NCBI GenBank assembly: GCA_052168235.1 | Contig: JBQLZK010000054.1 | Span: 1-52,460, forward strand | Direction: 5' to 3' | DNA: 52,460 nucleotides | Source: Thainema sp. | Lineage (GTDB): Bacteria > Cyanobacteriota > Cyanobacteriia > Phormidesmidales > Phormidesmidaceae | In this document: one piece after another, positions 1-52,460 of the stretch | Layout of the letters: every line of letters begins with the position of its first letter | Position numbering within the stretch: the stretch's first letter is position 1 | Notes under the pieces: model-generated | The model's input: only the letters and a program-made list of their open reading frames with translations | Told to the model about the DNA's origin: nothing | Database searches by the model: none | Made by a program: the position numbers and the translations under genes

Positions 1-43
1 AGGGGTACCCTTTATTCTATTCTCCCCCGTTCATTACCTATTT

Positions 44-478
44 GTGATCGCTGTAAATGCGTTTGATTTTGTGATTACGATTGCAATTGGTTCAACTCTT
101 GGACGATTAATTACCGCTAAAGGTGTATCGCTACTTGAAAGCATTACCGCATTTTTGACCCTCCTTTTATTACAACGTTTAGTTTCTTGGCTCACCGTTC
201 GATCAGCCAGATTCAAAGATCTAGTCACCGCAAATCCCTCGCTGCTGTACTTCCGGGGACATTTTTTGCACAGGGTTATGCAAAAGCACCGGATCACAGA
301 GCAACAACTGCTAGCAGTTGTACGGAAAAACAAAATTGGCTCTTTAGATGCAGTGGAAGCCATTGTACTGGAATCAGCCGGAACGATTGCTGTCGTCAAA
401 AAAGCAACGGATGGAGAACGAGCCGACATCTCTGTGCTGGGTAGCATTCCTAAAGTCAACCAAAGAGGACTATTGTGA
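44..478 (+). CDS. DUF421/YetF-family membrane protein, probably N-terminally truncated
   Basis: NAFDFVITIAIGS motif, a TM helix and C-terminal 'AIVLESAGTIAVV'. The frame is open back to the window start, but the upstream codons do not resemble the usual DUF421 N-terminus. Confidence 0.7.
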   Translation: MIAVNAFDFVITIAIGSTLGRLITAKGVSLLESITAFLTLLLLQRLVSWLTVRSARFKDLVTANPSLLYFRGHFLHRVMQKHRITEQQLLAVVRKNKIGSLDAVEAIVLESAGTIAVVKKATDGERADISVLGSIPKVNQRGLL

Positions 479-537
479 TGTTTCATCCTTTAGAGCCTTT
501 ATAGCCTTTCCTGGGCTACTGAGGACAAGTTATTTTT

Positions 538-722
538 TGGAAGCTGGCCTATGGGGTACCTAACATTGCGATCGCACTGCTTTGTCTGCCGCTCGTGACT
601 ACGTTCTAGCTATGGTTGTCGCCATCGCCGCAGTTGTGAGCTGGCAACAGGGATACTGGACAATCACCAAACGATTATATTATTCGCTGGTCACATTAAT
701 TAGCCGCTCTCGCCTTTATCCT
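538..722 (+). pseudogene. Frameshifted remnant resembling the C-terminal membrane domain of cyanobacterial serine hydrolases
   Basis: Manual translation gives WKLAYGVPNIAIALLCLPLVTT (538-603), a shift, LAMVVAIAAVVSWQQGYWTITKRLYYSLVTLI (from 606), another shift, then AALAFI. The family resemblance is from recall only. Confidence 0.55.
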
Positions 723-755
723 GTTTTTATAGTGATTCCAGTTATAGAGTGAGAA

Positions 756-802
756 AACGAGAGAGGAGAGTGCCTCATGATGAGGCACCCTCCTCTCTCG
801 TT
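756..802. repeat. Inverted repeat, 22-bp arms with 1 mismatch, 3-nt loop
   Basis: aacgagagaggagagtgcctca-tga-tgaggcaccctcctctctcgtt. Confidence 0.9.
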
Positions 803-900
803 CTTATCTAGAACCCCTATAACCTATTGGAACTTGCTAAGGTGTCAATTTTGAGCCATACAGTTCGAGCCATACGGGCTGTCTGTCAACCCAATATTAC

Positions 901-988
901 AGACTTTATTGGAAATAAAGTTTTTGGGGTTGGAAATTGTTTTGTAGCGCGGCGGAGCCGCGCTACAAAACAATTTCCGATAAAGTCT
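901..988. repeat. Nested palindromic element: perfect 22-bp hairpin 932-978 plus an alternative outer arm; likely also the tpsB terminator
   Basis: ggaaattgttttgtagcgcggc-gga-gccgcgctacaaaacaatttcc. Outer agactttattggaaat (901-916) pairs with atttccgataaagtct (973-988). Confidence 0.85.
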
Positions 989-1001
989 TATCTAATCGAT
1001 A

Positions 1002-2921
1002 TTAGAGGCCATAGCGAACGCTAAAGTAGAATCCCTCGTCTTGGGCATTGTCGCCGCGATCGTCGGTATCAATCAGCGGCAGGCCATAGTCCAGCCGCAC
1101 ATTGAGATTTGGTAGTGGTTCCCACAGCAAACCTAGACCAATTCCAGCTAGAAACTCCTCATCCGGTCGCCCAACATTATTGGGGTTTTCGCTATCGTTC
1201 CAGACTGCCCCCATATCAAAAAAGGGAGCCAATTGAAATGTTGCTAATCCGGCTTCATTTCGAGCCAGGGTAATCCGGTCTTCCACAGAAAACCGGAAGC
1301 CATTGTCTCCCGCCCGCGCGTTTTGCCGATAGCCCCTCAGCGATTGGCCGCCCCCAATCACAAACTGTTCTGAACTGAGCAGCGAATCAGGTGTGAGCTG
1401 TAGATCAAGCTGTACGATCAGCAGATGGTCATCACTGAGGCGCTGTACCCGCTGCGCCTGCCCCAACCAGCTAATGAATCGGCTGTCGGGGATGGGATCA
1501 TCGTTAATCGTGGCGTCAAATAGCCCTGTGCCAATGCTAAATAAGGAGCGGCCCACCCAGGCACCTTGACTATCACGGCGGATATAGTCCTGACCAAAGC
1601 GAAACACGCTGGTGCGACTAATCCCGGTATCGGGATCGGGGCCAAAGCCAAACCCAAAAGGCCGATCGCCCAGAAATGTTTGTCCATCCCGGTAGCTAAA
1701 GCCCAAGGACAGAGCGAACTCCTCGCGGGGATTGCGTACCAGCGGTTGCCGGAAGCTGATTTCATACAGTTCTGATTCACCTTCAACACTGAGTGCAGCA
1801 TTAATCGGAATTTCATTCTCATCCAACTGTGCCCGGAGCTGGAGCGTACCGTCCTTCGCATTTAACGGCACGCGATAGCTGAGGTCATACACAACGGATT
1901 CTCCAGTCGTTGTCCGATCCCAAGAGCCAATCAGCGTGTCACCAATACCGAACACATTGCGGTGTCCTACATCAATCCCGATCCGCTCGGAACCAACCGA
2001 CGGTGGAGAGTAGTTATCAATTCCGGCCTCAACGATCCAGGGATTGGCTTCTTCAACCCGCACAATCAGGATGCTTTCGCCAACTTGATCACCCGCTCGA
2101 AGGCTGGCCTCAATATTCTCGAAGAGTGGGTTAAGGCGCAGCAGACGGAGCTGATCTTCTAAGCGATCTGTCCGCAAGGGCGTTCTAGCCCCGAGCTGAA
2201 TGCGATCGCGGATATAAAAGTTCCGTACCCGCTCATTTCCTTCGATTTGGATGTCGCTGATCGAGCCTTCAACCACCTGAATTTGCACCACGCCATCCGT
2301 GACTTCCTGCTCCACCAAAATGGCGCGCGAGGTGATATATCCCTGATCGAGATAGAGCTGAGTAATTTGATCGGCAGCGGCCTGTAGTTCTGCGACCGTC
2401 GCCTGGCGGCCTTCCAAGGGAGCAATGATGGGTTCAAAGTCTTCTTGATCAAAAATTGTGCTGCCCACAACGTCAATGCGCGTGACTTCAAGACTAGTGG
2501 CAGGGCTATCTGGTGCAGGAGTTGCTGGCTCAGTTTCAATTTCAGTTTCGGTTTCAGTTTCCTCTTCATCCGGCAGCGGCGGAATGTCATCCGCATCTGG
2601 AATGGGCTGGAGAAAGCGGTCGTCGTTGGGATTGGGATTTTGAGCCAGATCGAGGCGAAGTGCCGAGGACGGAGTAGACGGAGTAAATGATAGATCAGAG
2701 GCAATCGCATTACTGTCTGCGATCGCAACTAGCCCAACAGATGCAACCAAGGATGAGACGAATGGTGACAGCAACCAGAAAGTCCGGAATTGCAGGGTTT
2801 GAGATGAATGCCTTGATGCAGACCTTCGCAATCTAGCGTGCGATCGCGGATTAGCTCCCTCAGCGCCATCAGCGCCATCAGCGATCGCTGGCGATTGATA
2901 TCTAAGCTTGACTCCCCACAT
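1002..2921 (-). CDS. ShlB/FhaC/HecB-family (TpsB, Omp85-type) outer-membrane transporter
   Basis: POTRA domains (QLYLDQGYITSRA), SLRGY motif and a beta-barrel C-terminus (FYFSVRYGL). Start placed at ATG 2921, which follows GAGG; the ORF is open to 3044. Confidence 0.9.
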   Translation of the reverse strand: MWGVKLRYQSPAIADGADGAEGANPRSHARLRRSASRHSSQTLQFRTFWLLSPFVSSLVASVGLVAIADSNAIASDLSFTPSTPSSALRLDLAQNPNPNDDRFLQPIPDADDIPPLPDEEETETETEIETEPATPAPDSPATSLEVTRIDVVGSTIFDQEDFEPIIAPLEGRQATVAELQAAADQITQLYLDQGYITSRAILVEQEVTDGVVQIQVVEGSISDIQIEGNERVRNFYIRDRIQLGARTPLRTDRLEDQLRLLRLNPLFENIEASLRAGDQVGESILIVRVEEANPWIVEAGIDNYSPPSVGSERIGIDVGHRNVFGIGDTLIGSWDRTTTGESVVYDLSYRVPLNAKDGTLQLRAQLDENEIPINAALSVEGESELYEISFRQPLVRNPREEFALSLGFSYRDGQTFLGDRPFGFGFGPDPDTGISRTSVFRFGQDYIRRDSQGAWVGRSLFSIGTGLFDATINDDPIPDSRFISWLGQAQRVQRLSDDHLLIVQLDLQLTPDSLLSSEQFVIGGGQSLRGYRQNARAGDNGFRFSVEDRITLARNEAGLATFQLAPFFDMGAVWNDSENPNNVGRPDEEFLAGIGLGLLWEPLPNLNVRLDYGLPLIDTDDRGDNAQDEGFYFSVRYGL

Positions 2922-3471
2922 AACAGTTGCCTCGTAGTTGCCTCGATGTTTCACGTCCGAGCTAATAGCATGCCATCTTGATTGCGGCAGGCACACCGTC
3001 TTGATAATTTCCTCCCCACAATATACGAGTAAATACCGGGGCATCCGGTGGGATCAGGCCAGTTTCAGCTCAGCTTTTTAAGGAATCGTCATAGAGATTT
3101 ACGCAAAATGCACACTACAGCCTCAAACACCCAAATCAAACTGTAAAAGATGGTAGAAAGACGGTAGAAAGAGGATTTTGCACATTCATTTTGTGCATTC
3201 TTTGTGCATTATGAGAACCGTTATGAGAGGATGAATTGACTTTTTATAACGTTAGACGCATCCAAAATCTAGAAATACCCTTAGAATGCTGAATCAGCAG
3301 GTCCCATCCAAATGCCTATCCGATCGAGAAATCTCAGCACAGTTTTGACGAAACGCTTGTGGCGCGAGCGTTTTGCAAAAGCTAAAGTTGGTTTTTACGA
3401 ACGGATTCGGTATAAGTAGTGGGGCGCACCCGGTTGTTCTACGTTTCGTTTCATTACTTTGGAGGTTTCCG

Positions 3472-5184
3472 ATGTCGAGAACTGGCGATTGGCCCCCGAC
3501 GTCTCCTCATTCTCAAGAGAGTTCTTCTCCGTCTGTAATTGACTTTTCCGCAGCGGCACAGTCGCGCATGGCGCAATCCCATGCGGCGCAGTCCCGTTCA
3601 GAACAGTCTCAAACTCGTCTGACAGACTCTCGCACGTCCTACGCTCCGACATCCCAGTTTCGGCCCTCCTCTCCTGCCAATCCTCGAGCCAACCCCTCTC
3701 ATCCGCTGAATCCAATTACCTATTTGCGGGGACGACGGCGTTCTGCGCGATCGCGTCGCTCCCCCTTACAGGCTCAAGCCGCAGATACTTCTCGCCAGAT
3801 GTCCCAGCGGACTGCCCACCAGCCTTTGTATCCGTCTGCAGCATCTCAATCGGGGTCATTTAGCCGCTCACCCCACGCAAATTCCTATTCAACCAGAACG
3901 TATACCGGACAATCGAGCTATTCAGCTCCTGTCTCATCAGCCGCCAGAAGCTTCTCTGGAGGAACCTCGCTAACAGACCCCTATTTGTCCCGTAGACAGC
4001 AGGATCCACGCCGCGCCGCCAACTCAGATGCCGCATCCCGGCGCAGAACCAATCGGCGGGCAACTCGGCGGGATGCGTCTCGGCGGGATATCGGCCCGTC
4101 GCCTGTAGCGGTTCAACCTCGGCGTCCGTCAAAGGCAATCCGGCGAATTACCAAACTGCCGTCGCCGCTGCTCTATGGCCTGCGGCTAGCCATCCTAGGC
4201 GTGGGCATTGCCGGTATTGCTGGAACGACGCTGTCGATTTGGAATCCTGAACTCCAGGTCGAGGCCAATCCGGAGCGATCCATTCAGAAAAGTACGACGG
4301 AAGCGATCGCAACTACGGGAGGTGCACCAACTCCAGCTGCGATCGCACTACCGCTGGGCAGTGAACTTGCAAGTCTCAAAAATCAACTGGCACAGATAGA
4401 AGCTCAGATGCCGGGACTAGAGCTGTCTGCATTTGTCTATGACTTAGAAAATCGCACCTACCTCAACTTTGAAGGCGGTATGCCCATCTCAGCCGCCAGC
4501 ATGATTAAAATTCCGGTTTTGGTCGCGTTTTTACAAGAGGTGGATCAGGGCAATATTAGCCTCAATGAACCGCTAACGATTGACGCAGCCCAGGTCGCCA
4601 CTGGCTCTGGCAGTATGCAGGATGAACCGGTCGGCACGGTCTATTCAGCGCTGGAAACGGCATCCTGGATGATTGTCAATAGCGACAATACGGCCACCAA
4701 TATGCTGATTGAGCGGATGGGCGGAGCCGCCAAGCTAAACGAGCGCTTTAAGAGCTGGGGACTAGAAGATACGGTGATTAACGCGCCGCTGCCCGATTTG
4801 GAGGGGACAAATACCACCAGCCCAGAAGACCTGGTCAGCCTGATGAGCATGATCAATCAGGGTGAACTGCTAAGTCTGAGATCTCGAGATCGGATGCTCA
4901 CGATCATGCAGCGCACCTACGCGGCGGATCTGCTGCCCCAGGGACTAGGCGATGAAAATGCGCTAATTGCCCACAAGACAGGCGATATCGGTGCCATGTT
5001 AGGCGACGCGGGTATTGTTGATCTCCCTAACGGCCAGCGATATGCGATCGCGGTTATGGTGCAGCGCCCGTTCAACGACGGTCGAGCAGTAGAAATGATT
5101 CGCCTAGTTTCCCAAGCGACCTTCAATCAGTTCAACCAGCAGCCTATGCCGACCGCTGCGGCATCGGAAACGCCAACCAACTAA
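3472..5184 (+). CDS. Serine hydrolase, class A beta-lactamase-like (PBP-A type), with long disordered N-terminus and a TM anchor
   Basis: SxxK (ASMIK), SDN and KTG motifs; GGAGG RBS before ATG 3472. Confidence 0.88.
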   Translation: MSRTGDWPPTSPHSQESSSPSVIDFSAAAQSRMAQSHAAQSRSEQSQTRLTDSRTSYAPTSQFRPSSPANPRANPSHPLNPITYLRGRRRSARSRRSPLQAQAADTSRQMSQRTAHQPLYPSAASQSGSFSRSPHANSYSTRTYTGQSSYSAPVSSAARSFSGGTSLTDPYLSRRQQDPRRAANSDAASRRRTNRRATRRDASRRDIGPSPVAVQPRRPSKAIRRITKLPSPLLYGLRLAILGVGIAGIAGTTLSIWNPELQVEANPERSIQKSTTEAIATTGGAPTPAAIALPLGSELASLKNQLAQIEAQMPGLELSAFVYDLENRTYLNFEGGMPISAASMIKIPVLVAFLQEVDQGNISLNEPLTIDAAQVATGSGSMQDEPVGTVYSALETASWMIVNSDNTATNMLIERMGGAAKLNERFKSWGLEDTVINAPLPDLEGTNTTSPEDLVSLMSMINQGELLSLRSRDRMLTIMQRTYAADLLPQGLGDENALIAHKTGDIGAMLGDAGIVDLPNGQRYAIAVMVQRPFNDGRAVEMIRLVSQATFNQFNQQPMPTAAASETPTN

Positions 5185-5233
5185 AACGAATTGTCCGGCT
5201 GACAGGCAGCCGGACAATTCGTTTTAGTTGGTT
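5175..5233. terminator. Perfect 27-bp hairpin between convergent genes (bidirectional terminator candidate)
   Basis: aaccaactaaaacgaattgtccggctg-acagg-cagccggacaattcgttttagttggtt. Confidence 0.8.
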
Positions 5234-5236
5234 TCG

Positions 5237-6289
5237 CTAAACCTCTAGTGGATGCGTCGCCTCGCCAAGCGGCGGCTCGTACTGTGCCTGCTGATCTAGC
5301 TGATCCAGGCTGTCCCAAACCGTTTGCAGCAGCTGATCCAGATTTTGCTGCGTAACGGCTGAAATTTGAAACACCCGTTGTCCCGAAAGAGACTCCAGCT
5401 CGGCGACGACACTGGCAATATCCATATCGGGCGATACGGCATCCATTTTATTCAGCGCCAGAATTTGAGGCCGATTGGTTAAACCACGACCGTAAGCGCT
5501 CAGTTCTTGCTGAATTGTTTGGTAATCTGCGATCGCATCAGCACTGGTTGCATCAATTAAATGCAACAGGAGGCGAGTCCGTTCAATATGGCGCAGAAAA
5601 TCATGCCCCAATCCCTGTCCGGCATGGGCACCCTCAATTAAACCGGGAATATCGGCAAACACCGTGCCGTCACCCGTGGGCTTACGCACGACGCCCAAGT
5701 TGGGCACCAGGGTGGTAAACGGATAATCAGCAATTTTAGGCCGTGCTGCTGACAGCGCTGAAATCAAGGTCGATTTCCCTGCGTTCGGCAAGCCAATGAT
5801 GCCAACTTCAGCTAAGAGCTTTAACTCTAGCCGCAGATATTTCTCTTCACCGTCCAAACCCGGCAGAGCATGTTCCGGGGCACGGTTCCGGTTGCTGAGG
5901 AAGTGGCGATTGCCCAAGCCGCCTTTGCCGCCTGCCGCGACGCAAAGGATCTGATCCGCCTGGGTCAAATCCCCTAGGATTTCCTCAGTCTCGCCATCAT
6001 AAACAACAGTGCCACAGGGCACTTCGATGATTAGATCATGCCCTGAAGCGCCTGTCATATTTTTCGGGCCGCCGCGCTGCCCATTCTCGGCTTTGAACTG
6101 GCGCGCGTAGCGAAAGTCAAGTAGGGTCTGCAAATTGGTGACGGCCTTGAGGATCACAGAGCCACCTTTGCCACCGTTACCACCCGATGGCCCACCAGCA
6201 GGCACATACTTCTCGCGCCGAAAGGCTACAATGCCATCTCCGCCTTTGCCTGCTTTAACTTCAATTTCCGCCTGATCAATGAACTGCAT
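5237..6289 (-). CDS. obgE: GTPase ObgE/CgtA
   Basis: [53 protein letters not shown]. Confidence 0.98.
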
Positions 6290-6353
6290 AGCACGTCCAA
6301 CCCTGTACGCTTAAGCGTGTAGCTACCCATCCTATGATAGACGGTCATTTCCT

Positions 6354-6896
6354 ATGATTAGCGAATCTGCTTTACTCGTTGGGCCTGAAGTCTTTTTGCG
6401 GCATCCTGCGATTGAGGATGAAGCCGAATTTATTCAGATGGTACGCTCTAGTCGAACGCTCCACCGTCCGTGGGCCTATCCACCGAGTACGCAGCAAGCA
6501 TTTGTTGAGTATATTCAGCGCAGCGAGTCTAAACGCCACGAATCTTTGCTGGTCTGTGAGAATCGTTCAGGTGCGATCGCAGGTGTGATCAATTTAAATG
6601 AAATCATTCGCGGCGCTTTTCAGAATGCCTTTTTGGGCTACTATGCCCATGCTGACTTTGCCGGACGGGGCTACATGACGGCAGGGCTACAGCTAGCGCT
6701 ACAGTATACTTTTTCCATCCTCAAGCTCCATCGGCTAGAAGCCAACATTCAGCCTGCTAATCAATCTTCAGTTCGCCTGGTCAAACACTGTGGCTTTCGC
6801 CTGGAAGGGATGTCCCCTAAATACCTATGCATCAACGGTGAGTGGCGTGACCATGAGCGCTGGGCAATTTTAGCCGACGAGTGGTTCGCAACCTAA
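6354..6896 (+). CDS. GNAT N-acetyltransferase, RimJ/RimL type
   Basis: FLGYY..FAGRGYMTAGL, LHRLEANIQPANQSS, INGEWRDH. Confidence 0.9.
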   Translation: MISESALLVGPEVFLRHPAIEDEAEFIQMVRSSRTLHRPWAYPPSTQQAFVEYIQRSESKRHESLLVCENRSGAIAGVINLNEIIRGAFQNAFLGYYAHADFAGRGYMTAGLQLALQYTFSILKLHRLEANIQPANQSSVRLVKHCGFRLEGMSPKYLCINGEWRDHERWAILADEWFAT

Positions 6897-6932
6897 AACC
6901 TAAAAGTTTGTAGTGGATGAACTCGTCAAATA

Positions 6933-6973
6933 GAAAAGTGCGCCACCGCTCTACGAGCGGCGACGCACTTTTC
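6933..6973. terminator. Hairpin between convergent genes (bidirectional terminator candidate)
   Basis: gaaaagtgcgccaccgctc-tac-gagcggcgacgcacttttc, with A/T tracts at both ends. Confidence 0.7.
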
Positions 6974-7024
6974 GTCATTCTTTACGTTTTAGCGCAAAGA
7001 AGGGATTGAGAGAAGACCAGTTAA

Positions 7025-7975
7025 TTACCGCTGGACAACATCAGGATTGTCGTTGGTATCGATATCCAACTCTTCGCGACGAACTTTTTCACGTCCACTA
7101 ACAGTATCCCGATCAACTTCCTTACGGACATCAACTTCTTCGCGGACAAACGCTTCTTTACGGACATCAGCTTTCTCAGCATAAACATCCATATGAGCTA
7201 CCTCGCCCTCTTTAAAATCAGGGTTGCGGTTGGTTGCAGTTGTAGAAGTAGGCTGATGGCGCTCAATGACAACGCGCTCATTTTCAACCGGAACCGATAC
7301 TTCTTGAGTATCTGACTTGACTCGTTTGCCAACCGTTACGGAACCAGCCTTGAAGCGATCCTTATCAGCAACCAAGCGTTCTTGATACAACCGAATCGGT
7401 TCGTGGGATTCGCGATCCATACCGTACAGGCCTGGTTCGCTATTGTAGTCATAACTATTGGCACTGGCAGCAGCGTTAGCAGTTGCATTGGACTGTCCAG
7501 ACTTGTACTGCTTAGCACCGTATAGGGCAGCACTGCCAGGATAAGATGCAGACGTATCAGCGTTATATTCCCGACCTGTGTACCGACCGCTACGGGTTAC
7601 ACCCATATCGCGGTAGCTGCTGCGTACGCGATCTTCGTAGTCGCGATCGACGGTCATATCTTCTCTGTACTCAGGTAAGTTCTCAACCTGCTGCTTAGTC
7701 AGACCATCAACATGGACGCGCCGCTGATCGTAATCGAAGTGCGCTAGTCCGACAGGAAGCAGGATATCTTTACCAAAAATCCAAAAACCGGTGTCAACGA
7801 CTAAATACCGGATATTACCCGTGTTTTGTTCGAACAATGCATCTTTAACAGAACCTACTTTGTCGTTGCCAGAGTAAACACTGTACTCATCGAAATGAGC
7901 TGCTTCGCGATTGCCGCTATTCTTAAACGTTTCGCGATAATTTGGATAAGCGTCTTTAAATTTGATAAGAGCCAT
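7025..7975 (-). CDS. PRC-barrel + DUF2382 (YsnF/AvaK-like) protein
   Basis: IRYLVVDTGFWIFGKDILLPVG; IRLYQERLVADK...VREEV...REEL; GAGG RBS before ATG 7975. Confidence 0.92.
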   Translation of the reverse strand: MALIKFKDAYPNYRETFKNSGNREAAHFDEYSVYSGNDKVGSVKDALFEQNTGNIRYLVVDTGFWIFGKDILLPVGLAHFDYDQRRVHVDGLTKQQVENLPEYREDMTVDRDYEDRVRSSYRDMGVTRSGRYTGREYNADTSASYPGSAALYGAKQYKSGQSNATANAAASANSYDYNSEPGLYGMDRESHEPIRLYQERLVADKDRFKAGSVTVGKRVKSDTQEVSVPVENERVVIERHQPTSTTATNRNPDFKEGEVAHMDVYAEKADVRKEAFVREEVDVRKEVDRDTVSGREKVRREELDIDTNDNPDVVQR

Positions 7976-8199
7976 GTATTGAACCTCTTGTTGTGTCAAC
8001 AGCGTGTGATTACCTTCATATTAGAAATGTTATGGATTTAACTCATGATTCTGTTGATAGAATTACCACCAATAGACTCTCTTATAGAGGGTACAGATCA
8101 TCTCCTCTAACAGGCTATTTAACTAATTCTTTTGACTACAAATTAGTAGAAGATCCTCACCTTTTGGTTTATTACTTAAACACATTCGTCTCGCGCTGT

Positions 8200-8277
8200 A
8201 TTTATTTAGCTACAGAAAATTGGTGGTTAGCTTTCAGCATTTATTTGGTTACAGGAAATTGACGGTTAGCTTTCAGC
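8200..8277. repeat. 39-bp tandem duplication with 5 transition differences
   Basis: atttatttagctacagaaaattggtggttagctttcagc / atttatttggttacaggaaattgacggttagctttcagc. Confidence 0.85.
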
Positions 8278-8309
8278 CACTAGCAATTGATAGCAGCCTA
8301 TAGATTTCC

Positions 8310-8353
8310 ATAAATTCAAAAGCCAGGAAGATCTTCCTGGCTTTTGAATTTAT
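8310..8353. repeat. Perfect 44-bp palindrome with no loop; probable terminator of the 8418-9092 gene
   Basis: ataaattcaaaagccaggaaga|tcttcctggcttttgaatttat. Confidence 0.9.
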
Positions 8354-8417
8354 ATTTGAGTTAATCGATTAATCAACAGTTCAAAAACAATTTGAAATCA
8401 TTGATTCCAGAAACTGC

Positions 8418-9092
8418 TTACGTGTTGTAGGTTCGAGGCTTACGTGCGCCAACGGTCGCACCAATTAGCGCGGCAACTAATCCCAACAGAGAGCCCAACA
8501 GAAAAGACCATGCTGCTTTGGCTGCATTCGCTGAATACTGCTGTGCTTCCTGGGGACTAACATTAGGAATAGCGGCACCCGGATTGGTTGGAGAAACACC
8601 ACCTGGTTCCTGAACTTGGTTAAAGACCTCGCCTGCATTTGAAGCAATGATGCCAAAGGTACCCGAAATACCGCTAGCTAATAGCCAAAGGCTAACTGCG
8701 ATCGTCGTGGCCCATAAAATTGTGCCGTTTAACATAGCCGTTTTTTTGTTCATCGGGCCACAGGTACTAGCCATCAACCAGCTCCCTAGGAAGAGAGCAA
8801 TAAATAAGCTGATAATTGACCAGATGCCAACGCCTAAACCAACTGCACCAGGATTCGTGCTGTCGGAACCAATGGTCAAACCAATCGACGCGCCAAGCGC
8901 ACTCAGTAAAAGCTGAGCTGCGATCGCAACAAAAATTCCTGCCACGATGGGACCCCAACGAACCCGATCATGGTATTCAACAATGGGATTTCCCGTAGTC
9001 ATGCGAGCGGCATCATAGGGCGCATTTGTATAGGGCGCATTAGGGTCATAAGGCTGATTGGGTCGTTCGTTCGATCGTTCTGTGTAGGCCAT
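8418..9092 (-). CDS. Conserved hypothetical 4-TM membrane protein
   Basis: DRVRWGPIVAG motif and four hydrophobic Gly/Ala-rich helices. Confidence 0.8.
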   Translation of the reverse strand: MAYTERSNERPNQPYDPNAPYTNAPYDAARMTTGNPIVEYHDRVRWGPIVAGIFVAIAAQLLLSALGASIGLTIGSDSTNPGAVGLGVGIWSIISLFIALFLGSWLMASTCGPMNKKTAMLNGTILWATTIAVSLWLLASGISGTFGIIASNAGEVFNQVQEPGGVSPTNPGAAIPNVSPQEAQQYSANAAKAAWSFLLGSLLGLVAALIGATVGARKPRTYNT

Positions 9093-9457
9093 TCTTCCGG
9101 TTCCCTCTGAAATTAGATCAAATAGGTCAAACTTGAGTCAAAGTCTTAGACTTACCGTTCACGTAGCGCAACGATAATGTGAACACATGTAAACATTGCT
9201 GTGAATACAGCACCGTGAAATCAGAGAAGTCTAAATATTTCCTCAACCTTATGAGTTTGATACAAAATAGGACTCTACCCTTCGGCGGAAGCTGCTAATT
9301 TTTTTAGTTATCAAAGAGTATCCAAAGGAATACCTAAATGCTCTACATGATAGACGTTTCAAAACTATAAGTTATTTCCATTGAGCGATGAAATAGAGGT
9401 GTAGAAAATTGAGAATTATGAAACGCAATAATTAACCTCACTTAACACCTCACGACT

Positions 9458-10495
9458 ATGGCGCTCTTCAAAATTACCGATCGATATCCAGACTATAAAG
9501 ACCGCTTTTTTGGCGGGCATGATGTGAAAGGGGCTGCAGTGTACACTCATGCGCAACATGAGAAAGTTGGCAGCGTTCGCAATGTTTTAGTTGATGAAGC
9601 AAACCAAATCCGTTATCTCGTAGTCAGTACCGGCCCGTGGGTATTTAGCAAAAACGTTCTACTGCCCATTGGTTGCTGTGTAGACCAGCCAAACCGCGAT
9701 CGCAGTTACATTACTGACTTGACCAAGAGCCAGGTTCATGACCTGCCTGAGTATAAAGACGAAATGGTAGCCCATCCAAACGATGCGGCTCAGTCCAATG
9801 GCAAGGGACAGACTCACTGGGTCAATAACATGACAAGTGTTGAGGACTCCGTGCCAGTTGAGCTGTCGGTGCCTGTAGAAGAAGCCGGGCTAAAGGGATA
9901 TATTCCGTTACAGTCAATGGCAAGACCAACTCATCAGTCTACTGTTATTCAGCCGGATATCCAGCCTCACACTGAATCTACGATGCCTGCTAAGTCGAAT
10001 GGTTACAATCAAGAGCCGGATCTCCATGCCGCTAATGATCCCAATCATCACCGAGTACAGCTTTACGAAGAGCGCTTAGTGGCGGATAAATATCAGCAGA
10101 AGGCGGGTGAGGTAACAATTTCTAAACGGGTTGAAACCACTCAGACTGAAACCAATCTACCGCTGCGCAAAGAAAAAATCATTATTGAGATTGAATCAGT
10201 AGGTGGTGTAACCCGCGTTAATACCCCCAATGGCAACATCCAAAACGGCGAATCCGTACACATGGATGTTTATGGGGAACAGGCAAATCTTCGGAAAGAA
10301 CCTGTTGTGTATCAGGAAGTCAATATCCGTAAGGAAGTTGCAACGGATGTAGTGACCGCTCGTGAAACGCTACGGCGCGAAGAACTTGACGTTCAACCCC
10401 ATGAAGCCCCCGCTCGTGAAACGCTACGACGCGAAAAGCTTGATGTCCAATCCCATGAAGCTCCAGATGCGACCAACCGTTCTCATCGAATTTAG
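9458..10495 (+). CDS. PRC-barrel + DUF2382 protein, second paralog
   Basis: IRYLVVSTGPWVFSKNVLLPIG; VQLYEERLVADK; C-terminal 18-aa duplication. Confidence 0.9.
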   Translation: MALFKITDRYPDYKDRFFGGHDVKGAAVYTHAQHEKVGSVRNVLVDEANQIRYLVVSTGPWVFSKNVLLPIGCCVDQPNRDRSYITDLTKSQVHDLPEYKDEMVAHPNDAAQSNGKGQTHWVNNMTSVEDSVPVELSVPVEEAGLKGYIPLQSMARPTHQSTVIQPDIQPHTESTMPAKSNGYNQEPDLHAANDPNHHRVQLYEERLVADKYQQKAGEVTISKRVETTQTETNLPLRKEKIIIEIESVGGVTRVNTPNGNIQNGESVHMDVYGEQANLRKEPVVYQEVNIRKEVATDVVTARETLRREELDVQPHEAPARETLRREKLDVQSHEAPDATNRSHRI

Positions 10496-10508
10496 GGACG
10501 TTCAAAAC

Positions 10509-10572
10509 AAACGTTCAAAAAGAGACGTTGACCGCTACGTGCGTAGCGGTCAACGTCTCTTTTTGAACGTTT
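10509..10572. terminator. Perfect 31-bp-arm hairpin between convergent genes
   Basis: aaacgttcaaaaagagacgttgaccgctacg-tg-cgtagcggtcaacgtctctttttgaacgttt; a partial arm copy (acgttcaaaa) lies at 10498-10507. Confidence 0.85.
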
Positions 10573-10629
10573 TCCTAGACTTTAATGCCGATAATGCCGA
10601 GATTTGGATACGAGTGCGATCACCGTTAC

Positions 10630-11748
10630 CTACTCGTCAAGCTGCCACAGTTCCGTCGTATATTCTTCATCCAGCACTTTCTGCGGACGAAGCAGCAGTA
10701 CTAAACGGCCTAACAGGGCAACTTGTGGAGCTTCACTAAACCACTGCAACTGCAATTGATTGTCTGCATCCACCACAAAGTAGCTATCGGCCTGCCACTG
10801 GCGCTGGGCTCGATCAATCAAGAGTAAAATTGACTCTGTTTTGCCAGGCAGTTCAGTCGGCATCTGATCGCTTTGAGCCAATAGGGCAACTGGATCTTCA
10901 GCATTCAAGACAACTTGCCAACCCGGTAAAGGCACCCAAGCTCCACTACCGGAAAATTGAACGACTCGAAATTCTCCGTCCTCATCCACTAGGGGTACCG
11001 CTTTGTAGTCATCTACGCTAATCGGCCATTCACCGGCAACCGGGACGATACGCGGTAGTTCCTCCATCTCCTCTAAGCGGTAAACGGGCAGGCGAGGTGC
11101 TTCCTTCGGCTTACTGGCCACAGGCGCAAAGTCCAGCAGCAGTTTTTCAATTTCTTGACGCGCCCGCTCACTATGAACAAACCGCAATGCTTGAGCAATT
11201 AACCGAGATCGCGCTTGCAGGTCTTCTGATTGACGGGCCAGACGCCAATACCAGTAGGCAAAAGCATCACCAGCGTTGTCGCCAAAGCCCTCTGGCAAAT
11301 CAGTGCGCCAAGAATAGTCTTTCATCGCTTTGGCTAATTCGTGAGCATCGTCAAACTCTAGTCCTCGGTTAACAATTAGCTCCGCCGCTTTAGCCCGATC
11401 GGTCTGGGACAAAATTCTCAGCTCGTACAAAATGTCGCTGCCTTTTTGCCCAAAGTGCGATCGCGTTTGATCGGCAACACCCGCTGCCACAAGCGACTGG
11501 AAGACTTGCGCACCAACAATCACCTGATTTTGCTGAACAGGTTCAAAACCCGTTTCTTCAAAGATGCGTTGAGGTGAATAGCCTGCTTTTTGCAATGCTT
11601 GACAAGCTTGGCCCCAATCGACCCACTGGCCTTGTTTTCGCCGCAACAACAAAACTAGCTCATCGACATCAATATTCGACTCATTAGGTGCTTGAGCAGG
11701 GCTTTGAGGATTCTCTGGATTCGGTGTATTGGATTGTTGATCAGCCAT
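10630..11748 (-). CDS. raf1: RuBisCO accumulation factor 1
   Basis: LRRKQGQWVDWG, IFEETGFEPVQQNQVIVGAQV, GSDILYELRIL, WVPLPGWQV, acidic C-terminal WQLDE. Confidence 0.93.
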   Translation of the reverse strand: MADQQSNTPNPENPQSPAQAPNESNIDVDELVLLLRRKQGQWVDWGQACQALQKAGYSPQRIFEETGFEPVQQNQVIVGAQVFQSLVAAGVADQTRSHFGQKGSDILYELRILSQTDRAKAAELIVNRGLEFDDAHELAKAMKDYSWRTDLPEGFGDNAGDAFAYWYWRLARQSEDLQARSRLIAQALRFVHSERARQEIEKLLLDFAPVASKPKEAPRLPVYRLEEMEELPRIVPVAGEWPISVDDYKAVPLVDEDGEFRVVQFSGSGAWVPLPGWQVVLNAEDPVALLAQSDQMPTELPGKTESILLLIDRAQRQWQADSYFVVDADNQLQLQWFSEAPQVALLGRLVLLLRPQKVLDEEYTTELWQLDE

Positions 11749-12192
11749 AGCAGTGGTTGGTTCAATCGGGCAGTGTCCAATTCTTTATTTTGAGGGAAAG
11801 TGCCCGACTTGGCACGGAAGTTGTTCGAAAACTTAGTCCGACCATACTGCCCAACCCCAGCCATTCTGTAGCCACATGTTCCGTAGCGAACGGAGATGAC
11901 GGCCAACTTCACAGAACCTCAACAAACCATCTAAATGAAAACGCTGTAAGCCGTGGCCTATCTGAACTTCATTCAGCTCCTGTCTTTTATAAAGGTTGAG
12001 TAAATACACGTAGAGGAACCTAGCATTCAACCAATTTCTTCAGCAAAACTGTTAAGTGCATCGATGGGGAGGTTGACGATCCGCAATAACCTTGTACGAG
12101 TCATCCGTACAAACTGCGATCGCACCTAATCTAAATCAGGTTGTATCCCTCGGCGTATTGTCTTAAACGGTTAGCCAGTGGAACGGGACGGA

Positions 12193-13062
12193 ATGCCACA
12201 GACGGATTCATTAAACCCAAGCACGTTGTCATCAGAGTCAAGACTCATAGTTGCTGACGCTCACGTACACATCTACGACTGCTTCAATCTCGATCAGTTC
12301 CTGGATGCCTCTTATCAAAACTTCAGCCAAATTGCGGCTCGTCAGGATAATCAGCTCCCATTTTTGGGTGTTTTATTCTTGACCGAGACGATCCGCGATC
12401 GCTATTTCCAGAAACTCTCCCAGCTCGCTGCGGGTAAATCCACAGAGGCGCTAACCCAAAAGTGGCAGTTCCGCGCCACTGGCGAAGCGGAATCGCTCTA
12501 CGCCTACACCAACGCGGGAGCAGAACTTTGCATTATTGCTGGTCGGCAGATTGTAACGGCTGAGAACTTAGAAGTCTTGGCACTGGGCACCGCTGAACTG
12601 TTCGAGGATGGTCAGCCCATTGACAACGTTGTAGATGCGGTTCATCAAGCGGGTGGACTACCTGTCATCCCTTGGGGATTCGGCAAGTGGATTGGGCGTC
12701 GCGGCACCGTTCTAACCGAGCTACTGGAAGCCGAACAGCCAACTATCTTCCTCGGCGATAACAGCGGTCGGCCCCTATTTTGGAAACGCCCTCCCTATTT
12801 TGAAACCGTTGAGAAAAAAGGGCTTTGTGTCCTACCTGGAACCGATCCACTGCCCTTCACCTCTGAAACAGATCGTCCGGGTAAGTATGGCTTCATGATG
12901 CAGGTTGCCATCGACGCTCAAATGCCAGCCGCTAGTCTCAAGCAGGCGGTAATGAATTCCCCCACCTCTTTAAAGACCTACGGGTCTTTAGAATCCCCAG
13001 TTCGGTTCGTTCGAAATCAGATTGCGATGCAGATTACCAAGCGACAAAGGAGAAGCGCATGA
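12193..13062 (+). CDS. PHP-like / amidohydrolase-fold hypothetical protein
   Basis: N-terminal DAHVH metal motif, 'VDAVHQAGGLPVIP' and GTD; overlaps the next gene (ATGA). Alternative GTG start at 12178. Confidence 0.6.
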   Translation: MPQTDSLNPSTLSSESRLIVADAHVHIYDCFNLDQFLDASYQNFSQIAARQDNQLPFLGVLFLTETIRDRYFQKLSQLAAGKSTEALTQKWQFRATGEAESLYAYTNAGAELCIIAGRQIVTAENLEVLALGTAELFEDGQPIDNVVDAVHQAGGLPVIPWGFGKWIGRRGTVLTELLEAEQPTIFLGDNSGRPLFWKRPPYFETVEKKGLCVLPGTDPLPFTSETDRPGKYGFMMQVAIDAQMPAASLKQAVMNSPTSLKTYGSLESPVRFVRNQIAMQITKRQRRSA

Positions 13063-13655
13063 AAGCACTCGTCATAGCACCCCAACCCTTTTTCTCTCCC
13101 CGTGGCACTCCTTTCAGTGTCTACTATCGAACGCTGATCACCGCCGAACTTGGAGCCGAAGTGGATCTCCTAACCTACGGTGAGGGAGACGATATCGAAA
13201 TTCCTGGCGTCCGGATGATTCGGATTCCTCACTTTCCGTTTCTGGGCAGCGTCAAAATTGGGCCTTCTAAGCTAAAGCTGTTTCTGGATGTCTTCATTGT
13301 GCTGTGGACAATTGGCCTGCTGATTCGCAATAAGTACGACCTAGTTCATGCCCACGAAGAAGCAATCTTCATTTGCCCCATCCTGAAACCCATTTTTGGT
13401 TTTAAGCTGATTTACGATATGCACTCCAGCCTGCCGGAACAGCTCACCAACTTCAAGTTCACCACTTCTAAGACATTGATCAATCTCTTTAAGCGGTTAG
13501 AAGACTGGTGTCTTCGGGCAGCGGATGCCACCATCACCATTTGCCCAAGCCTCTACAACTACGCGCTCAGCATTGTTGATGACGAAAGCAAGGTTTGTTT
13601 AATTGAGAACTCCATCTTTGATGATGTTCAGATCCGCAAAACTCCAGCCAACTAG
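13059..13655 (+). CDS. Glycosyltransferase family 4, N-terminal half only
   Basis: MKALVIAPQPFFSPRGTP, YDLVHAHEEA, IYDMHSS, LIEN; ends at the interdomain linker. Confidence 0.8.
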   Translation: MKALVIAPQPFFSPRGTPFSVYYRTLITAELGAEVDLLTYGEGDDIEIPGVRMIRIPHFPFLGSVKIGPSKLKLFLDVFIVLWTIGLLIRNKYDLVHAHEEAIFICPILKPIFGFKLIYDMHSSLPEQLTNFKFTTSKTLINLFKRLEDWCLRAADATITICPSLYNYALSIVDDESKVCLIENSIFDDVQIRKTPAN

Positions 13656-13746
13656 CCCCGTAATTTGGATTTAGCCCCCTCGAAACTGGTGGAATAACTG
13701 GTTTACATTCACCTTTTTGATCACTTCAAAACAAGAAGATTAAGCT

Positions 13747-14406
13747 ATGGTTATCGCTCAACAGCTTCACACTGAAGAACAAGATATTCTTACCCGAGTT
13801 GCTGATAAAAATCTGGTTGTTTATGCCGGAACTCTAGAACCTTATCAGGGCATTCATATTCTAGTTCGCGCCTTCAAACATGTTCTGGAGCAGGATCCAA
13901 CAGCATTTTTGCTGATCGTCGGTGGCACACCTGAGCAGGTTGATGAATACAAGCGGCTTGCAGACCGCTGTGAAATTGGCCAGCACTGCCACTTCACGGG
14001 TCGTGTATTCCAAACTGTTGCCAAGCATTACGCTGATCATGCCGATGTGCAAATTTCCTCGCGCATCAGCGGCACCAACACCCCGCTAAAAGTGTATGAG
14101 CAGCTGGCACGGGGTATTCCTATTGTTGCTACCAACATCTACTCACACACTCAGGTGTTGAATGATGAGGTCGCCTTCCTGGTTGAGCCCACCGCTGAAG
14201 ACATGGCACGTGGCATCATCTCAGCTTTGACCAATCCAGAAGAGGCAAAACGACGGGCGGAAAATGCACAGGCGCTTTATGAAAATCGCTACTCTCGTCG
14301 CGTTTATACAGACAAGATGAAGCGTTTGTTTCAATATCTCGATCTATTTGAAGATCGTTCACCCCATGTTGAACCAAAGAACATGATGGGCATGCTTTAC
14401 AAGTAA
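13747..14406 (+). CDS. Glycosyltransferase family 4, C-terminal half only
   Basis: VVYAGTLEPYQG, LLIVGG, TPLKVYEQLARGIPIVAT; has its own ATG in a different frame from the N-half. Confidence 0.8.
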   Translation: MVIAQQLHTEEQDILTRVADKNLVVYAGTLEPYQGIHILVRAFKHVLEQDPTAFLLIVGGTPEQVDEYKRLADRCEIGQHCHFTGRVFQTVAKHYADHADVQISSRISGTNTPLKVYEQLARGIPIVATNIYSHTQVLNDEVAFLVEPTAEDMARGIISALTNPEEAKRRAENAQALYENRYSRRVYTDKMKRLFQYLDLFEDRSPHVEPKNMMGMLYK

Positions 14407-14621
14407 AACTTGGTAACTAGACGCATCGTGACAGATCAAGCCAGCATTCGCGTATGTTGAAAGGCTACAAAGCCCAGGTTATCGCCATGCTGGCTTTGCT
14501 TTAGGCAGTTTTCGAGGGCGCGATCGCAATTCGTGGTTCATCACAGTCAGCAATTTGCACTGGTTCACGACGCTTTAACCGACCCCATCTGTCTTGAATT
14601 GGATTGTGGGTAGTTCTTAAA

Positions 14622-14676
14622 AGGTAATGATTTTTTGTTATGTGGGCGCTGCCCACATAACAAAAAATCATTACCT
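14622..14676. repeat. Perfect 26-bp-arm hairpin, 3-nt loop, with a bulged outer extension
   Basis: aggtaatgattttttgttatgtgggc-gct-gcccacataacaaaaaatcattacct; ggtagtt (14609) pairs with aactacc (14677). Confidence 0.9.
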
Positions 14677-14726
14677 AACTACCACTACCGGATTGTGTAC
14701 TCATCTAGTTGGAGCACTGAGAAACT

Positions 14727-16607
14727 ATGTGCGGAATTGCAGGGATTGCGGCTTTAAATGGCTCGACGCCTCCAACCTTGGAACAGCTTCAGGCCGTCTG
14801 TAACACGCTAACCCACCGAGGCCCAGACGATTTGGGTACTCACGTGCAGGACGGTGTGGCAATGGGTATGCGCCGACTGTCAATTATTGACCTAGGCGGT
14901 GGTCGTCAGCCCATTTTTAATGAAGACCGCACCATCTTGACCGTTTTCAACGGTGAAATCTACAACTTCCAAGAACTTCGGGAAAAACTGGAAGCCTGCG
15001 GTCACACCTTTAGAACTCATACCGATACGGAAGTGATCGTCCATGCCTATGAAGAGTTTGGCCTGGATTTTCCTAAGTATTTGAACGGCATGTTTGCGAT
15101 CGCAGTTCATGACACTGTGAAGAAGAAGCTGATCCTGGTGCGCGATCACATTGGCATCAAGCCCTTCTACTATGCGTTTAATTCTCAGTATTTAGTTTGG
15201 GGTTCCGAAATCAAGTCCATCCTCGAAAGCGGCCTCGTCAGTAAAACACTAGATTTGGATGCGCTAGGTGAGTTCTTTGCCTGGGAATACGTACCTGGCA
15301 CTGCCACCTTATTTAAAGAAATCCGCAAGCTGGAACCGGGCGCGATGATGGAAATCGACCTGGATAATCCCCGCTGCGAACCCTATGCGTTCTGGGATAT
15401 TCCCCAATTTGATGAAGAAGGCTCCAACCTCAGCGATGCGGAGTGGGAAGATCGCCTCGAAGAGCAACTGCGTAAAGCGGTAGAAATGCAGCTGGTCAGC
15501 GACGTGCCCCTGGGCGCATTTCTCTCCGGTGGAGTTGACTCCTCGCTGATGGTGGCCTACATGGGCGACGCCAAAACCTTCAGCATTGGCTTCGATGACC
15601 CCACCTATAACGAACTGGCTTGGTCGCAGCAAGTTGCCGATCACCTCGGCACTGACCACACGACGGAAGTGATTAAGCCCCACGTGGCCGACATGTTTGA
15701 GCATCTGATGCACTATATGGACGACCCCATTGGCGACTTCTCCATCTTCCCGACCTATCTAGTGTCGAAACTGGCACGGCAGCACGTGACGGTTTCGCTC
15801 AGTGGTGACGGCGGTGACGAGCTATTCGGTGGCTACGAAACCTATCTGGCCGACGATAAGGCGCGCCAGTATCAGCGTATTCCAGCCGTGCTCCGCAATG
15901 GCGTCATCAAGAATGTCATTAACTCGCTGCGGCCTCAGCCTGCTAAAAAAGGATTAATCAATAAAGCCAAGCGCTTCATTGAGGGAATGGAGCATCCCGA
16001 AGATCTCTCCCACGCTCGCTGGCGCATGTTTGCGGGCGATACAGTACGCCAGGAACTCTTCACCACGGGCGCTCAAAAAGAATTAGTCACTCCCGCCGCA
16101 GATCACATCCTCAAGCTGTTTGAACAAGCGGGTGAGCGGCAGCCCCTCAATCGCAGTCTGTACGTTGACCTCAAGAGCTACCTGAGCGACAACATTCTAG
16201 TCAAAGTGGATCGGATGTCGATGGCGGTTTCGCTGGAGGCGCGGGTTCCCTACCTGGATAAAAACGTGGTGGAAATGGCCTTCCAGATTCCGTCGCGGTT
16301 GAAGGTGGCTGACGGTCAAACCAAGGTACTGCAAAAGCGGGTAGCGGCGCGTCACATTCCGGAAAGCTGCGTTTACCGTCCAAAAGAAGGGTTCAGCATT
16401 CCCATCAAGCACTGGTTGGGCACCCAGTTCCGACCCATTATGGAAGACTATCTCGATCCCAAGGCGATTCGGGATCAGGGCGTTTTTCAGCCTGAAACCA
16501 TCGAACGCCTCAAGCAAGAACATTTGGCTGGTACGGCCAATCATAGCCATCTGCTCTGGTCGCTGATTGTATTCCAAAGCTGGCGGCGGCACTGGTTGGA
16601 TTCTTAA
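14727..16607 (+). CDS. asnB: Asparagine synthase (glutamine-hydrolysing)-family amidotransferase
   Basis: MCGIAG, HRGPD, RRLSIID, NGEIYN, SGGVDSS, SGDGGDELFGGY, KVDRMSMAVSLEARVP. Confidence 0.95.
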   Translation: MCGIAGIAALNGSTPPTLEQLQAVCNTLTHRGPDDLGTHVQDGVAMGMRRLSIIDLGGGRQPIFNEDRTILTVFNGEIYNFQELREKLEACGHTFRTHTDTEVIVHAYEEFGLDFPKYLNGMFAIAVHDTVKKKLILVRDHIGIKPFYYAFNSQYLVWGSEIKSILESGLVSKTLDLDALGEFFAWEYVPGTATLFKEIRKLEPGAMMEIDLDNPRCEPYAFWDIPQFDEEGSNLSDAEWEDRLEEQLRKAVEMQLVSDVPLGAFLSGGVDSSLMVAYMGDAKTFSIGFDDPTYNELAWSQQVADHLGTDHTTEVIKPHVADMFEHLMHYMDDPIGDFSIFPTYLVSKLARQHVTVSLSGDGGDELFGGYETYLADDKARQYQRIPAVLRNGVIKNVINSLRPQPAKKGLINKAKRFIEGMEHPEDLSHARWRMFAGDTVRQELFTTGAQKELVTPAADHILKLFEQAGERQPLNRSLYVDLKSYLSDNILVKVDRMSMAVSLEARVPYLDKNVVEMAFQIPSRLKVADGQTKVLQKRVAARHIPESCVYRPKEGFSIPIKHWLGTQFRPIMEDYLDPKAIRDQGVFQPETIERLKQEHLAGTANHSHLLWSLIVFQSWRRHWLDS

Positions 16608-16672
16608 TTCACGCTGCAGGGGACTGGCATCGGTGCTAGCACCCTGCATTATTTTTATTACGTTTGAGAACT

Positions 16673-18214
16673 ATGTCGAAGATTATTCGAGACCCGGCGG
16701 CAGCGGCGACTCAAGCTCACGACCTGATTATTGTTGGGGGCGGGATCTACGGTGCCATGCTGTCGCTGACAGCGGCGATGAGCGGTTTGCGGCCTTTGCT
16801 GCTGGAGCGCGGTGATTTTGGTGGTGAAACGAGCTACAACAGCTTACGGATTTTGCATGGTGGCCTGCGCTATCTGCAAACGCTGGATTTGCCTCGCTTC
16901 TTTGAGTCCGTGGGTGAGCGTCACTGGTTCCTCCGCACGTTTCCGGCACTGACTGAAACGCTGTCCTGCCTGATGCCGCTGTATGGGGATGGGGCGCGCA
17001 AGCCACCAATCTTGAAAGTAGCGCTGACCCTCAATGACCTGCTCAGCGCCACTCGTAACCAAGGCGTCAAGCCGGAGCGCCAGTTACCCAATGGCCAAGT
17101 CATCACCAGCCAGCAAGTGCAGGACGGTTTTGGCCAAGTTGATACCGAGGGATTGCAGGGCGGCGCAATTTGGTATGACGGTGGCATGCCCGATTCTCAG
17201 CGGGTCGTGATCAGCATGCTGCAGTGGGCGACACAGCTAGGCGCAACGGTACTCAACTACGTTGAAGCCAAGGAACTGAAGACAGCGCAGGGTAAAGTGG
17301 TTGGTGTTGTCGGTCAGGATCAGGTCAGCGGTATCGTTTACGAATACAGCTCCAATGTCGTAATCAATGCCGCTGGCCCCTGGTGTCGCGAGCTGGCAGC
17401 TCAGTTTGATCAAGATGTGCCTAATCTTTTCCGCAGCTCGATTGCTTGGAATGCCCTGTTCGATCGACCTGCGATCGCAGATTATGCCCTTGCGATCGCA
17501 CCGAAGAAACCCAATGCCCGCACCTATTTCCTGCGGCCTTGGAAGGGGCGGTTCCTGCTGGGAACGGTGCATGATCCCTGGCTCGATCCGGTACAGTCGA
17601 AGCCCATGCCCACCGACGAGCAGCTTCAGGCTTGCATTGACGATCTGAATATGGCGATTCCAGGACTCAACCTGTCATCGCAAGAAGTTGTGCGGATTTT
17701 CTCCGGCCTGCTGCCCGCTGCGGAAGAGGGCACCGAGAAGCTTGCTAAGCGGGAAGTGATTCTGGATCACGGCAAGCAGGGCAAGGTTAAGGGACTCTAC
17801 AGCGTATCGGGTGTGAAGTTCACAACGGCGCGCTTGGTGGCGGAAAAGACGTTAAGGGTCGTTTTTCCGAATTGCGATCGCAAACTCCAGGCCACTGCCA
17901 AACAAAAAGTTCCTGCCGAGGTGATTCAAAAGCGCGGCGATTTTAGCTACGACTGGATGCCGGAGGCAGGCGACACTGAGTGGCTGACAGAAATGTGGCA
18001 AATCATTCAGGACGAGGCGGTTGTGCATTTAGACGATTTGGTGCTGAGGCGTACGAGCATCGGCGACAATCCAGAGCGAGCATTGCAGGTCGCACCCCGT
18101 CTCTGTGAGCTCTTTGGCTGGGATTTTGCCCGCACTCAAGCGGAACTGGGCAGACTACAAGCATATTTCGATGCCGTTAATCCTCAGCCCGCGAAAGTAG
18201 CGATTGAAACTTGA
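16673..18214 (+). CDS. FAD-dependent oxidoreductase, glycerol-3-phosphate dehydrogenase/oxidase-like
   Basis: IIVGGGIYG, GETSYNSLRILHGGLRYL, VINAAGPW, SGVKFTTAR, EAVVHLDDLVLRRT. Confidence 0.85.
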   Translation: MSKIIRDPAAAATQAHDLIIVGGGIYGAMLSLTAAMSGLRPLLLERGDFGGETSYNSLRILHGGLRYLQTLDLPRFFESVGERHWFLRTFPALTETLSCLMPLYGDGARKPPILKVALTLNDLLSATRNQGVKPERQLPNGQVITSQQVQDGFGQVDTEGLQGGAIWYDGGMPDSQRVVISMLQWATQLGATVLNYVEAKELKTAQGKVVGVVGQDQVSGIVYEYSSNVVINAAGPWCRELAAQFDQDVPNLFRSSIAWNALFDRPAIADYALAIAPKKPNARTYFLRPWKGRFLLGTVHDPWLDPVQSKPMPTDEQLQACIDDLNMAIPGLNLSSQEVVRIFSGLLPAAEEGTEKLAKREVILDHGKQGKVKGLYSVSGVKFTTARLVAEKTLRVVFPNCDRKLQATAKQKVPAEVIQKRGDFSYDWMPEAGDTEWLTEMWQIIQDEAVVHLDDLVLRRTSIGDNPERALQVAPRLCELFGWDFARTQAELGRLQAYFDAVNPQPAKVAIET

Positions 18215-18272
18215 CTTAGTCGCGCCCATCCATATACATCCATCAACTCTTAATCTCAGGGAGGAACGATTC

Positions 18273-19259
18273 ATGAAAGCTCTCGTAACTGGAGCAAATG
18301 GCTTTACCGGCAGCTATCTGACCAAGCATCTGCTGGAAAAAGGGCATCAAGTCCGAGTGTTAGTGCGGAAAGGCTCCAATTTGAGCGCGCTGGAAGGGCT
18401 GCCCGTTGAGTATGCCTATGCCGATCTGGCTGATTCTGCGCCGCTGGATGAGAGCGTCATGTCCGGTATTGACGTGGTTTACCACATTGCGGCTCTCTAC
18501 CGGGCTGAAAACGTTCCGGTTCAAACGTTTTGGGACGTTAATTTGAATGGCACCAAAAAGGTTTTAGAAGCCGCCAAAATCGCTAACGTGAAGCGGTTTG
18601 TCCATTGCAGTACTGTTGGTGTACAGGGCGAAATTTCAAAGCCACCTGCGACCGAAGAGGCCCCCTATAAGCCGGGTGACTATTATCAGCAGTCGAAGCT
18701 GGAAGGCGAACTGTATGCCCTCGACTTCTTCAAGCGGGAAAACATGGCGGGTACAGTCGTCCGCCCAGTTGGCATCTATGGCCCTGGCGATACCCGCTTT
18801 CTGAAGCTGTTCAAGTACATTTATCAAGGCAAATTCCGCATGATCGGTAGCGGCAAAGTGCTGTACCACATGACCTTTGTAGAAGATCTGGCCCGCGGCA
18901 TTGCATTGGCTGGCGAAAAAGATGAAGCGATTGGCGAAATTTTCACGATTGGTGGCAACGAATACGTGCCGCTGAGCGAAATGGTGAAGATGATTTCCGA
19001 TGTCTTCAACAAGCCTGTTTCTAACTTCAAAATTCCCGTGTGGCCCGTTTGGTTTGCCGGACTCCTCTGCGAAATCATCTGCAAGCCGCTGAATATTGAT
19101 CCACCGATTTATCGCCGCCGGGTTGACTTTTTCTTGAAAGACCGTGCCTTCGATATTGCCAAAGCTAAGAAGCTATTGGGCTATGAACCCCAAGTTCCCT
19201 TAGAGAAAGGTTTACGGATCACAGGCGAGTGGTACGAGAAAGAAGGCTGGCTTGCCTAA
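18273..19259 (+). CDS. NAD-dependent epimerase/dehydratase
   Basis: VTGANGFTG, YxxxK (YQQSK), IYGPGD; GGGAGG RBS. Confidence 0.92.
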   Translation: MKALVTGANGFTGSYLTKHLLEKGHQVRVLVRKGSNLSALEGLPVEYAYADLADSAPLDESVMSGIDVVYHIAALYRAENVPVQTFWDVNLNGTKKVLEAAKIANVKRFVHCSTVGVQGEISKPPATEEAPYKPGDYYQQSKLEGELYALDFFKRENMAGTVVRPVGIYGPGDTRFLKLFKYIYQGKFRMIGSGKVLYHMTFVEDLARGIALAGEKDEAIGEIFTIGGNEYVPLSEMVKMISDVFNKPVSNFKIPVWPVWFAGLLCEIICKPLNIDPPIYRRRVDFFLKDRAFDIAKAKKLLGYEPQVPLEKGLRITGEWYEKEGWLA

Positions 19260-19362
19260 GCTTTATAAAATCCAACTTGTGTGTAAATTCTCGGAGAGTC
19301 CACCGTCTATGAATGGAGGTTCTCCGAGTTTCAACTTAAGGTGGAATTTGAAGATTGAACAT

Positions 19363-19497
19363 CTGATGACTGACCTCAATAATTCATATCAAGCCTGTGC
19401 ATAAGGATCCAATTTATTTTTCGTGAAACGTTTGTGGAGCAAACGTTTCACAAAAGTAAGTTATGGGTTTTCAACCCGACTTGATATTCGTCATCAG
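19363..19497. repeat. Nested inverted-repeat (MITE-like) element of about 135 bp
   Basis: Outer ctgatgac...atatcaag pairs with cttgatat..gtcatcag; inner gtgaaacgtttg-tggag-caaacgtttcac (19423-19451). Confidence 0.6.
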
Positions 19498-19550
19498 GCT
19501 GACCAGATAACCCCACCGAATTGCACTGCTAAATTTTGGGAACGCGCACC

Positions 19551-20315
19551 ATGGTTGCATCCAAAGACGAACGGATTCTAATCACGAAGACTCCTCTCAG
19601 CCAGCAGCTCAGCCAATCCAGCTCTTCGCTTCTGGGCCGCTATCAGGCCAAGGCGCTTGGCGATAGCAGTCTGATGGCGCTCATGCGCTATGAACTGCTC
19701 CAGTTTTTGTTTGGCGACCTCAGCGGTGCACCTGGCTATTTGCTGCGGAAGATGACGTATCCCAAACTGTTTAAGCAGGCAGGTCGGGGCGTCATTTTTG
19801 GCAAGGGATTGGCAATTCGGCACCCCGGTAAAATCAGCTTGGGTGAGCGGGTCGCGATTGATGACTACAGCCTGTTGGATGCTAGCGGCGCAGGTGAGCA
19901 GGGAATTGAGATTGGAGCCGATGTAATTATTTCCCGCAACTGCGTTATTCAAGGGAAAACGGGCCCCGTATCCATTGGTCAAAAAACCGATATTGGCTGC
20001 AACACAATTCTGTCATCCGGTGGCGGCATCGAAATTGGTGAATCTGCTTTGATCGCTGGGAACTGCTATATCGGTGGTGGACGTTACGTAACCGATCGGC
20101 TCGATATTCCAATGATGGAGCAAGGCGTCTACACCAAAGGCCCGGTTGTAATCGGCGATGGCGCTTGGATTGGAGCTGGAGCAACTGTGCTGGATGGTGT
20201 TCGGGTTGGTAAAGGCGCAATTGTTGGTGCAGGCGCAGTTGTCACGAAAGATTTACCGGATTTTGCGATCGCAGCTGGCGTTCCCGCCAAAGTCATCAAA
20301 ATCCGCGAACCTTAG
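19551..20315 (+). CDS. Hexapeptide-repeat (LbH) acyltransferase
   Basis: Repeated [IV]G hexapeptides; VVIGDGAWIGAGATVLDGVRVGKGAIVGAGAVVTKD, GVPAKVI. Confidence 0.92.
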   Translation: MVASKDERILITKTPLSQQLSQSSSSLLGRYQAKALGDSSLMALMRYELLQFLFGDLSGAPGYLLRKMTYPKLFKQAGRGVIFGKGLAIRHPGKISLGERVAIDDYSLLDASGAGEQGIEIGADVIISRNCVIQGKTGPVSIGQKTDIGCNTILSSGGGIEIGESALIAGNCYIGGGRYVTDRLDIPMMEQGVYTKGPVVIGDGAWIGAGATVLDGVRVGKGAIVGAGAVVTKDLPDFAIAAGVPAKVIKIREP

Positions 20316-20417
20316 TCACAGGCCGTCTATTGGTCAACCTCCAACGATCAACTATTAACTATCAATCCTTAACAACTAACCTTTTCTCATCAACCTCTCA
20401 TCACTGGAACTGCATCC

Positions 20418-21419
20418 GTGAACAGAAAAAAAGCACTTCAGACCGGACTTAAATTTGCCATTTCTATCGCCCTAATGGTCTGGATTCTCCAGGGCGTTGA
20501 TCTGACAGAAACACTTGCAATTATTGGTTCTGCAAATATCTTTGTCCTGCTGTTTGCCTTCCTATTCAAACTCTTTGGCTATTACATCAGCGCAATTCGA
20601 TGGCGTCTTTTGTTACGAGCACAAGGTGCCGATGCCAGCATTCCATTTTTGATTAGCTCTTACTGGGTTGGTTTTTTCTTTAATAACATCTTGCCTTCCA
20701 GTATTGGCGGTGATGTGATTCGCGTCTATGATTCCTGGCGAGCGGGAGCTGATCGAGCAACGGCTTTAACGGTTATCTTTGTTGATCGCTTTCAAGGCAT
20801 TCTGGCGCTGATGTTTATTGTGCTCGTGATGCTCTTGATTCCGAGTCCACTCACGGCCAACATTCCACTCACGGGATTAGGTGTGCTGCTAGGACTGATT
20901 GGCATGCTTGTCCTGTGCTGGCTCATCTTCGTTACCCCACGCACACTCTCAAACTGGGTTGGTCGGATTCAGTGGAAGCCCGTGCAGAAGATTAGCGCAA
21001 CGCTGGGCAAAATCGCGATCGCATTCGAAGTCTTTCAGAAGCAAAAAGCGGTATTAGTTAATGCTTTATTACTATCATTTTTGCTTCAAATCAACGTTGT
21101 AGTTTATCACTACATTGTAGCTGTCGCTCTCAATTTAGACGTTCCTTTTTATAGCTACTTTATTACCATTCCCGTCATAACCTTGATTACCACATTGCCT
21201 ATTTCCATCAATGGTATTGGTGTCAGAGAGCAGCTATTTATTGCCTTTTTTGCTGTATTTGCAGTGCCAAAGACAGAAGCTCTAGCTTATTCTCTTCTCC
21301 TCTATGGCATCCTGTTGATTCAAGGTTTGATCGGTGGTTTAGTTTACGCATTCCGCAAGGAAAGCGTTTCTAAGATGCAAAATCAGTCTGCGTTGCAAGA
21401 AGAAAACTCTCAGGCTTGA
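20418..21419 (+). CDS. Lysylphosphatidylglycerol-synthase-TM / UPF0104 flippase-like membrane protein
   Basis: AIRWRLLL, FFNNILPSSIGGDVIR, DRF, LPISINGIGVRE; multiple TM helices. Confidence 0.88.
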   Translation: MNRKKALQTGLKFAISIALMVWILQGVDLTETLAIIGSANIFVLLFAFLFKLFGYYISAIRWRLLLRAQGADASIPFLISSYWVGFFFNNILPSSIGGDVIRVYDSWRAGADRATALTVIFVDRFQGILALMFIVLVMLLIPSPLTANIPLTGLGVLLGLIGMLVLCWLIFVTPRTLSNWVGRIQWKPVQKISATLGKIAIAFEVFQKQKAVLVNALLLSFLLQINVVVYHYIVAVALNLDVPFYSYFITIPVITLITTLPISINGIGVREQLFIAFFAVFAVPKTEALAYSLLLYGILLIQGLIGGLVYAFRKESVSKMQNQSALQEENSQA

Positions 21420-21496
21420 TTCTAGTGGCTTTTTTTCAGTATTTCGTATTGGCTGATTCATTAAACTTGATCCATTAAGTCTGAACTTCAAATCAA

Positions 21497-22453
21497 ATGC
21501 TAGTTAGTCAAGGTAAAGCCAGATTCTACGAATCCTTTAGCGATCAACATCGATATTGGAAGTGGTTATATCAATTAATTAGCCATTTCTATCATCGTTA
21601 TCATCATTTAGAACTAAAGCAAATTCTAAATCTGCGAATTGCATCTCCTCAGCCTACCAAAACGGTTCGATTCTATGCAGATGACCTACAGTTGGTGGGT
21701 GATGTTTATTTACCTCGTGAGAATCCAACCGCTTCAACTATTGTTTTGCTGCACGGTTCATCAGTTTTTGGTCGAAAGCTAACGCTGATGAGGGCTCTAG
21801 CTCAAGAAATGCGTGCTTTGGGTTATGCCATGTTTGTCTTTGACATGCGGGGCTACGGACAATCACAAGATCCGCAGGACTATACTATTAAAAATTTCGA
21901 CTTTGCTCAGGACGTTGTGTCGGCAGTTGACTATTTGAAAGCTAATTATCCTGAACATAGCGAAAATCTTTATGTGTTTGGTCATTCCTGGGGTGGTGCA
22001 GTTGCGCTGGCAGCACAAGCTCGCGATTCACGTATCCAAAAAACGATTTCGTTTGGGCCACCACGTCGGCTATCAGAGCGATTTTTAAATCCTGAAGCAC
22101 GGGAGAAAAAGAAGCTACTGATGCGATGGCAAGCTGATATGCAACTGAACCATCCGATCAGCTTCGAACTGTGGCAACAGGTACTAGAGCCGCTCAATAT
22201 TGAAAACTACGTTGATGCCTTTTCACAAAGTACCCAAAAGCCCATTTTCTTGGTTGATGCCGAAAATGAACCGGCGGCTGACTTACAGTTTCTGCGCGAT
22301 ATTTATCGGACGTCTTCCAACCAAATCCAGTACTGGACAGCACCACAGACGGATCATTATTTAGGCAGCGGATTTATATTCGGCATTCCCTGCTACGACA
22401 AAGAAATGGTTTCTAACTTTGTCACTCGTATAAATCAGTGGCTGATTTCTTGA
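21497..22453 (+). CDS. Alpha/beta hydrolase
   Basis: LLHG, FDMRGYGQS, GHSWGG nucleophile elbow, TDH. Confidence 0.85.
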   Translation: MLVSQGKARFYESFSDQHRYWKWLYQLISHFYHRYHHLELKQILNLRIASPQPTKTVRFYADDLQLVGDVYLPRENPTASTIVLLHGSSVFGRKLTLMRALAQEMRALGYAMFVFDMRGYGQSQDPQDYTIKNFDFAQDVVSAVDYLKANYPEHSENLYVFGHSWGGAVALAAQARDSRIQKTISFGPPRRLSERFLNPEAREKKKLLMRWQADMQLNHPISFELWQQVLEPLNIENYVDAFSQSTQKPIFLVDAENEPAADLQFLRDIYRTSSNQIQYWTAPQTDHYLGSGFIFGIPCYDKEMVSNFVTRINQWLIS

Positions 22454-22480
22454 ATTACAGCGATAGCCATATTGATTAAG

Positions 22481-22519
22481 ACGTTTTTGTGGCGCGGCAA
22501 AGCCGCGCCACAAAAACGT
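22481..22519. repeat. 18-bp-arm hairpin of the same family as 932-978
   Basis: acgtttttgtggcgcggc-aaa-gccgcgccacaaaaacgt. Confidence 0.9.
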
Positions 22520-22563
22520 TTATTTCCTAATAGAACTGAGCCAAATTCATTAATTTTCAAGCA

Positions 22564-22602
22564 CAACAGAAGCGGCTAGCGGTCAGCTAGCCGCTTCTGT
22601 TG
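22564..22602. repeat. 17-bp-arm perfect hairpin
   Basis: caacagaagcggctagc-ggtca-gctagccgcttctgttg. Confidence 0.85.
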
Positions 22603-22960
22603 CGTTGGCTTAATTAGCTTCTAGAAAACTAAGTATGCTTGTGAAGCTAGTGTGAATAACAACTTTCACTGATGACAAATTATCCATAAAAATAGCTAAC
22701 TAGAAATAAAGAAGAAGCAGATGCGATCGCATCTTTTCTTACTTTTATTTTTACTGATAAATCATCAAAAACTGCGGCAAGCCTCCCAAACTATGTCTGC
22801 TGTTTTTGGAAAATCACTAGCTCACAAGAAAAACAACCTAGATACTGAAAGGCCCGCGCATTCTGCGCGGGTTTCTCAATGGGAATTACACATGAGCAGT
22901 TTGAGGGATTGCATCAACCATTTAGCCTCCATTATTTGATAAAAAGGAAACGAAGACGAA

Positions 22961-25900
22961 ATGGATCTAATCCGTCGCATTGAAGCAGAAAGTTTGAATT
23001 TAGCGGGATATGTAACCGCATCTAAAAGCTTTGCTTCGGGTGGTGTCTATATTGAGCTAAATAGTGTAGGCTCAGGAACTGCCACCACTACGTTTGCTGC
23101 ACTGGGTGATGCCCCTGCCGGAACGTATAACATCACCATCGGTGCTTATGATGAGTCGGATGGTGCCTCGCAGTTAACTCTCTATGTTGATGGGCAGCTA
23201 GTTGGTACAACAATCCTCAACCAAAGCGCTGGTGGAACCCGCGCTGAGGCCCGCAACTTAAGACAAATTACGTTTCAAGGTGTTAACTTAACGCCAACTT
23301 CCCAAATTCAACTTGTAGGAACACTGGATGCAGGGGAACAGGCTCGCGTTGATTACCTAGAATTTTCGCTCGTGCAAGCGACTGGTGGAGGTGGAACGAC
23401 TCCGCCCGCCAACCAATCCCCCGATGCGGTCAACGACACGGCCAGCACAACTGCGAATACTGCCGTATCTATTGACGTCTTGGGCAACGATACTGATCCC
23501 GATGGCAATCCGCTAAGTATTACCTCTGTGCAGCCGACTTCTGCTCAAGGCGGCAGCGTTGTTGTGAATTCAAACGGAACCTTACAGTACACGCCTGCGG
23601 CTAACTTCAGTGGCACAGATGCGTTTACTTACACCATCCAGGATGGTCGAGGTGGACAGGATACAGCAACGGTTACTGTCAATGTTGCACCGCCTGTAAC
23701 ACCTCCTCCCAGTGGAGGTAGACCTGCAACTTCACTCAAAGTCGAAGCCGAGACCATGGTGCTGGCCAACGGCTATGAGGTGGAAAGCCAAACCTTTGCC
23801 TCTGGCGGCAAGATGATTCGGCTGAATAACAATGCCACTGAAGGAAGTGCGACGATCACCTCATTCGACAACGGTTCGGGTGTCTACAAAGTGACGTTGG
23901 TTGTTCACGATGAGAGTGATGGGATCTCAACCCTGAAGCTGGTAGTAGATGGACAGCAGGTTGCGGTGGTGGCAATGGACAAGAGTGCAGGTGGCACTCG
24001 CGCTACGGAGCAGAACCGACGCCTCATCGAGATCCCTAACATCACCATCAACGAAGGAGCGCAAGTTCAGATCATCGGTACGCTCAACAGTGGTGAAGTT
24101 GCTCGGATTGACTACGTCCAGTTTGACCCTATTTCGACACCAACCAATCGTCCACCGGATGCGGTCAATGACACGGCTAATACCGATGCCAACACGGCAG
24201 TGTTCATTAATGTGCTGGGCAATGACACTGATCCGGATGGCAATCCTCTCAGTATCACTGGGGTGCAATCTACGTCTGCCCAGGGCGGCAGCGTTGTTGT
24301 GAATTCAAACGGAACCCTACAGTACACGCCTGCAGCTAATTTCAGTGGAACAGATACATTTACCTACACCATTCAAGATGGTCAGGGTGGACAGGACACG
24401 GCAACGATTACTGTGAATGTTGCGCCTCCTCCCAGTGGCGGTAAACCTGCAACTTCACTCAAAGTCGAAGCCGAGAACATGGTGCTGGCCAACGGCTATG
24501 AGGTGGAAAGCCAAACCTTTGCCTCTGGCGGCAAGATGATTCGGCTGAATAACAATGCCACTGAAGGAAGTGCGACGATCACCTCATTCGACAACGGTTC
24601 GGGTGTCTACAAAGTGACGTTGGTTGTTCACGATGAGAGTGATGGGATCTCAACCCTGAAGCTGGTAGTAGATGGACAGCAGGTTGCGGTGGTGGCAATG
24701 GACAAGAGTGCAGGTGGCACTCGCGCTACGGAGCAGAACCGACGCCTCATCGAGATCCCTAACATCACCATCAACGAAGGAGCGCAAGTTCAGATCATCG
24801 GTACGCTCAACAGTGGTGAAGTTGCTCGGATTGACTATGTCCAGTTTGACCCTATTTCGACACCAACCAATCGTCCACCCGATGCGGTCAATGACACAGC
24901 GAATACCGATGCCAATACGGCAGTGTCCATTAACGTCTTAGGCAATGACACTGACCCCGATGGCAATCCACTGAGTATAACTGGGGTGCAATCTACGTCT
25001 GCACAGGGTGGCAGCGTTGTAGTTAATGCCAACGGTACGGTGAACTATACGCCCGCTGAAGATTTTAGCGGTACGGATACATTCACCTATACGATTCAGG
25101 ATAGTCAGGGTGGACAGGACACGGCAACTGTAACCGTGACGGTCGCGCCGTTGCCGACCAATCCAGGAACCGCCAACTATGCGAATGCTGTTCAAGGCAT
25201 TATCGCGAATCTCAACACTCGGACGGTGTTGAAGCCTGTATATGGCAATTTAGCGACGCCTAAGATCATGGCGCTAGGAGACTCGATTACAGCGGGTGTC
25301 CATCGCAACAGTCCCTATCCTGGAGCTTATCGAGTCCAGATGTGGGAACGATTTGAGGAGGATGGCTTAGTTGGCAATGCACAAACCGTGAACTTTGTGG
25401 GTTCGCAGAAAAACACCAATGCCCCAGCCAACCTTTTAGATGTCGATCATGAAGGGCATCCTGGGGAAAAGATTAGCTACATTAGCAGTCTGGTTGATGG
25501 CGGGTTGATGAGTGCGTATCAGCCCGATGCGGTTCTGTTGATGATTGGGACGAATGATGCGGGTGGCCATAATCCATCGGGCATGATCAAGAGCTTAGAA
25601 TCTCTGATTAACAAAATTACCGCTCAATCGCCGGAGACGTATCTCTTAGTTTCAACCATTACGCCGATTCCATCGGATCGCGATCGCGGATCCGTTGCAT
25701 CTTCGCAAACCGTTGCAGAGTACAACCGATTGATTCGGGAGCTAATTCCGAAAAAGATTGCAGAGGGCAAGAGAATCAAGCTAGTTGAAGCAGGCGGCAG
25801 CTTAACCTGGGATGACATGCTGGCCAACGATGCCCTGCACCCAACGGCGGCAGGCTATGACAAGATGGGCAATACTTGGTATGACTCATTGATTGGCAAA

Positions 25901-26359
25901 GATGCGATCGCAACCAATGTGACAAACCTCGTCGGTAGTCGGTATAGCGATACCCTAATTGGCAATGGTGGCAACAATATCCTGCAAGGAAATGGTGGCG
26001 ATGACATCTTGACCGGGGGCGGCGGCAGCGATACGTTTGCTTATACCAATCCGAATCAAGGTATAGATGCAATCACCGACTTTGGCGCAAACGATTTCTT
26101 CCAAATTTTGGCCTCTGCTTTCGGTGGTGGTCTAACGACTGGGATGAGTTTGGCCAGCAACACAGCCTCCAGTACGGGTGCATTGGTCGTTGGTTCAAAC
26201 CCGACTGCGGTGGGGAACAACGCTAATTTCCTGTACAACACCAGCAATGGCCTATTGAGTTTTGATGTCGATGGTGTTGGTGGGCAAAGCGCTGTTGGGC
26301 TTGCTTATCTGAGCAATCGACCTGCTTCTCTATCGGTCAATCAGTTTCAAATCGTGTAG
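22961..26359 (+). CDS. Large secreted protein: 3x (CBM6/35-like + cadherin/Ig-like) + SGNH/GDSL esterase + RTX C-terminus
   Basis: xEAE...R[VI]DY jelly-roll modules; PDAVND...YTP..FSGTDxFTYTIQD repeats; GDSIT, GHPG, GTND, DALHP; Gly-rich nonapeptides; no signal peptide. Confidence 0.85.
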   Translation: MDLIRRIEAESLNLAGYVTASKSFASGGVYIELNSVGSGTATTTFAALGDAPAGTYNITIGAYDESDGASQLTLYVDGQLVGTTILNQSAGGTRAEARNLRQITFQGVNLTPTSQIQLVGTLDAGEQARVDYLEFSLVQATGGGGTTPPANQSPDAVNDTASTTANTAVSIDVLGNDTDPDGNPLSITSVQPTSAQGGSVVVNSNGTLQYTPAANFSGTDAFTYTIQDGRGGQDTATVTVNVAPPVTPPPSGGRPATSLKVEAETMVLANGYEVESQTFASGGKMIRLNNNATEGSATITSFDNGSGVYKVTLVVHDESDGISTLKLVVDGQQVAVVAMDKSAGGTRATEQNRRLIEIPNITINEGAQVQIIGTLNSGEVARIDYVQFDPISTPTNRPPDAVNDTANTDANTAVFINVLGNDTDPDGNPLSITGVQSTSAQGGSVVVNSNGTLQYTPAANFSGTDTFTYTIQDGQGGQDTATITVNVAPPPSGGKPATSLKVEAENMVLANGYEVESQTFASGGKMIRLNNNATEGSATITSFDNGSGVYKVTLVVHDESDGISTLKLVVDGQQVAVVAMDKSAGGTRATEQNRRLIEIPNITINEGAQVQIIGTLNSGEVARIDYVQFDPISTPTNRPPDAVNDTANTDANTAVSINVLGNDTDPDGNPLSITGVQSTSAQGGSVVVNANGTVNYTPAEDFSGTDTFTYTIQDSQGGQDTATVTVTVAPLPTNPGTANYANAVQGIIANLNTRTVLKPVYGNLATPKIMALGDSITAGVHRNSPYPGAYRVQMWERFEEDGLVGNAQTVNFVGSQKNTNAPANLLDVDHEGHPGEKISYISSLVDGGLMSAYQPDAVLLMIGTNDAGGHNPSGMIKSLESLINKITAQSPETYLLVSTITPIPSDRDRGSVASSQTVAEYNRLIRELIPKKIAEGKRIKLVEAGGSLTWDDMLANDALHPTAAGYDKMGNTWYDSLIGKDAIATNVTNLVGSRYSDTLIGNGGNNILQGNGGDDILTGGGGSDTFAYTNPNQGIDAITDFGANDFFQILASAFGGGLTTGMSLASNTASSTGALVVGSNPTAVGNNANFLYNTSNGLLSFDVDGVGGQSAVGLAYLSNRPASLSVNQFQIV
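23702..25147 (+). repeat. Intragenic 723-bp tandem duplication
   Basis: 23702 and 24425 both begin cctcctcccagtgg; the CBM-like part is almost identical at nucleotide level. Confidence 0.92.
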
Positions 26360-26499
26360 TCTCAGACCATTGCGGCTTTGCGACTACAGATTATTCTCAG
26401 CCTTTTAACGCGGTGAGGCGAGAAGCCTGAGGAGTTGGTGGTTGCAAGTGTTTGTAAAGGTATTATCGGGTCGCCGCATCCAGTGGCTAGATAATACCT

Positions 26500-28803
26500 T
26501 TACAAAAGGTCGTCTAAAAACTGGGCGGCAGACTCGGCATCCATTGGTCTAGAAAATAGATATCCCTGGGCAAGTTCACACTTGAGGAGCTTAAGCTGAG
26601 TGACCTGCTTATTATTTTCAACGCCTTCGGCTACAACTTCAATACCAAGATTCCATGCGAGGGAAGCGACAGTCCGGATGATTTCAAGTTTAGAAAAGTC
26701 ACTGTCGGCCTGTTGAATAAAGGATGAATCAATTTTGAGGATATCAATTGGAAACAAATGCAGGTGGCTCAAGGATGAATAGCCCGTGCCAAAATCATCC
26801 ATACATAGTTGAACACCTAATGCTTTGAGCTGACCCATTTGTGCTGAAGCATGTTCAACATTTTCCATGATGGCGCTCTCAGTAATTTCTAAAGTCAGAC
26901 AGCTTGGCTCCAATCCTGTTTCTGCCAGAATGGCTTGAATTTGGTTAATCAGATTATCTTGGGCAAACTGGCGACGCGAAATATTAACGCTGATAGACAG
27001 TGGGGAATCACTGTAGTATTGCTGCTGCCACTGGCGAATTTGTTGACAGGCTTGTTCCAGTGACCACCAACTAATGGGGACAATCAGCCCCGTTTCTTCA
27101 GCGATCTTGATAAATTCGGCGGGCATGACAATGCCTTTTTCGGGGTGCTGCCAGCGAATCAGTGCCTCAAACCCAATGATGCGACGGCTGCGTAGGGACA
27201 CAATGGGCTGATAATACAGCTTAAATTCTTGGCGATTCAACGCCTGACGCAAATCGGACTCCATGCTAAGCGCTGCGATCGCAGATTCTCGCATAGCCTG
27301 AGTAAAAAACGCATACTGCCCTTTACCAGATGCTTTGGCATGATACATGGCTGTATCGGCATCTCGCAAAAATTCCTCGGGCTGCGTGTAGTCCACCGAA
27401 CTCATGACAATCCCAATACTGGCGTTGACATAGACTTCGCGGTTTTCTAAATGAATTGGGCGGCTGAGTTCGTCTTGAATTCGCTGCACAATGGTGATGG
27501 CGCTCTGGTCAGACTGGACGAATTCGAGCAGCGCCACAAATTCATCTCCCCCGAGCCGCGCACAAGTATCGCTATTGCGCAAACCTTTTTTTAGGCGTTC
27601 TGCCACCGTAATCAGTAGCTGGTCGCCCACCAAATGCCCCATACTGTCGTTGATCAGCTTGAAGCGGTCTAGATCGAGGAAAATGACCGCAAACGCCATA
27701 TCTTCATAGCGCTGCACCATTCGCATCGCATGCTCAAGCCGATCCATAAATAGGGAGCGATTGGCTAATCCAGTTAGCTGATCGTGCAGAGCGAGATAGC
27801 GGAGCTGATCGTTGGTGGTTTTGCTAATCGTAATATCGGTTTGGAAACCAGCAATTCGGCGCGCTTCTCCGTGGGGATCCCGGAGGGCTAATCCTCGACT
27901 TTGCATCCAGCGATAGGAACCATCTCGATGCAGTAGCCGATACTCGCTGCGGAACTGTGGCGTCAAACCTTGAGCATGGTGATCAACCGCCTGATACAGC
28001 TTTTTGATGTCCTCAGGATGCACACGGCTCATCCACTCGGAAAGCTTGTTGTCTAACTCATGATCAGCGTAACCGAGCGTGGATTTCCACGCGGCTGAAA
28101 AATAAACTGCATTGGTGCGTAAGTTCCAGTCCCAGACGCCATCATGGGAGCCATTAACGGCGAGAGCGTAGCGTTCTTCACTTTCCCGCAGGACGGACTC
28201 AATCGCCTGTAGTTCATTCACCTGCTGCCGCAGTTTTGCCTGAACAACCTCGGCCTGAGCGACCTGCTGCGTCATCTCCCGCACCTGCTGCCGTTCTAGG
28301 GCAAGGACAATGATTTGACCAATAGCCCGCAGAAAGATGAGACCTTCACCAAAGTTGAGAGGTCGGTGCGATCGCAGAGTTTGAATTTCCAGGATGCCGT
28401 AAAGGGAAGACTGCCGCCGCAGTGGAATGCTAATGCTGCTAAACGAGTGAGTCGAATTGGCTGATTCAAAGCTTTCCGGCAGTGAAAAACGGGTCTCCTG
28501 GCTCCAGTCCTCAATCATGAGAGGCTGGGTCATCCGCAACAAATAGTCACCGTAGGAACCGGGGGCAATCTCTATTTGAGGCAGTGTCGATAACTGCGAC
28601 CAGCCGACTCCGGCTTGTAGGTGGAGCGACTGTTGATGCGGCAAATATTGCCAAATGCCAACCCGCTGAACTGCGATTGCATTTGAAATACTATAGACAA
28701 CCTGTTCCATAAACTGGGGCATGGACAGGTCTTGCTGAAGCAAGGTTTCCAGCTCGGTGAGAGCGGCGTTGAGGGTGGTGACGTTCAACTTTGGTGCGTT
28801 CAT
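26500..28803 (-). CDS. GAF-PAS-GGDEF-EAL diguanylate cyclase/phosphodiesterase
   Basis: GSHDGVWDW..RVHPED PAS domain; HDQLTGLANR, RLGGDEF, FEALIRW, DDFGTGYSSL. Start is 28803 or 28857. Confidence 0.93.
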   Translation of the reverse strand: MNAPKLNVTTLNAALTELETLLQQDLSMPQFMEQVVYSISNAIAVQRVGIWQYLPHQQSLHLQAGVGWSQLSTLPQIEIAPGSYGDYLLRMTQPLMIEDWSQETRFSLPESFESANSTHSFSSISIPLRRQSSLYGILEIQTLRSHRPLNFGEGLIFLRAIGQIIVLALERQQVREMTQQVAQAEVVQAKLRQQVNELQAIESVLRESEERYALAVNGSHDGVWDWNLRTNAVYFSAAWKSTLGYADHELDNKLSEWMSRVHPEDIKKLYQAVDHHAQGLTPQFRSEYRLLHRDGSYRWMQSRGLALRDPHGEARRIAGFQTDITISKTTNDQLRYLALHDQLTGLANRSLFMDRLEHAMRMVQRYEDMAFAVIFLDLDRFKLINDSMGHLVGDQLLITVAERLKKGLRNSDTCARLGGDEFVALLEFVQSDQSAITIVQRIQDELSRPIHLENREVYVNASIGIVMSSVDYTQPEEFLRDADTAMYHAKASGKGQYAFFTQAMRESAIAALSMESDLRQALNRQEFKLYYQPIVSLRSRRIIGFEALIRWQHPEKGIVMPAEFIKIAEETGLIVPISWWSLEQACQQIRQWQQQYYSDSPLSISVNISRRQFAQDNLINQIQAILAETGLEPSCLTLEITESAIMENVEHASAQMGQLKALGVQLCMDDFGTGYSSLSHLHLFPIDILKIDSSFIQQADSDFSKLEIIRTVASLAWNLGIEVVAEGVENNKQVTQLKLLKCELAQGYLFSRPMDAESAAQFLDDLL

Positions 28804-28915
28804 ACCTTGCTTATGACTCGGACTCACGGCAACAGGCTTACTATTTAGAAAGCCCATAATGGGCAGATTTCTCACAGTGATGCAGAATGCCGTTTGGCCA
28901 TCTGCTGGGATTGAC

Positions 28916-31171
28916 ATGAATTTATTTGATCATCACCGTCAGCAACAGATCGAAGCCGAAGCGCCGCTGGCAGCGCGGATGCGTCCCCGGACGCTGCAAG
29001 AATATGTTGGGCAGGGCCACATTTTGGCACCGGGACGGCTGCTGCGACGGGCAATTGAGGCCGATCAGCTCTCGTCGCTGATTTTCTATGGCCCACCGGG
29101 GACGGGTAAAACCACACTGGCGCGGGTAATTGCCAATCGCACCCAAGCGGACTTTATTGCCATCAATGCGGTTTTGGCTGGAGTGCAAGCCATTCGAGAT
29201 GCGATCGCACGGGCGCAGGAGCGGCGCGGTCAGTTTGGCCAGCGGACGCTGCTGTTTATCGACGAAGTGCATCGGTTCAACAAAGCGCAGCAGGATGCGC
29301 TGTTGCCGTGGGTGGAAAACGGCACGGTGATTCTGATCGGGGCGACGACGGAAAATCCCTATTTTGAGGTGAATAAAGCGCTGGTCAGCCGTTCGCGCGT
29401 GTTTCAGCTCAAGCCGCTGTCGGCAGAAGACTTGCGCCAAATTGTGCAGCAAACACTTCAGGATCAGGAACGCGGCTATGGTCAGCAGTCAGTTGAGCTT
29501 GAATCCACAGCGCTGGCTCACTTGATTAACGTCGCCAATGGGGATGCGCGGGCGTTGCTGAATGCGCTGGAACTCGCAGTCGAAACGACTCCGCCCAATT
29601 CTAGTGGCACTATTCATATCTCCCTTTCGGTGGCCGAAGAATCGATCCAGCAGCGAGCTGTACTCTACGACAAAGAAGGTGATGCCCATTTCGATACGAT
29701 TAGTGCCTTCATCAAGAGCCTACGCGGTTCTGATCCCGACGCGGCGCTGTACTGGCTGGCCCGGATGATCTACAGCGGCGAAAATCCCCATTACTTATTC
29801 CGGCGCATGTTAGTGATGGCTAGTGAAGATATTGGGCTGGCTGACTCGCAAGCGATTGTGGTTGTCCAGTCCTGTGCTGCCACGTTTGATCGGGTGGGAC
29901 TGCCGGAAGGTCACTATGCCCTGGCTCATGCAGCGCTGTATCTGGCCAATGCGCCGAAGTCGAATAGCGTCCTGGGCTTCTTCGATGCGCTGAAGCTGGT
30001 GGAGCAGGAGCAGGCCGACGATGTGCCCAATCATTTAAAGGATGCCACCCGCGATCGCAACACGCTGGGTCACGGTGCAGGCTATCGCTATCCCCATGCC
30101 TACCGCGATCACTGGGTGGCGCAGCAGTATCTACCGGGCAATCTCCAGGGACAGGTGTTTTATCAGCCCTCCAATCAGGGAGCCGAAGACCAAATCCGTC
30201 GCCAAGTCGCCCGCCGTCGCGAGGAACAGCTAGCGGCACTACTCGACGACATCGGCACCTCTCCCGTGGAAAATCTCACTTTCTCGCCCCCGAATAAAAG
30301 CCAGGATCGCTGGCTACAGCGCACGATTGGTCAACTCGGTCAGCGGCTCGGCCAAGTGCGCGATCGCATATTCACCCTGGCACATCTCCAACGTCACCAT
30401 ATCGTTCTCGACCTCAACGCCGGAACGGGATTGCTCACCTGGGAAGCCCTGCGCCAAGTCCCCGAAGGCGGCGTCTACGCGCGTACGATAACTGATGCAG
30501 AAGCGAAAACGCTCAGGGAACTGGCCGAAAACTTACCGTCACTCCAGCGACCGATCGTGTTTAGCTGTCCGGATTTGGATCAGATCACACAGCCTAATTC
30601 ACCGATTGCAGAAGTGCGCTTTGACTGCGTCATTGGGCGCAATGCGCTGACGGCTAATGGCGGTAATCCGGACGATTGGTCGAAACTGCTAAGTGCGATC
30701 GCAGATGTGCTAACCGATAACGGTCAAGTCATCCTGGCCGAAACCATACCGTTGCGATCGCAGCGCCTCTATCGCTGGCTGCAACCAGGCTGGTTCCCGG
30801 CAGATCTGTATCAGCGCTTAGTTGCCGCCGAAGACAGTATTTATGACGCCAAACAGCCCGCGTCGCAACCGAGCCTAAACTGGGACGTGGAGCAGCTCAG
30901 TCAAGTCTTTACAACCACAGGTTTGCAGCCCAGGATCGAGATTGAGCAAATCCAGGCCGATTTACGTATTACACCCGCTCTCATCGACCGCTGGTTCCAC
31001 GTTTCCCCCCAATCCAACTCCCCAGATGCCGCCACCGCATCCTATGCCGATCACCTTTCCCAGCAGCTAACATCGGACGAAATCCAGGAGATTAAAACCA
31101 TTTTTATGCGTCATTTAAGCCAACAGGTTTTATCCTGGGACAGCGCGATCGCAATTGTCCAAGCGTTATGA
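28916..31171 (+). CDS. rarA: Replication-associated recombination AAA+ ATPase (RarA/MgsA) with a C-terminal methyltransferase-like domain
   Basis: [58 protein letters not shown]-terminal VLDLNAGTG. Confidence 0.92.
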
Positions 31172-31178
31172 TCAGCCC

Positions 31179-31826
31179 ATGATTGAGTTCTTCGTCGCAG
31201 GCGGAGTCGTGATGATTCCGCTGCTCATCCTGTTTATCATTGCCATTTTGCTAGTTGTAGAACGCTTGCTGTTCTGGCAGCGAATTACCCGTCGTCAGCA
31301 GAAAGTTGTCCATAACGTGCTGATGGCCTATCGCCGCGACCCAGGCGCAGTGAAAGCGCTGCTGAAGCAAAATATTGATTTGCCCATTGCCCGGATTTTC
31401 TTGGATGCGCTCAGCCTCAAGCAGGCCACGCCGGATGATTTCCGCTTAGCACTGGAAAGCGCAACCCAGGCCGAGCTGCCCCGGCTGAAGCGGTTTACAG
31501 TCGGGTTTGAAACGATTATCAGCGTCGCTCCCCTGCTCGGCCTGCTGGGGACAATTCTGGGTTTGATTACCTCATTTGCGTCCATTAATATTGGCGATGT
31601 TGGCGGCAGCAATACGGCGGAGGTGACGGGCGGCATCAGTGAAGCGCTGATTTCCACGGCGGCAGGTCTGGTCGTCGCCATCTTTACCCTCCTTTTTGCC
31701 AATGCCTTTCGTAGTCTCTACAAGCGCCAAATTGCCCTGATTCAAGAATATGGCGGTCAGCTAGAGTTGATGTATCGCCGCTGGTATGAAACTGCTCGTC
31801 GAGGTCATCCCTATGCGTCTTCCTGA
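31179..31826 (+). CDS. exbB: MotA/TolQ/ExbB proton channel protein
   Basis: APLLGLLGTILGLI, GGISEALISTAAGLVVAI. Confidence 0.9.
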   Translation: MIEFFVAGGVVMIPLLILFIIAILLVVERLLFWQRITRRQQKVVHNVLMAYRRDPGAVKALLKQNIDLPIARIFLDALSLKQATPDDFRLALESATQAELPRLKRFTVGFETIISVAPLLGLLGTILGLITSFASINIGDVGGSNTAEVTGGISEALISTAAGLVVAIFTLLFANAFRSLYKRQIALIQEYGGQLELMYRRWYETARRGHPYASS

Positions 31827-32283
31827 AGAACCAGACATTCCCCCCCAGCTCAATATCGTGCCGATGATTGATGTCATCTTCGCGATTTTGACGTTTTTTA
31901 TCGTGTCTACGCTGTTCCTCACCCGCTCAGAAGGCTTACCTGTTAACCTGCCACAGGCCGCCACTGCTGAGATGCAGCAGAATACCCCCGTGACCGTGAC
32001 CATTGCCGCCAATGGTGCGATCGCACTTAACCGTAATCCGGTCGAATTCGAAGCTCTTCAGCCCAGTATTGTGGCCTTGCTAACCGATCAAAGCAATAAG
32101 CTGGTTGTGATCAACGCCGACGAAGCCGTCCCCCACGGGCGCGTCGTCGCCATCATGGATCAGATTCGCCAAATTGAAGGTGTTCAAATGGGCATCGCCA
32201 CCCAGCGTCCCGCTCCTGAATCCGCCCCGTCAGAACCCAATACAGATACAACCAATGAAGCCGAGACTGACGCAGTAGAGTAA
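31813..32283 (+). CDS. exbD: Biopolymer transport protein ExbD/TolR
   Basis: NIVPMIDVIFAILTFFIV, VNLPQA, VVINAD. Confidence 0.9.
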   Translation: MRLPEEPDIPPQLNIVPMIDVIFAILTFFIVSTLFLTRSEGLPVNLPQAATAEMQQNTPVTVTIAANGAIALNRNPVEFEALQPSIVALLTDQSNKLVVINADEAVPHGRVVAIMDQIRQIEGVQMGIATQRPAPESAPSEPNTDTTNEAETDAVE

Positions 32284-32297
32284 ACAATAGATAAACA

Positions 32298-32945
32298 GTG
32301 AATGAACTTGTTGGTGTCTTTTTCAAGACATTTGTTTTAATTCAGGTTCTAATTTATCTCGCCCTCCTGGTCTTTTCTTTTCTGATCCTAGGCGTTGCTG
32401 ATTTCAGCGTTGCCGCAACTGTTGCTGATCCCTCAAAGCTGGCGGTGATCGGCGCGATGAGCGCAATCCTTATTGCAGGCGGATTACAGTGGTGGATCAA
32501 TCGAGCCATTGCTCAACGCAATACACGGATCAGTGCAGAACGCCAGAATGCTTCATCCGATGCCGATCAAGCCGCTGGCTGCGCTGAATTGAGCACCTTG
32601 ATCAGTCAAGTTGTGGGGACAATCATCTACATACTGTTGCTGCCGTTGGCATTCTCAAAAATCGGTGAGTGGATCTATCAACTTAACTGGTGGGTGTTCA
32701 CCTCGTTACGCAATCAATGGCCACCCTTGATCTACCTTTTATCGGTAATGAGTTTCCTCGGCTTTCTATTTCAAAACAGCCTCATCTACTGCGAATGGCT
32801 ATTGGGTCGAGCCTTCTTTATTGGCTTTCTTTTTCCCAACCAACCCCTGTTCTTATACACGGTTGTTCCTGCGATCGCAGGTCTTTGGGCACAGGTAACA
32901 TACAAACTGATCAAACTGGCGCGTTTGGGTTTGGAACGATCATGA
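32298..32945 (+). CDS. Hypothetical multi-pass membrane protein
   Basis: 215-aa ORF with several hydrophobic segments, starting 14 bp after exbD. Confidence 0.6.
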   Translation: MNELVGVFFKTFVLIQVLIYLALLVFSFLILGVADFSVAATVADPSKLAVIGAMSAILIAGGLQWWINRAIAQRNTRISAERQNASSDADQAAGCAELSTLISQVVGTIIYILLLPLAFSKIGEWIYQLNWWVFTSLRNQWPPLIYLLSVMSFLGFLFQNSLIYCEWLLGRAFFIGFLFPNQPLFLYTVVPAIAGLWAQVTYKLIKLARLGLERS

Positions 32946-32995
32946 AGCGATGTGATGTGCGATCGCAAACACCGCTTTGCCAAATATGAGCGTTA

Positions 32996-33598
32996 TTAAT
33001 TTTGATCCGCCTCGGTGCGCCATTCTGCCGCAGGAATTCGCCAATAGTTGCCCTGGGCTCTCTGCATCATGTTGTAGCCAATGAACTCCCGCCGCAGCGT
33101 TGCAACATCAGCATGAAACGGCTTCAGCACAGCATTGACTTCCTTTTCTGCATACTGCCTGTCTTCATCAAACTGATTCACTAACCACTTCAGCACCACC
33201 CAACGCTTCTTACGGCTGGCTGGCAGCTCTTGCAGACGACCATCAACAAAATAGCTGCGTAAAATCTTTGCCTCCCAAGCGTCAGTGTCAATATCGGTTG
33301 TCAATTCCACAATCTGCTCAGGCGTAAACAAGGCTTTCGTCATGGTTTCCAAAGTTTTTTGATCCAACTTGTAGAAGTGGGTGTTTTTGTCCTGCCGCAT
33401 CTGCACTAGCTCAAGCTGTTTCAGCTTTGCAAGATGATGGGAGACGGTTGGTTCCTTGAGATTCAGCAAAGCAGCAAGCTCTTCAACGCTATGCTCTCGC
33501 TGCGCGAGGAGACCAATGAGCTTCAAGCGGCTCTCATTCGCTAAAGCCTTGAAGAAGGCAAGTAGGGTTTCAACTTGCGGCTGTGTCACGGCTAACAT
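32996..33598 (-). CDS. ArsR/SmtB-family regulator with C-terminal DUF2087
   Basis: FKALANESRLKLI, TVSHHLAKL; GRLQELPASRKKR, YAEKEVN, DVATLRRE. Confidence 0.9.
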   Translation of the reverse strand: MLAVTQPQVETLLAFFKALANESRLKLIGLLAQREHSVEELAALLNLKEPTVSHHLAKLKQLELVQMRQDKNTHFYKLDQKTLETMTKALFTPEQIVELTTDIDTDAWEAKILRSYFVDGRLQELPASRKKRWVVLKWLVNQFDEDRQYAEKEVNAVLKPFHADVATLRREFIGYNMMQRAQGNYWRIPAAEWRTEADQN

Positions 33599-33614
33599 GG
33601 CTGTTCATTCTATA

Positions 33615-33646
33615 TAGATATTCATCTAATTAGATGCTAATCTAAT
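33615..33646. promoter_or_regulatory. Candidate operator: tandem TAGAT-N4-ATCTA dyads
   Basis: tagat-attc-atcta-attagat-gcta-atctaat, directly upstream of the ArsR start. Confidence 0.6.
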
Positions 33647-33890
33647 TAACCAGCAATGTCGAGTTACGAAAAAAACAGAGTGGATAACCAACAATGCTAA
33701 GGCCAAGTTTGACACGGCTACCTCTATTCCTACGTTTCTGGCTATCCTCAAACTAACTCTCCAAGTTTGATCAATTCTTCAGGCACCTATCAAGAAATTT
33801 TAGATTTTCTCGTTAGCCGTCCGACCTCCGAGCAAATCATTAATTTCAAAGTCTCTCAAGCTTCACAAGAGCGCCTGCAGGTCTTACTAA

Positions 33891-33989
33891 GGAGCGTGAA
33901 TTAGATAGCCTATCAATCATTCCATCTGTAGGGACACGGCAATGCCGTGTCCCTACCCCAAAGATTTCACCTTATTAAATTCACGCTCC
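33891..33989. mobile_element. GTAG-type REP hairpin inside a 12-bp outer inverted repeat (MITE/REPIN-like)
   Basis: gtagggacacggca-a-tgccgtgtccctac (33928-33956); ggagcgtgaatt pairs with aattcacgctcc. Confidence 0.7.
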
Positions 33990-33991
33990 CA

Positions 33992-34123
33992 AGGAAAAAT
34001 CGCGAGGTGACTTTGACTGCCGCAGAACGGGCAGAACTCGATCTTTATGAGCAGTTGGACACGTTGATGGGTTTTCTCAAAATCCGAGCGTATACCCCAT
34101 CAACCCTTACCAAAAATTGCTAA
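33992..34123 (+). pseudogene. Start-less 3' fragment of a small helical protein
   Basis: RKNREVTLTAAERAELDLYEQLDTLMGFLKIRAY...*. It begins at the edge of the repeat element and resembles, from recall, small proteins encoded next to HNH nucleases. Confidence 0.45.
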
Positions 34124-34193
34124 TCATTACTAAATCCCCCAGCTCTAGCGTTGATCGGCCATTATAGAAATAGGAGAAGAGCGGACAGCAGCC

Positions 34194-36080
34194 ATGTTGT
34201 TCGTTTTTTGGACTGTCTATATGATCCCTCCTGAATCTTCGTCTCCTGCTGTGCCGGAGCCGCCCGCTACACCATCCAGCTCATCTGCCGAACGCAACTT
34301 TAGAGCGTTTCTGATTCAGTTCTTTCGGCGGGTCAAGAATTTTTTCGATGCCCAAGCGCTGCCCTACGTCGCCAATAAAACCTGTGAAGTGTACTTAGGT
34401 GACAGCCATAAATCTCATCAGGTGAAATGTCGGCGAATTTTGCGATCGCGCCTTGAACTCAATCCCACGCAGCTCCAGCATTTTTTCCAGACCTCCGTGG
34501 GAGACATGCTAGTGGGCTGGTTTGAGCACTTCTTCCATTTACCGGATCATCACGACAATCATCCTGACAAACGCCATGCGCTGAAGGAAATGCTGATTCA
34601 AATGGCGGCTGATCCAGAAGGTTTGTCACTGCTCAGCTTTTTGCGGCGTTTCCCAGACACGATTCAGTTCAACACCGACCAGCTCTTGTTCACCGCGAAA
34701 CGGGTGGAGCTGATGCTGCAAGAAACCGATCGCACCATTGCAACGGTTCGTGAACTAGCGGCTCAAGAGCAGCAGGCCGCCTCTGCCGTCAACTTTGCTG
34801 AGCTGCCCGATTTGCAGCAGCGGGGAGATTTTACCGTCAAGCGATTTCGGTTTATGCTCGATGGGGCACAGCGGCATCAGGTGGATGATAGCGAAGAGTT
34901 GAGATCGCTCTCCGTTACCTGCTACGAACCGCAGCCCTGGCCGGAGAAAATGTACGTAATTGTGCAGTCCCACGGTCTAGCCTCTAGTCCCGATGATATG
35001 GAGCTGTATGGCCGACACATGGCCTCTCACGGTTACGTTGTAGTCGCACCGCAGCACCCTGGCAGTGATATTAGCTATGTGCGGCAGATGCTTCAGGGTG
35101 AAACGGCTGAACTGTTCAAGTGGACAGAGTTTATTAATCGACCGCTGGATATCCAGGATACGCTGGATGAACTAGAGCACCGCAATGCAAAAATTTATGA
35201 CAACCGCCTACAGCTTGATGCCGTGGGGATTATGGGCTACTCGTTTGGTGCGTATACCGCATTTGCCCTAGCGGGAGCCGAGATTCATTTTGAAACGCTG
35301 GAAAGTGCCTGTGGCGCAACGATTTGCGACCCAAATATTTCGCTATTGCTCCAGTGCCAAGCCCTTGGTTTGCCGCGCCAGCGATACCACTTGCTCGACC
35401 CACGCATTCGGGCGATTCTTTCGCTTGATTCGGTGGGCAGTGAAGTTTTTGGCCCAATGGGGATGTCAAACGTGCAAATTCCGGCCATGCTGGTAGCAGG
35501 AAGCCATGATCCGGCTGCTCCTCTCGCGTTTGAGCAAATTCGTATGTTCCACTGGTTGCAAAACTCAGATGCTTATTTAGCATTAATGCAGGGCAAATCT
35601 CATCTGCGTGATGCCCAACGTCTAGTTCGCCTGTTGGATTTACAGATCAACGTTTCACCTAGCCCCAGTCAAAATCGTGGTGCCGCCGATGTTCCACTGC
35701 CCTTTGAGTCCTATGTGAAGGCGCTCAGCATTGCGTTCTTTGGCGTACATATTAAACAAGAAAGTGCGATCGCACCCTACCTCAGCTCCAGCTACGCCAA
35801 CTACCTCAGCCAGTCCCCCTACGACTTCTGGTTGCTCAGCCAAGCCTCCAAACCCCAGCTCGATCACCAGCTAGAGCAGTTGGATCTCAACCTCGTCTCT
35901 GAACTGATTGACTCTAATACAAATTCCATTACACCCCCCACAACCTCAACGGCATCCTCTCCCCCCTCCCCCTCACCATCAACTGATTCACGTGCTTCAC
36001 TATTAACCACTCCCCCCTCCTCCACCCATCCACCCTACTATCCATCCACCCTCGACTCATCCACGGAGAACCCAGCATGA
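34194..36080 (+). CDS. Alpha/beta hydrolase with DUF1400-like N-terminus
   Basis: SHGLAS, HPGSD, EFINRPLDI, GYSFG, NISLLLQC; low-complexity S/T/P tail. Alternative start at 34221. Confidence 0.85.
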   Translation: MLFVFWTVYMIPPESSSPAVPEPPATPSSSSAERNFRAFLIQFFRRVKNFFDAQALPYVANKTCEVYLGDSHKSHQVKCRRILRSRLELNPTQLQHFFQTSVGDMLVGWFEHFFHLPDHHDNHPDKRHALKEMLIQMAADPEGLSLLSFLRRFPDTIQFNTDQLLFTAKRVELMLQETDRTIATVRELAAQEQQAASAVNFAELPDLQQRGDFTVKRFRFMLDGAQRHQVDDSEELRSLSVTCYEPQPWPEKMYVIVQSHGLASSPDDMELYGRHMASHGYVVVAPQHPGSDISYVRQMLQGETAELFKWTEFINRPLDIQDTLDELEHRNAKIYDNRLQLDAVGIMGYSFGAYTAFALAGAEIHFETLESACGATICDPNISLLLQCQALGLPRQRYHLLDPRIRAILSLDSVGSEVFGPMGMSNVQIPAMLVAGSHDPAAPLAFEQIRMFHWLQNSDAYLALMQGKSHLRDAQRLVRLLDLQINVSPSPSQNRGAADVPLPFESYVKALSIAFFGVHIKQESAIAPYLSSSYANYLSQSPYDFWLLSQASKPQLDHQLEQLDLNLVSELIDSNTNSITPPTTSTASSPPSPSPSTDSRASLLTTPPSSTHPPYYPSTLDSSTENPA

Positions 36081-36979
36081 GACGCACCGAAGGACGATTC
36101 AAAACCGCTGACGGACTCGAACTGTATTACCAACAGTGGCATCCGGATGGCGAAGTAAGGGCTGGACTCCTGATTGTGCATGGATTAGGGGCTCGCTGCG
36201 GTTGGTTTGAGAATGTGATTCAGGCACTGTTGCCGCAGGGGATTATGGTCTATGAGTATGACCTGCGGGGACATGGTCGTTCATCAGGACAGCGAGGCCA
36301 TATTCAGTCGTGGCAGCAGCATCGCCAGGATTTGCACCAGTGCTGGCTATTGATGCGTAAGCAACTGCCTAATCGACCTTGCTTTATCATGGGGCACAGC
36401 CTGGGTGGGGTAATTGTGCTGGACTATGTGATGCACCGTAAAACCAACTGTGCAGATGGGGTGCTGCCGCCAGCAGGAATGATTTTGATGGCTCCAGCGA
36501 TTGGGCCAGTGTGTGTGCGATCGCTAAAGCTGCTGATTGGACGGTTCTTTTCCAGGATTTATCCCCGGTTTACGCTCAATACGGGTATTTGCCGAGAATC
36601 TGCCTCCCGCGATCCGGCGATTTTGGAAGCCTATGCGGCGGATAATTTGCGCCACACGAAGGGAACGGCGCGACTGGCCACGGAGTTTATTCGGACGACG
36701 GAGTGGATTCGGGCGCATCTGTCGGAGCTTCAACTGCCGACGTTGGTGCTACAGGGCAGCGCAGATGCGGTGACGCTGGCACCAGGCAGCCGCTATTTGT
36801 TTGACCAGTTGCAGATGGATGATAAGCAGTATCGCCTCTATGAGGGGGGATACCACGATTTACACAACGATCTCTGTGCGGCAGAGGTAGCAGGGGATAT
36901 TGCCACTTGGCTAAGTCAGCATGTGGAGGGCAAGCGCATGGTGTGTAAGCTACCGGAGCATTCACAGGTTGAGGCTTGA
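36077..36979 (+). CDS. Lysophospholipase / monoacylglycerol-lipase-like hydrolase
   Basis: VHGLG, DLRGHGRSSGQRGH, GHSLGG, GGYHDL; ATGA overlap with the upstream gene. Confidence 0.9.
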   Translation: MRRTEGRFKTADGLELYYQQWHPDGEVRAGLLIVHGLGARCGWFENVIQALLPQGIMVYEYDLRGHGRSSGQRGHIQSWQQHRQDLHQCWLLMRKQLPNRPCFIMGHSLGGVIVLDYVMHRKTNCADGVLPPAGMILMAPAIGPVCVRSLKLLIGRFFSRIYPRFTLNTGICRESASRDPAILEAYAADNLRHTKGTARLATEFIRTTEWIRAHLSELQLPTLVLQGSADAVTLAPGSRYLFDQLQMDDKQYRLYEGGYHDLHNDLCAAEVAGDIATWLSQHVEGKRMVCKLPEHSQVEA

Positions 36980-37340
36980 TGGTGGTTGATTAAGAAGTGC
37001 GATCGCAGTTTTTGATGAGGACGGTAAAAGCGCGATCGCAACTTGTACTAAACCTAGAGACAATTCGGCAAATGCTATATTGCGTTTTTCAACGATTACG
37101 TATTTCCCCGTAGATGTAGACTATAACGGCAAAAAGGGAGCCTCTAAACAGCTCCAACTTAACTCTAATTGTATTGCCACATCACCATCGGTTAGTACCT
37201 CCAAGGGTAATGATATAGAAGCCTCAGACACCTATATTGTTAAGGTCTTTCGGTTAGTCACTGTTGCTAGTCCAGGATTCACGAATTCAGGGTGCTATCC
37301 GTTATAGCTTTGCCCATTCAGGCTTAAGAGGTTTTGATTT

Positions 37341-38132
37341 ATGTTTAGGAAAACGTTATTTTTTGCGACTGCATTCACTGTTCCTTTGCTACTAGCGAGT
37401 TCTGCAAAAGCTGCTGTCTTTAACTTGACGATTGACGGCAGCGATGCAATTTTCTTGGCGGGTAGAACAGACTTGAGTATTCCTTCAGCCGCAGACCCGT
37501 GGGGTGTTTTGCTCCGGCATGGTTCTCCCACACCAGAAGAAATCCAAGAAACCTTCCCTCCTTTCCTTTCAGTTAACGCGGGTGATGTCATTCGAGTCGC
37601 TGATCCAGCTATTGGTGGGGTGAATTTCTTCAACGGGTTCGGCCCTCCATTCTTTGGCCCTGGAGGCAATGATTCGGGGATTAGTAATCTAACTTCTCTG
37701 GGAGGGATCAGTGGCTATCGGGGGCCACAAGGCCCACTAGTGGGAGTATTTCTAGACGATCTCATTCCGAATGGAACAGCGCCTGCGACGCTGGATTTTA
37801 CAGTTAGTGGATTGGGAACAGACTTTGCTTCGTTAACACCTGAATTGGGCCAGATTTTCTACATTGGCGATGGGTTAACAAGTGCCAGCGAATTCCAAGA
37901 CTTTATTGCGCCGACTGGAGCAACTCGCTTGTTTTTGGGTATTCCGGATGGCTTTGGTTTTGTGGGCAATCCAGGTGCTTATGATGACAACGATGGCAGT
38001 TACCAAGTTGCATTAGGGGTCAATCAAACGCCAATATCTGTGCCGGAACCTGCTAGTGTCACTGGGTTGCTGGCTGTTGCTTTACTCGCAGGTCGGCGTT
38101 TTGTTCAAAAGCGGCTCTCTTATCAACGGTAA
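37341..38132 (+). CDS. PEP-CTERM sorting-domain surface protein
   Basis: Signal peptide ending SAKA; C-terminal VPEPAS + TM segment + basic tail. Confidence 0.88.
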   Translation: MFRKTLFFATAFTVPLLLASSAKAAVFNLTIDGSDAIFLAGRTDLSIPSAADPWGVLLRHGSPTPEEIQETFPPFLSVNAGDVIRVADPAIGGVNFFNGFGPPFFGPGGNDSGISNLTSLGGISGYRGPQGPLVGVFLDDLIPNGTAPATLDFTVSGLGTDFASLTPELGQIFYIGDGLTSASEFQDFIAPTGATRLFLGIPDGFGFVGNPGAYDDNDGSYQVALGVNQTPISVPEPASVTGLLAVALLAGRRFVQKRLSYQR

Positions 38133-38155
38133 TTTCATCCGTCACGACATGCTTC

Positions 38156-38192
38156 AAACAGCCGCTGAGTCTATCCAATAGCGGCTGTTTTT
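38156..38192 (+). terminator. Intrinsic terminator
   Basis: aaacagccgct...agcggctgttt followed by further T residues. Confidence 0.7.
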
Positions 38193-38253
38193 ATCGTAGG
38201 GAGAAAGTGCGATCGCACCTATGCGAGTCAGGCAAAACTGACTGAGGAGCAGA

Positions 38254-39027
38254 TTAAGGAATATACCCCAGCTCATTTTGCAAAATGGTATTGGCATCAG
38301 CAACGGTGCTAACGCCGCGATCGGTCAAGCTACGGCTCGCGGCAGCATCGACGGTGAAGTAGCCGCCCTCATTGTTATAGACCGTCGTTACTGGAAATGG
38401 CCTACTTCCGGTTGGGCCTGCCCCAGTAATGTAATCCGCAATGACAATGACATAGTCAAAACCGTTAAGCAGATGGAACGACACGGCCTGAGTTTCCCAC
38501 AAAATCCAGGTAGCATCGGGATTGGCGGGTAGCTGCTCAATCAGCTCTCCCTCAGGTGACATAAGGTAAATGGCTAAGTCATTGACGCTACTGATGGGAT
38601 CATCCACAGCAGAGGTAACAACGAATGCGACTTCTCCGAAATCGCGCAGATTCACCCAAAAACTCTGATCGATGTTGATAGATCGCCCTTGTACAGGCAG
38701 ATTGCGCTCAACCCAACCCAATTCTGCCGGAGTCAGTAACCGAGATTCCCCAGCACCAAGAGTGAGTTCATCATTTACAGATGGTGCTTCTGCAGGAGCA
38801 CTAGAGGGATCTAAAACAGGTTGAGTAGCATCGGGTTCAGGGCTGTCCTTATCTGTTGGAGGAGCAGATGCTGAGCTGTTAGGTTCAACCGCAGGGACTC
38901 CAGATGTGGTCGGTTCCGAGGGAGCCGTATCAGCGGCTGGCGGAGTGCTACCACAGCCATTCAAGCTCAGGGCACTACCCACCAACGCAGCGGTGAGCCA
39001 TTGGGAGAAACCAAGTCGTTGGGGCAT
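38254..39027 (-). CDS. Hypothetical lipoprotein
   Basis: Lipobox LNGC followed by a P/S/T/E-rich linker and a globular domain. Confidence 0.75.
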   Translation of the reverse strand: MPQRLGFSQWLTAALVGSALSLNGCGSTPPAADTAPSEPTTSGVPAVEPNSSASAPPTDKDSPEPDATQPVLDPSSAPAEAPSVNDELTLGAGESRLLTPAELGWVERNLPVQGRSINIDQSFWVNLRDFGEVAFVVTSAVDDPISSVNDLAIYLMSPEGELIEQLPANPDATWILWETQAVSFHLLNGFDYVIVIADYITGAGPTGSRPFPVTTVYNNEGGYFTVDAAASRSLTDRGVSTVADANTILQNELGYIP

Positions 39028-39193
39028 CGGTCAAGACCTCAAGCGAAACAGGCAAGTACATCATCCACCTGACGCTCTTGCTGCCTAGAGAGTGCCCAAA
39101 GTTAAATCTGTAGCCACAAAACTAGAGAAAAATAAAAATAGTAGAGTCGGGTTTCAAGACGTGCGATCGCATCTCCATTAACTCAGACTCAAG

Positions 39194-39673
39194 TTAGCGA
39201 TCGCGATCCCAGCGAAAAATTGCGCTTTGAATAAGCTGCAGGCGCGTTGCTTCAGGGGTGCGTTTTCGTTCGAATTCAATTAACCGATCAGCCATTGAGT
39301 GATCACCCGCTGCTCGACGCACGAGCTGTTGATAGGCTTGGCGTTCTAACCCACGGTTGGTATTGCCCAATCGACTCATAAACCACATAACGAGGCGAAC
39401 TGCCGCGACGACGAGTGGCACTAGGATTGCAGCCCAGAACAACCCGGCAGCCATCAAAAAGCCGCTCAGACAAACCAGAGCTGCGATCGGAATCATGTAA
39501 GCCCGCCACGCTGGCTGCTTGGCATAGCCTTCTTCACCGCGATCGGGCAAAAGATGGGCATACTGTGCTGCTTCAGACCAGCCCGTTCCTTTATCAGAGC
39601 CACACTCCGGACAGGCACGGGCCTTGAGCGGCACATCTGTCCCACAAACTGGGCAGGTAAAATACTCAGTCAT
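39194..39673 (-). CDS. Zinc-ribbon + membrane hypothetical protein
   Basis: CPVCG...CPECG, two TM segments, C-terminal 'ADRLIEFER...WDRDR'. Confidence 0.7.
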   Translation of the reverse strand: MTEYFTCPVCGTDVPLKARACPECGSDKGTGWSEAAQYAHLLPDRGEEGYAKQPAWRAYMIPIAALVCLSGFLMAAGLFWAAILVPLVVAAVRLVMWFMSRLGNTNRGLERQAYQQLVRRAAGDHSMADRLIEFERKRTPEATRLQLIQSAIFRWDRDR

Positions 39674-39931
39674 CCTGGTTTGATCCTTCAACGGGCAAAC
39701 AGCGATCGATCTGATATACAAATTGTCATCAGTAGATTATACAGAGAGCAAGATGGAAAGATCGCGAGGTAAAATTCGGTGTTCGCTGGGACAACGAGTT
39801 GACCAAGAATTTGAGAGTATCGTTTATCGCGTGATGACGAATAACGGGCTAGAGGAGACGGTCAATTATGCGGTGCAAAAAGCCTTAGTTGAACTGGTTA
39901 ATCGCAAAGAATATCTGAGTTGGCAATAAAT

Positions 39932-40852
39932 ATGATTATTAATATCCCTTCTTCTGAAGAATTCAAAGTCACAGGTATTTCCCTTTTAAATTTAGCGTGG
40001 GATCATGTATCTGCTCTCTATCTTGACCTTAAAGCATCAAATATGGCTGAATGGGACGACGATGGCGAAGTTACTAGTGAGATTTGGCAGGCAGCTCAGA
40101 AACCGCTTGCTAATGCTTTGGTACTTACTCAGCAAGGCATTGAATTCCTGCTTAAAGCAAGGATCTCAGAAATAAGTCCATTTCTACTTATTGATGGCAC
40201 ACCTAGAGACTGGCCTGGAAAGTGTCATGAGCATGATACTGCTTATTCGGATTTTCGCACGATCGATGCACAGGATCTTATTCGACTGCACGACACAGTT
40301 CAAAATCGACGTTTAGATGTCAGTTTCTGCCAACATGTTGAGGAGTTAAGAAAGATGCGGAATGCAATTATGCATTCTGTAGACAAGCGTTTACGACATG
40401 CACCTAGTGACCTTTGGAAAACGATACTTAGTGTCAGTCACAATCTACTTGGCCCACAAGAATGGATTGTACTTAGACAGAATTATTTGAAGAATACACC
40501 AAGTTATATCGCGCATGGTGGAGAAGAAGAAGTCATGGCTCAATTATCGTGGGAATGCCTTCAACTTCTAAAAATACTTAAACCAGCAGAAGCAAGAGAA
40601 TTCCTTGGTGTCGAATTAAAGAGCCGCTGGTACATTTGTAATAAATGTGCAACAGAATTAAGTGGTTATGACGATTTCCCAAAAACTGCACAGCTTAAAC
40701 CAAATGAGCCTACATCAACAAATCTTTATTGTTTTGTATGTAATCAAGAAAACCAAGTTATTCGAAAAGACTGTATAAAAGAGGACTGCAAAGGTAATGT
40801 GATTCACTCTGAAGATAATGTATGTTTAACGTGTTACGGAGCCCAAGCTTAG
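39932..40852 (+). CDS. Hypothetical protein with HEPN-like RxxxxH motif and C-terminal zinc fingers
   Basis: IEFLLKA, LRKMRNAIMH; CNKC, CFVC, CIKEDC, CLTC; AT-rich. Confidence 0.65.
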   Translation: MIINIPSSEEFKVTGISLLNLAWDHVSALYLDLKASNMAEWDDDGEVTSEIWQAAQKPLANALVLTQQGIEFLLKARISEISPFLLIDGTPRDWPGKCHEHDTAYSDFRTIDAQDLIRLHDTVQNRRLDVSFCQHVEELRKMRNAIMHSVDKRLRHAPSDLWKTILSVSHNLLGPQEWIVLRQNYLKNTPSYIAHGGEEEVMAQLSWECLQLLKILKPAEAREFLGVELKSRWYICNKCATELSGYDDFPKTAQLKPNEPTSTNLYCFVCNQENQVIRKDCIKEDCKGNVIHSEDNVCLTCYGAQA

Positions 40853-40930
40853 TAACATGTTAAAAAGGATTAGCACAACAACTTTGTTATTGCTGTGAAG
40901 TTTGGGTCATAAAAGCCACAGGTGAATATC

Positions 40931-41188
40931 ATGCTATCCCACGAACTGGCTCTCGCCGAACAAGCTAAAACTTGGAAGTTCTTAGAACTCTGGGTTGATC
41001 CAGTTCTCTTTCCGCCCAAAATCTTGATGCTGGTTGGCGATCAGGATGAATCTTGTCACATTTTCAACCCTGGTGCTAACTACAAATTGGTGGTTGCCCA
41101 CTCAGACTATGAAGCCGCAAGAGAATGGTTGCTTGAGGATGAATACGAGCGTGTTCAAGGCCAGCTTTTAGCAGAAGAAGTTTTTTGA
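40931..41188 (+). CDS. Small hypothetical protein
   Basis: Compact acidic ORF of about 85 aa (ELWVDP...WLLEDEYE). Confidence 0.6.
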   Translation: MLSHELALAEQAKTWKFLELWVDPVLFPPKILMLVGDQDESCHIFNPGANYKLVVAHSDYEAAREWLLEDEYERVQGQLLAEEVF

Positions 41189-41317
41189 TTTGCTGGTAGA
41201 TCGCGTTTTCTGATGGCTGCGATCGCACCTCTCACATCAAGTACTACTACTAGGTAAATACCTGATCAGAAGTGCGTTCAGCGTTGCTGTCTCGAAGAGA
41301 ATCGCAGGTTGGAGAAT

Positions 41318-43672
41318 TTAGGATTTAACGGTCTGGGTGAGATTGGGCTGTGATACTTTTACCTTGCCATTCACGACATATCCGCCTCGTTGATACTCCT
41401 CGAAACTAAAGGCGTCTACTTGGATGGCCTCGTTCCGCAGTTGCTCAGCTTCGCGTACCAGTTCCGCCTCTGCTTCGCTGATCAACTCTTTATCAAGAGC
41501 CAGATCCAGCAGTTGATCGGGGCGACCTTTGGGTAACTGGCCAGTGCGGCTGGCGGTTTTGATTTTCTGGAGGATCTGATCCGCTTCGTGGGCGGCGGCA
41601 AATGCCTGTTCGATGCGTCCTAGAGCTTGAGTTGGATCAGTGGGAATATGAATGCCTGCGGTAATGCGATCGCGGCTGTCCGATTGCCGTTGAAGTAGCT
41701 GAGCAACCTGATGTCCTAGCTCATCACTGGGAGGTTTGCCAATTGGGTTCAGGCGCATCCAGGGTAGGGCGATGCCGCGCAGGAGGAATGTTAAACCTGG
41801 GACATGCAGATTGTCGAGAATACCTTCAATAGCATCTTGAATTTGAGCAAAAGCATACTGAAGACTCCAGTGAACCAGCGGTCGGTCAGCCTGGGGTGAG
41901 CCTTCGGCCTCAAAACGGCGTAGGGTGGCGGTTGCCAAATACATCCAAGACAGCACATCGGCAAAGCGACCCGTGAGTTTTTCTTCGCGCTTCAGATTGC
42001 CGCCGTAGCTAAATAGCGTCAGGTCAGTCAGGAAGGCAAATAGCGCCGATGACCAGGCCAGCTTGCGGTAGTAAATCGCCGTTTCACCGGAGACTGGAGA
42101 TTTGGCGAAGCGAGCATGGGTTAGGGTCAAGAACTTGGCGCGGAAGCCGTTGCTGAAGAATGAGCCGAGATGTGCCCAGAAGGCTTTATCGAACGCTGCG
42201 ATGTCGTTACTGCTGAGCGCTTGAATTTCTTGATACACATAGGGATGGCAGCGGATGGCACCCTGACCAAAGATCATCAGCGTGCGGGTGAGGATATTCG
42301 CCCCTTCCACCGTGATCGCAATTGGCATCGCCGTGTAGATGTTAGCCAGCAGGTTGCGTGGCCCCCGACAGATGCCGGAACCGCCCATCACGTCCATACC
42401 GTCGATGACCACCTGCCGCGCGAGTTCCGTTGAGTTATACTTTGCGATCGCAGATACGACAGCAGGTTGTTCGCCTCCATCCACTGCGCCACAGGTATAG
42501 AGACGGGTGGCATCAATCATATAGGTGAGGCCAGCGATGCGCGCTAGGGGTTCTTCGACGCCGCCAAAGCGACCGATGGAGAGGCCGAACTGCTGGCGAA
42601 TGACGCTGTGGGCACCAGTGACTCTGGCGACCAGCTTGGCAACGCCTGTACCGCTGGCTGGGAAGCTAATCCCGCGTCCGGCAGCGAGGGACTGCATCAG
42701 CATCTTCCAGCCTTCGCCTGCTTGTTCCACGCCGCCAATAATGTGGTCAATTGGCAGCACCACATCATGACCTTCCGTGGGTGAATTGTAGAACGGTACA
42801 CCCATCGGATCGTGGCGCTGATTGATGATTACGCCTGGGGTGTGGGTGGGTACCAAGGCGCAGGTGATGCCGATATCTGTTCCCTTGCCCAGTAGCTTTT
42901 CGGGGTCGCGCAGGCGGAAGGCGAGACCGAGCAGGGTTGCGATCGCACCCAGGGTAATGTAGCGCTTCTTCCAGTTCAGCCGCATATAGAGCTGGCCGTC
43001 ATCGCCTTTGAAGACTTCACCGTGGGAGGTGAGGCTAGCGGCATCCGAACCCGCATTTGGTTCAGTCAGCGCAAAGCAGGGAATATCTTCGCCACTGGCC
43101 AGTCTGGGTAAGTAATGGCGCTTCTGTTCCTCAGTGCCGTAGCGCAGCAGCAGCTTAGCGGGGCCAAGGGAGTTGGTCACACCGACAGTGGCCACATGGG
43201 TAAACGAGCGGGAGGCCAGCTTCACCATCACAGCGCTGTAGGCTAAGTTGGAAAAGCCTAGCCCACCATACTCCTGGGGAATCATCATGCCAAAGAAGCG
43301 CTCTTGTCTCAGGTAGTCCCAGACCTCCGGCGGCAGGTCTTTGCGCTGGTAAATTTCCCAATCGGTTGCCATCTGGCAGACTTTTTCTACTTGATGGTCG
43401 AGGAATGCCTGTACGTCAGGTGGGACGGTCGGGTAAGACTGCGATCGCAATCGGTCGAAGTCAGGTCTACCTGTAAAAAATTCCTGCTCGACCCAAGCAT
43501 TTCCGGCTTCAATGGCTGCCCGCTCGGTGTCTGAAATCTTGGGCAGCAGGCGCATAGCGGTGATAGCTTTGACCAGCCAGCGGGTGATCAGGTTACGGCG
43601 CAGCCAGGGGATGAGCAGGATGCTGGTGAGCGCGCTGATGGTGATGAGGAGGGTAATGAGTAAGGCGAACAT
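41318..43672 (-). CDS. fadE: Long FadE-type acyl-CoA dehydrogenase
   Basis: N-terminal TM, LPKISDTERAAIEAG, NSLGPAKLL, CFALTEPNAGSDA, ITVEGANILTR, DUF1974-like tail. Confidence 0.93.
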   Translation of the reverse strand: MFALLITLLITISALTSILLIPWLRRNLITRWLVKAITAMRLLPKISDTERAAIEAGNAWVEQEFFTGRPDFDRLRSQSYPTVPPDVQAFLDHQVEKVCQMATDWEIYQRKDLPPEVWDYLRQERFFGMMIPQEYGGLGFSNLAYSAVMVKLASRSFTHVATVGVTNSLGPAKLLLRYGTEEQKRHYLPRLASGEDIPCFALTEPNAGSDAASLTSHGEVFKGDDGQLYMRLNWKKRYITLGAIATLLGLAFRLRDPEKLLGKGTDIGITCALVPTHTPGVIINQRHDPMGVPFYNSPTEGHDVVLPIDHIIGGVEQAGEGWKMLMQSLAAGRGISFPASGTGVAKLVARVTGAHSVIRQQFGLSIGRFGGVEEPLARIAGLTYMIDATRLYTCGAVDGGEQPAVVSAIAKYNSTELARQVVIDGMDVMGGSGICRGPRNLLANIYTAMPIAITVEGANILTRTLMIFGQGAIRCHPYVYQEIQALSSNDIAAFDKAFWAHLGSFFSNGFRAKFLTLTHARFAKSPVSGETAIYYRKLAWSSALFAFLTDLTLFSYGGNLKREEKLTGRFADVLSWMYLATATLRRFEAEGSPQADRPLVHWSLQYAFAQIQDAIEGILDNLHVPGLTFLLRGIALPWMRLNPIGKPPSDELGHQVAQLLQRQSDSRDRITAGIHIPTDPTQALGRIEQAFAAAHEADQILQKIKTASRTGQLPKGRPDQLLDLALDKELISEAEAELVREAEQLRNEAIQVDAFSFEEYQRGGYVVNGKVKVSQPNLTQTVKS

Positions 43673-43700
43673 GGTTGTACCTACAGGTTATCTGCGGGGT

Positions 43701-43822
43701 TGCCCTCACCCCCAACCCCTCTCCCACGGGGAGAGGGGAGCCGAGCTAGGGCTACTGGATAGGTTCGGAGAGGTTGCTAATTCTTGTTCCCTCTCCTGTG
43801 GGAGAGGGCTAGGGTGAGGGCA
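43701..43822. repeat. CCCTCACCCC...GGGTGAGGG cyanobacterial inverted-repeat element
   Basis: tgccctcaccc ... gggtgagggca termini, each followed or preceded by a ctctcc-N-ggagag sub-hairpin. Confidence 0.85.
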
Positions 43823-43823
43823 G

Positions 43824-45011
<1,188 letters not shown>

Positions 45012-45025
45012 GGTTCGGTTCCTCA

Positions 45026-47389
45026 TCAGTTCCTCAGCGGTTTCTTGGTTTTGAGCATGTGTAGAATGCGCTCTTTGGTCTTGGGTTCGTCAATCAGCGG
45101 CAGGAAGTTGTCGCGCTCTAGGCCCAGCAGATAGGCATCTTCAACCTTAGCGGGCGCGGTCAAGTCCCCACCTGTCAAGACATAGGCCAATCGCTCGGCC
45201 AGAGATTGATCAAACTCGCTGATATAGTGGCCTTCACGCATCACATAGGCCATGTGCTTCAGGATGGCCTGTGCAGGCTTGCCCAGTACCGGAATCGGTT
45301 CTACGACGGGGGCTTGATAGCCCAGGTTGTGGAGGCAGAGCACTTCTTGTTTTGCAGCGTAAAGTCTGCGATCGCTGTTCATGATCACCTTGGTATCGGC
45401 AGGCAAGAAACCTAGCTCCATTGCTTCGTAGGCGCTTTTGGCGACTTTGGCCATGCCGACGGTGGTGAACACATGCTTCAGGTACGGCAGAATATCGCTG
45501 GCTTCATCGGTCAACGCCTGATTCGCTGCCCAACGCGCCAGCCGCATTAGACCGCCGCCTGCCGGGATGAGTCCGACACCGAGTTCCACCAGACCAATGT
45601 AGGTTTCCGGATCGGCCACCACATGGGGACAGGCCATCGCGATTTCGCAGCCGCCACCCAGCGCCCGACCGTGAACCGCCGCCACGATCGGTTTGTGGAA
45701 GTAATACATCCGCTGCACGAGCTGCTGCATCTTATCGAGCAGCTTGGCGATGCCACTGTGGTTGCGGTTGAAGGGATTGAGGTTTTCCATCTGGGCCATC
45801 TTGCCGACTTCGGCCAGGTTGATGCCCACACAGAAGTTGTTGCCTTCATTACCCAGCACCATGCCTTTGGCATCATGTTCCTCTAGCCAATTCATGACCT
45901 CCTCTAAACCTTCAATCACCTTGCTGCTAAGGGTGTTCGCTTTGGAACGAAACTCATACAGAACGACACCATCACCGAGATCGAGCAATGCGGCTTCAGC
46001 GTTTTGCCAGAGTACGTTTTCGGGCTTCTGCTTAATCACATCCAGATGAATTTCATCGGTGGGATGCGGCAAGTCTAAATAGCGATCGCGGCTGGGCACA
46101 TACACCCGATCGTCTGCGTAGAAACCATCGGCCTTTGCCTGCTCCAGCGTCTTCACCCAGTCGGGGATAGTGTAGCCGTGCTTGATTAAATCCACCAGCA
46201 CCGTTTCAAAACCAATGGCGTCCCAGACCTCAAACGGGCCAAGCTCCCAGCCAAAGCCCAAGCGGATGGCTCGGTCAACGGCGGCGGGACTATCGGCGAT
46301 TTCTGGAATCCGGTTAGCGCTGTAGGCCAGCATGGCCAGAATCATCTCACGAAAGAAGTTGCCGCCCCGATTGCGATCGCGATATAGCTTCCGTAGCCGT
46401 TCTTTCAGATCACTAACCTTCTTGATGCTGTCGATATCGCCCAGCTTCAGCGGCTTTGCGGATTCGTACTCAAACGTTTTAGGATTTACGGACTTAATTT
46501 CGCCGTCCACTTTCTTGTAGAAGCCCTGGCGTGTTTTGGCTCCTAGCGTGCCCGTTTCCACCAGCTTGCGGAGCAGGTCGGGCACTTTGAAGGTTTCCCG
46601 CTGCTCATCGTCGGGAATGGCCGGATACAGGTTGTCGGCGACATACATCAGCGTGTCAAGACCAACCAGATCCGCCGTGCGGAACGTGCCGGATTTGGGG
46701 CGACCCACCAGCGCTCCCGTCATCTCATCAATTTCTTCAATCGTGTAGCCCTGGTCGGTAAAGGCTTTGATGCCCAGCATGGAGACGAAGACGCCGATCC
46801 GGTTGGCGATGAAGTTAGGCGTGTCTTTGGCGCACACAATGCCCTTACCCAGGTGCAGCCGCCCAAACCACTCCATGCGACCGAGAACGCTGGGACTGGT
46901 ATCAACCGTGGGAATTAGCTCCAGCAGCTTCAGGTAGCGGGGCGGATTGAAGAAGTGCGTTCCCAGGAAGCGCTGGCGGAAGGATTTAGATCGTCCTTCT
47001 GCGATCGCATTTACCGATAGTCCGCTGGTATTGGTTGAAATAACGGTCTCTTTGCCAATGGTGCGCTCAATCCGCTCCATCAACTGCTGCTTCACGGAAA
47101 GATTCTCGACCACAGCTTCAATCACCCAGTCCACATTGGCTAGACGGTCGAAGTGTTCATCGTAGTTACCGAGAATGACACGCTGCGCTGCTTTCGCGGT
47201 ATAAAAAATCGGTGGAGAGAGTTTCGTCGCTTTCTTAAAGGCGGTTTCAACTAGATCGTTTTTGTCGCCTGTGAGAGACGCCAGATCGAGCAGATGAACG
47301 GTCAGTCCCGCGTTTGCGAGATGAGCTGCAATCTGTGCGCCCATTACGCCAGCGCCTAAAACAGCAGCGGTGCGAAATGGTTTATACAT
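45026..47389 (-). CDS. 3-hydroxyacyl-CoA dehydrogenase / enoyl-CoA hydratase fusion (FadN-type order)
   Basis: [36 protein letters not shown]-terminal crotonase ALGGGCE and [11 protein letters not shown]. Confidence 0.93.
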
Positions 47390-47434
47390 AGCGGTTTCCT
47401 CTGAAGTGCAGTGAGTGCTGAATAGATGGTGGAA

Positions 47435-47525
47435 CCCTCACCCCCGGCCCCTCTTCTCCTGCGGGAGAGGGGAGTCGAACCATTCTTTTCTTGTTTTCTT
47501 TTCTAGGAGAGGGCTAGGGTGAAGG
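47435..47525. repeat. Second, degenerate CCCTCACCCC-family element
   Basis: ccctcacccccggcccct...gggagagggg ... ggagagggctagggtgaagg. Confidence 0.8.
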
Positions 47526-47612
47526 ATTAGTATTGGTCTTGAAGTTAACCTCGTGGATGGATAAAAGGTGCGATCGCAGTTTGGAGTTGGTTCAAGATTG
47601 CGAAATGGGTAT

Positions 47613-47644
47613 TGTTGGGTTTCGCTCTGCTCAACTCAACCTAC
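47613..47644 (-). repeat. GTAG-type REP-like sequence
   Basis: Minus strand reads gtag-gttgagtt-gagcagagcga-aacccaac-a. Confidence 0.6.
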
Positions 47645-47673
47645 AGGTTTGGTCGAATAGACAAACTAATTCC

Positions 47674-47714
47674 GGCTCCCCTCTCCCTGAGGGAGAGGGG
47701 TTGGGGTGAGGGCA
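47674..47714 (-). repeat. Third, single-arm CCCTCACCCC-family element
   Basis: Minus strand tgccctcaccccaacccctctccctcagggagaggggagccg matches the left arm at 43701. Confidence 0.85.
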
Positions 47715-47718
47715 AACG

Positions 47719-49911
47719 CTAATGATGCAGAAGCGATTTAGCGTAGGTTGGGCAGGCAACAGCAGGCGTCGCAAAAGGTGTAGCTGATACATAGTCATCA
47801 TCGGCATCAGCCGCATCGGTCAGTAGCGGATTGGGAGTATAGAGCGACTGAATTACAGCGGCAAACTGTTCTGTCACCCAAGGTCGATTGACCGTGCCGT
47901 CTGTCTTTAACCCGCCGTTTTCAACGGATAGCTCCGCCTCGACAAGCGTGAAGCGGCGCACAGTTGACCAGTAGGGCAGGTGGCAATTGGCCTGATCAAT
48001 CAGTGCTTGATAGATTGCCAGCAAACGCGGATGGTTGAGCCAATTAACCTGCGTGCAGTCAATGCCCCATTCATCTGCTCCAGCCCTGAGCGCGTCAAGA
48101 TTAGGGAAGATCAACATACCGCAGAATTTTTGATTAGCTCCCACGGTGACGGCATGGTGAATTAATGGCGACTGGACGAGTTCCTGTTCTAGCGGCAGTG
48201 GTGAGACGTATTTACCCGTTGAGAGTTTGAATAAGGGCTTCTTTACGCCCGTAATTGTCAAGAATCCATCCTGATTAAGCTCACCCAGATCGCCCGTGTG
48301 GAACCAGCCCTCGTCAGTCAGTACCGACTGGGTACCGACCTCATCCTGGTAGTAGCCCTGCATGACAAACGGCGAGCGAATCAGAACTTCATCATCATCT
48401 GCGATCGCAGTTTCGACTCCGGCAATCGGTGCGCCAACGGTGCCTGCTCGGTTATGCGTAGCGCGGTTGTAGAATAGGACGCCGCTAGTTTCGGTTAAGC
48501 CGTAGCCCTGTAAAACGGGAATACCAGCAGCCGTGAACTGGTTCACCAGATCAGCTTGGATGGCTGCGCCGCCGCAAATTAGCGATCGCAGTTTTCCACC
48601 GAACGCTTCCCGCCATTTGGCGTAGACGAGGCGGTCGGCAAGCTGGAGCTGGAGTTTATACAGCCCCCGTGGAGCTTGGCTGACATCGAACCGCTGCGCT
48701 AAGCTCAAAGCCCAGTTGAAAATGGCGCGGTCAGAGCGCTTCAGCTTTTGGCCTCGGTCAATCAGCCGCTCGTGGATTTTCTCGATCAGGCGCGGCACTG
48801 TAATCATCACCGTAGGCGAGACGGTACACAGGTGCTTCACCAAATGGTTGGGATCAGACAGATAAACGCTGTGACCATAGGTTACGTGACCGTAGAAGAA
48901 GACCCGCGCAAAAATATGGGTCAGCGGCAGGAACAGCAGCGTGGTTTCTGCATCACCTCGCCCTAAATCTGGGAAGCTGGAAAACGCCGCTAATACATTA
49001 GCCGAAATATTTTCGTGAGTTAGCATCACCCCCTTTGGACGCTTGGTTTCACTGGCGATATAGATAATGCTTGCTAGGTCAGACGGTGCGATCGCAGATT
49101 TTAACTCCGCAATTTGCGCCGCTGACCCGCGAGCCTGCCCCCGCTGCTGAACTTCAGCCAGCGACATCAACTGCACACACTGCGGCAGCGACCACAACCA
49201 GCAGTCGGTGCCAGATTGGGACTCAATCTCCTCACACCCTTGGCCTGGAATCAGCGGATGGGGAATCCGGAGGCAGCTTTCCGGCGGCGGCAAGGACACC
49301 GCCTTAGCCGAGTCATCAGCCAGGGTGCTTACCCCCTGAACTGAAGTGAAATCGGGTGATTGGGCGGCTGAACCAGCCTGCTCAACCAGTTCAACAACGG
49401 GAGAGACATCCTGGAGCAGCCCCCGCTTCACCTGCCGCCAGTTCTCCCCCGTTTCCGCCACAATCACCCACTGCACCGTTGCCGCCTGCCCCAGATAGGG
49501 CAAGAGCTGATGCAGCAAGTCTAAATTGGAAATGACCAGCGCCTTCACGGCTGCATGTTGCAGCACGTAGATAATGTTTTCAATCGTCTGCGTCAGGTCA
49601 ATGGGCACGTCCACTAGCCCCGCTAGCAAACAGCCCATATCCACCGTGCAGAAGGAGACATCGCTGTGCATCACGAGCGCCACTCGGTCACCCTTCTCTA
49701 GTCCCGAATCCAGCAATCCCAAAGCCACCGTTTCAGTCGCCTGCCGAAAATCTTTGGTCGAAAGCACTTGCCAGCGGCGTTTTTGCCACTGATTCAGTGC
49801 CTGCGAATTAGGATTGCGATCGCAAGCTTCATCCAGTAGCGATGGCAGGGTTTGGCCCACAATGAGCTGACCTGGATCGGGTAATGTTTGATGAGAAGAT
49901 GCCCTAATCAT
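47719..49911 (-). CDS. Long-chain acyl-CoA synthetase-like AMP-binding protein with degenerate catalytic motifs
   Basis: PKGVMLTH, FLPLTHIF, VPRLIEK, QGYGLTET, WFHTGDLG, FKLSTGKYV. Confidence 0.88.
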   Translation of the reverse strand: MIRASSHQTLPDPGQLIVGQTLPSLLDEACDRNPNSQALNQWQKRRWQVLSTKDFRQATETVALGLLDSGLEKGDRVALVMHSDVSFCTVDMGCLLAGLVDVPIDLTQTIENIIYVLQHAAVKALVISNLDLLHQLLPYLGQAATVQWVIVAETGENWRQVKRGLLQDVSPVVELVEQAGSAAQSPDFTSVQGVSTLADDSAKAVSLPPPESCLRIPHPLIPGQGCEEIESQSGTDCWLWSLPQCVQLMSLAEVQQRGQARGSAAQIAELKSAIAPSDLASIIYIASETKRPKGVMLTHENISANVLAAFSSFPDLGRGDAETTLLFLPLTHIFARVFFYGHVTYGHSVYLSDPNHLVKHLCTVSPTVMITVPRLIEKIHERLIDRGQKLKRSDRAIFNWALSLAQRFDVSQAPRGLYKLQLQLADRLVYAKWREAFGGKLRSLICGGAAIQADLVNQFTAAGIPVLQGYGLTETSGVLFYNRATHNRAGTVGAPIAGVETAIADDDEVLIRSPFVMQGYYQDEVGTQSVLTDEGWFHTGDLGELNQDGFLTITGVKKPLFKLSTGKYVSPLPLEQELVQSPLIHHAVTVGANQKFCGMLIFPNLDALRAGADEWGIDCTQVNWLNHPRLLAIYQALIDQANCHLPYWSTVRRFTLVEAELSVENGGLKTDGTVNRPWVTEQFAAVIQSLYTPNPLLTDAADADDDYVSATPFATPAVACPTYAKSLLHH

Positions 49912-50711
49912 TACAGTTAAGAAGCGCTAATGACGTTTTCATGTTCATGGATGGCTAGAAATGTCCAACTATGCTTTGCAGCATGTTTAAACGATGCTTG
50001 ATTGAATTGACAAACTTGAACACAGATACCGTTAGTTTGATTTGAAAATAGAGAATATGATTCAATCAGCCAAGAAGGAGAAGAGCGGATTGATAGATAA
50101 GTTTGTATGAAGTTGTTGAGTACCTGTATTGGTTGCGATGCATCCTTTTGACGCTACCGACTGAAGCGACATACTGATGATTCAGATGAGTTATCAATAT
50201 GCATTCATGCAGTAACGAAAATGCTTTGCAAGCGTTCTATACTGCAAAGCACTAATAGACGAACGAATAGCTATGCACTAAACGTAACGCAGAGAATAAA
50301 TAATAGATAAATGGACAACCATTACAAAATCCACAAGGATTTCGTTTAGTTTCAATCAAGCTTCTGTAAAACATTATTTAGACGATCAAAGCCAGTCTGG
50401 GGGCAAAATTACGACGCCTAAATTTGTTTAGAGAATGCAAAAAGACAGCTTGCAGCGCGTTTAGCTTATCTTCAGTATAGCCCGCTACTTTTTGACTGCC
50501 CACAAATGATACGTACCGCAAATAAGTTTTGTAAATCAGCAGTAATTCATCTATTGTTAATTCTGACTTTAGGTAGATTTATTGATCGTTATCAGCAGAA
50601 CTCGTGTCATCCTAAAACGGCATTCTTTCACCTAGAGATACCGATAAGCCCGACAAAACAGCCACAGATTACAAAATATAAACATTCATCAACAAGTTAA
50701 TCATTTCGCCA

Positions 50712-50732
50712 AAATGTTCACAGTGAACATTT
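50712..50732. promoter_or_regulatory. Perfect 10-1-10 inverted repeat (operator candidate)
   Basis: aaatgttcac-a-gtgaacattt in the divergent fad/gdhA spacer. Confidence 0.5.
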
Positions 50733-51040
50733 GATAATAAGGTAGTGATCCCCAATTAACTGCCCCATAGTCAGTGATCCCCGGTTCGTGATCCCCATTT
50801 GCGATCGCAACTCCCTGCCCATCAGCTCACAGCATGAGTCAAAAATTGAGTGCTTCTCAATAGAGAATCCGTATTTTCTCCCGGAATTCTCTACGCTTGA
50901 TCTGTTGGGTTCGGAACTTCAGAAGGATGGATGATTGGCTAAGTATTTGAACCTAATGCAAGCCTAATTCAACTTCGATTCAGTAACTAAAAACATTCAA
51001 ACTATTTGATCAACTGTGATCAAAAAGGATGGAAATTCCT

Positions 51041-52333
51041 ATGAGCAGTTCGCTTTTATCTGATGCCAGCCAACGCCTAGAACGCGCTTTAAAGTATGTC
51101 CGCATTTCTGAAGATACGATTGAGCGCTTAAAGCATCCCAAGGCGAGTTTGCGAGTTTCGATTCCGGTGCGGATGGATGATGGGTCGCTACGCACGTTTC
51201 AAGGCTATCGGGTTCGCTACGATGATACCCGTGGGCCAGCCAAAGGCGGCATCCGTTTCCATCCTGATGTCAGTATGGATGAGGTGCAGTCTCTCGCCTT
51301 TTGGATGACGTTTAAGTGTGCCGTGCTCAATATTCCCTTCGGCGGCGGCAAGGGCGGCGTCACGGTCAATCCCAAGGAGCTATCCCAGTTTGAGCTAGAG
51401 CGGCTAAGCCGAGGATATATTGATGCGATCGCAGATTTCATTGGTCCCGATCGCGATATCCCCGCACCGGACGTTTACACGAATCCGATGATTATGGGCT
51501 GGATGATGGATCAGTACAGCATTATCCAGCGGCAACTGGTGCCAGCGGTGATTACCGGTAAACCGTTATCAATGGGCGGCAGCGAAGGCCGCGAAACGGC
51601 GACGGCAATGGGTGCATTCTTTGTCATTCGCACCATGATGGAAAAACTAAACCGTCGGCCTGCTGATACGACCGTAGCGATTCAGGGCTTCGGCAATGCA
51701 GGTGGCTATTTGGCTCGGCTACTGTTTGAGGCGGGCTATCAGATTGTGGCGGTGAGCGATTCCCAGGGCGGCATCTACCGACCGCAGGGACTCGACATTC
51801 CCAGCATTTGGCAGTTCAAGCAGTCCAGCCGCAGTGTCAAAGCCGTTTACTGTAAAGGCACCGTCTGCAACATCGTGGAGCATCAGGTGATCACTAACGA
51901 GGAGCTACTGGAGCTGGACGTAGACATCCTGATTCCGGCGGCACTGGAGAACCAGATCACCACTGAAAATATGGACAAGATCCGGGCCAAGTACGTCTTT
52001 GAGGTTGCCAACGGCCCTACCGTTTCCGCTGCAGATGATGTGCTACAGGCCAAGGGAATTCAGGTGTTTCCCGATATCCTGGTCAATGCTGGCGGCGTCA
52101 CGGTCAGCTATCTGGAATGGGTACAGAACCGGACGGGCCTCTACTGGTCTGCCGAAGAAGTGCATCAGCACCTAGAGAAAAAGATGGTGGCGGAGGCGAA
52201 TAATATTTGGAATATTGCCCAAGAGTTAAATACCTCTATGCGAACCGCTGCTTATATTCTGGCTCTGCGGCGGCTGGGTGAAGCGCTAGATGCTAAAGGC
52301 ACCCGCGATTACTTTATGAACGGCATCAGTTAG
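51041..52333 (+). CDS. gdhA: Glutamate dehydrogenase (Glu/Leu/Phe/Val dehydrogenase family)
   Basis: RGPAKGGIRFHP, MTFKCA, PFGGGKGG, DIPAPDV, QGFGNAG, EVANGP, NAGGVTVSYLEWVQN. Alternative start at 51029. Confidence 0.93.
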   Translation: MSSSLLSDASQRLERALKYVRISEDTIERLKHPKASLRVSIPVRMDDGSLRTFQGYRVRYDDTRGPAKGGIRFHPDVSMDEVQSLAFWMTFKCAVLNIPFGGGKGGVTVNPKELSQFELERLSRGYIDAIADFIGPDRDIPAPDVYTNPMIMGWMMDQYSIIQRQLVPAVITGKPLSMGGSEGRETATAMGAFFVIRTMMEKLNRRPADTTVAIQGFGNAGGYLARLLFEAGYQIVAVSDSQGGIYRPQGLDIPSIWQFKQSSRSVKAVYCKGTVCNIVEHQVITNEELLELDVDILIPAALENQITTENMDKIRAKYVFEVANGPTVSAADDVLQAKGIQVFPDILVNAGGVTVSYLEWVQNRTGLYWSAEEVHQHLEKKMVAEANNIWNIAQELNTSMRTAAYILALRRLGEALDAKGTRDYFMNGIS

Positions 52334-52460
52334 GTGGGCACTTCGAAAAATAGCCAGAGCGATCTTAATATGAGATCATAAGGTGGGATTATTGAAGTAA
52401 GCAGGCTATGGGACAGAAGGGATTCTGGGACGTCGAAGACCGCCAGCAAAAACTGGAGCA

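Follow-up and report, generated by a model that had tools for sequence, protein, structure and literature searches.

Beta-oxidation genes at one locus

To our knowledge, cyanobacteria are described in textbooks and reviews as lacking beta-oxidation genes. The locus studied here raises the question of whether a cyanobacterium, Thainema sp., carries a beta-oxidation pathway of its own and, if so, how fatty acids enter it. The window, the whole 52,460-nucleotide stretch of DNA that was analyzed, contains four co-oriented open reading frames on the minus strand between positions 41318 and 49911, namely an ANL gene, a FadN-type fusion, a thiolase gene and a FadE gene. These four genes had been proposed in an earlier, sequence-only reading, and open reading frame coordinates together with Pfam and NCBIfam domain calls confirmed them; catalytic residues were read from alignments to solved structures.

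The last gene (41318..43672, minus strand) encodes a 784-residue long acyl-CoA dehydrogenase of the E. coli FadE type, with Acyl-CoA_dh_N/M/1 and ACDH_C (PF09317) domains. It scored 1040 bits against NF007000 (cut-off 600) and 866 bits, under the cut-off of 1300, against the FadE_coli model. Over 94% of its length the protein shows 48% identity to E. coli FadE, with which it shares the PF09317 C-terminal domain and a hydrophobic N terminus; in the window's FadE the latter is a predicted membrane anchor (residues 1-23, mean hydropathy 2.4). Its VEGAN motif aligns with FEGTNE of ACAD9 and supplies the catalytic glutamate. The 400-residue 3-ketoacyl-CoA thiolase (43824..45026, minus strand; Thiolase_N and Thiolase_C) has the Cys/His/Cys motifs NRLCSSG, GHPLG and MCVGGG, and the start of its gene shares a single base with the FadN stop. 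The 787-residue bifunctional enzyme (45026..47389, minus strand) has N-terminal 3HCDH_N and 3HCDH domains followed by a C-terminal ECH domain, which is the FadN order. HFFNP and the following glutamate are present in the HADH part, as are both glutamates of the hydratase part, in GGGCEIA and VELGVG. Judged from these alignments, no catalytic residue required for the beta-oxidation cycle on acyl-CoA is missing from FadE, FadN or the thiolase, and the active-site motifs that had been called intact are so.

The combination of enzymes is a true mosaic, as had been suggested. The E. coli fadE gene lies away from fadBA, and its product acts together with the FadB (ECH-HADH)/FadA complex; in the window, the FadE gene is the last of an operon that includes a FadN-type (HADH-ECH) fusion. 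The domain order of that fusion equals that of Firmicute FadN and the Staphylococcus aureus FadB type; the protein aligned end to end with the model NF052272 (residues 6-787 to positions 4-752 of 752) at a score under its cut-off (647 vs. 999 bits). Firmicute FadN-type operons have short or Bacillus-type dehydrogenases, in contrast to the long E. coli-type FadE of the window. According to the available parts of two reports, S. aureus was also long held to be unable to degrade fatty acids (PMC12369327, PMC13170264).

No match to an electron transfer flavoprotein (ETF) family was obtained among the 36 open reading frames scanned in the window, bearing out the earlier statement that it is without ETF genes, and no ETF, regulator or transporter gene is conserved beside the operon in related loci. 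The missing ETF genes carry little weight, since E. coli FadE likewise has no ETF known to serve it, according to the portion of the source available (PMC9329746). Promoter and terminator scans did no better than shuffled sequence (8 vs. 7.3 expected and 12 vs. 9.7 expected, respectively).

Native origin and distribution

The window has 63 copies of the cyanobacterial repeat HIP1 (GCGATCGC), where 1.2 would be expected; none of 100 shuffles reached this number. Fifteen of these sites lie within 41318-49911 (1.75 per kb vs. 1.09 per kb elsewhere in the window), including the intragenic sites reported earlier at 41666, 43441 and 47001. The repeats said to lie between the genes are G+C-rich palindromes, found in both intergenic spacers; CCCCTCTCCC has five exact copies in the window, all within these two spacers. 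In the 151-nt thiolase-FadE spacer (43673..43823, minus strand) the palindromes are nested, and the transcript strand is predicted to form a single long hairpin there (-73.5 kcal/mol for 43680-43823, z = -5.1, none of 200 shuffles as stable). Two members of this palindrome family occur in the 329-nt ANL-FadN spacer (47390..47718, minus strand), together with one HIP1 site; the folds of the two pieces of this spacer were not beyond those of shuffles (z = -0.75 and -1.63).

Of 25 cyanobacterial loci, 15 have the four genes in this order, all on one strand; contig ends truncate the remaining 10, none of which contradicts this arrangement. In another assembly (locus L001, 92% identical), the series GDH-ANL-FadN-thiolase-FadE is retained. 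Among the best 120 FadN matches, all 32 with a legible organism were cyanobacteria (one name was cut off and 87 had no organism), and these spanned Nostocales, Pleurocapsales and Leptolyngbya-like taxa. In the FadN tree, 33 cyanobacterial rows formed one clade with support of 100, within which the Pleurocapsales and the Leptolyngbya-like subclades each had support of 100 and the Nostocales were weaker at 92. A synteny survey and a gene tree had been proposed as checks on the sequence-only reading, and both were favorable to long residence of the operon. The term lineage-restricted was too narrow, as orthologues occur in Leptolyngbya-like taxa, Nodosilinea, Limnothrix, Nostocales, Pleurocapsales, Thermosynechococcaceae and Acaryochloris. 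Compared with L001, dN/dS was 0.045-0.091 across all four genes (0.045 for the thiolase, 0.056 for FadN and 0.091 for the ANL gene). By these sequence comparisons, the FadE, FadN and thiolase genes are under strong purifying selection and their order is kept across many cyanobacterial orders.

A contaminant, a chimeric join or a recent, unused foreign island would be a very improbable source of the locus. In favor of such a source, the closest non-cyanobacterial FadN (39-43% identity over the full length) and thiolase (56-61%) retrieved are from Bacteroidota, where Flavobacterium operons (L026-L080) have the same ACS-FadN-thiolase-ACAD gene order; FadE is of a proteobacterial type; and in Acaryochloris the operon is on plasmids, one of them conjugative, with the two plasmid copies of A. 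marina S15 having frameshifts in the FadN, thiolase or ANL gene. The Flavobacterium dehydrogenase (about 596 residues) differs in having only 25% identity to the window's FadE and in lacking the long E. coli-type architecture. A foreign origin is contradicted by an HIP1 density no lower in the operon than elsewhere in the window, a G+C content (0.53-0.58) in line with that of the window's other coding stretches, the recurrence of the GDH-gene junction in L001, a deep cyanobacterial FadN clade that follows taxonomy, and dN/dS of 0.05-0.09. Because the operon DNA has 15 HIP1 sites and is syntenic in an independent assembly, we regard it as native cyanobacterial DNA, and the genes as real, intact and long resident on a cyanobacterial chromosome, as first proposed.

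An ANL protein with lost adenylation motifs

The first gene (47719..49911, minus strand) encodes a 730-residue acyl-CoA-synthetase-like protein of the ANL superfamily with an AMP-binding domain (PF00501, E 9e-60) followed by AMP-binding_C_3 (PF23562). Its A3, A8 and A10 adenylation motifs are degenerate. Residues 169-237 form a disordered insert, and the C terminus carries a tail ending in a conserved CPxYAxSL motif. ACSL/FadD-type synthetases (PF00501 and PF23562) have the two-domain ANL fold and motifs A5 and A7 in common with the protein; in contrast to them, its clade is without the A3 P-loop, the A8 Asp-Arg pair and the A10 lysine, an A4 glutamate is replaced, and the insert and tail are extra. 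The Flavobacterium synthetase (about 593 residues) retains YTSGTTGxPKG, TDRKK and TPTLKLKR, unlike the ANL protein of the window.

Whether the first gene could nonetheless encode an ordinary ATP-dependent long-chain acyl-CoA synthetase, making the operon a textbook complete pathway, is a serious question, and we consider this somewhat less than an even chance. The AMP-binding domain match is strong, A5 (GYGLTE) and A7 (HTGD) are retained in 115-120 of 120 clade members, and the AlphaFold model is confident (pLDDT 83.5) with ANL enzymes as its top fold matches. Lysine or arginine residues gained in the altered P-loop might make up for those lost, a lipase fusion described below suggests free fatty acids as the input, and a published counterpart, also discussed below, is labelled fadD and is co-induced with its operon. 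Against this, the A8 arginine was found in none of the 120 clade members, the A8 aspartate is glycine in all 120, the A10 lysine position is T, E, Q or S, and an A4 glutamate is alanine in 119. The P-loop glycines are retained in just 29 and 27 of the 120, and three orthologues have a 34-residue insert within the loop. Of 132 representatives with a residue at each of four positions, 109 were fully canonical at all four, and the loss maps to a single branch. As read from the alignments, the P-loop, the A8 arginine and the A10 lysine are lost throughout the clade, yet purifying selection persists. All four cycle reactions are covered, as had been claimed; without three adenylation motifs, the activation step is not covered in a plain way.

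Esterases linked to the operon

Two hydrolase genes on the plus strand recur beside the operon. The first (34194..36080) encodes a 628-residue DUF1400 alpha/beta-hydrolase (Pfam) with a cutinase/PETase-like esterase fold. In the window the gene is 5 kb from the operon and convergent with it; in 10 of 25 related loci it is directly upstream. GYS350FG, D439 and H470 are identical in all 10 sequences compared. The predicted model (pLDDT 69.9) matched PETase and cutinases in Foldseek (TMt 0.65-0.76); no sequence match was found in the PDB and none in NCBIfam. The second gene (36077..36979) encodes a 300-residue hydrolase of the monoacylglycerol-lipase (MGL)/lysophospholipase family (PF12146), which matched human and M. 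tuberculosis monoglyceride lipase structures (E about 1e-32). This gene lies between the DUF1400 and ANL genes in 7 of 25 related loci, and in another organism an orthologous domain (46% identity, 290 residues, E 2e-84) is fused to a divergent ANL protein (P0243). By gene neighborhood and fusion, then, two esterases are linked to the operon, one of them through a fusion to an ANL protein.

Relation to published work and proposed role

The operon is not unreported. Ho and Bryant (2019) already named fadD, fadN, fadA and fadE (PMC6424891), and Figueiredo (2021) wrote of fadE and fadN as missing from "most" cyanobacteria rather than all. In the available text of the former, UYEDRAFT_05553-05556 of Chlorogloeopsis fritschii PCC 9212 are labelled fadE, fadA, fadN and fadD and increased 10-22-fold in the wild type and 22-97-fold in rfp mutants in far-red light, and the adjacent lysophospholipase gene, UYEDRAFT_05557, increased 3-8-fold in the wild type. 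The annotated order (lysophospholipase, fadD, fadN, fadA, fadE) is the same, and orthology is judged from this order, the annotation and a single FadN match from that species (P0092, 64% identical to the window's FadN). The authors call these beta-oxidation genes and showed their co-induction; their evidence consists of transcript data, and the paper offers no sequence analysis or biochemistry and mentions neither the motif loss nor the mosaic make-up. A validated glyoxylate shunt is cited for the same strain in the part of a second paper available (PMC5160925).

In the proposed scheme, the MGL-like and cutinase-like esterases would hydrolyze membrane or storage lipid to give fatty acids, which the ANL-family product, despite loss of the canonical ATP-adenylation residues, may pass on as CoA thioesters. 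FadE, FadN and the thiolase would then run the beta-oxidation cycle on acyl-CoA, and FadE would probably need no dedicated ETF to deliver its electrons to the membrane quinone pool. The module may be switched on when light energy is short, as published for the C. fritschii counterpart.

A point against this role is that labelled fatty acids given to three cyanobacteria, which may or may not carry the operon, were retained and not degraded (PMC8252387). An alternative that we regard as unlikely is that the main substrates are not bulk fatty acids, or that the enzymes serve secondary metabolism by chain shortening. Candidate substrates of this kind include storage-polymer hydroxy-acids, isoprenoid or hydrocarbon-derived acids and natural-product precursors. 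A divergent ANL protein could have switched substrate, weak chlorophyllase, PAF-AH and PETase-like matches were obtained for the DUF1400 hydrolase, and cyanobacteria abound in natural products derived from fatty acids (PMC8252387). However, the operon has no conserved biosynthetic (PKS/NRPS) neighbors, FadE most resembles the E. coli-type fatty-acid enzyme (48% identity), the linked hydrolase is of the monoacylglycerol lipase family, and, in the text available, the C. fritschii genes rise alongside proteases under energy limitation (PMC6424891).

The sequence-only reading was thus supported in part: its genes, long residence and mosaic held up, and its stress-survival role fits the C. fritschii transcript data as far as that source goes; its lineage restriction was too narrow, and the activation step is not covered in a plain way. 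What is new here is the clade-wide loss of ANL motifs under purifying selection and the linkage of two esterases to the operon. The operon is probably a native, long-resident lipid-catabolic module of cyanobacteria, most likely used under energy limitation.

Beta-Oxidation Genes of the Operon

Four open reading frames lie head to tail on the reverse strand at 41318-49911 and encode, in the order of transcription, an acyl-CoA-synthetase-like ANL protein (47719-49911; 730 aa, with AMP-binding and AMP-binding_C_3 domains in Pfam and NCBIfam), the fusion protein FadN (45026-47389; 787 aa), a thiolase (43824-45026; 400 aa) and FadE (41318-43672; 784 aa), an acyl-CoA dehydrogenase with the bacterial long C-terminal domain PF09317. 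The four co-oriented genes proposed from the sequence alone were confirmed at these coordinates by open reading frames, Pfam and NCBIfam. FadN and the thiolase gene overlap by a single base, and the other two spacers measure 329 and 151 nt.

FadN carries 3-hydroxyacyl-CoA dehydrogenase domains at its N terminus (3HCDH_N, residues 8-189; 3HCDH, 193-292) and an enoyl-CoA hydratase domain at its C terminus (ECH, 481-622) in a single chain, the arrangement of a FadN-type fusion. Its dehydrogenase His/Glu pair (THFFNP...LLELI) aligned opposite MHYFSP...LLEII of the human enzyme, and GGGCEIA and VELGVG, aligned to the trifunctional-enzyme hydratase, contain the glutamates that we take to be the two catalytic hydratase residues. 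The thiolase has its Cys-His-Cys set in NRLCSSG, GHPLG and MCVGGG (aligned to chain 1ulq_A). FadE, whose Pfam domains are PF02771, PF02770 and PF00441 in addition to PF09317 (ACDH_C; E 1.7e-102), places the catalytic Glu of VEGAN opposite FEGTNE of ACAD9. The dehydrogenase HFFNP motif and glutamate, the FadE glutamate and the thiolase residues, described as intact in the sequence-only reading, were thus verified by alignment to solved structures.

The absence of electron transfer flavoprotein (ETF) genes, also noted beforehand, was reproduced, with no ETF-family match among the 36 window ORFs scanned. The ETF partner of E. coli FadE is itself described as not identified, and its C-terminal domain is speculated to pass electrons on, in the accessible text of PMC9329746; the missing ETF genes near the operon therefore say little.

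Comparison with Flavobacterium operons revealed the mosaic make-up of the gene set. The Flavobacterium loci have the same gene order, with products of about 593 aa (synthetase), 796 aa (FadN), 393 aa (thiolase) and about 596 aa (dehydrogenase). Their FadN shares 39-43% identity with that of the window and their thiolase about 60%, whereas the Flavobacterium dehydrogenase is just 25% identical to the window FadE. The latter is closer to the E. coli type, with 48% of residues identical to E. coli FadE across 94% of its length, a score of 1040 bits against NF007000 (cut-off 600) and a hydrophobic segment at the N terminus; the ACDH_C domain and full-length similarity place it with the E. coli-type long FadE. 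The pairing of a FadN-type fusion with such a FadE, proposed earlier, therefore stands. Atlas look-alikes, which are phylum hints only, pointed to Pseudomonadota for FadE and to an Actinomycetota type for the ANL protein.

Genomic Context, Distribution and Selection

The operon belongs to cyanobacterial DNA. HIP1 occurs at 63 sites in the window against 1.2 expected, and 15 of these lie within the operon, including those at 41666, 43441 and 47001 that had been cited as lying inside the genes. HIP1 density is 1.75 per kb in the operon vs. 1.09 per kb in the rest of the window. The window also holds a gene for the Rubisco accumulation factor Raf1 (10630-11748), a phylum marker that together with the over-represented HIP1 identifies native chromosome. 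The G+C content of the operon (0.53-0.58) is like that of other coding stretches of the window, and L001, a locus of a different assembly with 92% identity, has the same junction with a divergent glutamate dehydrogenase gene. Because of the HIP1 richness, Raf1, the matching G+C content and the shared junction, contamination or a chimeric join is very unlikely.

Several other genes of the window were noted. Paralogous, divergently oriented genes for PRC-barrel and DUF2382 proteins (7025-7999, reverse; 9458-10495, forward) flank a 224-aa ORF without a family match. The Glyco_transf_4 (N-terminal) and Glycos_transf_1 (C-terminal) halves of a GT4-type glycosyltransferase occupy separate forward ORFs (13059-13655 and 13747-14406) 92 bp apart, which may represent a split or broken gene. 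A 770-aa ORF (28859-31171, forward) has the unusual combination of an MgsA/WRNIP-type AAA+ ATPase (residues 41-452) with a C-terminal methyltransferase domain (516-622).

Orthologous operons are widespread in the phylum. A locus scan with FadN covered one genome per species and relied on exact peptide patterns, and so gives a lower bound that is biased as to the outgroups appearing. It found 25 loci in cyanobacteria (57-92% identity); the next matches, at 39-43%, came from Bacteroidota and a few others. By tblastn of the window proteins, 15 of the 25 loci have the four genes arranged and oriented identically; the remaining 10 are truncated by contig ends, and none conflicts with this arrangement. 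Among the best 120 FadN matches in a large protein collection (62-92% identical), 33 were organism-named, of which 32 were legibly cyanobacteria, one had its name cut off and none was from another group. Among the named sources are Calothrix, Nostoc, Chlorogloeopsis, Scytonematopsis, Myxosarcina, Pleurocapsa, Xenococcaceae, Cyanothece, Limnothrix and many Leptolyngbya-like genera.

In a FadN tree built from 38 rows by a quick search, with SH-aLRT as the only support measure, all 33 rows of cyanobacteria grouped in a single clade (100), within which Pleurocapsales (100), Nostocales (92) and Leptolyngbya-like taxa (100) formed subclades. This pattern suggests an old, mostly vertical descent with many losses. 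Values of dN/dS against L001 were 0.091 for the ANL gene, 0.056 for FadN, 0.045 for the thiolase and 0.069 for FadE. At the level of sequence, our analysis shows the beta-oxidation cycle enzymes to be intact, conserved and under selection. The deep clade, kept synteny and low dN/dS values support the earlier description of the pathway as long-resident; the term lineage-restricted proved too narrow, orthologues being carried by Pleurocapsales, Nostocales and Leptolyngbya-like taxa alike. That the operon is an artefact or an unused island is, with this evidence of native DNA and selection, hardly credible.

Three Acaryochloris plasmids carry FadE homologues at 69% identity, and Acaryochloris plasmids hold the whole operon with frameshifts in FadN, the thiolase or the ANL gene. 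The two that do so in Acaryochloris marina S15 are L081 (NZ_CP064927.1) and L082 (NZ_CP064926.1), one of which is typed conjugative (MOBF, MPF_T). The frameshifts seen by tblastn affect FadN and the thiolase on L081, and FadN and the ANL gene on L082; they reflect either decay or sequencing error.

Divergent Active Site of the ANL Protein

The label acyl-CoA synthetase-like, given to the first gene from the sequence alone, holds for the AMP-binding fold (PF00501, E 9e-60) and for motifs A5 and A7, but not for A3, A8 and A10. GYGLTE (A5) and HTGD (A7) are each kept in 115-120 of the 120 clade members. The phosphate-binding loop, the A8 arginine and the A10 lysine serve adenylation in the ANL superfamily. 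Alignment with the Flavobacterium operon synthetases and one solved ligase (chain 8wev_A) showed that the A3 loop, (S/T)(S/T)G(S/T)(S/T)GxPKG, is altered to YIASETKRPKG in the window protein vs. YTSGTTGxPKG in the Flavobacterium synthetases. Its glycines are retained in 29 and 27 of the 120 clade members, and three orthologues have a 34-residue insert inside the loop. At A8, where an Asp or Gly precedes an invariant Arg, the window protein reads TGVKK vs. TDRKK; the Asp is replaced by Gly in all 120 members, none has the Arg, and HMMER placed G-V opposite D-R of 8wev_A. At A10 it reads KTDGTVNR vs. TPTLKLKR, the first Lys of the latter presumably being the catalytic one; this column holds T, E, Q or S in the clade, and the next Arg is kept in 101 of 120. 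An A4 Glu is changed to Ala in 119 of 120.

Such losses are rare in the wider family. Of 150 cluster representatives (50% identity), 132 had residues at all four test positions, of which 109 were canonical at all four and 10 lacked both the Arg and the Lys. In a quick LG+G4 tree of 54 full-length rows with the motif columns included, the 16 rows without a residue match at both positions, a count that takes in gapped rows, formed one clade (100), consistent with a single change. The named members of the clade are all cyanobacteria (Leptolyngbya boryana, L. ohadii, Lyngbya confervoides and a Synechococcus MAG); the two organism-named sequences among ten of the closest canonical representatives are from Acidobacteriota and Bacteroidota. 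The orthologue of L. boryana falls in the P0248 cluster. P0247, a synthetase-family relative from Acidobacteriota, has a TetR regulator domain at its N terminus.

The structure model (pLDDT 83.5) has a confident ANL-enzyme fold with a disordered insert (residues 169-237) and a disordered tail, and its best structural matches are ANL enzymes. The lowest rmsd values (5-7 Å) included a 4-coumarate ligase with AMP and CoA, and most adenylate-state entries lay at 11-13 Å; the pose of the model was given no weight as a functional clue, AlphaFold domain poses being arbitrary. The confident fold and the dN/dS of 0.091 indicate, on sequence and model, that the gene is not decaying and that its product has been maintained with an altered active site.

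If the operon is a native lipid-catabolic module, there remains a serious chance, somewhat short of even, that its first gene is an ordinary synthetase with odd motifs, given the retained fold, A5 and A7. A different reading of the clade-wide motif loss is that the protein is an ATP-independent acyl-transfer enzyme, which kept the thioester half-reaction only and evolved once from an ACSL-type ligase at the base of the cyanobacterial clade; we regard this as distinctly improbable. Conceivably, such an enzyme would transfer acyl groups to CoA either from acyl-ACP, the product of cyanobacterial Aas, through a bound acyl-AMP, or from the acyl-enzyme of a partner lipase. Acyl transfer, if true, would bridge an ACP-based lipid world to CoA-based beta-oxidation with no ATP spent.

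Esterases Linked to the Operon

Two hydrolases recur beside the operon in related genomes. Directly upstream of the ANL gene and on the same strand, a DUF1400 alpha/beta-hydrolase is found in 10 of the 25 loci and a monoacylglycerol-lipase-family hydrolase in 7; neither is upstream in at least six loci with at least 7 kb of upstream sequence (L001, L008, L009, L010, L015 and L018). In the window the pair (DUF1400, 34194-36080; lipase family, 36077-36979) is convergent with the operon at a distance of 4.3 kb. When ORFs of at least 90 aa were clustered across the window and the 25 loci, the only shared neighbors were the four operon genes and these two hydrolases, and no conserved ETF, regulator or transporter gene was found beside the operon.

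The 36077-36979 product is placed in the monoacylglycerol lipase/lysophospholipase family by its PF12146 (Hydrolase_4) match (E 3e-64), its similarity to the solved human MGLL (E 4.5e-32) and M. tuberculosis (E 4e-31) enzymes and its nucleophile elbow GHSLGG. The DUF1400 hydrolase had no PDB sequence match and no NCBIfam match and was placed by fold search alone; its Ser/Asp/His set is invariant, and its model (pLDDT 69.9) resembles cutinase/PETase-type esterases (TMt 0.65-0.76). P0243, a 997-aa metagenome protein, fuses a monoacylglycerol-lipase-like domain, orthologous to the window hydrolase (46% identity, E 2e-84), to a divergent ANL protein. This fusion occurs in one of the 150 representatives, and no fused form longer than 1279 aa was found, which is weak evidence. 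P0272 (962 aa), a relative with canonical synthetase motifs, is fused to a patatin phospholipase domain.

A gene for an ArsR-type HTH and DUF2087 protein (32996-33598, reverse) is oriented divergently to the hydrolase pair; its product is a candidate for local regulation, and related loci do not conserve it beside the hydrolases. The window contains three further alpha/beta-hydrolases (21497-22453 and the pair described here) besides a 1132-aa protein (22961-26359, forward) with bacterial Ig and cadherin-like repeats, a GDSL lipase/esterase domain and RTX calcium-binding repeats, which looks like a secreted or surface-bound lipase.

Operon Spacers and Expression

Repeats had been reported between the operon genes, and G+C-rich palindromes were indeed present in both spacers. 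The unit consists of CCCCTCTCCC, a 3-4 nt loop and GGGAGAGGGG, flanked by CCCTCACCCC and its complement. CCCCTCTCCC has five exact copies in the window, all within the two spacers, and the palindrome family is confined to 43673-43823 and 47390-47718 within the 52-kb window. The 151-nt thiolase-FadE spacer folds as one long hairpin (-73.5 kcal/mol, z = -5.1) and is the only spacer more stable than shuffles as RNA. Possible identities of the palindrome are a small mobile repeat and an element for mRNA processing or stability. Promoter and terminator scans of the sequence gave nothing better than shuffles.

A counterpart has been seen in Chlorogloeopsis fritschii PCC 9212, in which the excerpted text of Ho and Bryant (2019; PMC6424891) lists adjacent genes 05553 (fadE), 05554 (fadA), 05555 (fadN), 05556 (fadD) and 05557 (lysophospholipase). 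Far-red/white transcript ratios in that order were 22.4, 19.5, 20.6, 10.1 and 7.8 in supplement file 3 and 10.4, 11.4, 10.8, 8.6 and 3.2 in supplement file 4, and rfp mutants gave ratios up to 97; the support published there, as excerpted, is transcript induction only. As an analogue of the operon studied here, the counterpart shows the cycle genes to be co-transcribed and induced. The same trend in strain PCC 6912 was set aside in 2024 with reference to the supposed absence of the pathway, according to the available portion of PMC10830646. The glyoxylate shunt has been validated in PCC 9212 (as cited in PMC5160925).

Proposed Role and Significance

In the mechanism that we consider the most probable, esterases would free fatty acids from lipid when light energy is short, and the ANL protein would deliver them as CoA esters. 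A membrane-anchored FadE would feed the quinone pool, and FadN and the thiolase would complete each turn, with acetyl-CoA passing to central metabolism. The least secure step of this mechanism is the activation of the fatty acids. The enzymes could instead serve a non-fatty-acid or chain-shortening role, which, set beside the intact cycle enzymes and the linked lipase-family hydrolases, we consider unlikely.

Beta-oxidation is widely held to be absent from cyanobacteria. In 2020 its absence was called proven (PMC7379126), and the available text of a 2023 review states that such gene sets were "never reported" (PMC10114076). As excerpted, Figueiredo et al. (2021; PMC8252387) found fadB/fadJ missing in all of 129 KEGG genomes and fadE, fadN and fadA in "most", reported labelled fatty acids retained in three strains, and made natural-product discovery with labelled fatty acids depend on the absence of beta-oxidation. 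Our literature search returned transcript reports and no sequence-level analysis of a cyanobacterial beta-oxidation operon. The kinds of enzymes were already known and the operon had been glimpsed in print; new are its wide occurrence as one clade within the phylum, the explicit description of its mosaic make-up, its linkage to esterases, including a fusion, and the loss of adenylation motifs throughout the clade.

Reviews and labelling strategies take fatty acid degradation in cyanobacteria as impossible. That many non-model cyanobacteria possess a conserved operon which is under selection and inducible would make the absence rule a property of the model strains rather than of the phylum, and bears on the choice of biofuel strains, on how lipid labelling is interpreted and on how survival in the dark or in far-red light is modelled. 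It also names tractable strains for direct testing, among them C. fritschii PCC 9212, Nodosilinea nodulosa PCC 7104 (locus L015) and, provided that it has the complete operon, Leptolyngbya boryana. The ANL protein without its motifs sharpens the question of where acyl-CoA comes from in organisms in which fatty acids are otherwise activated onto ACP.
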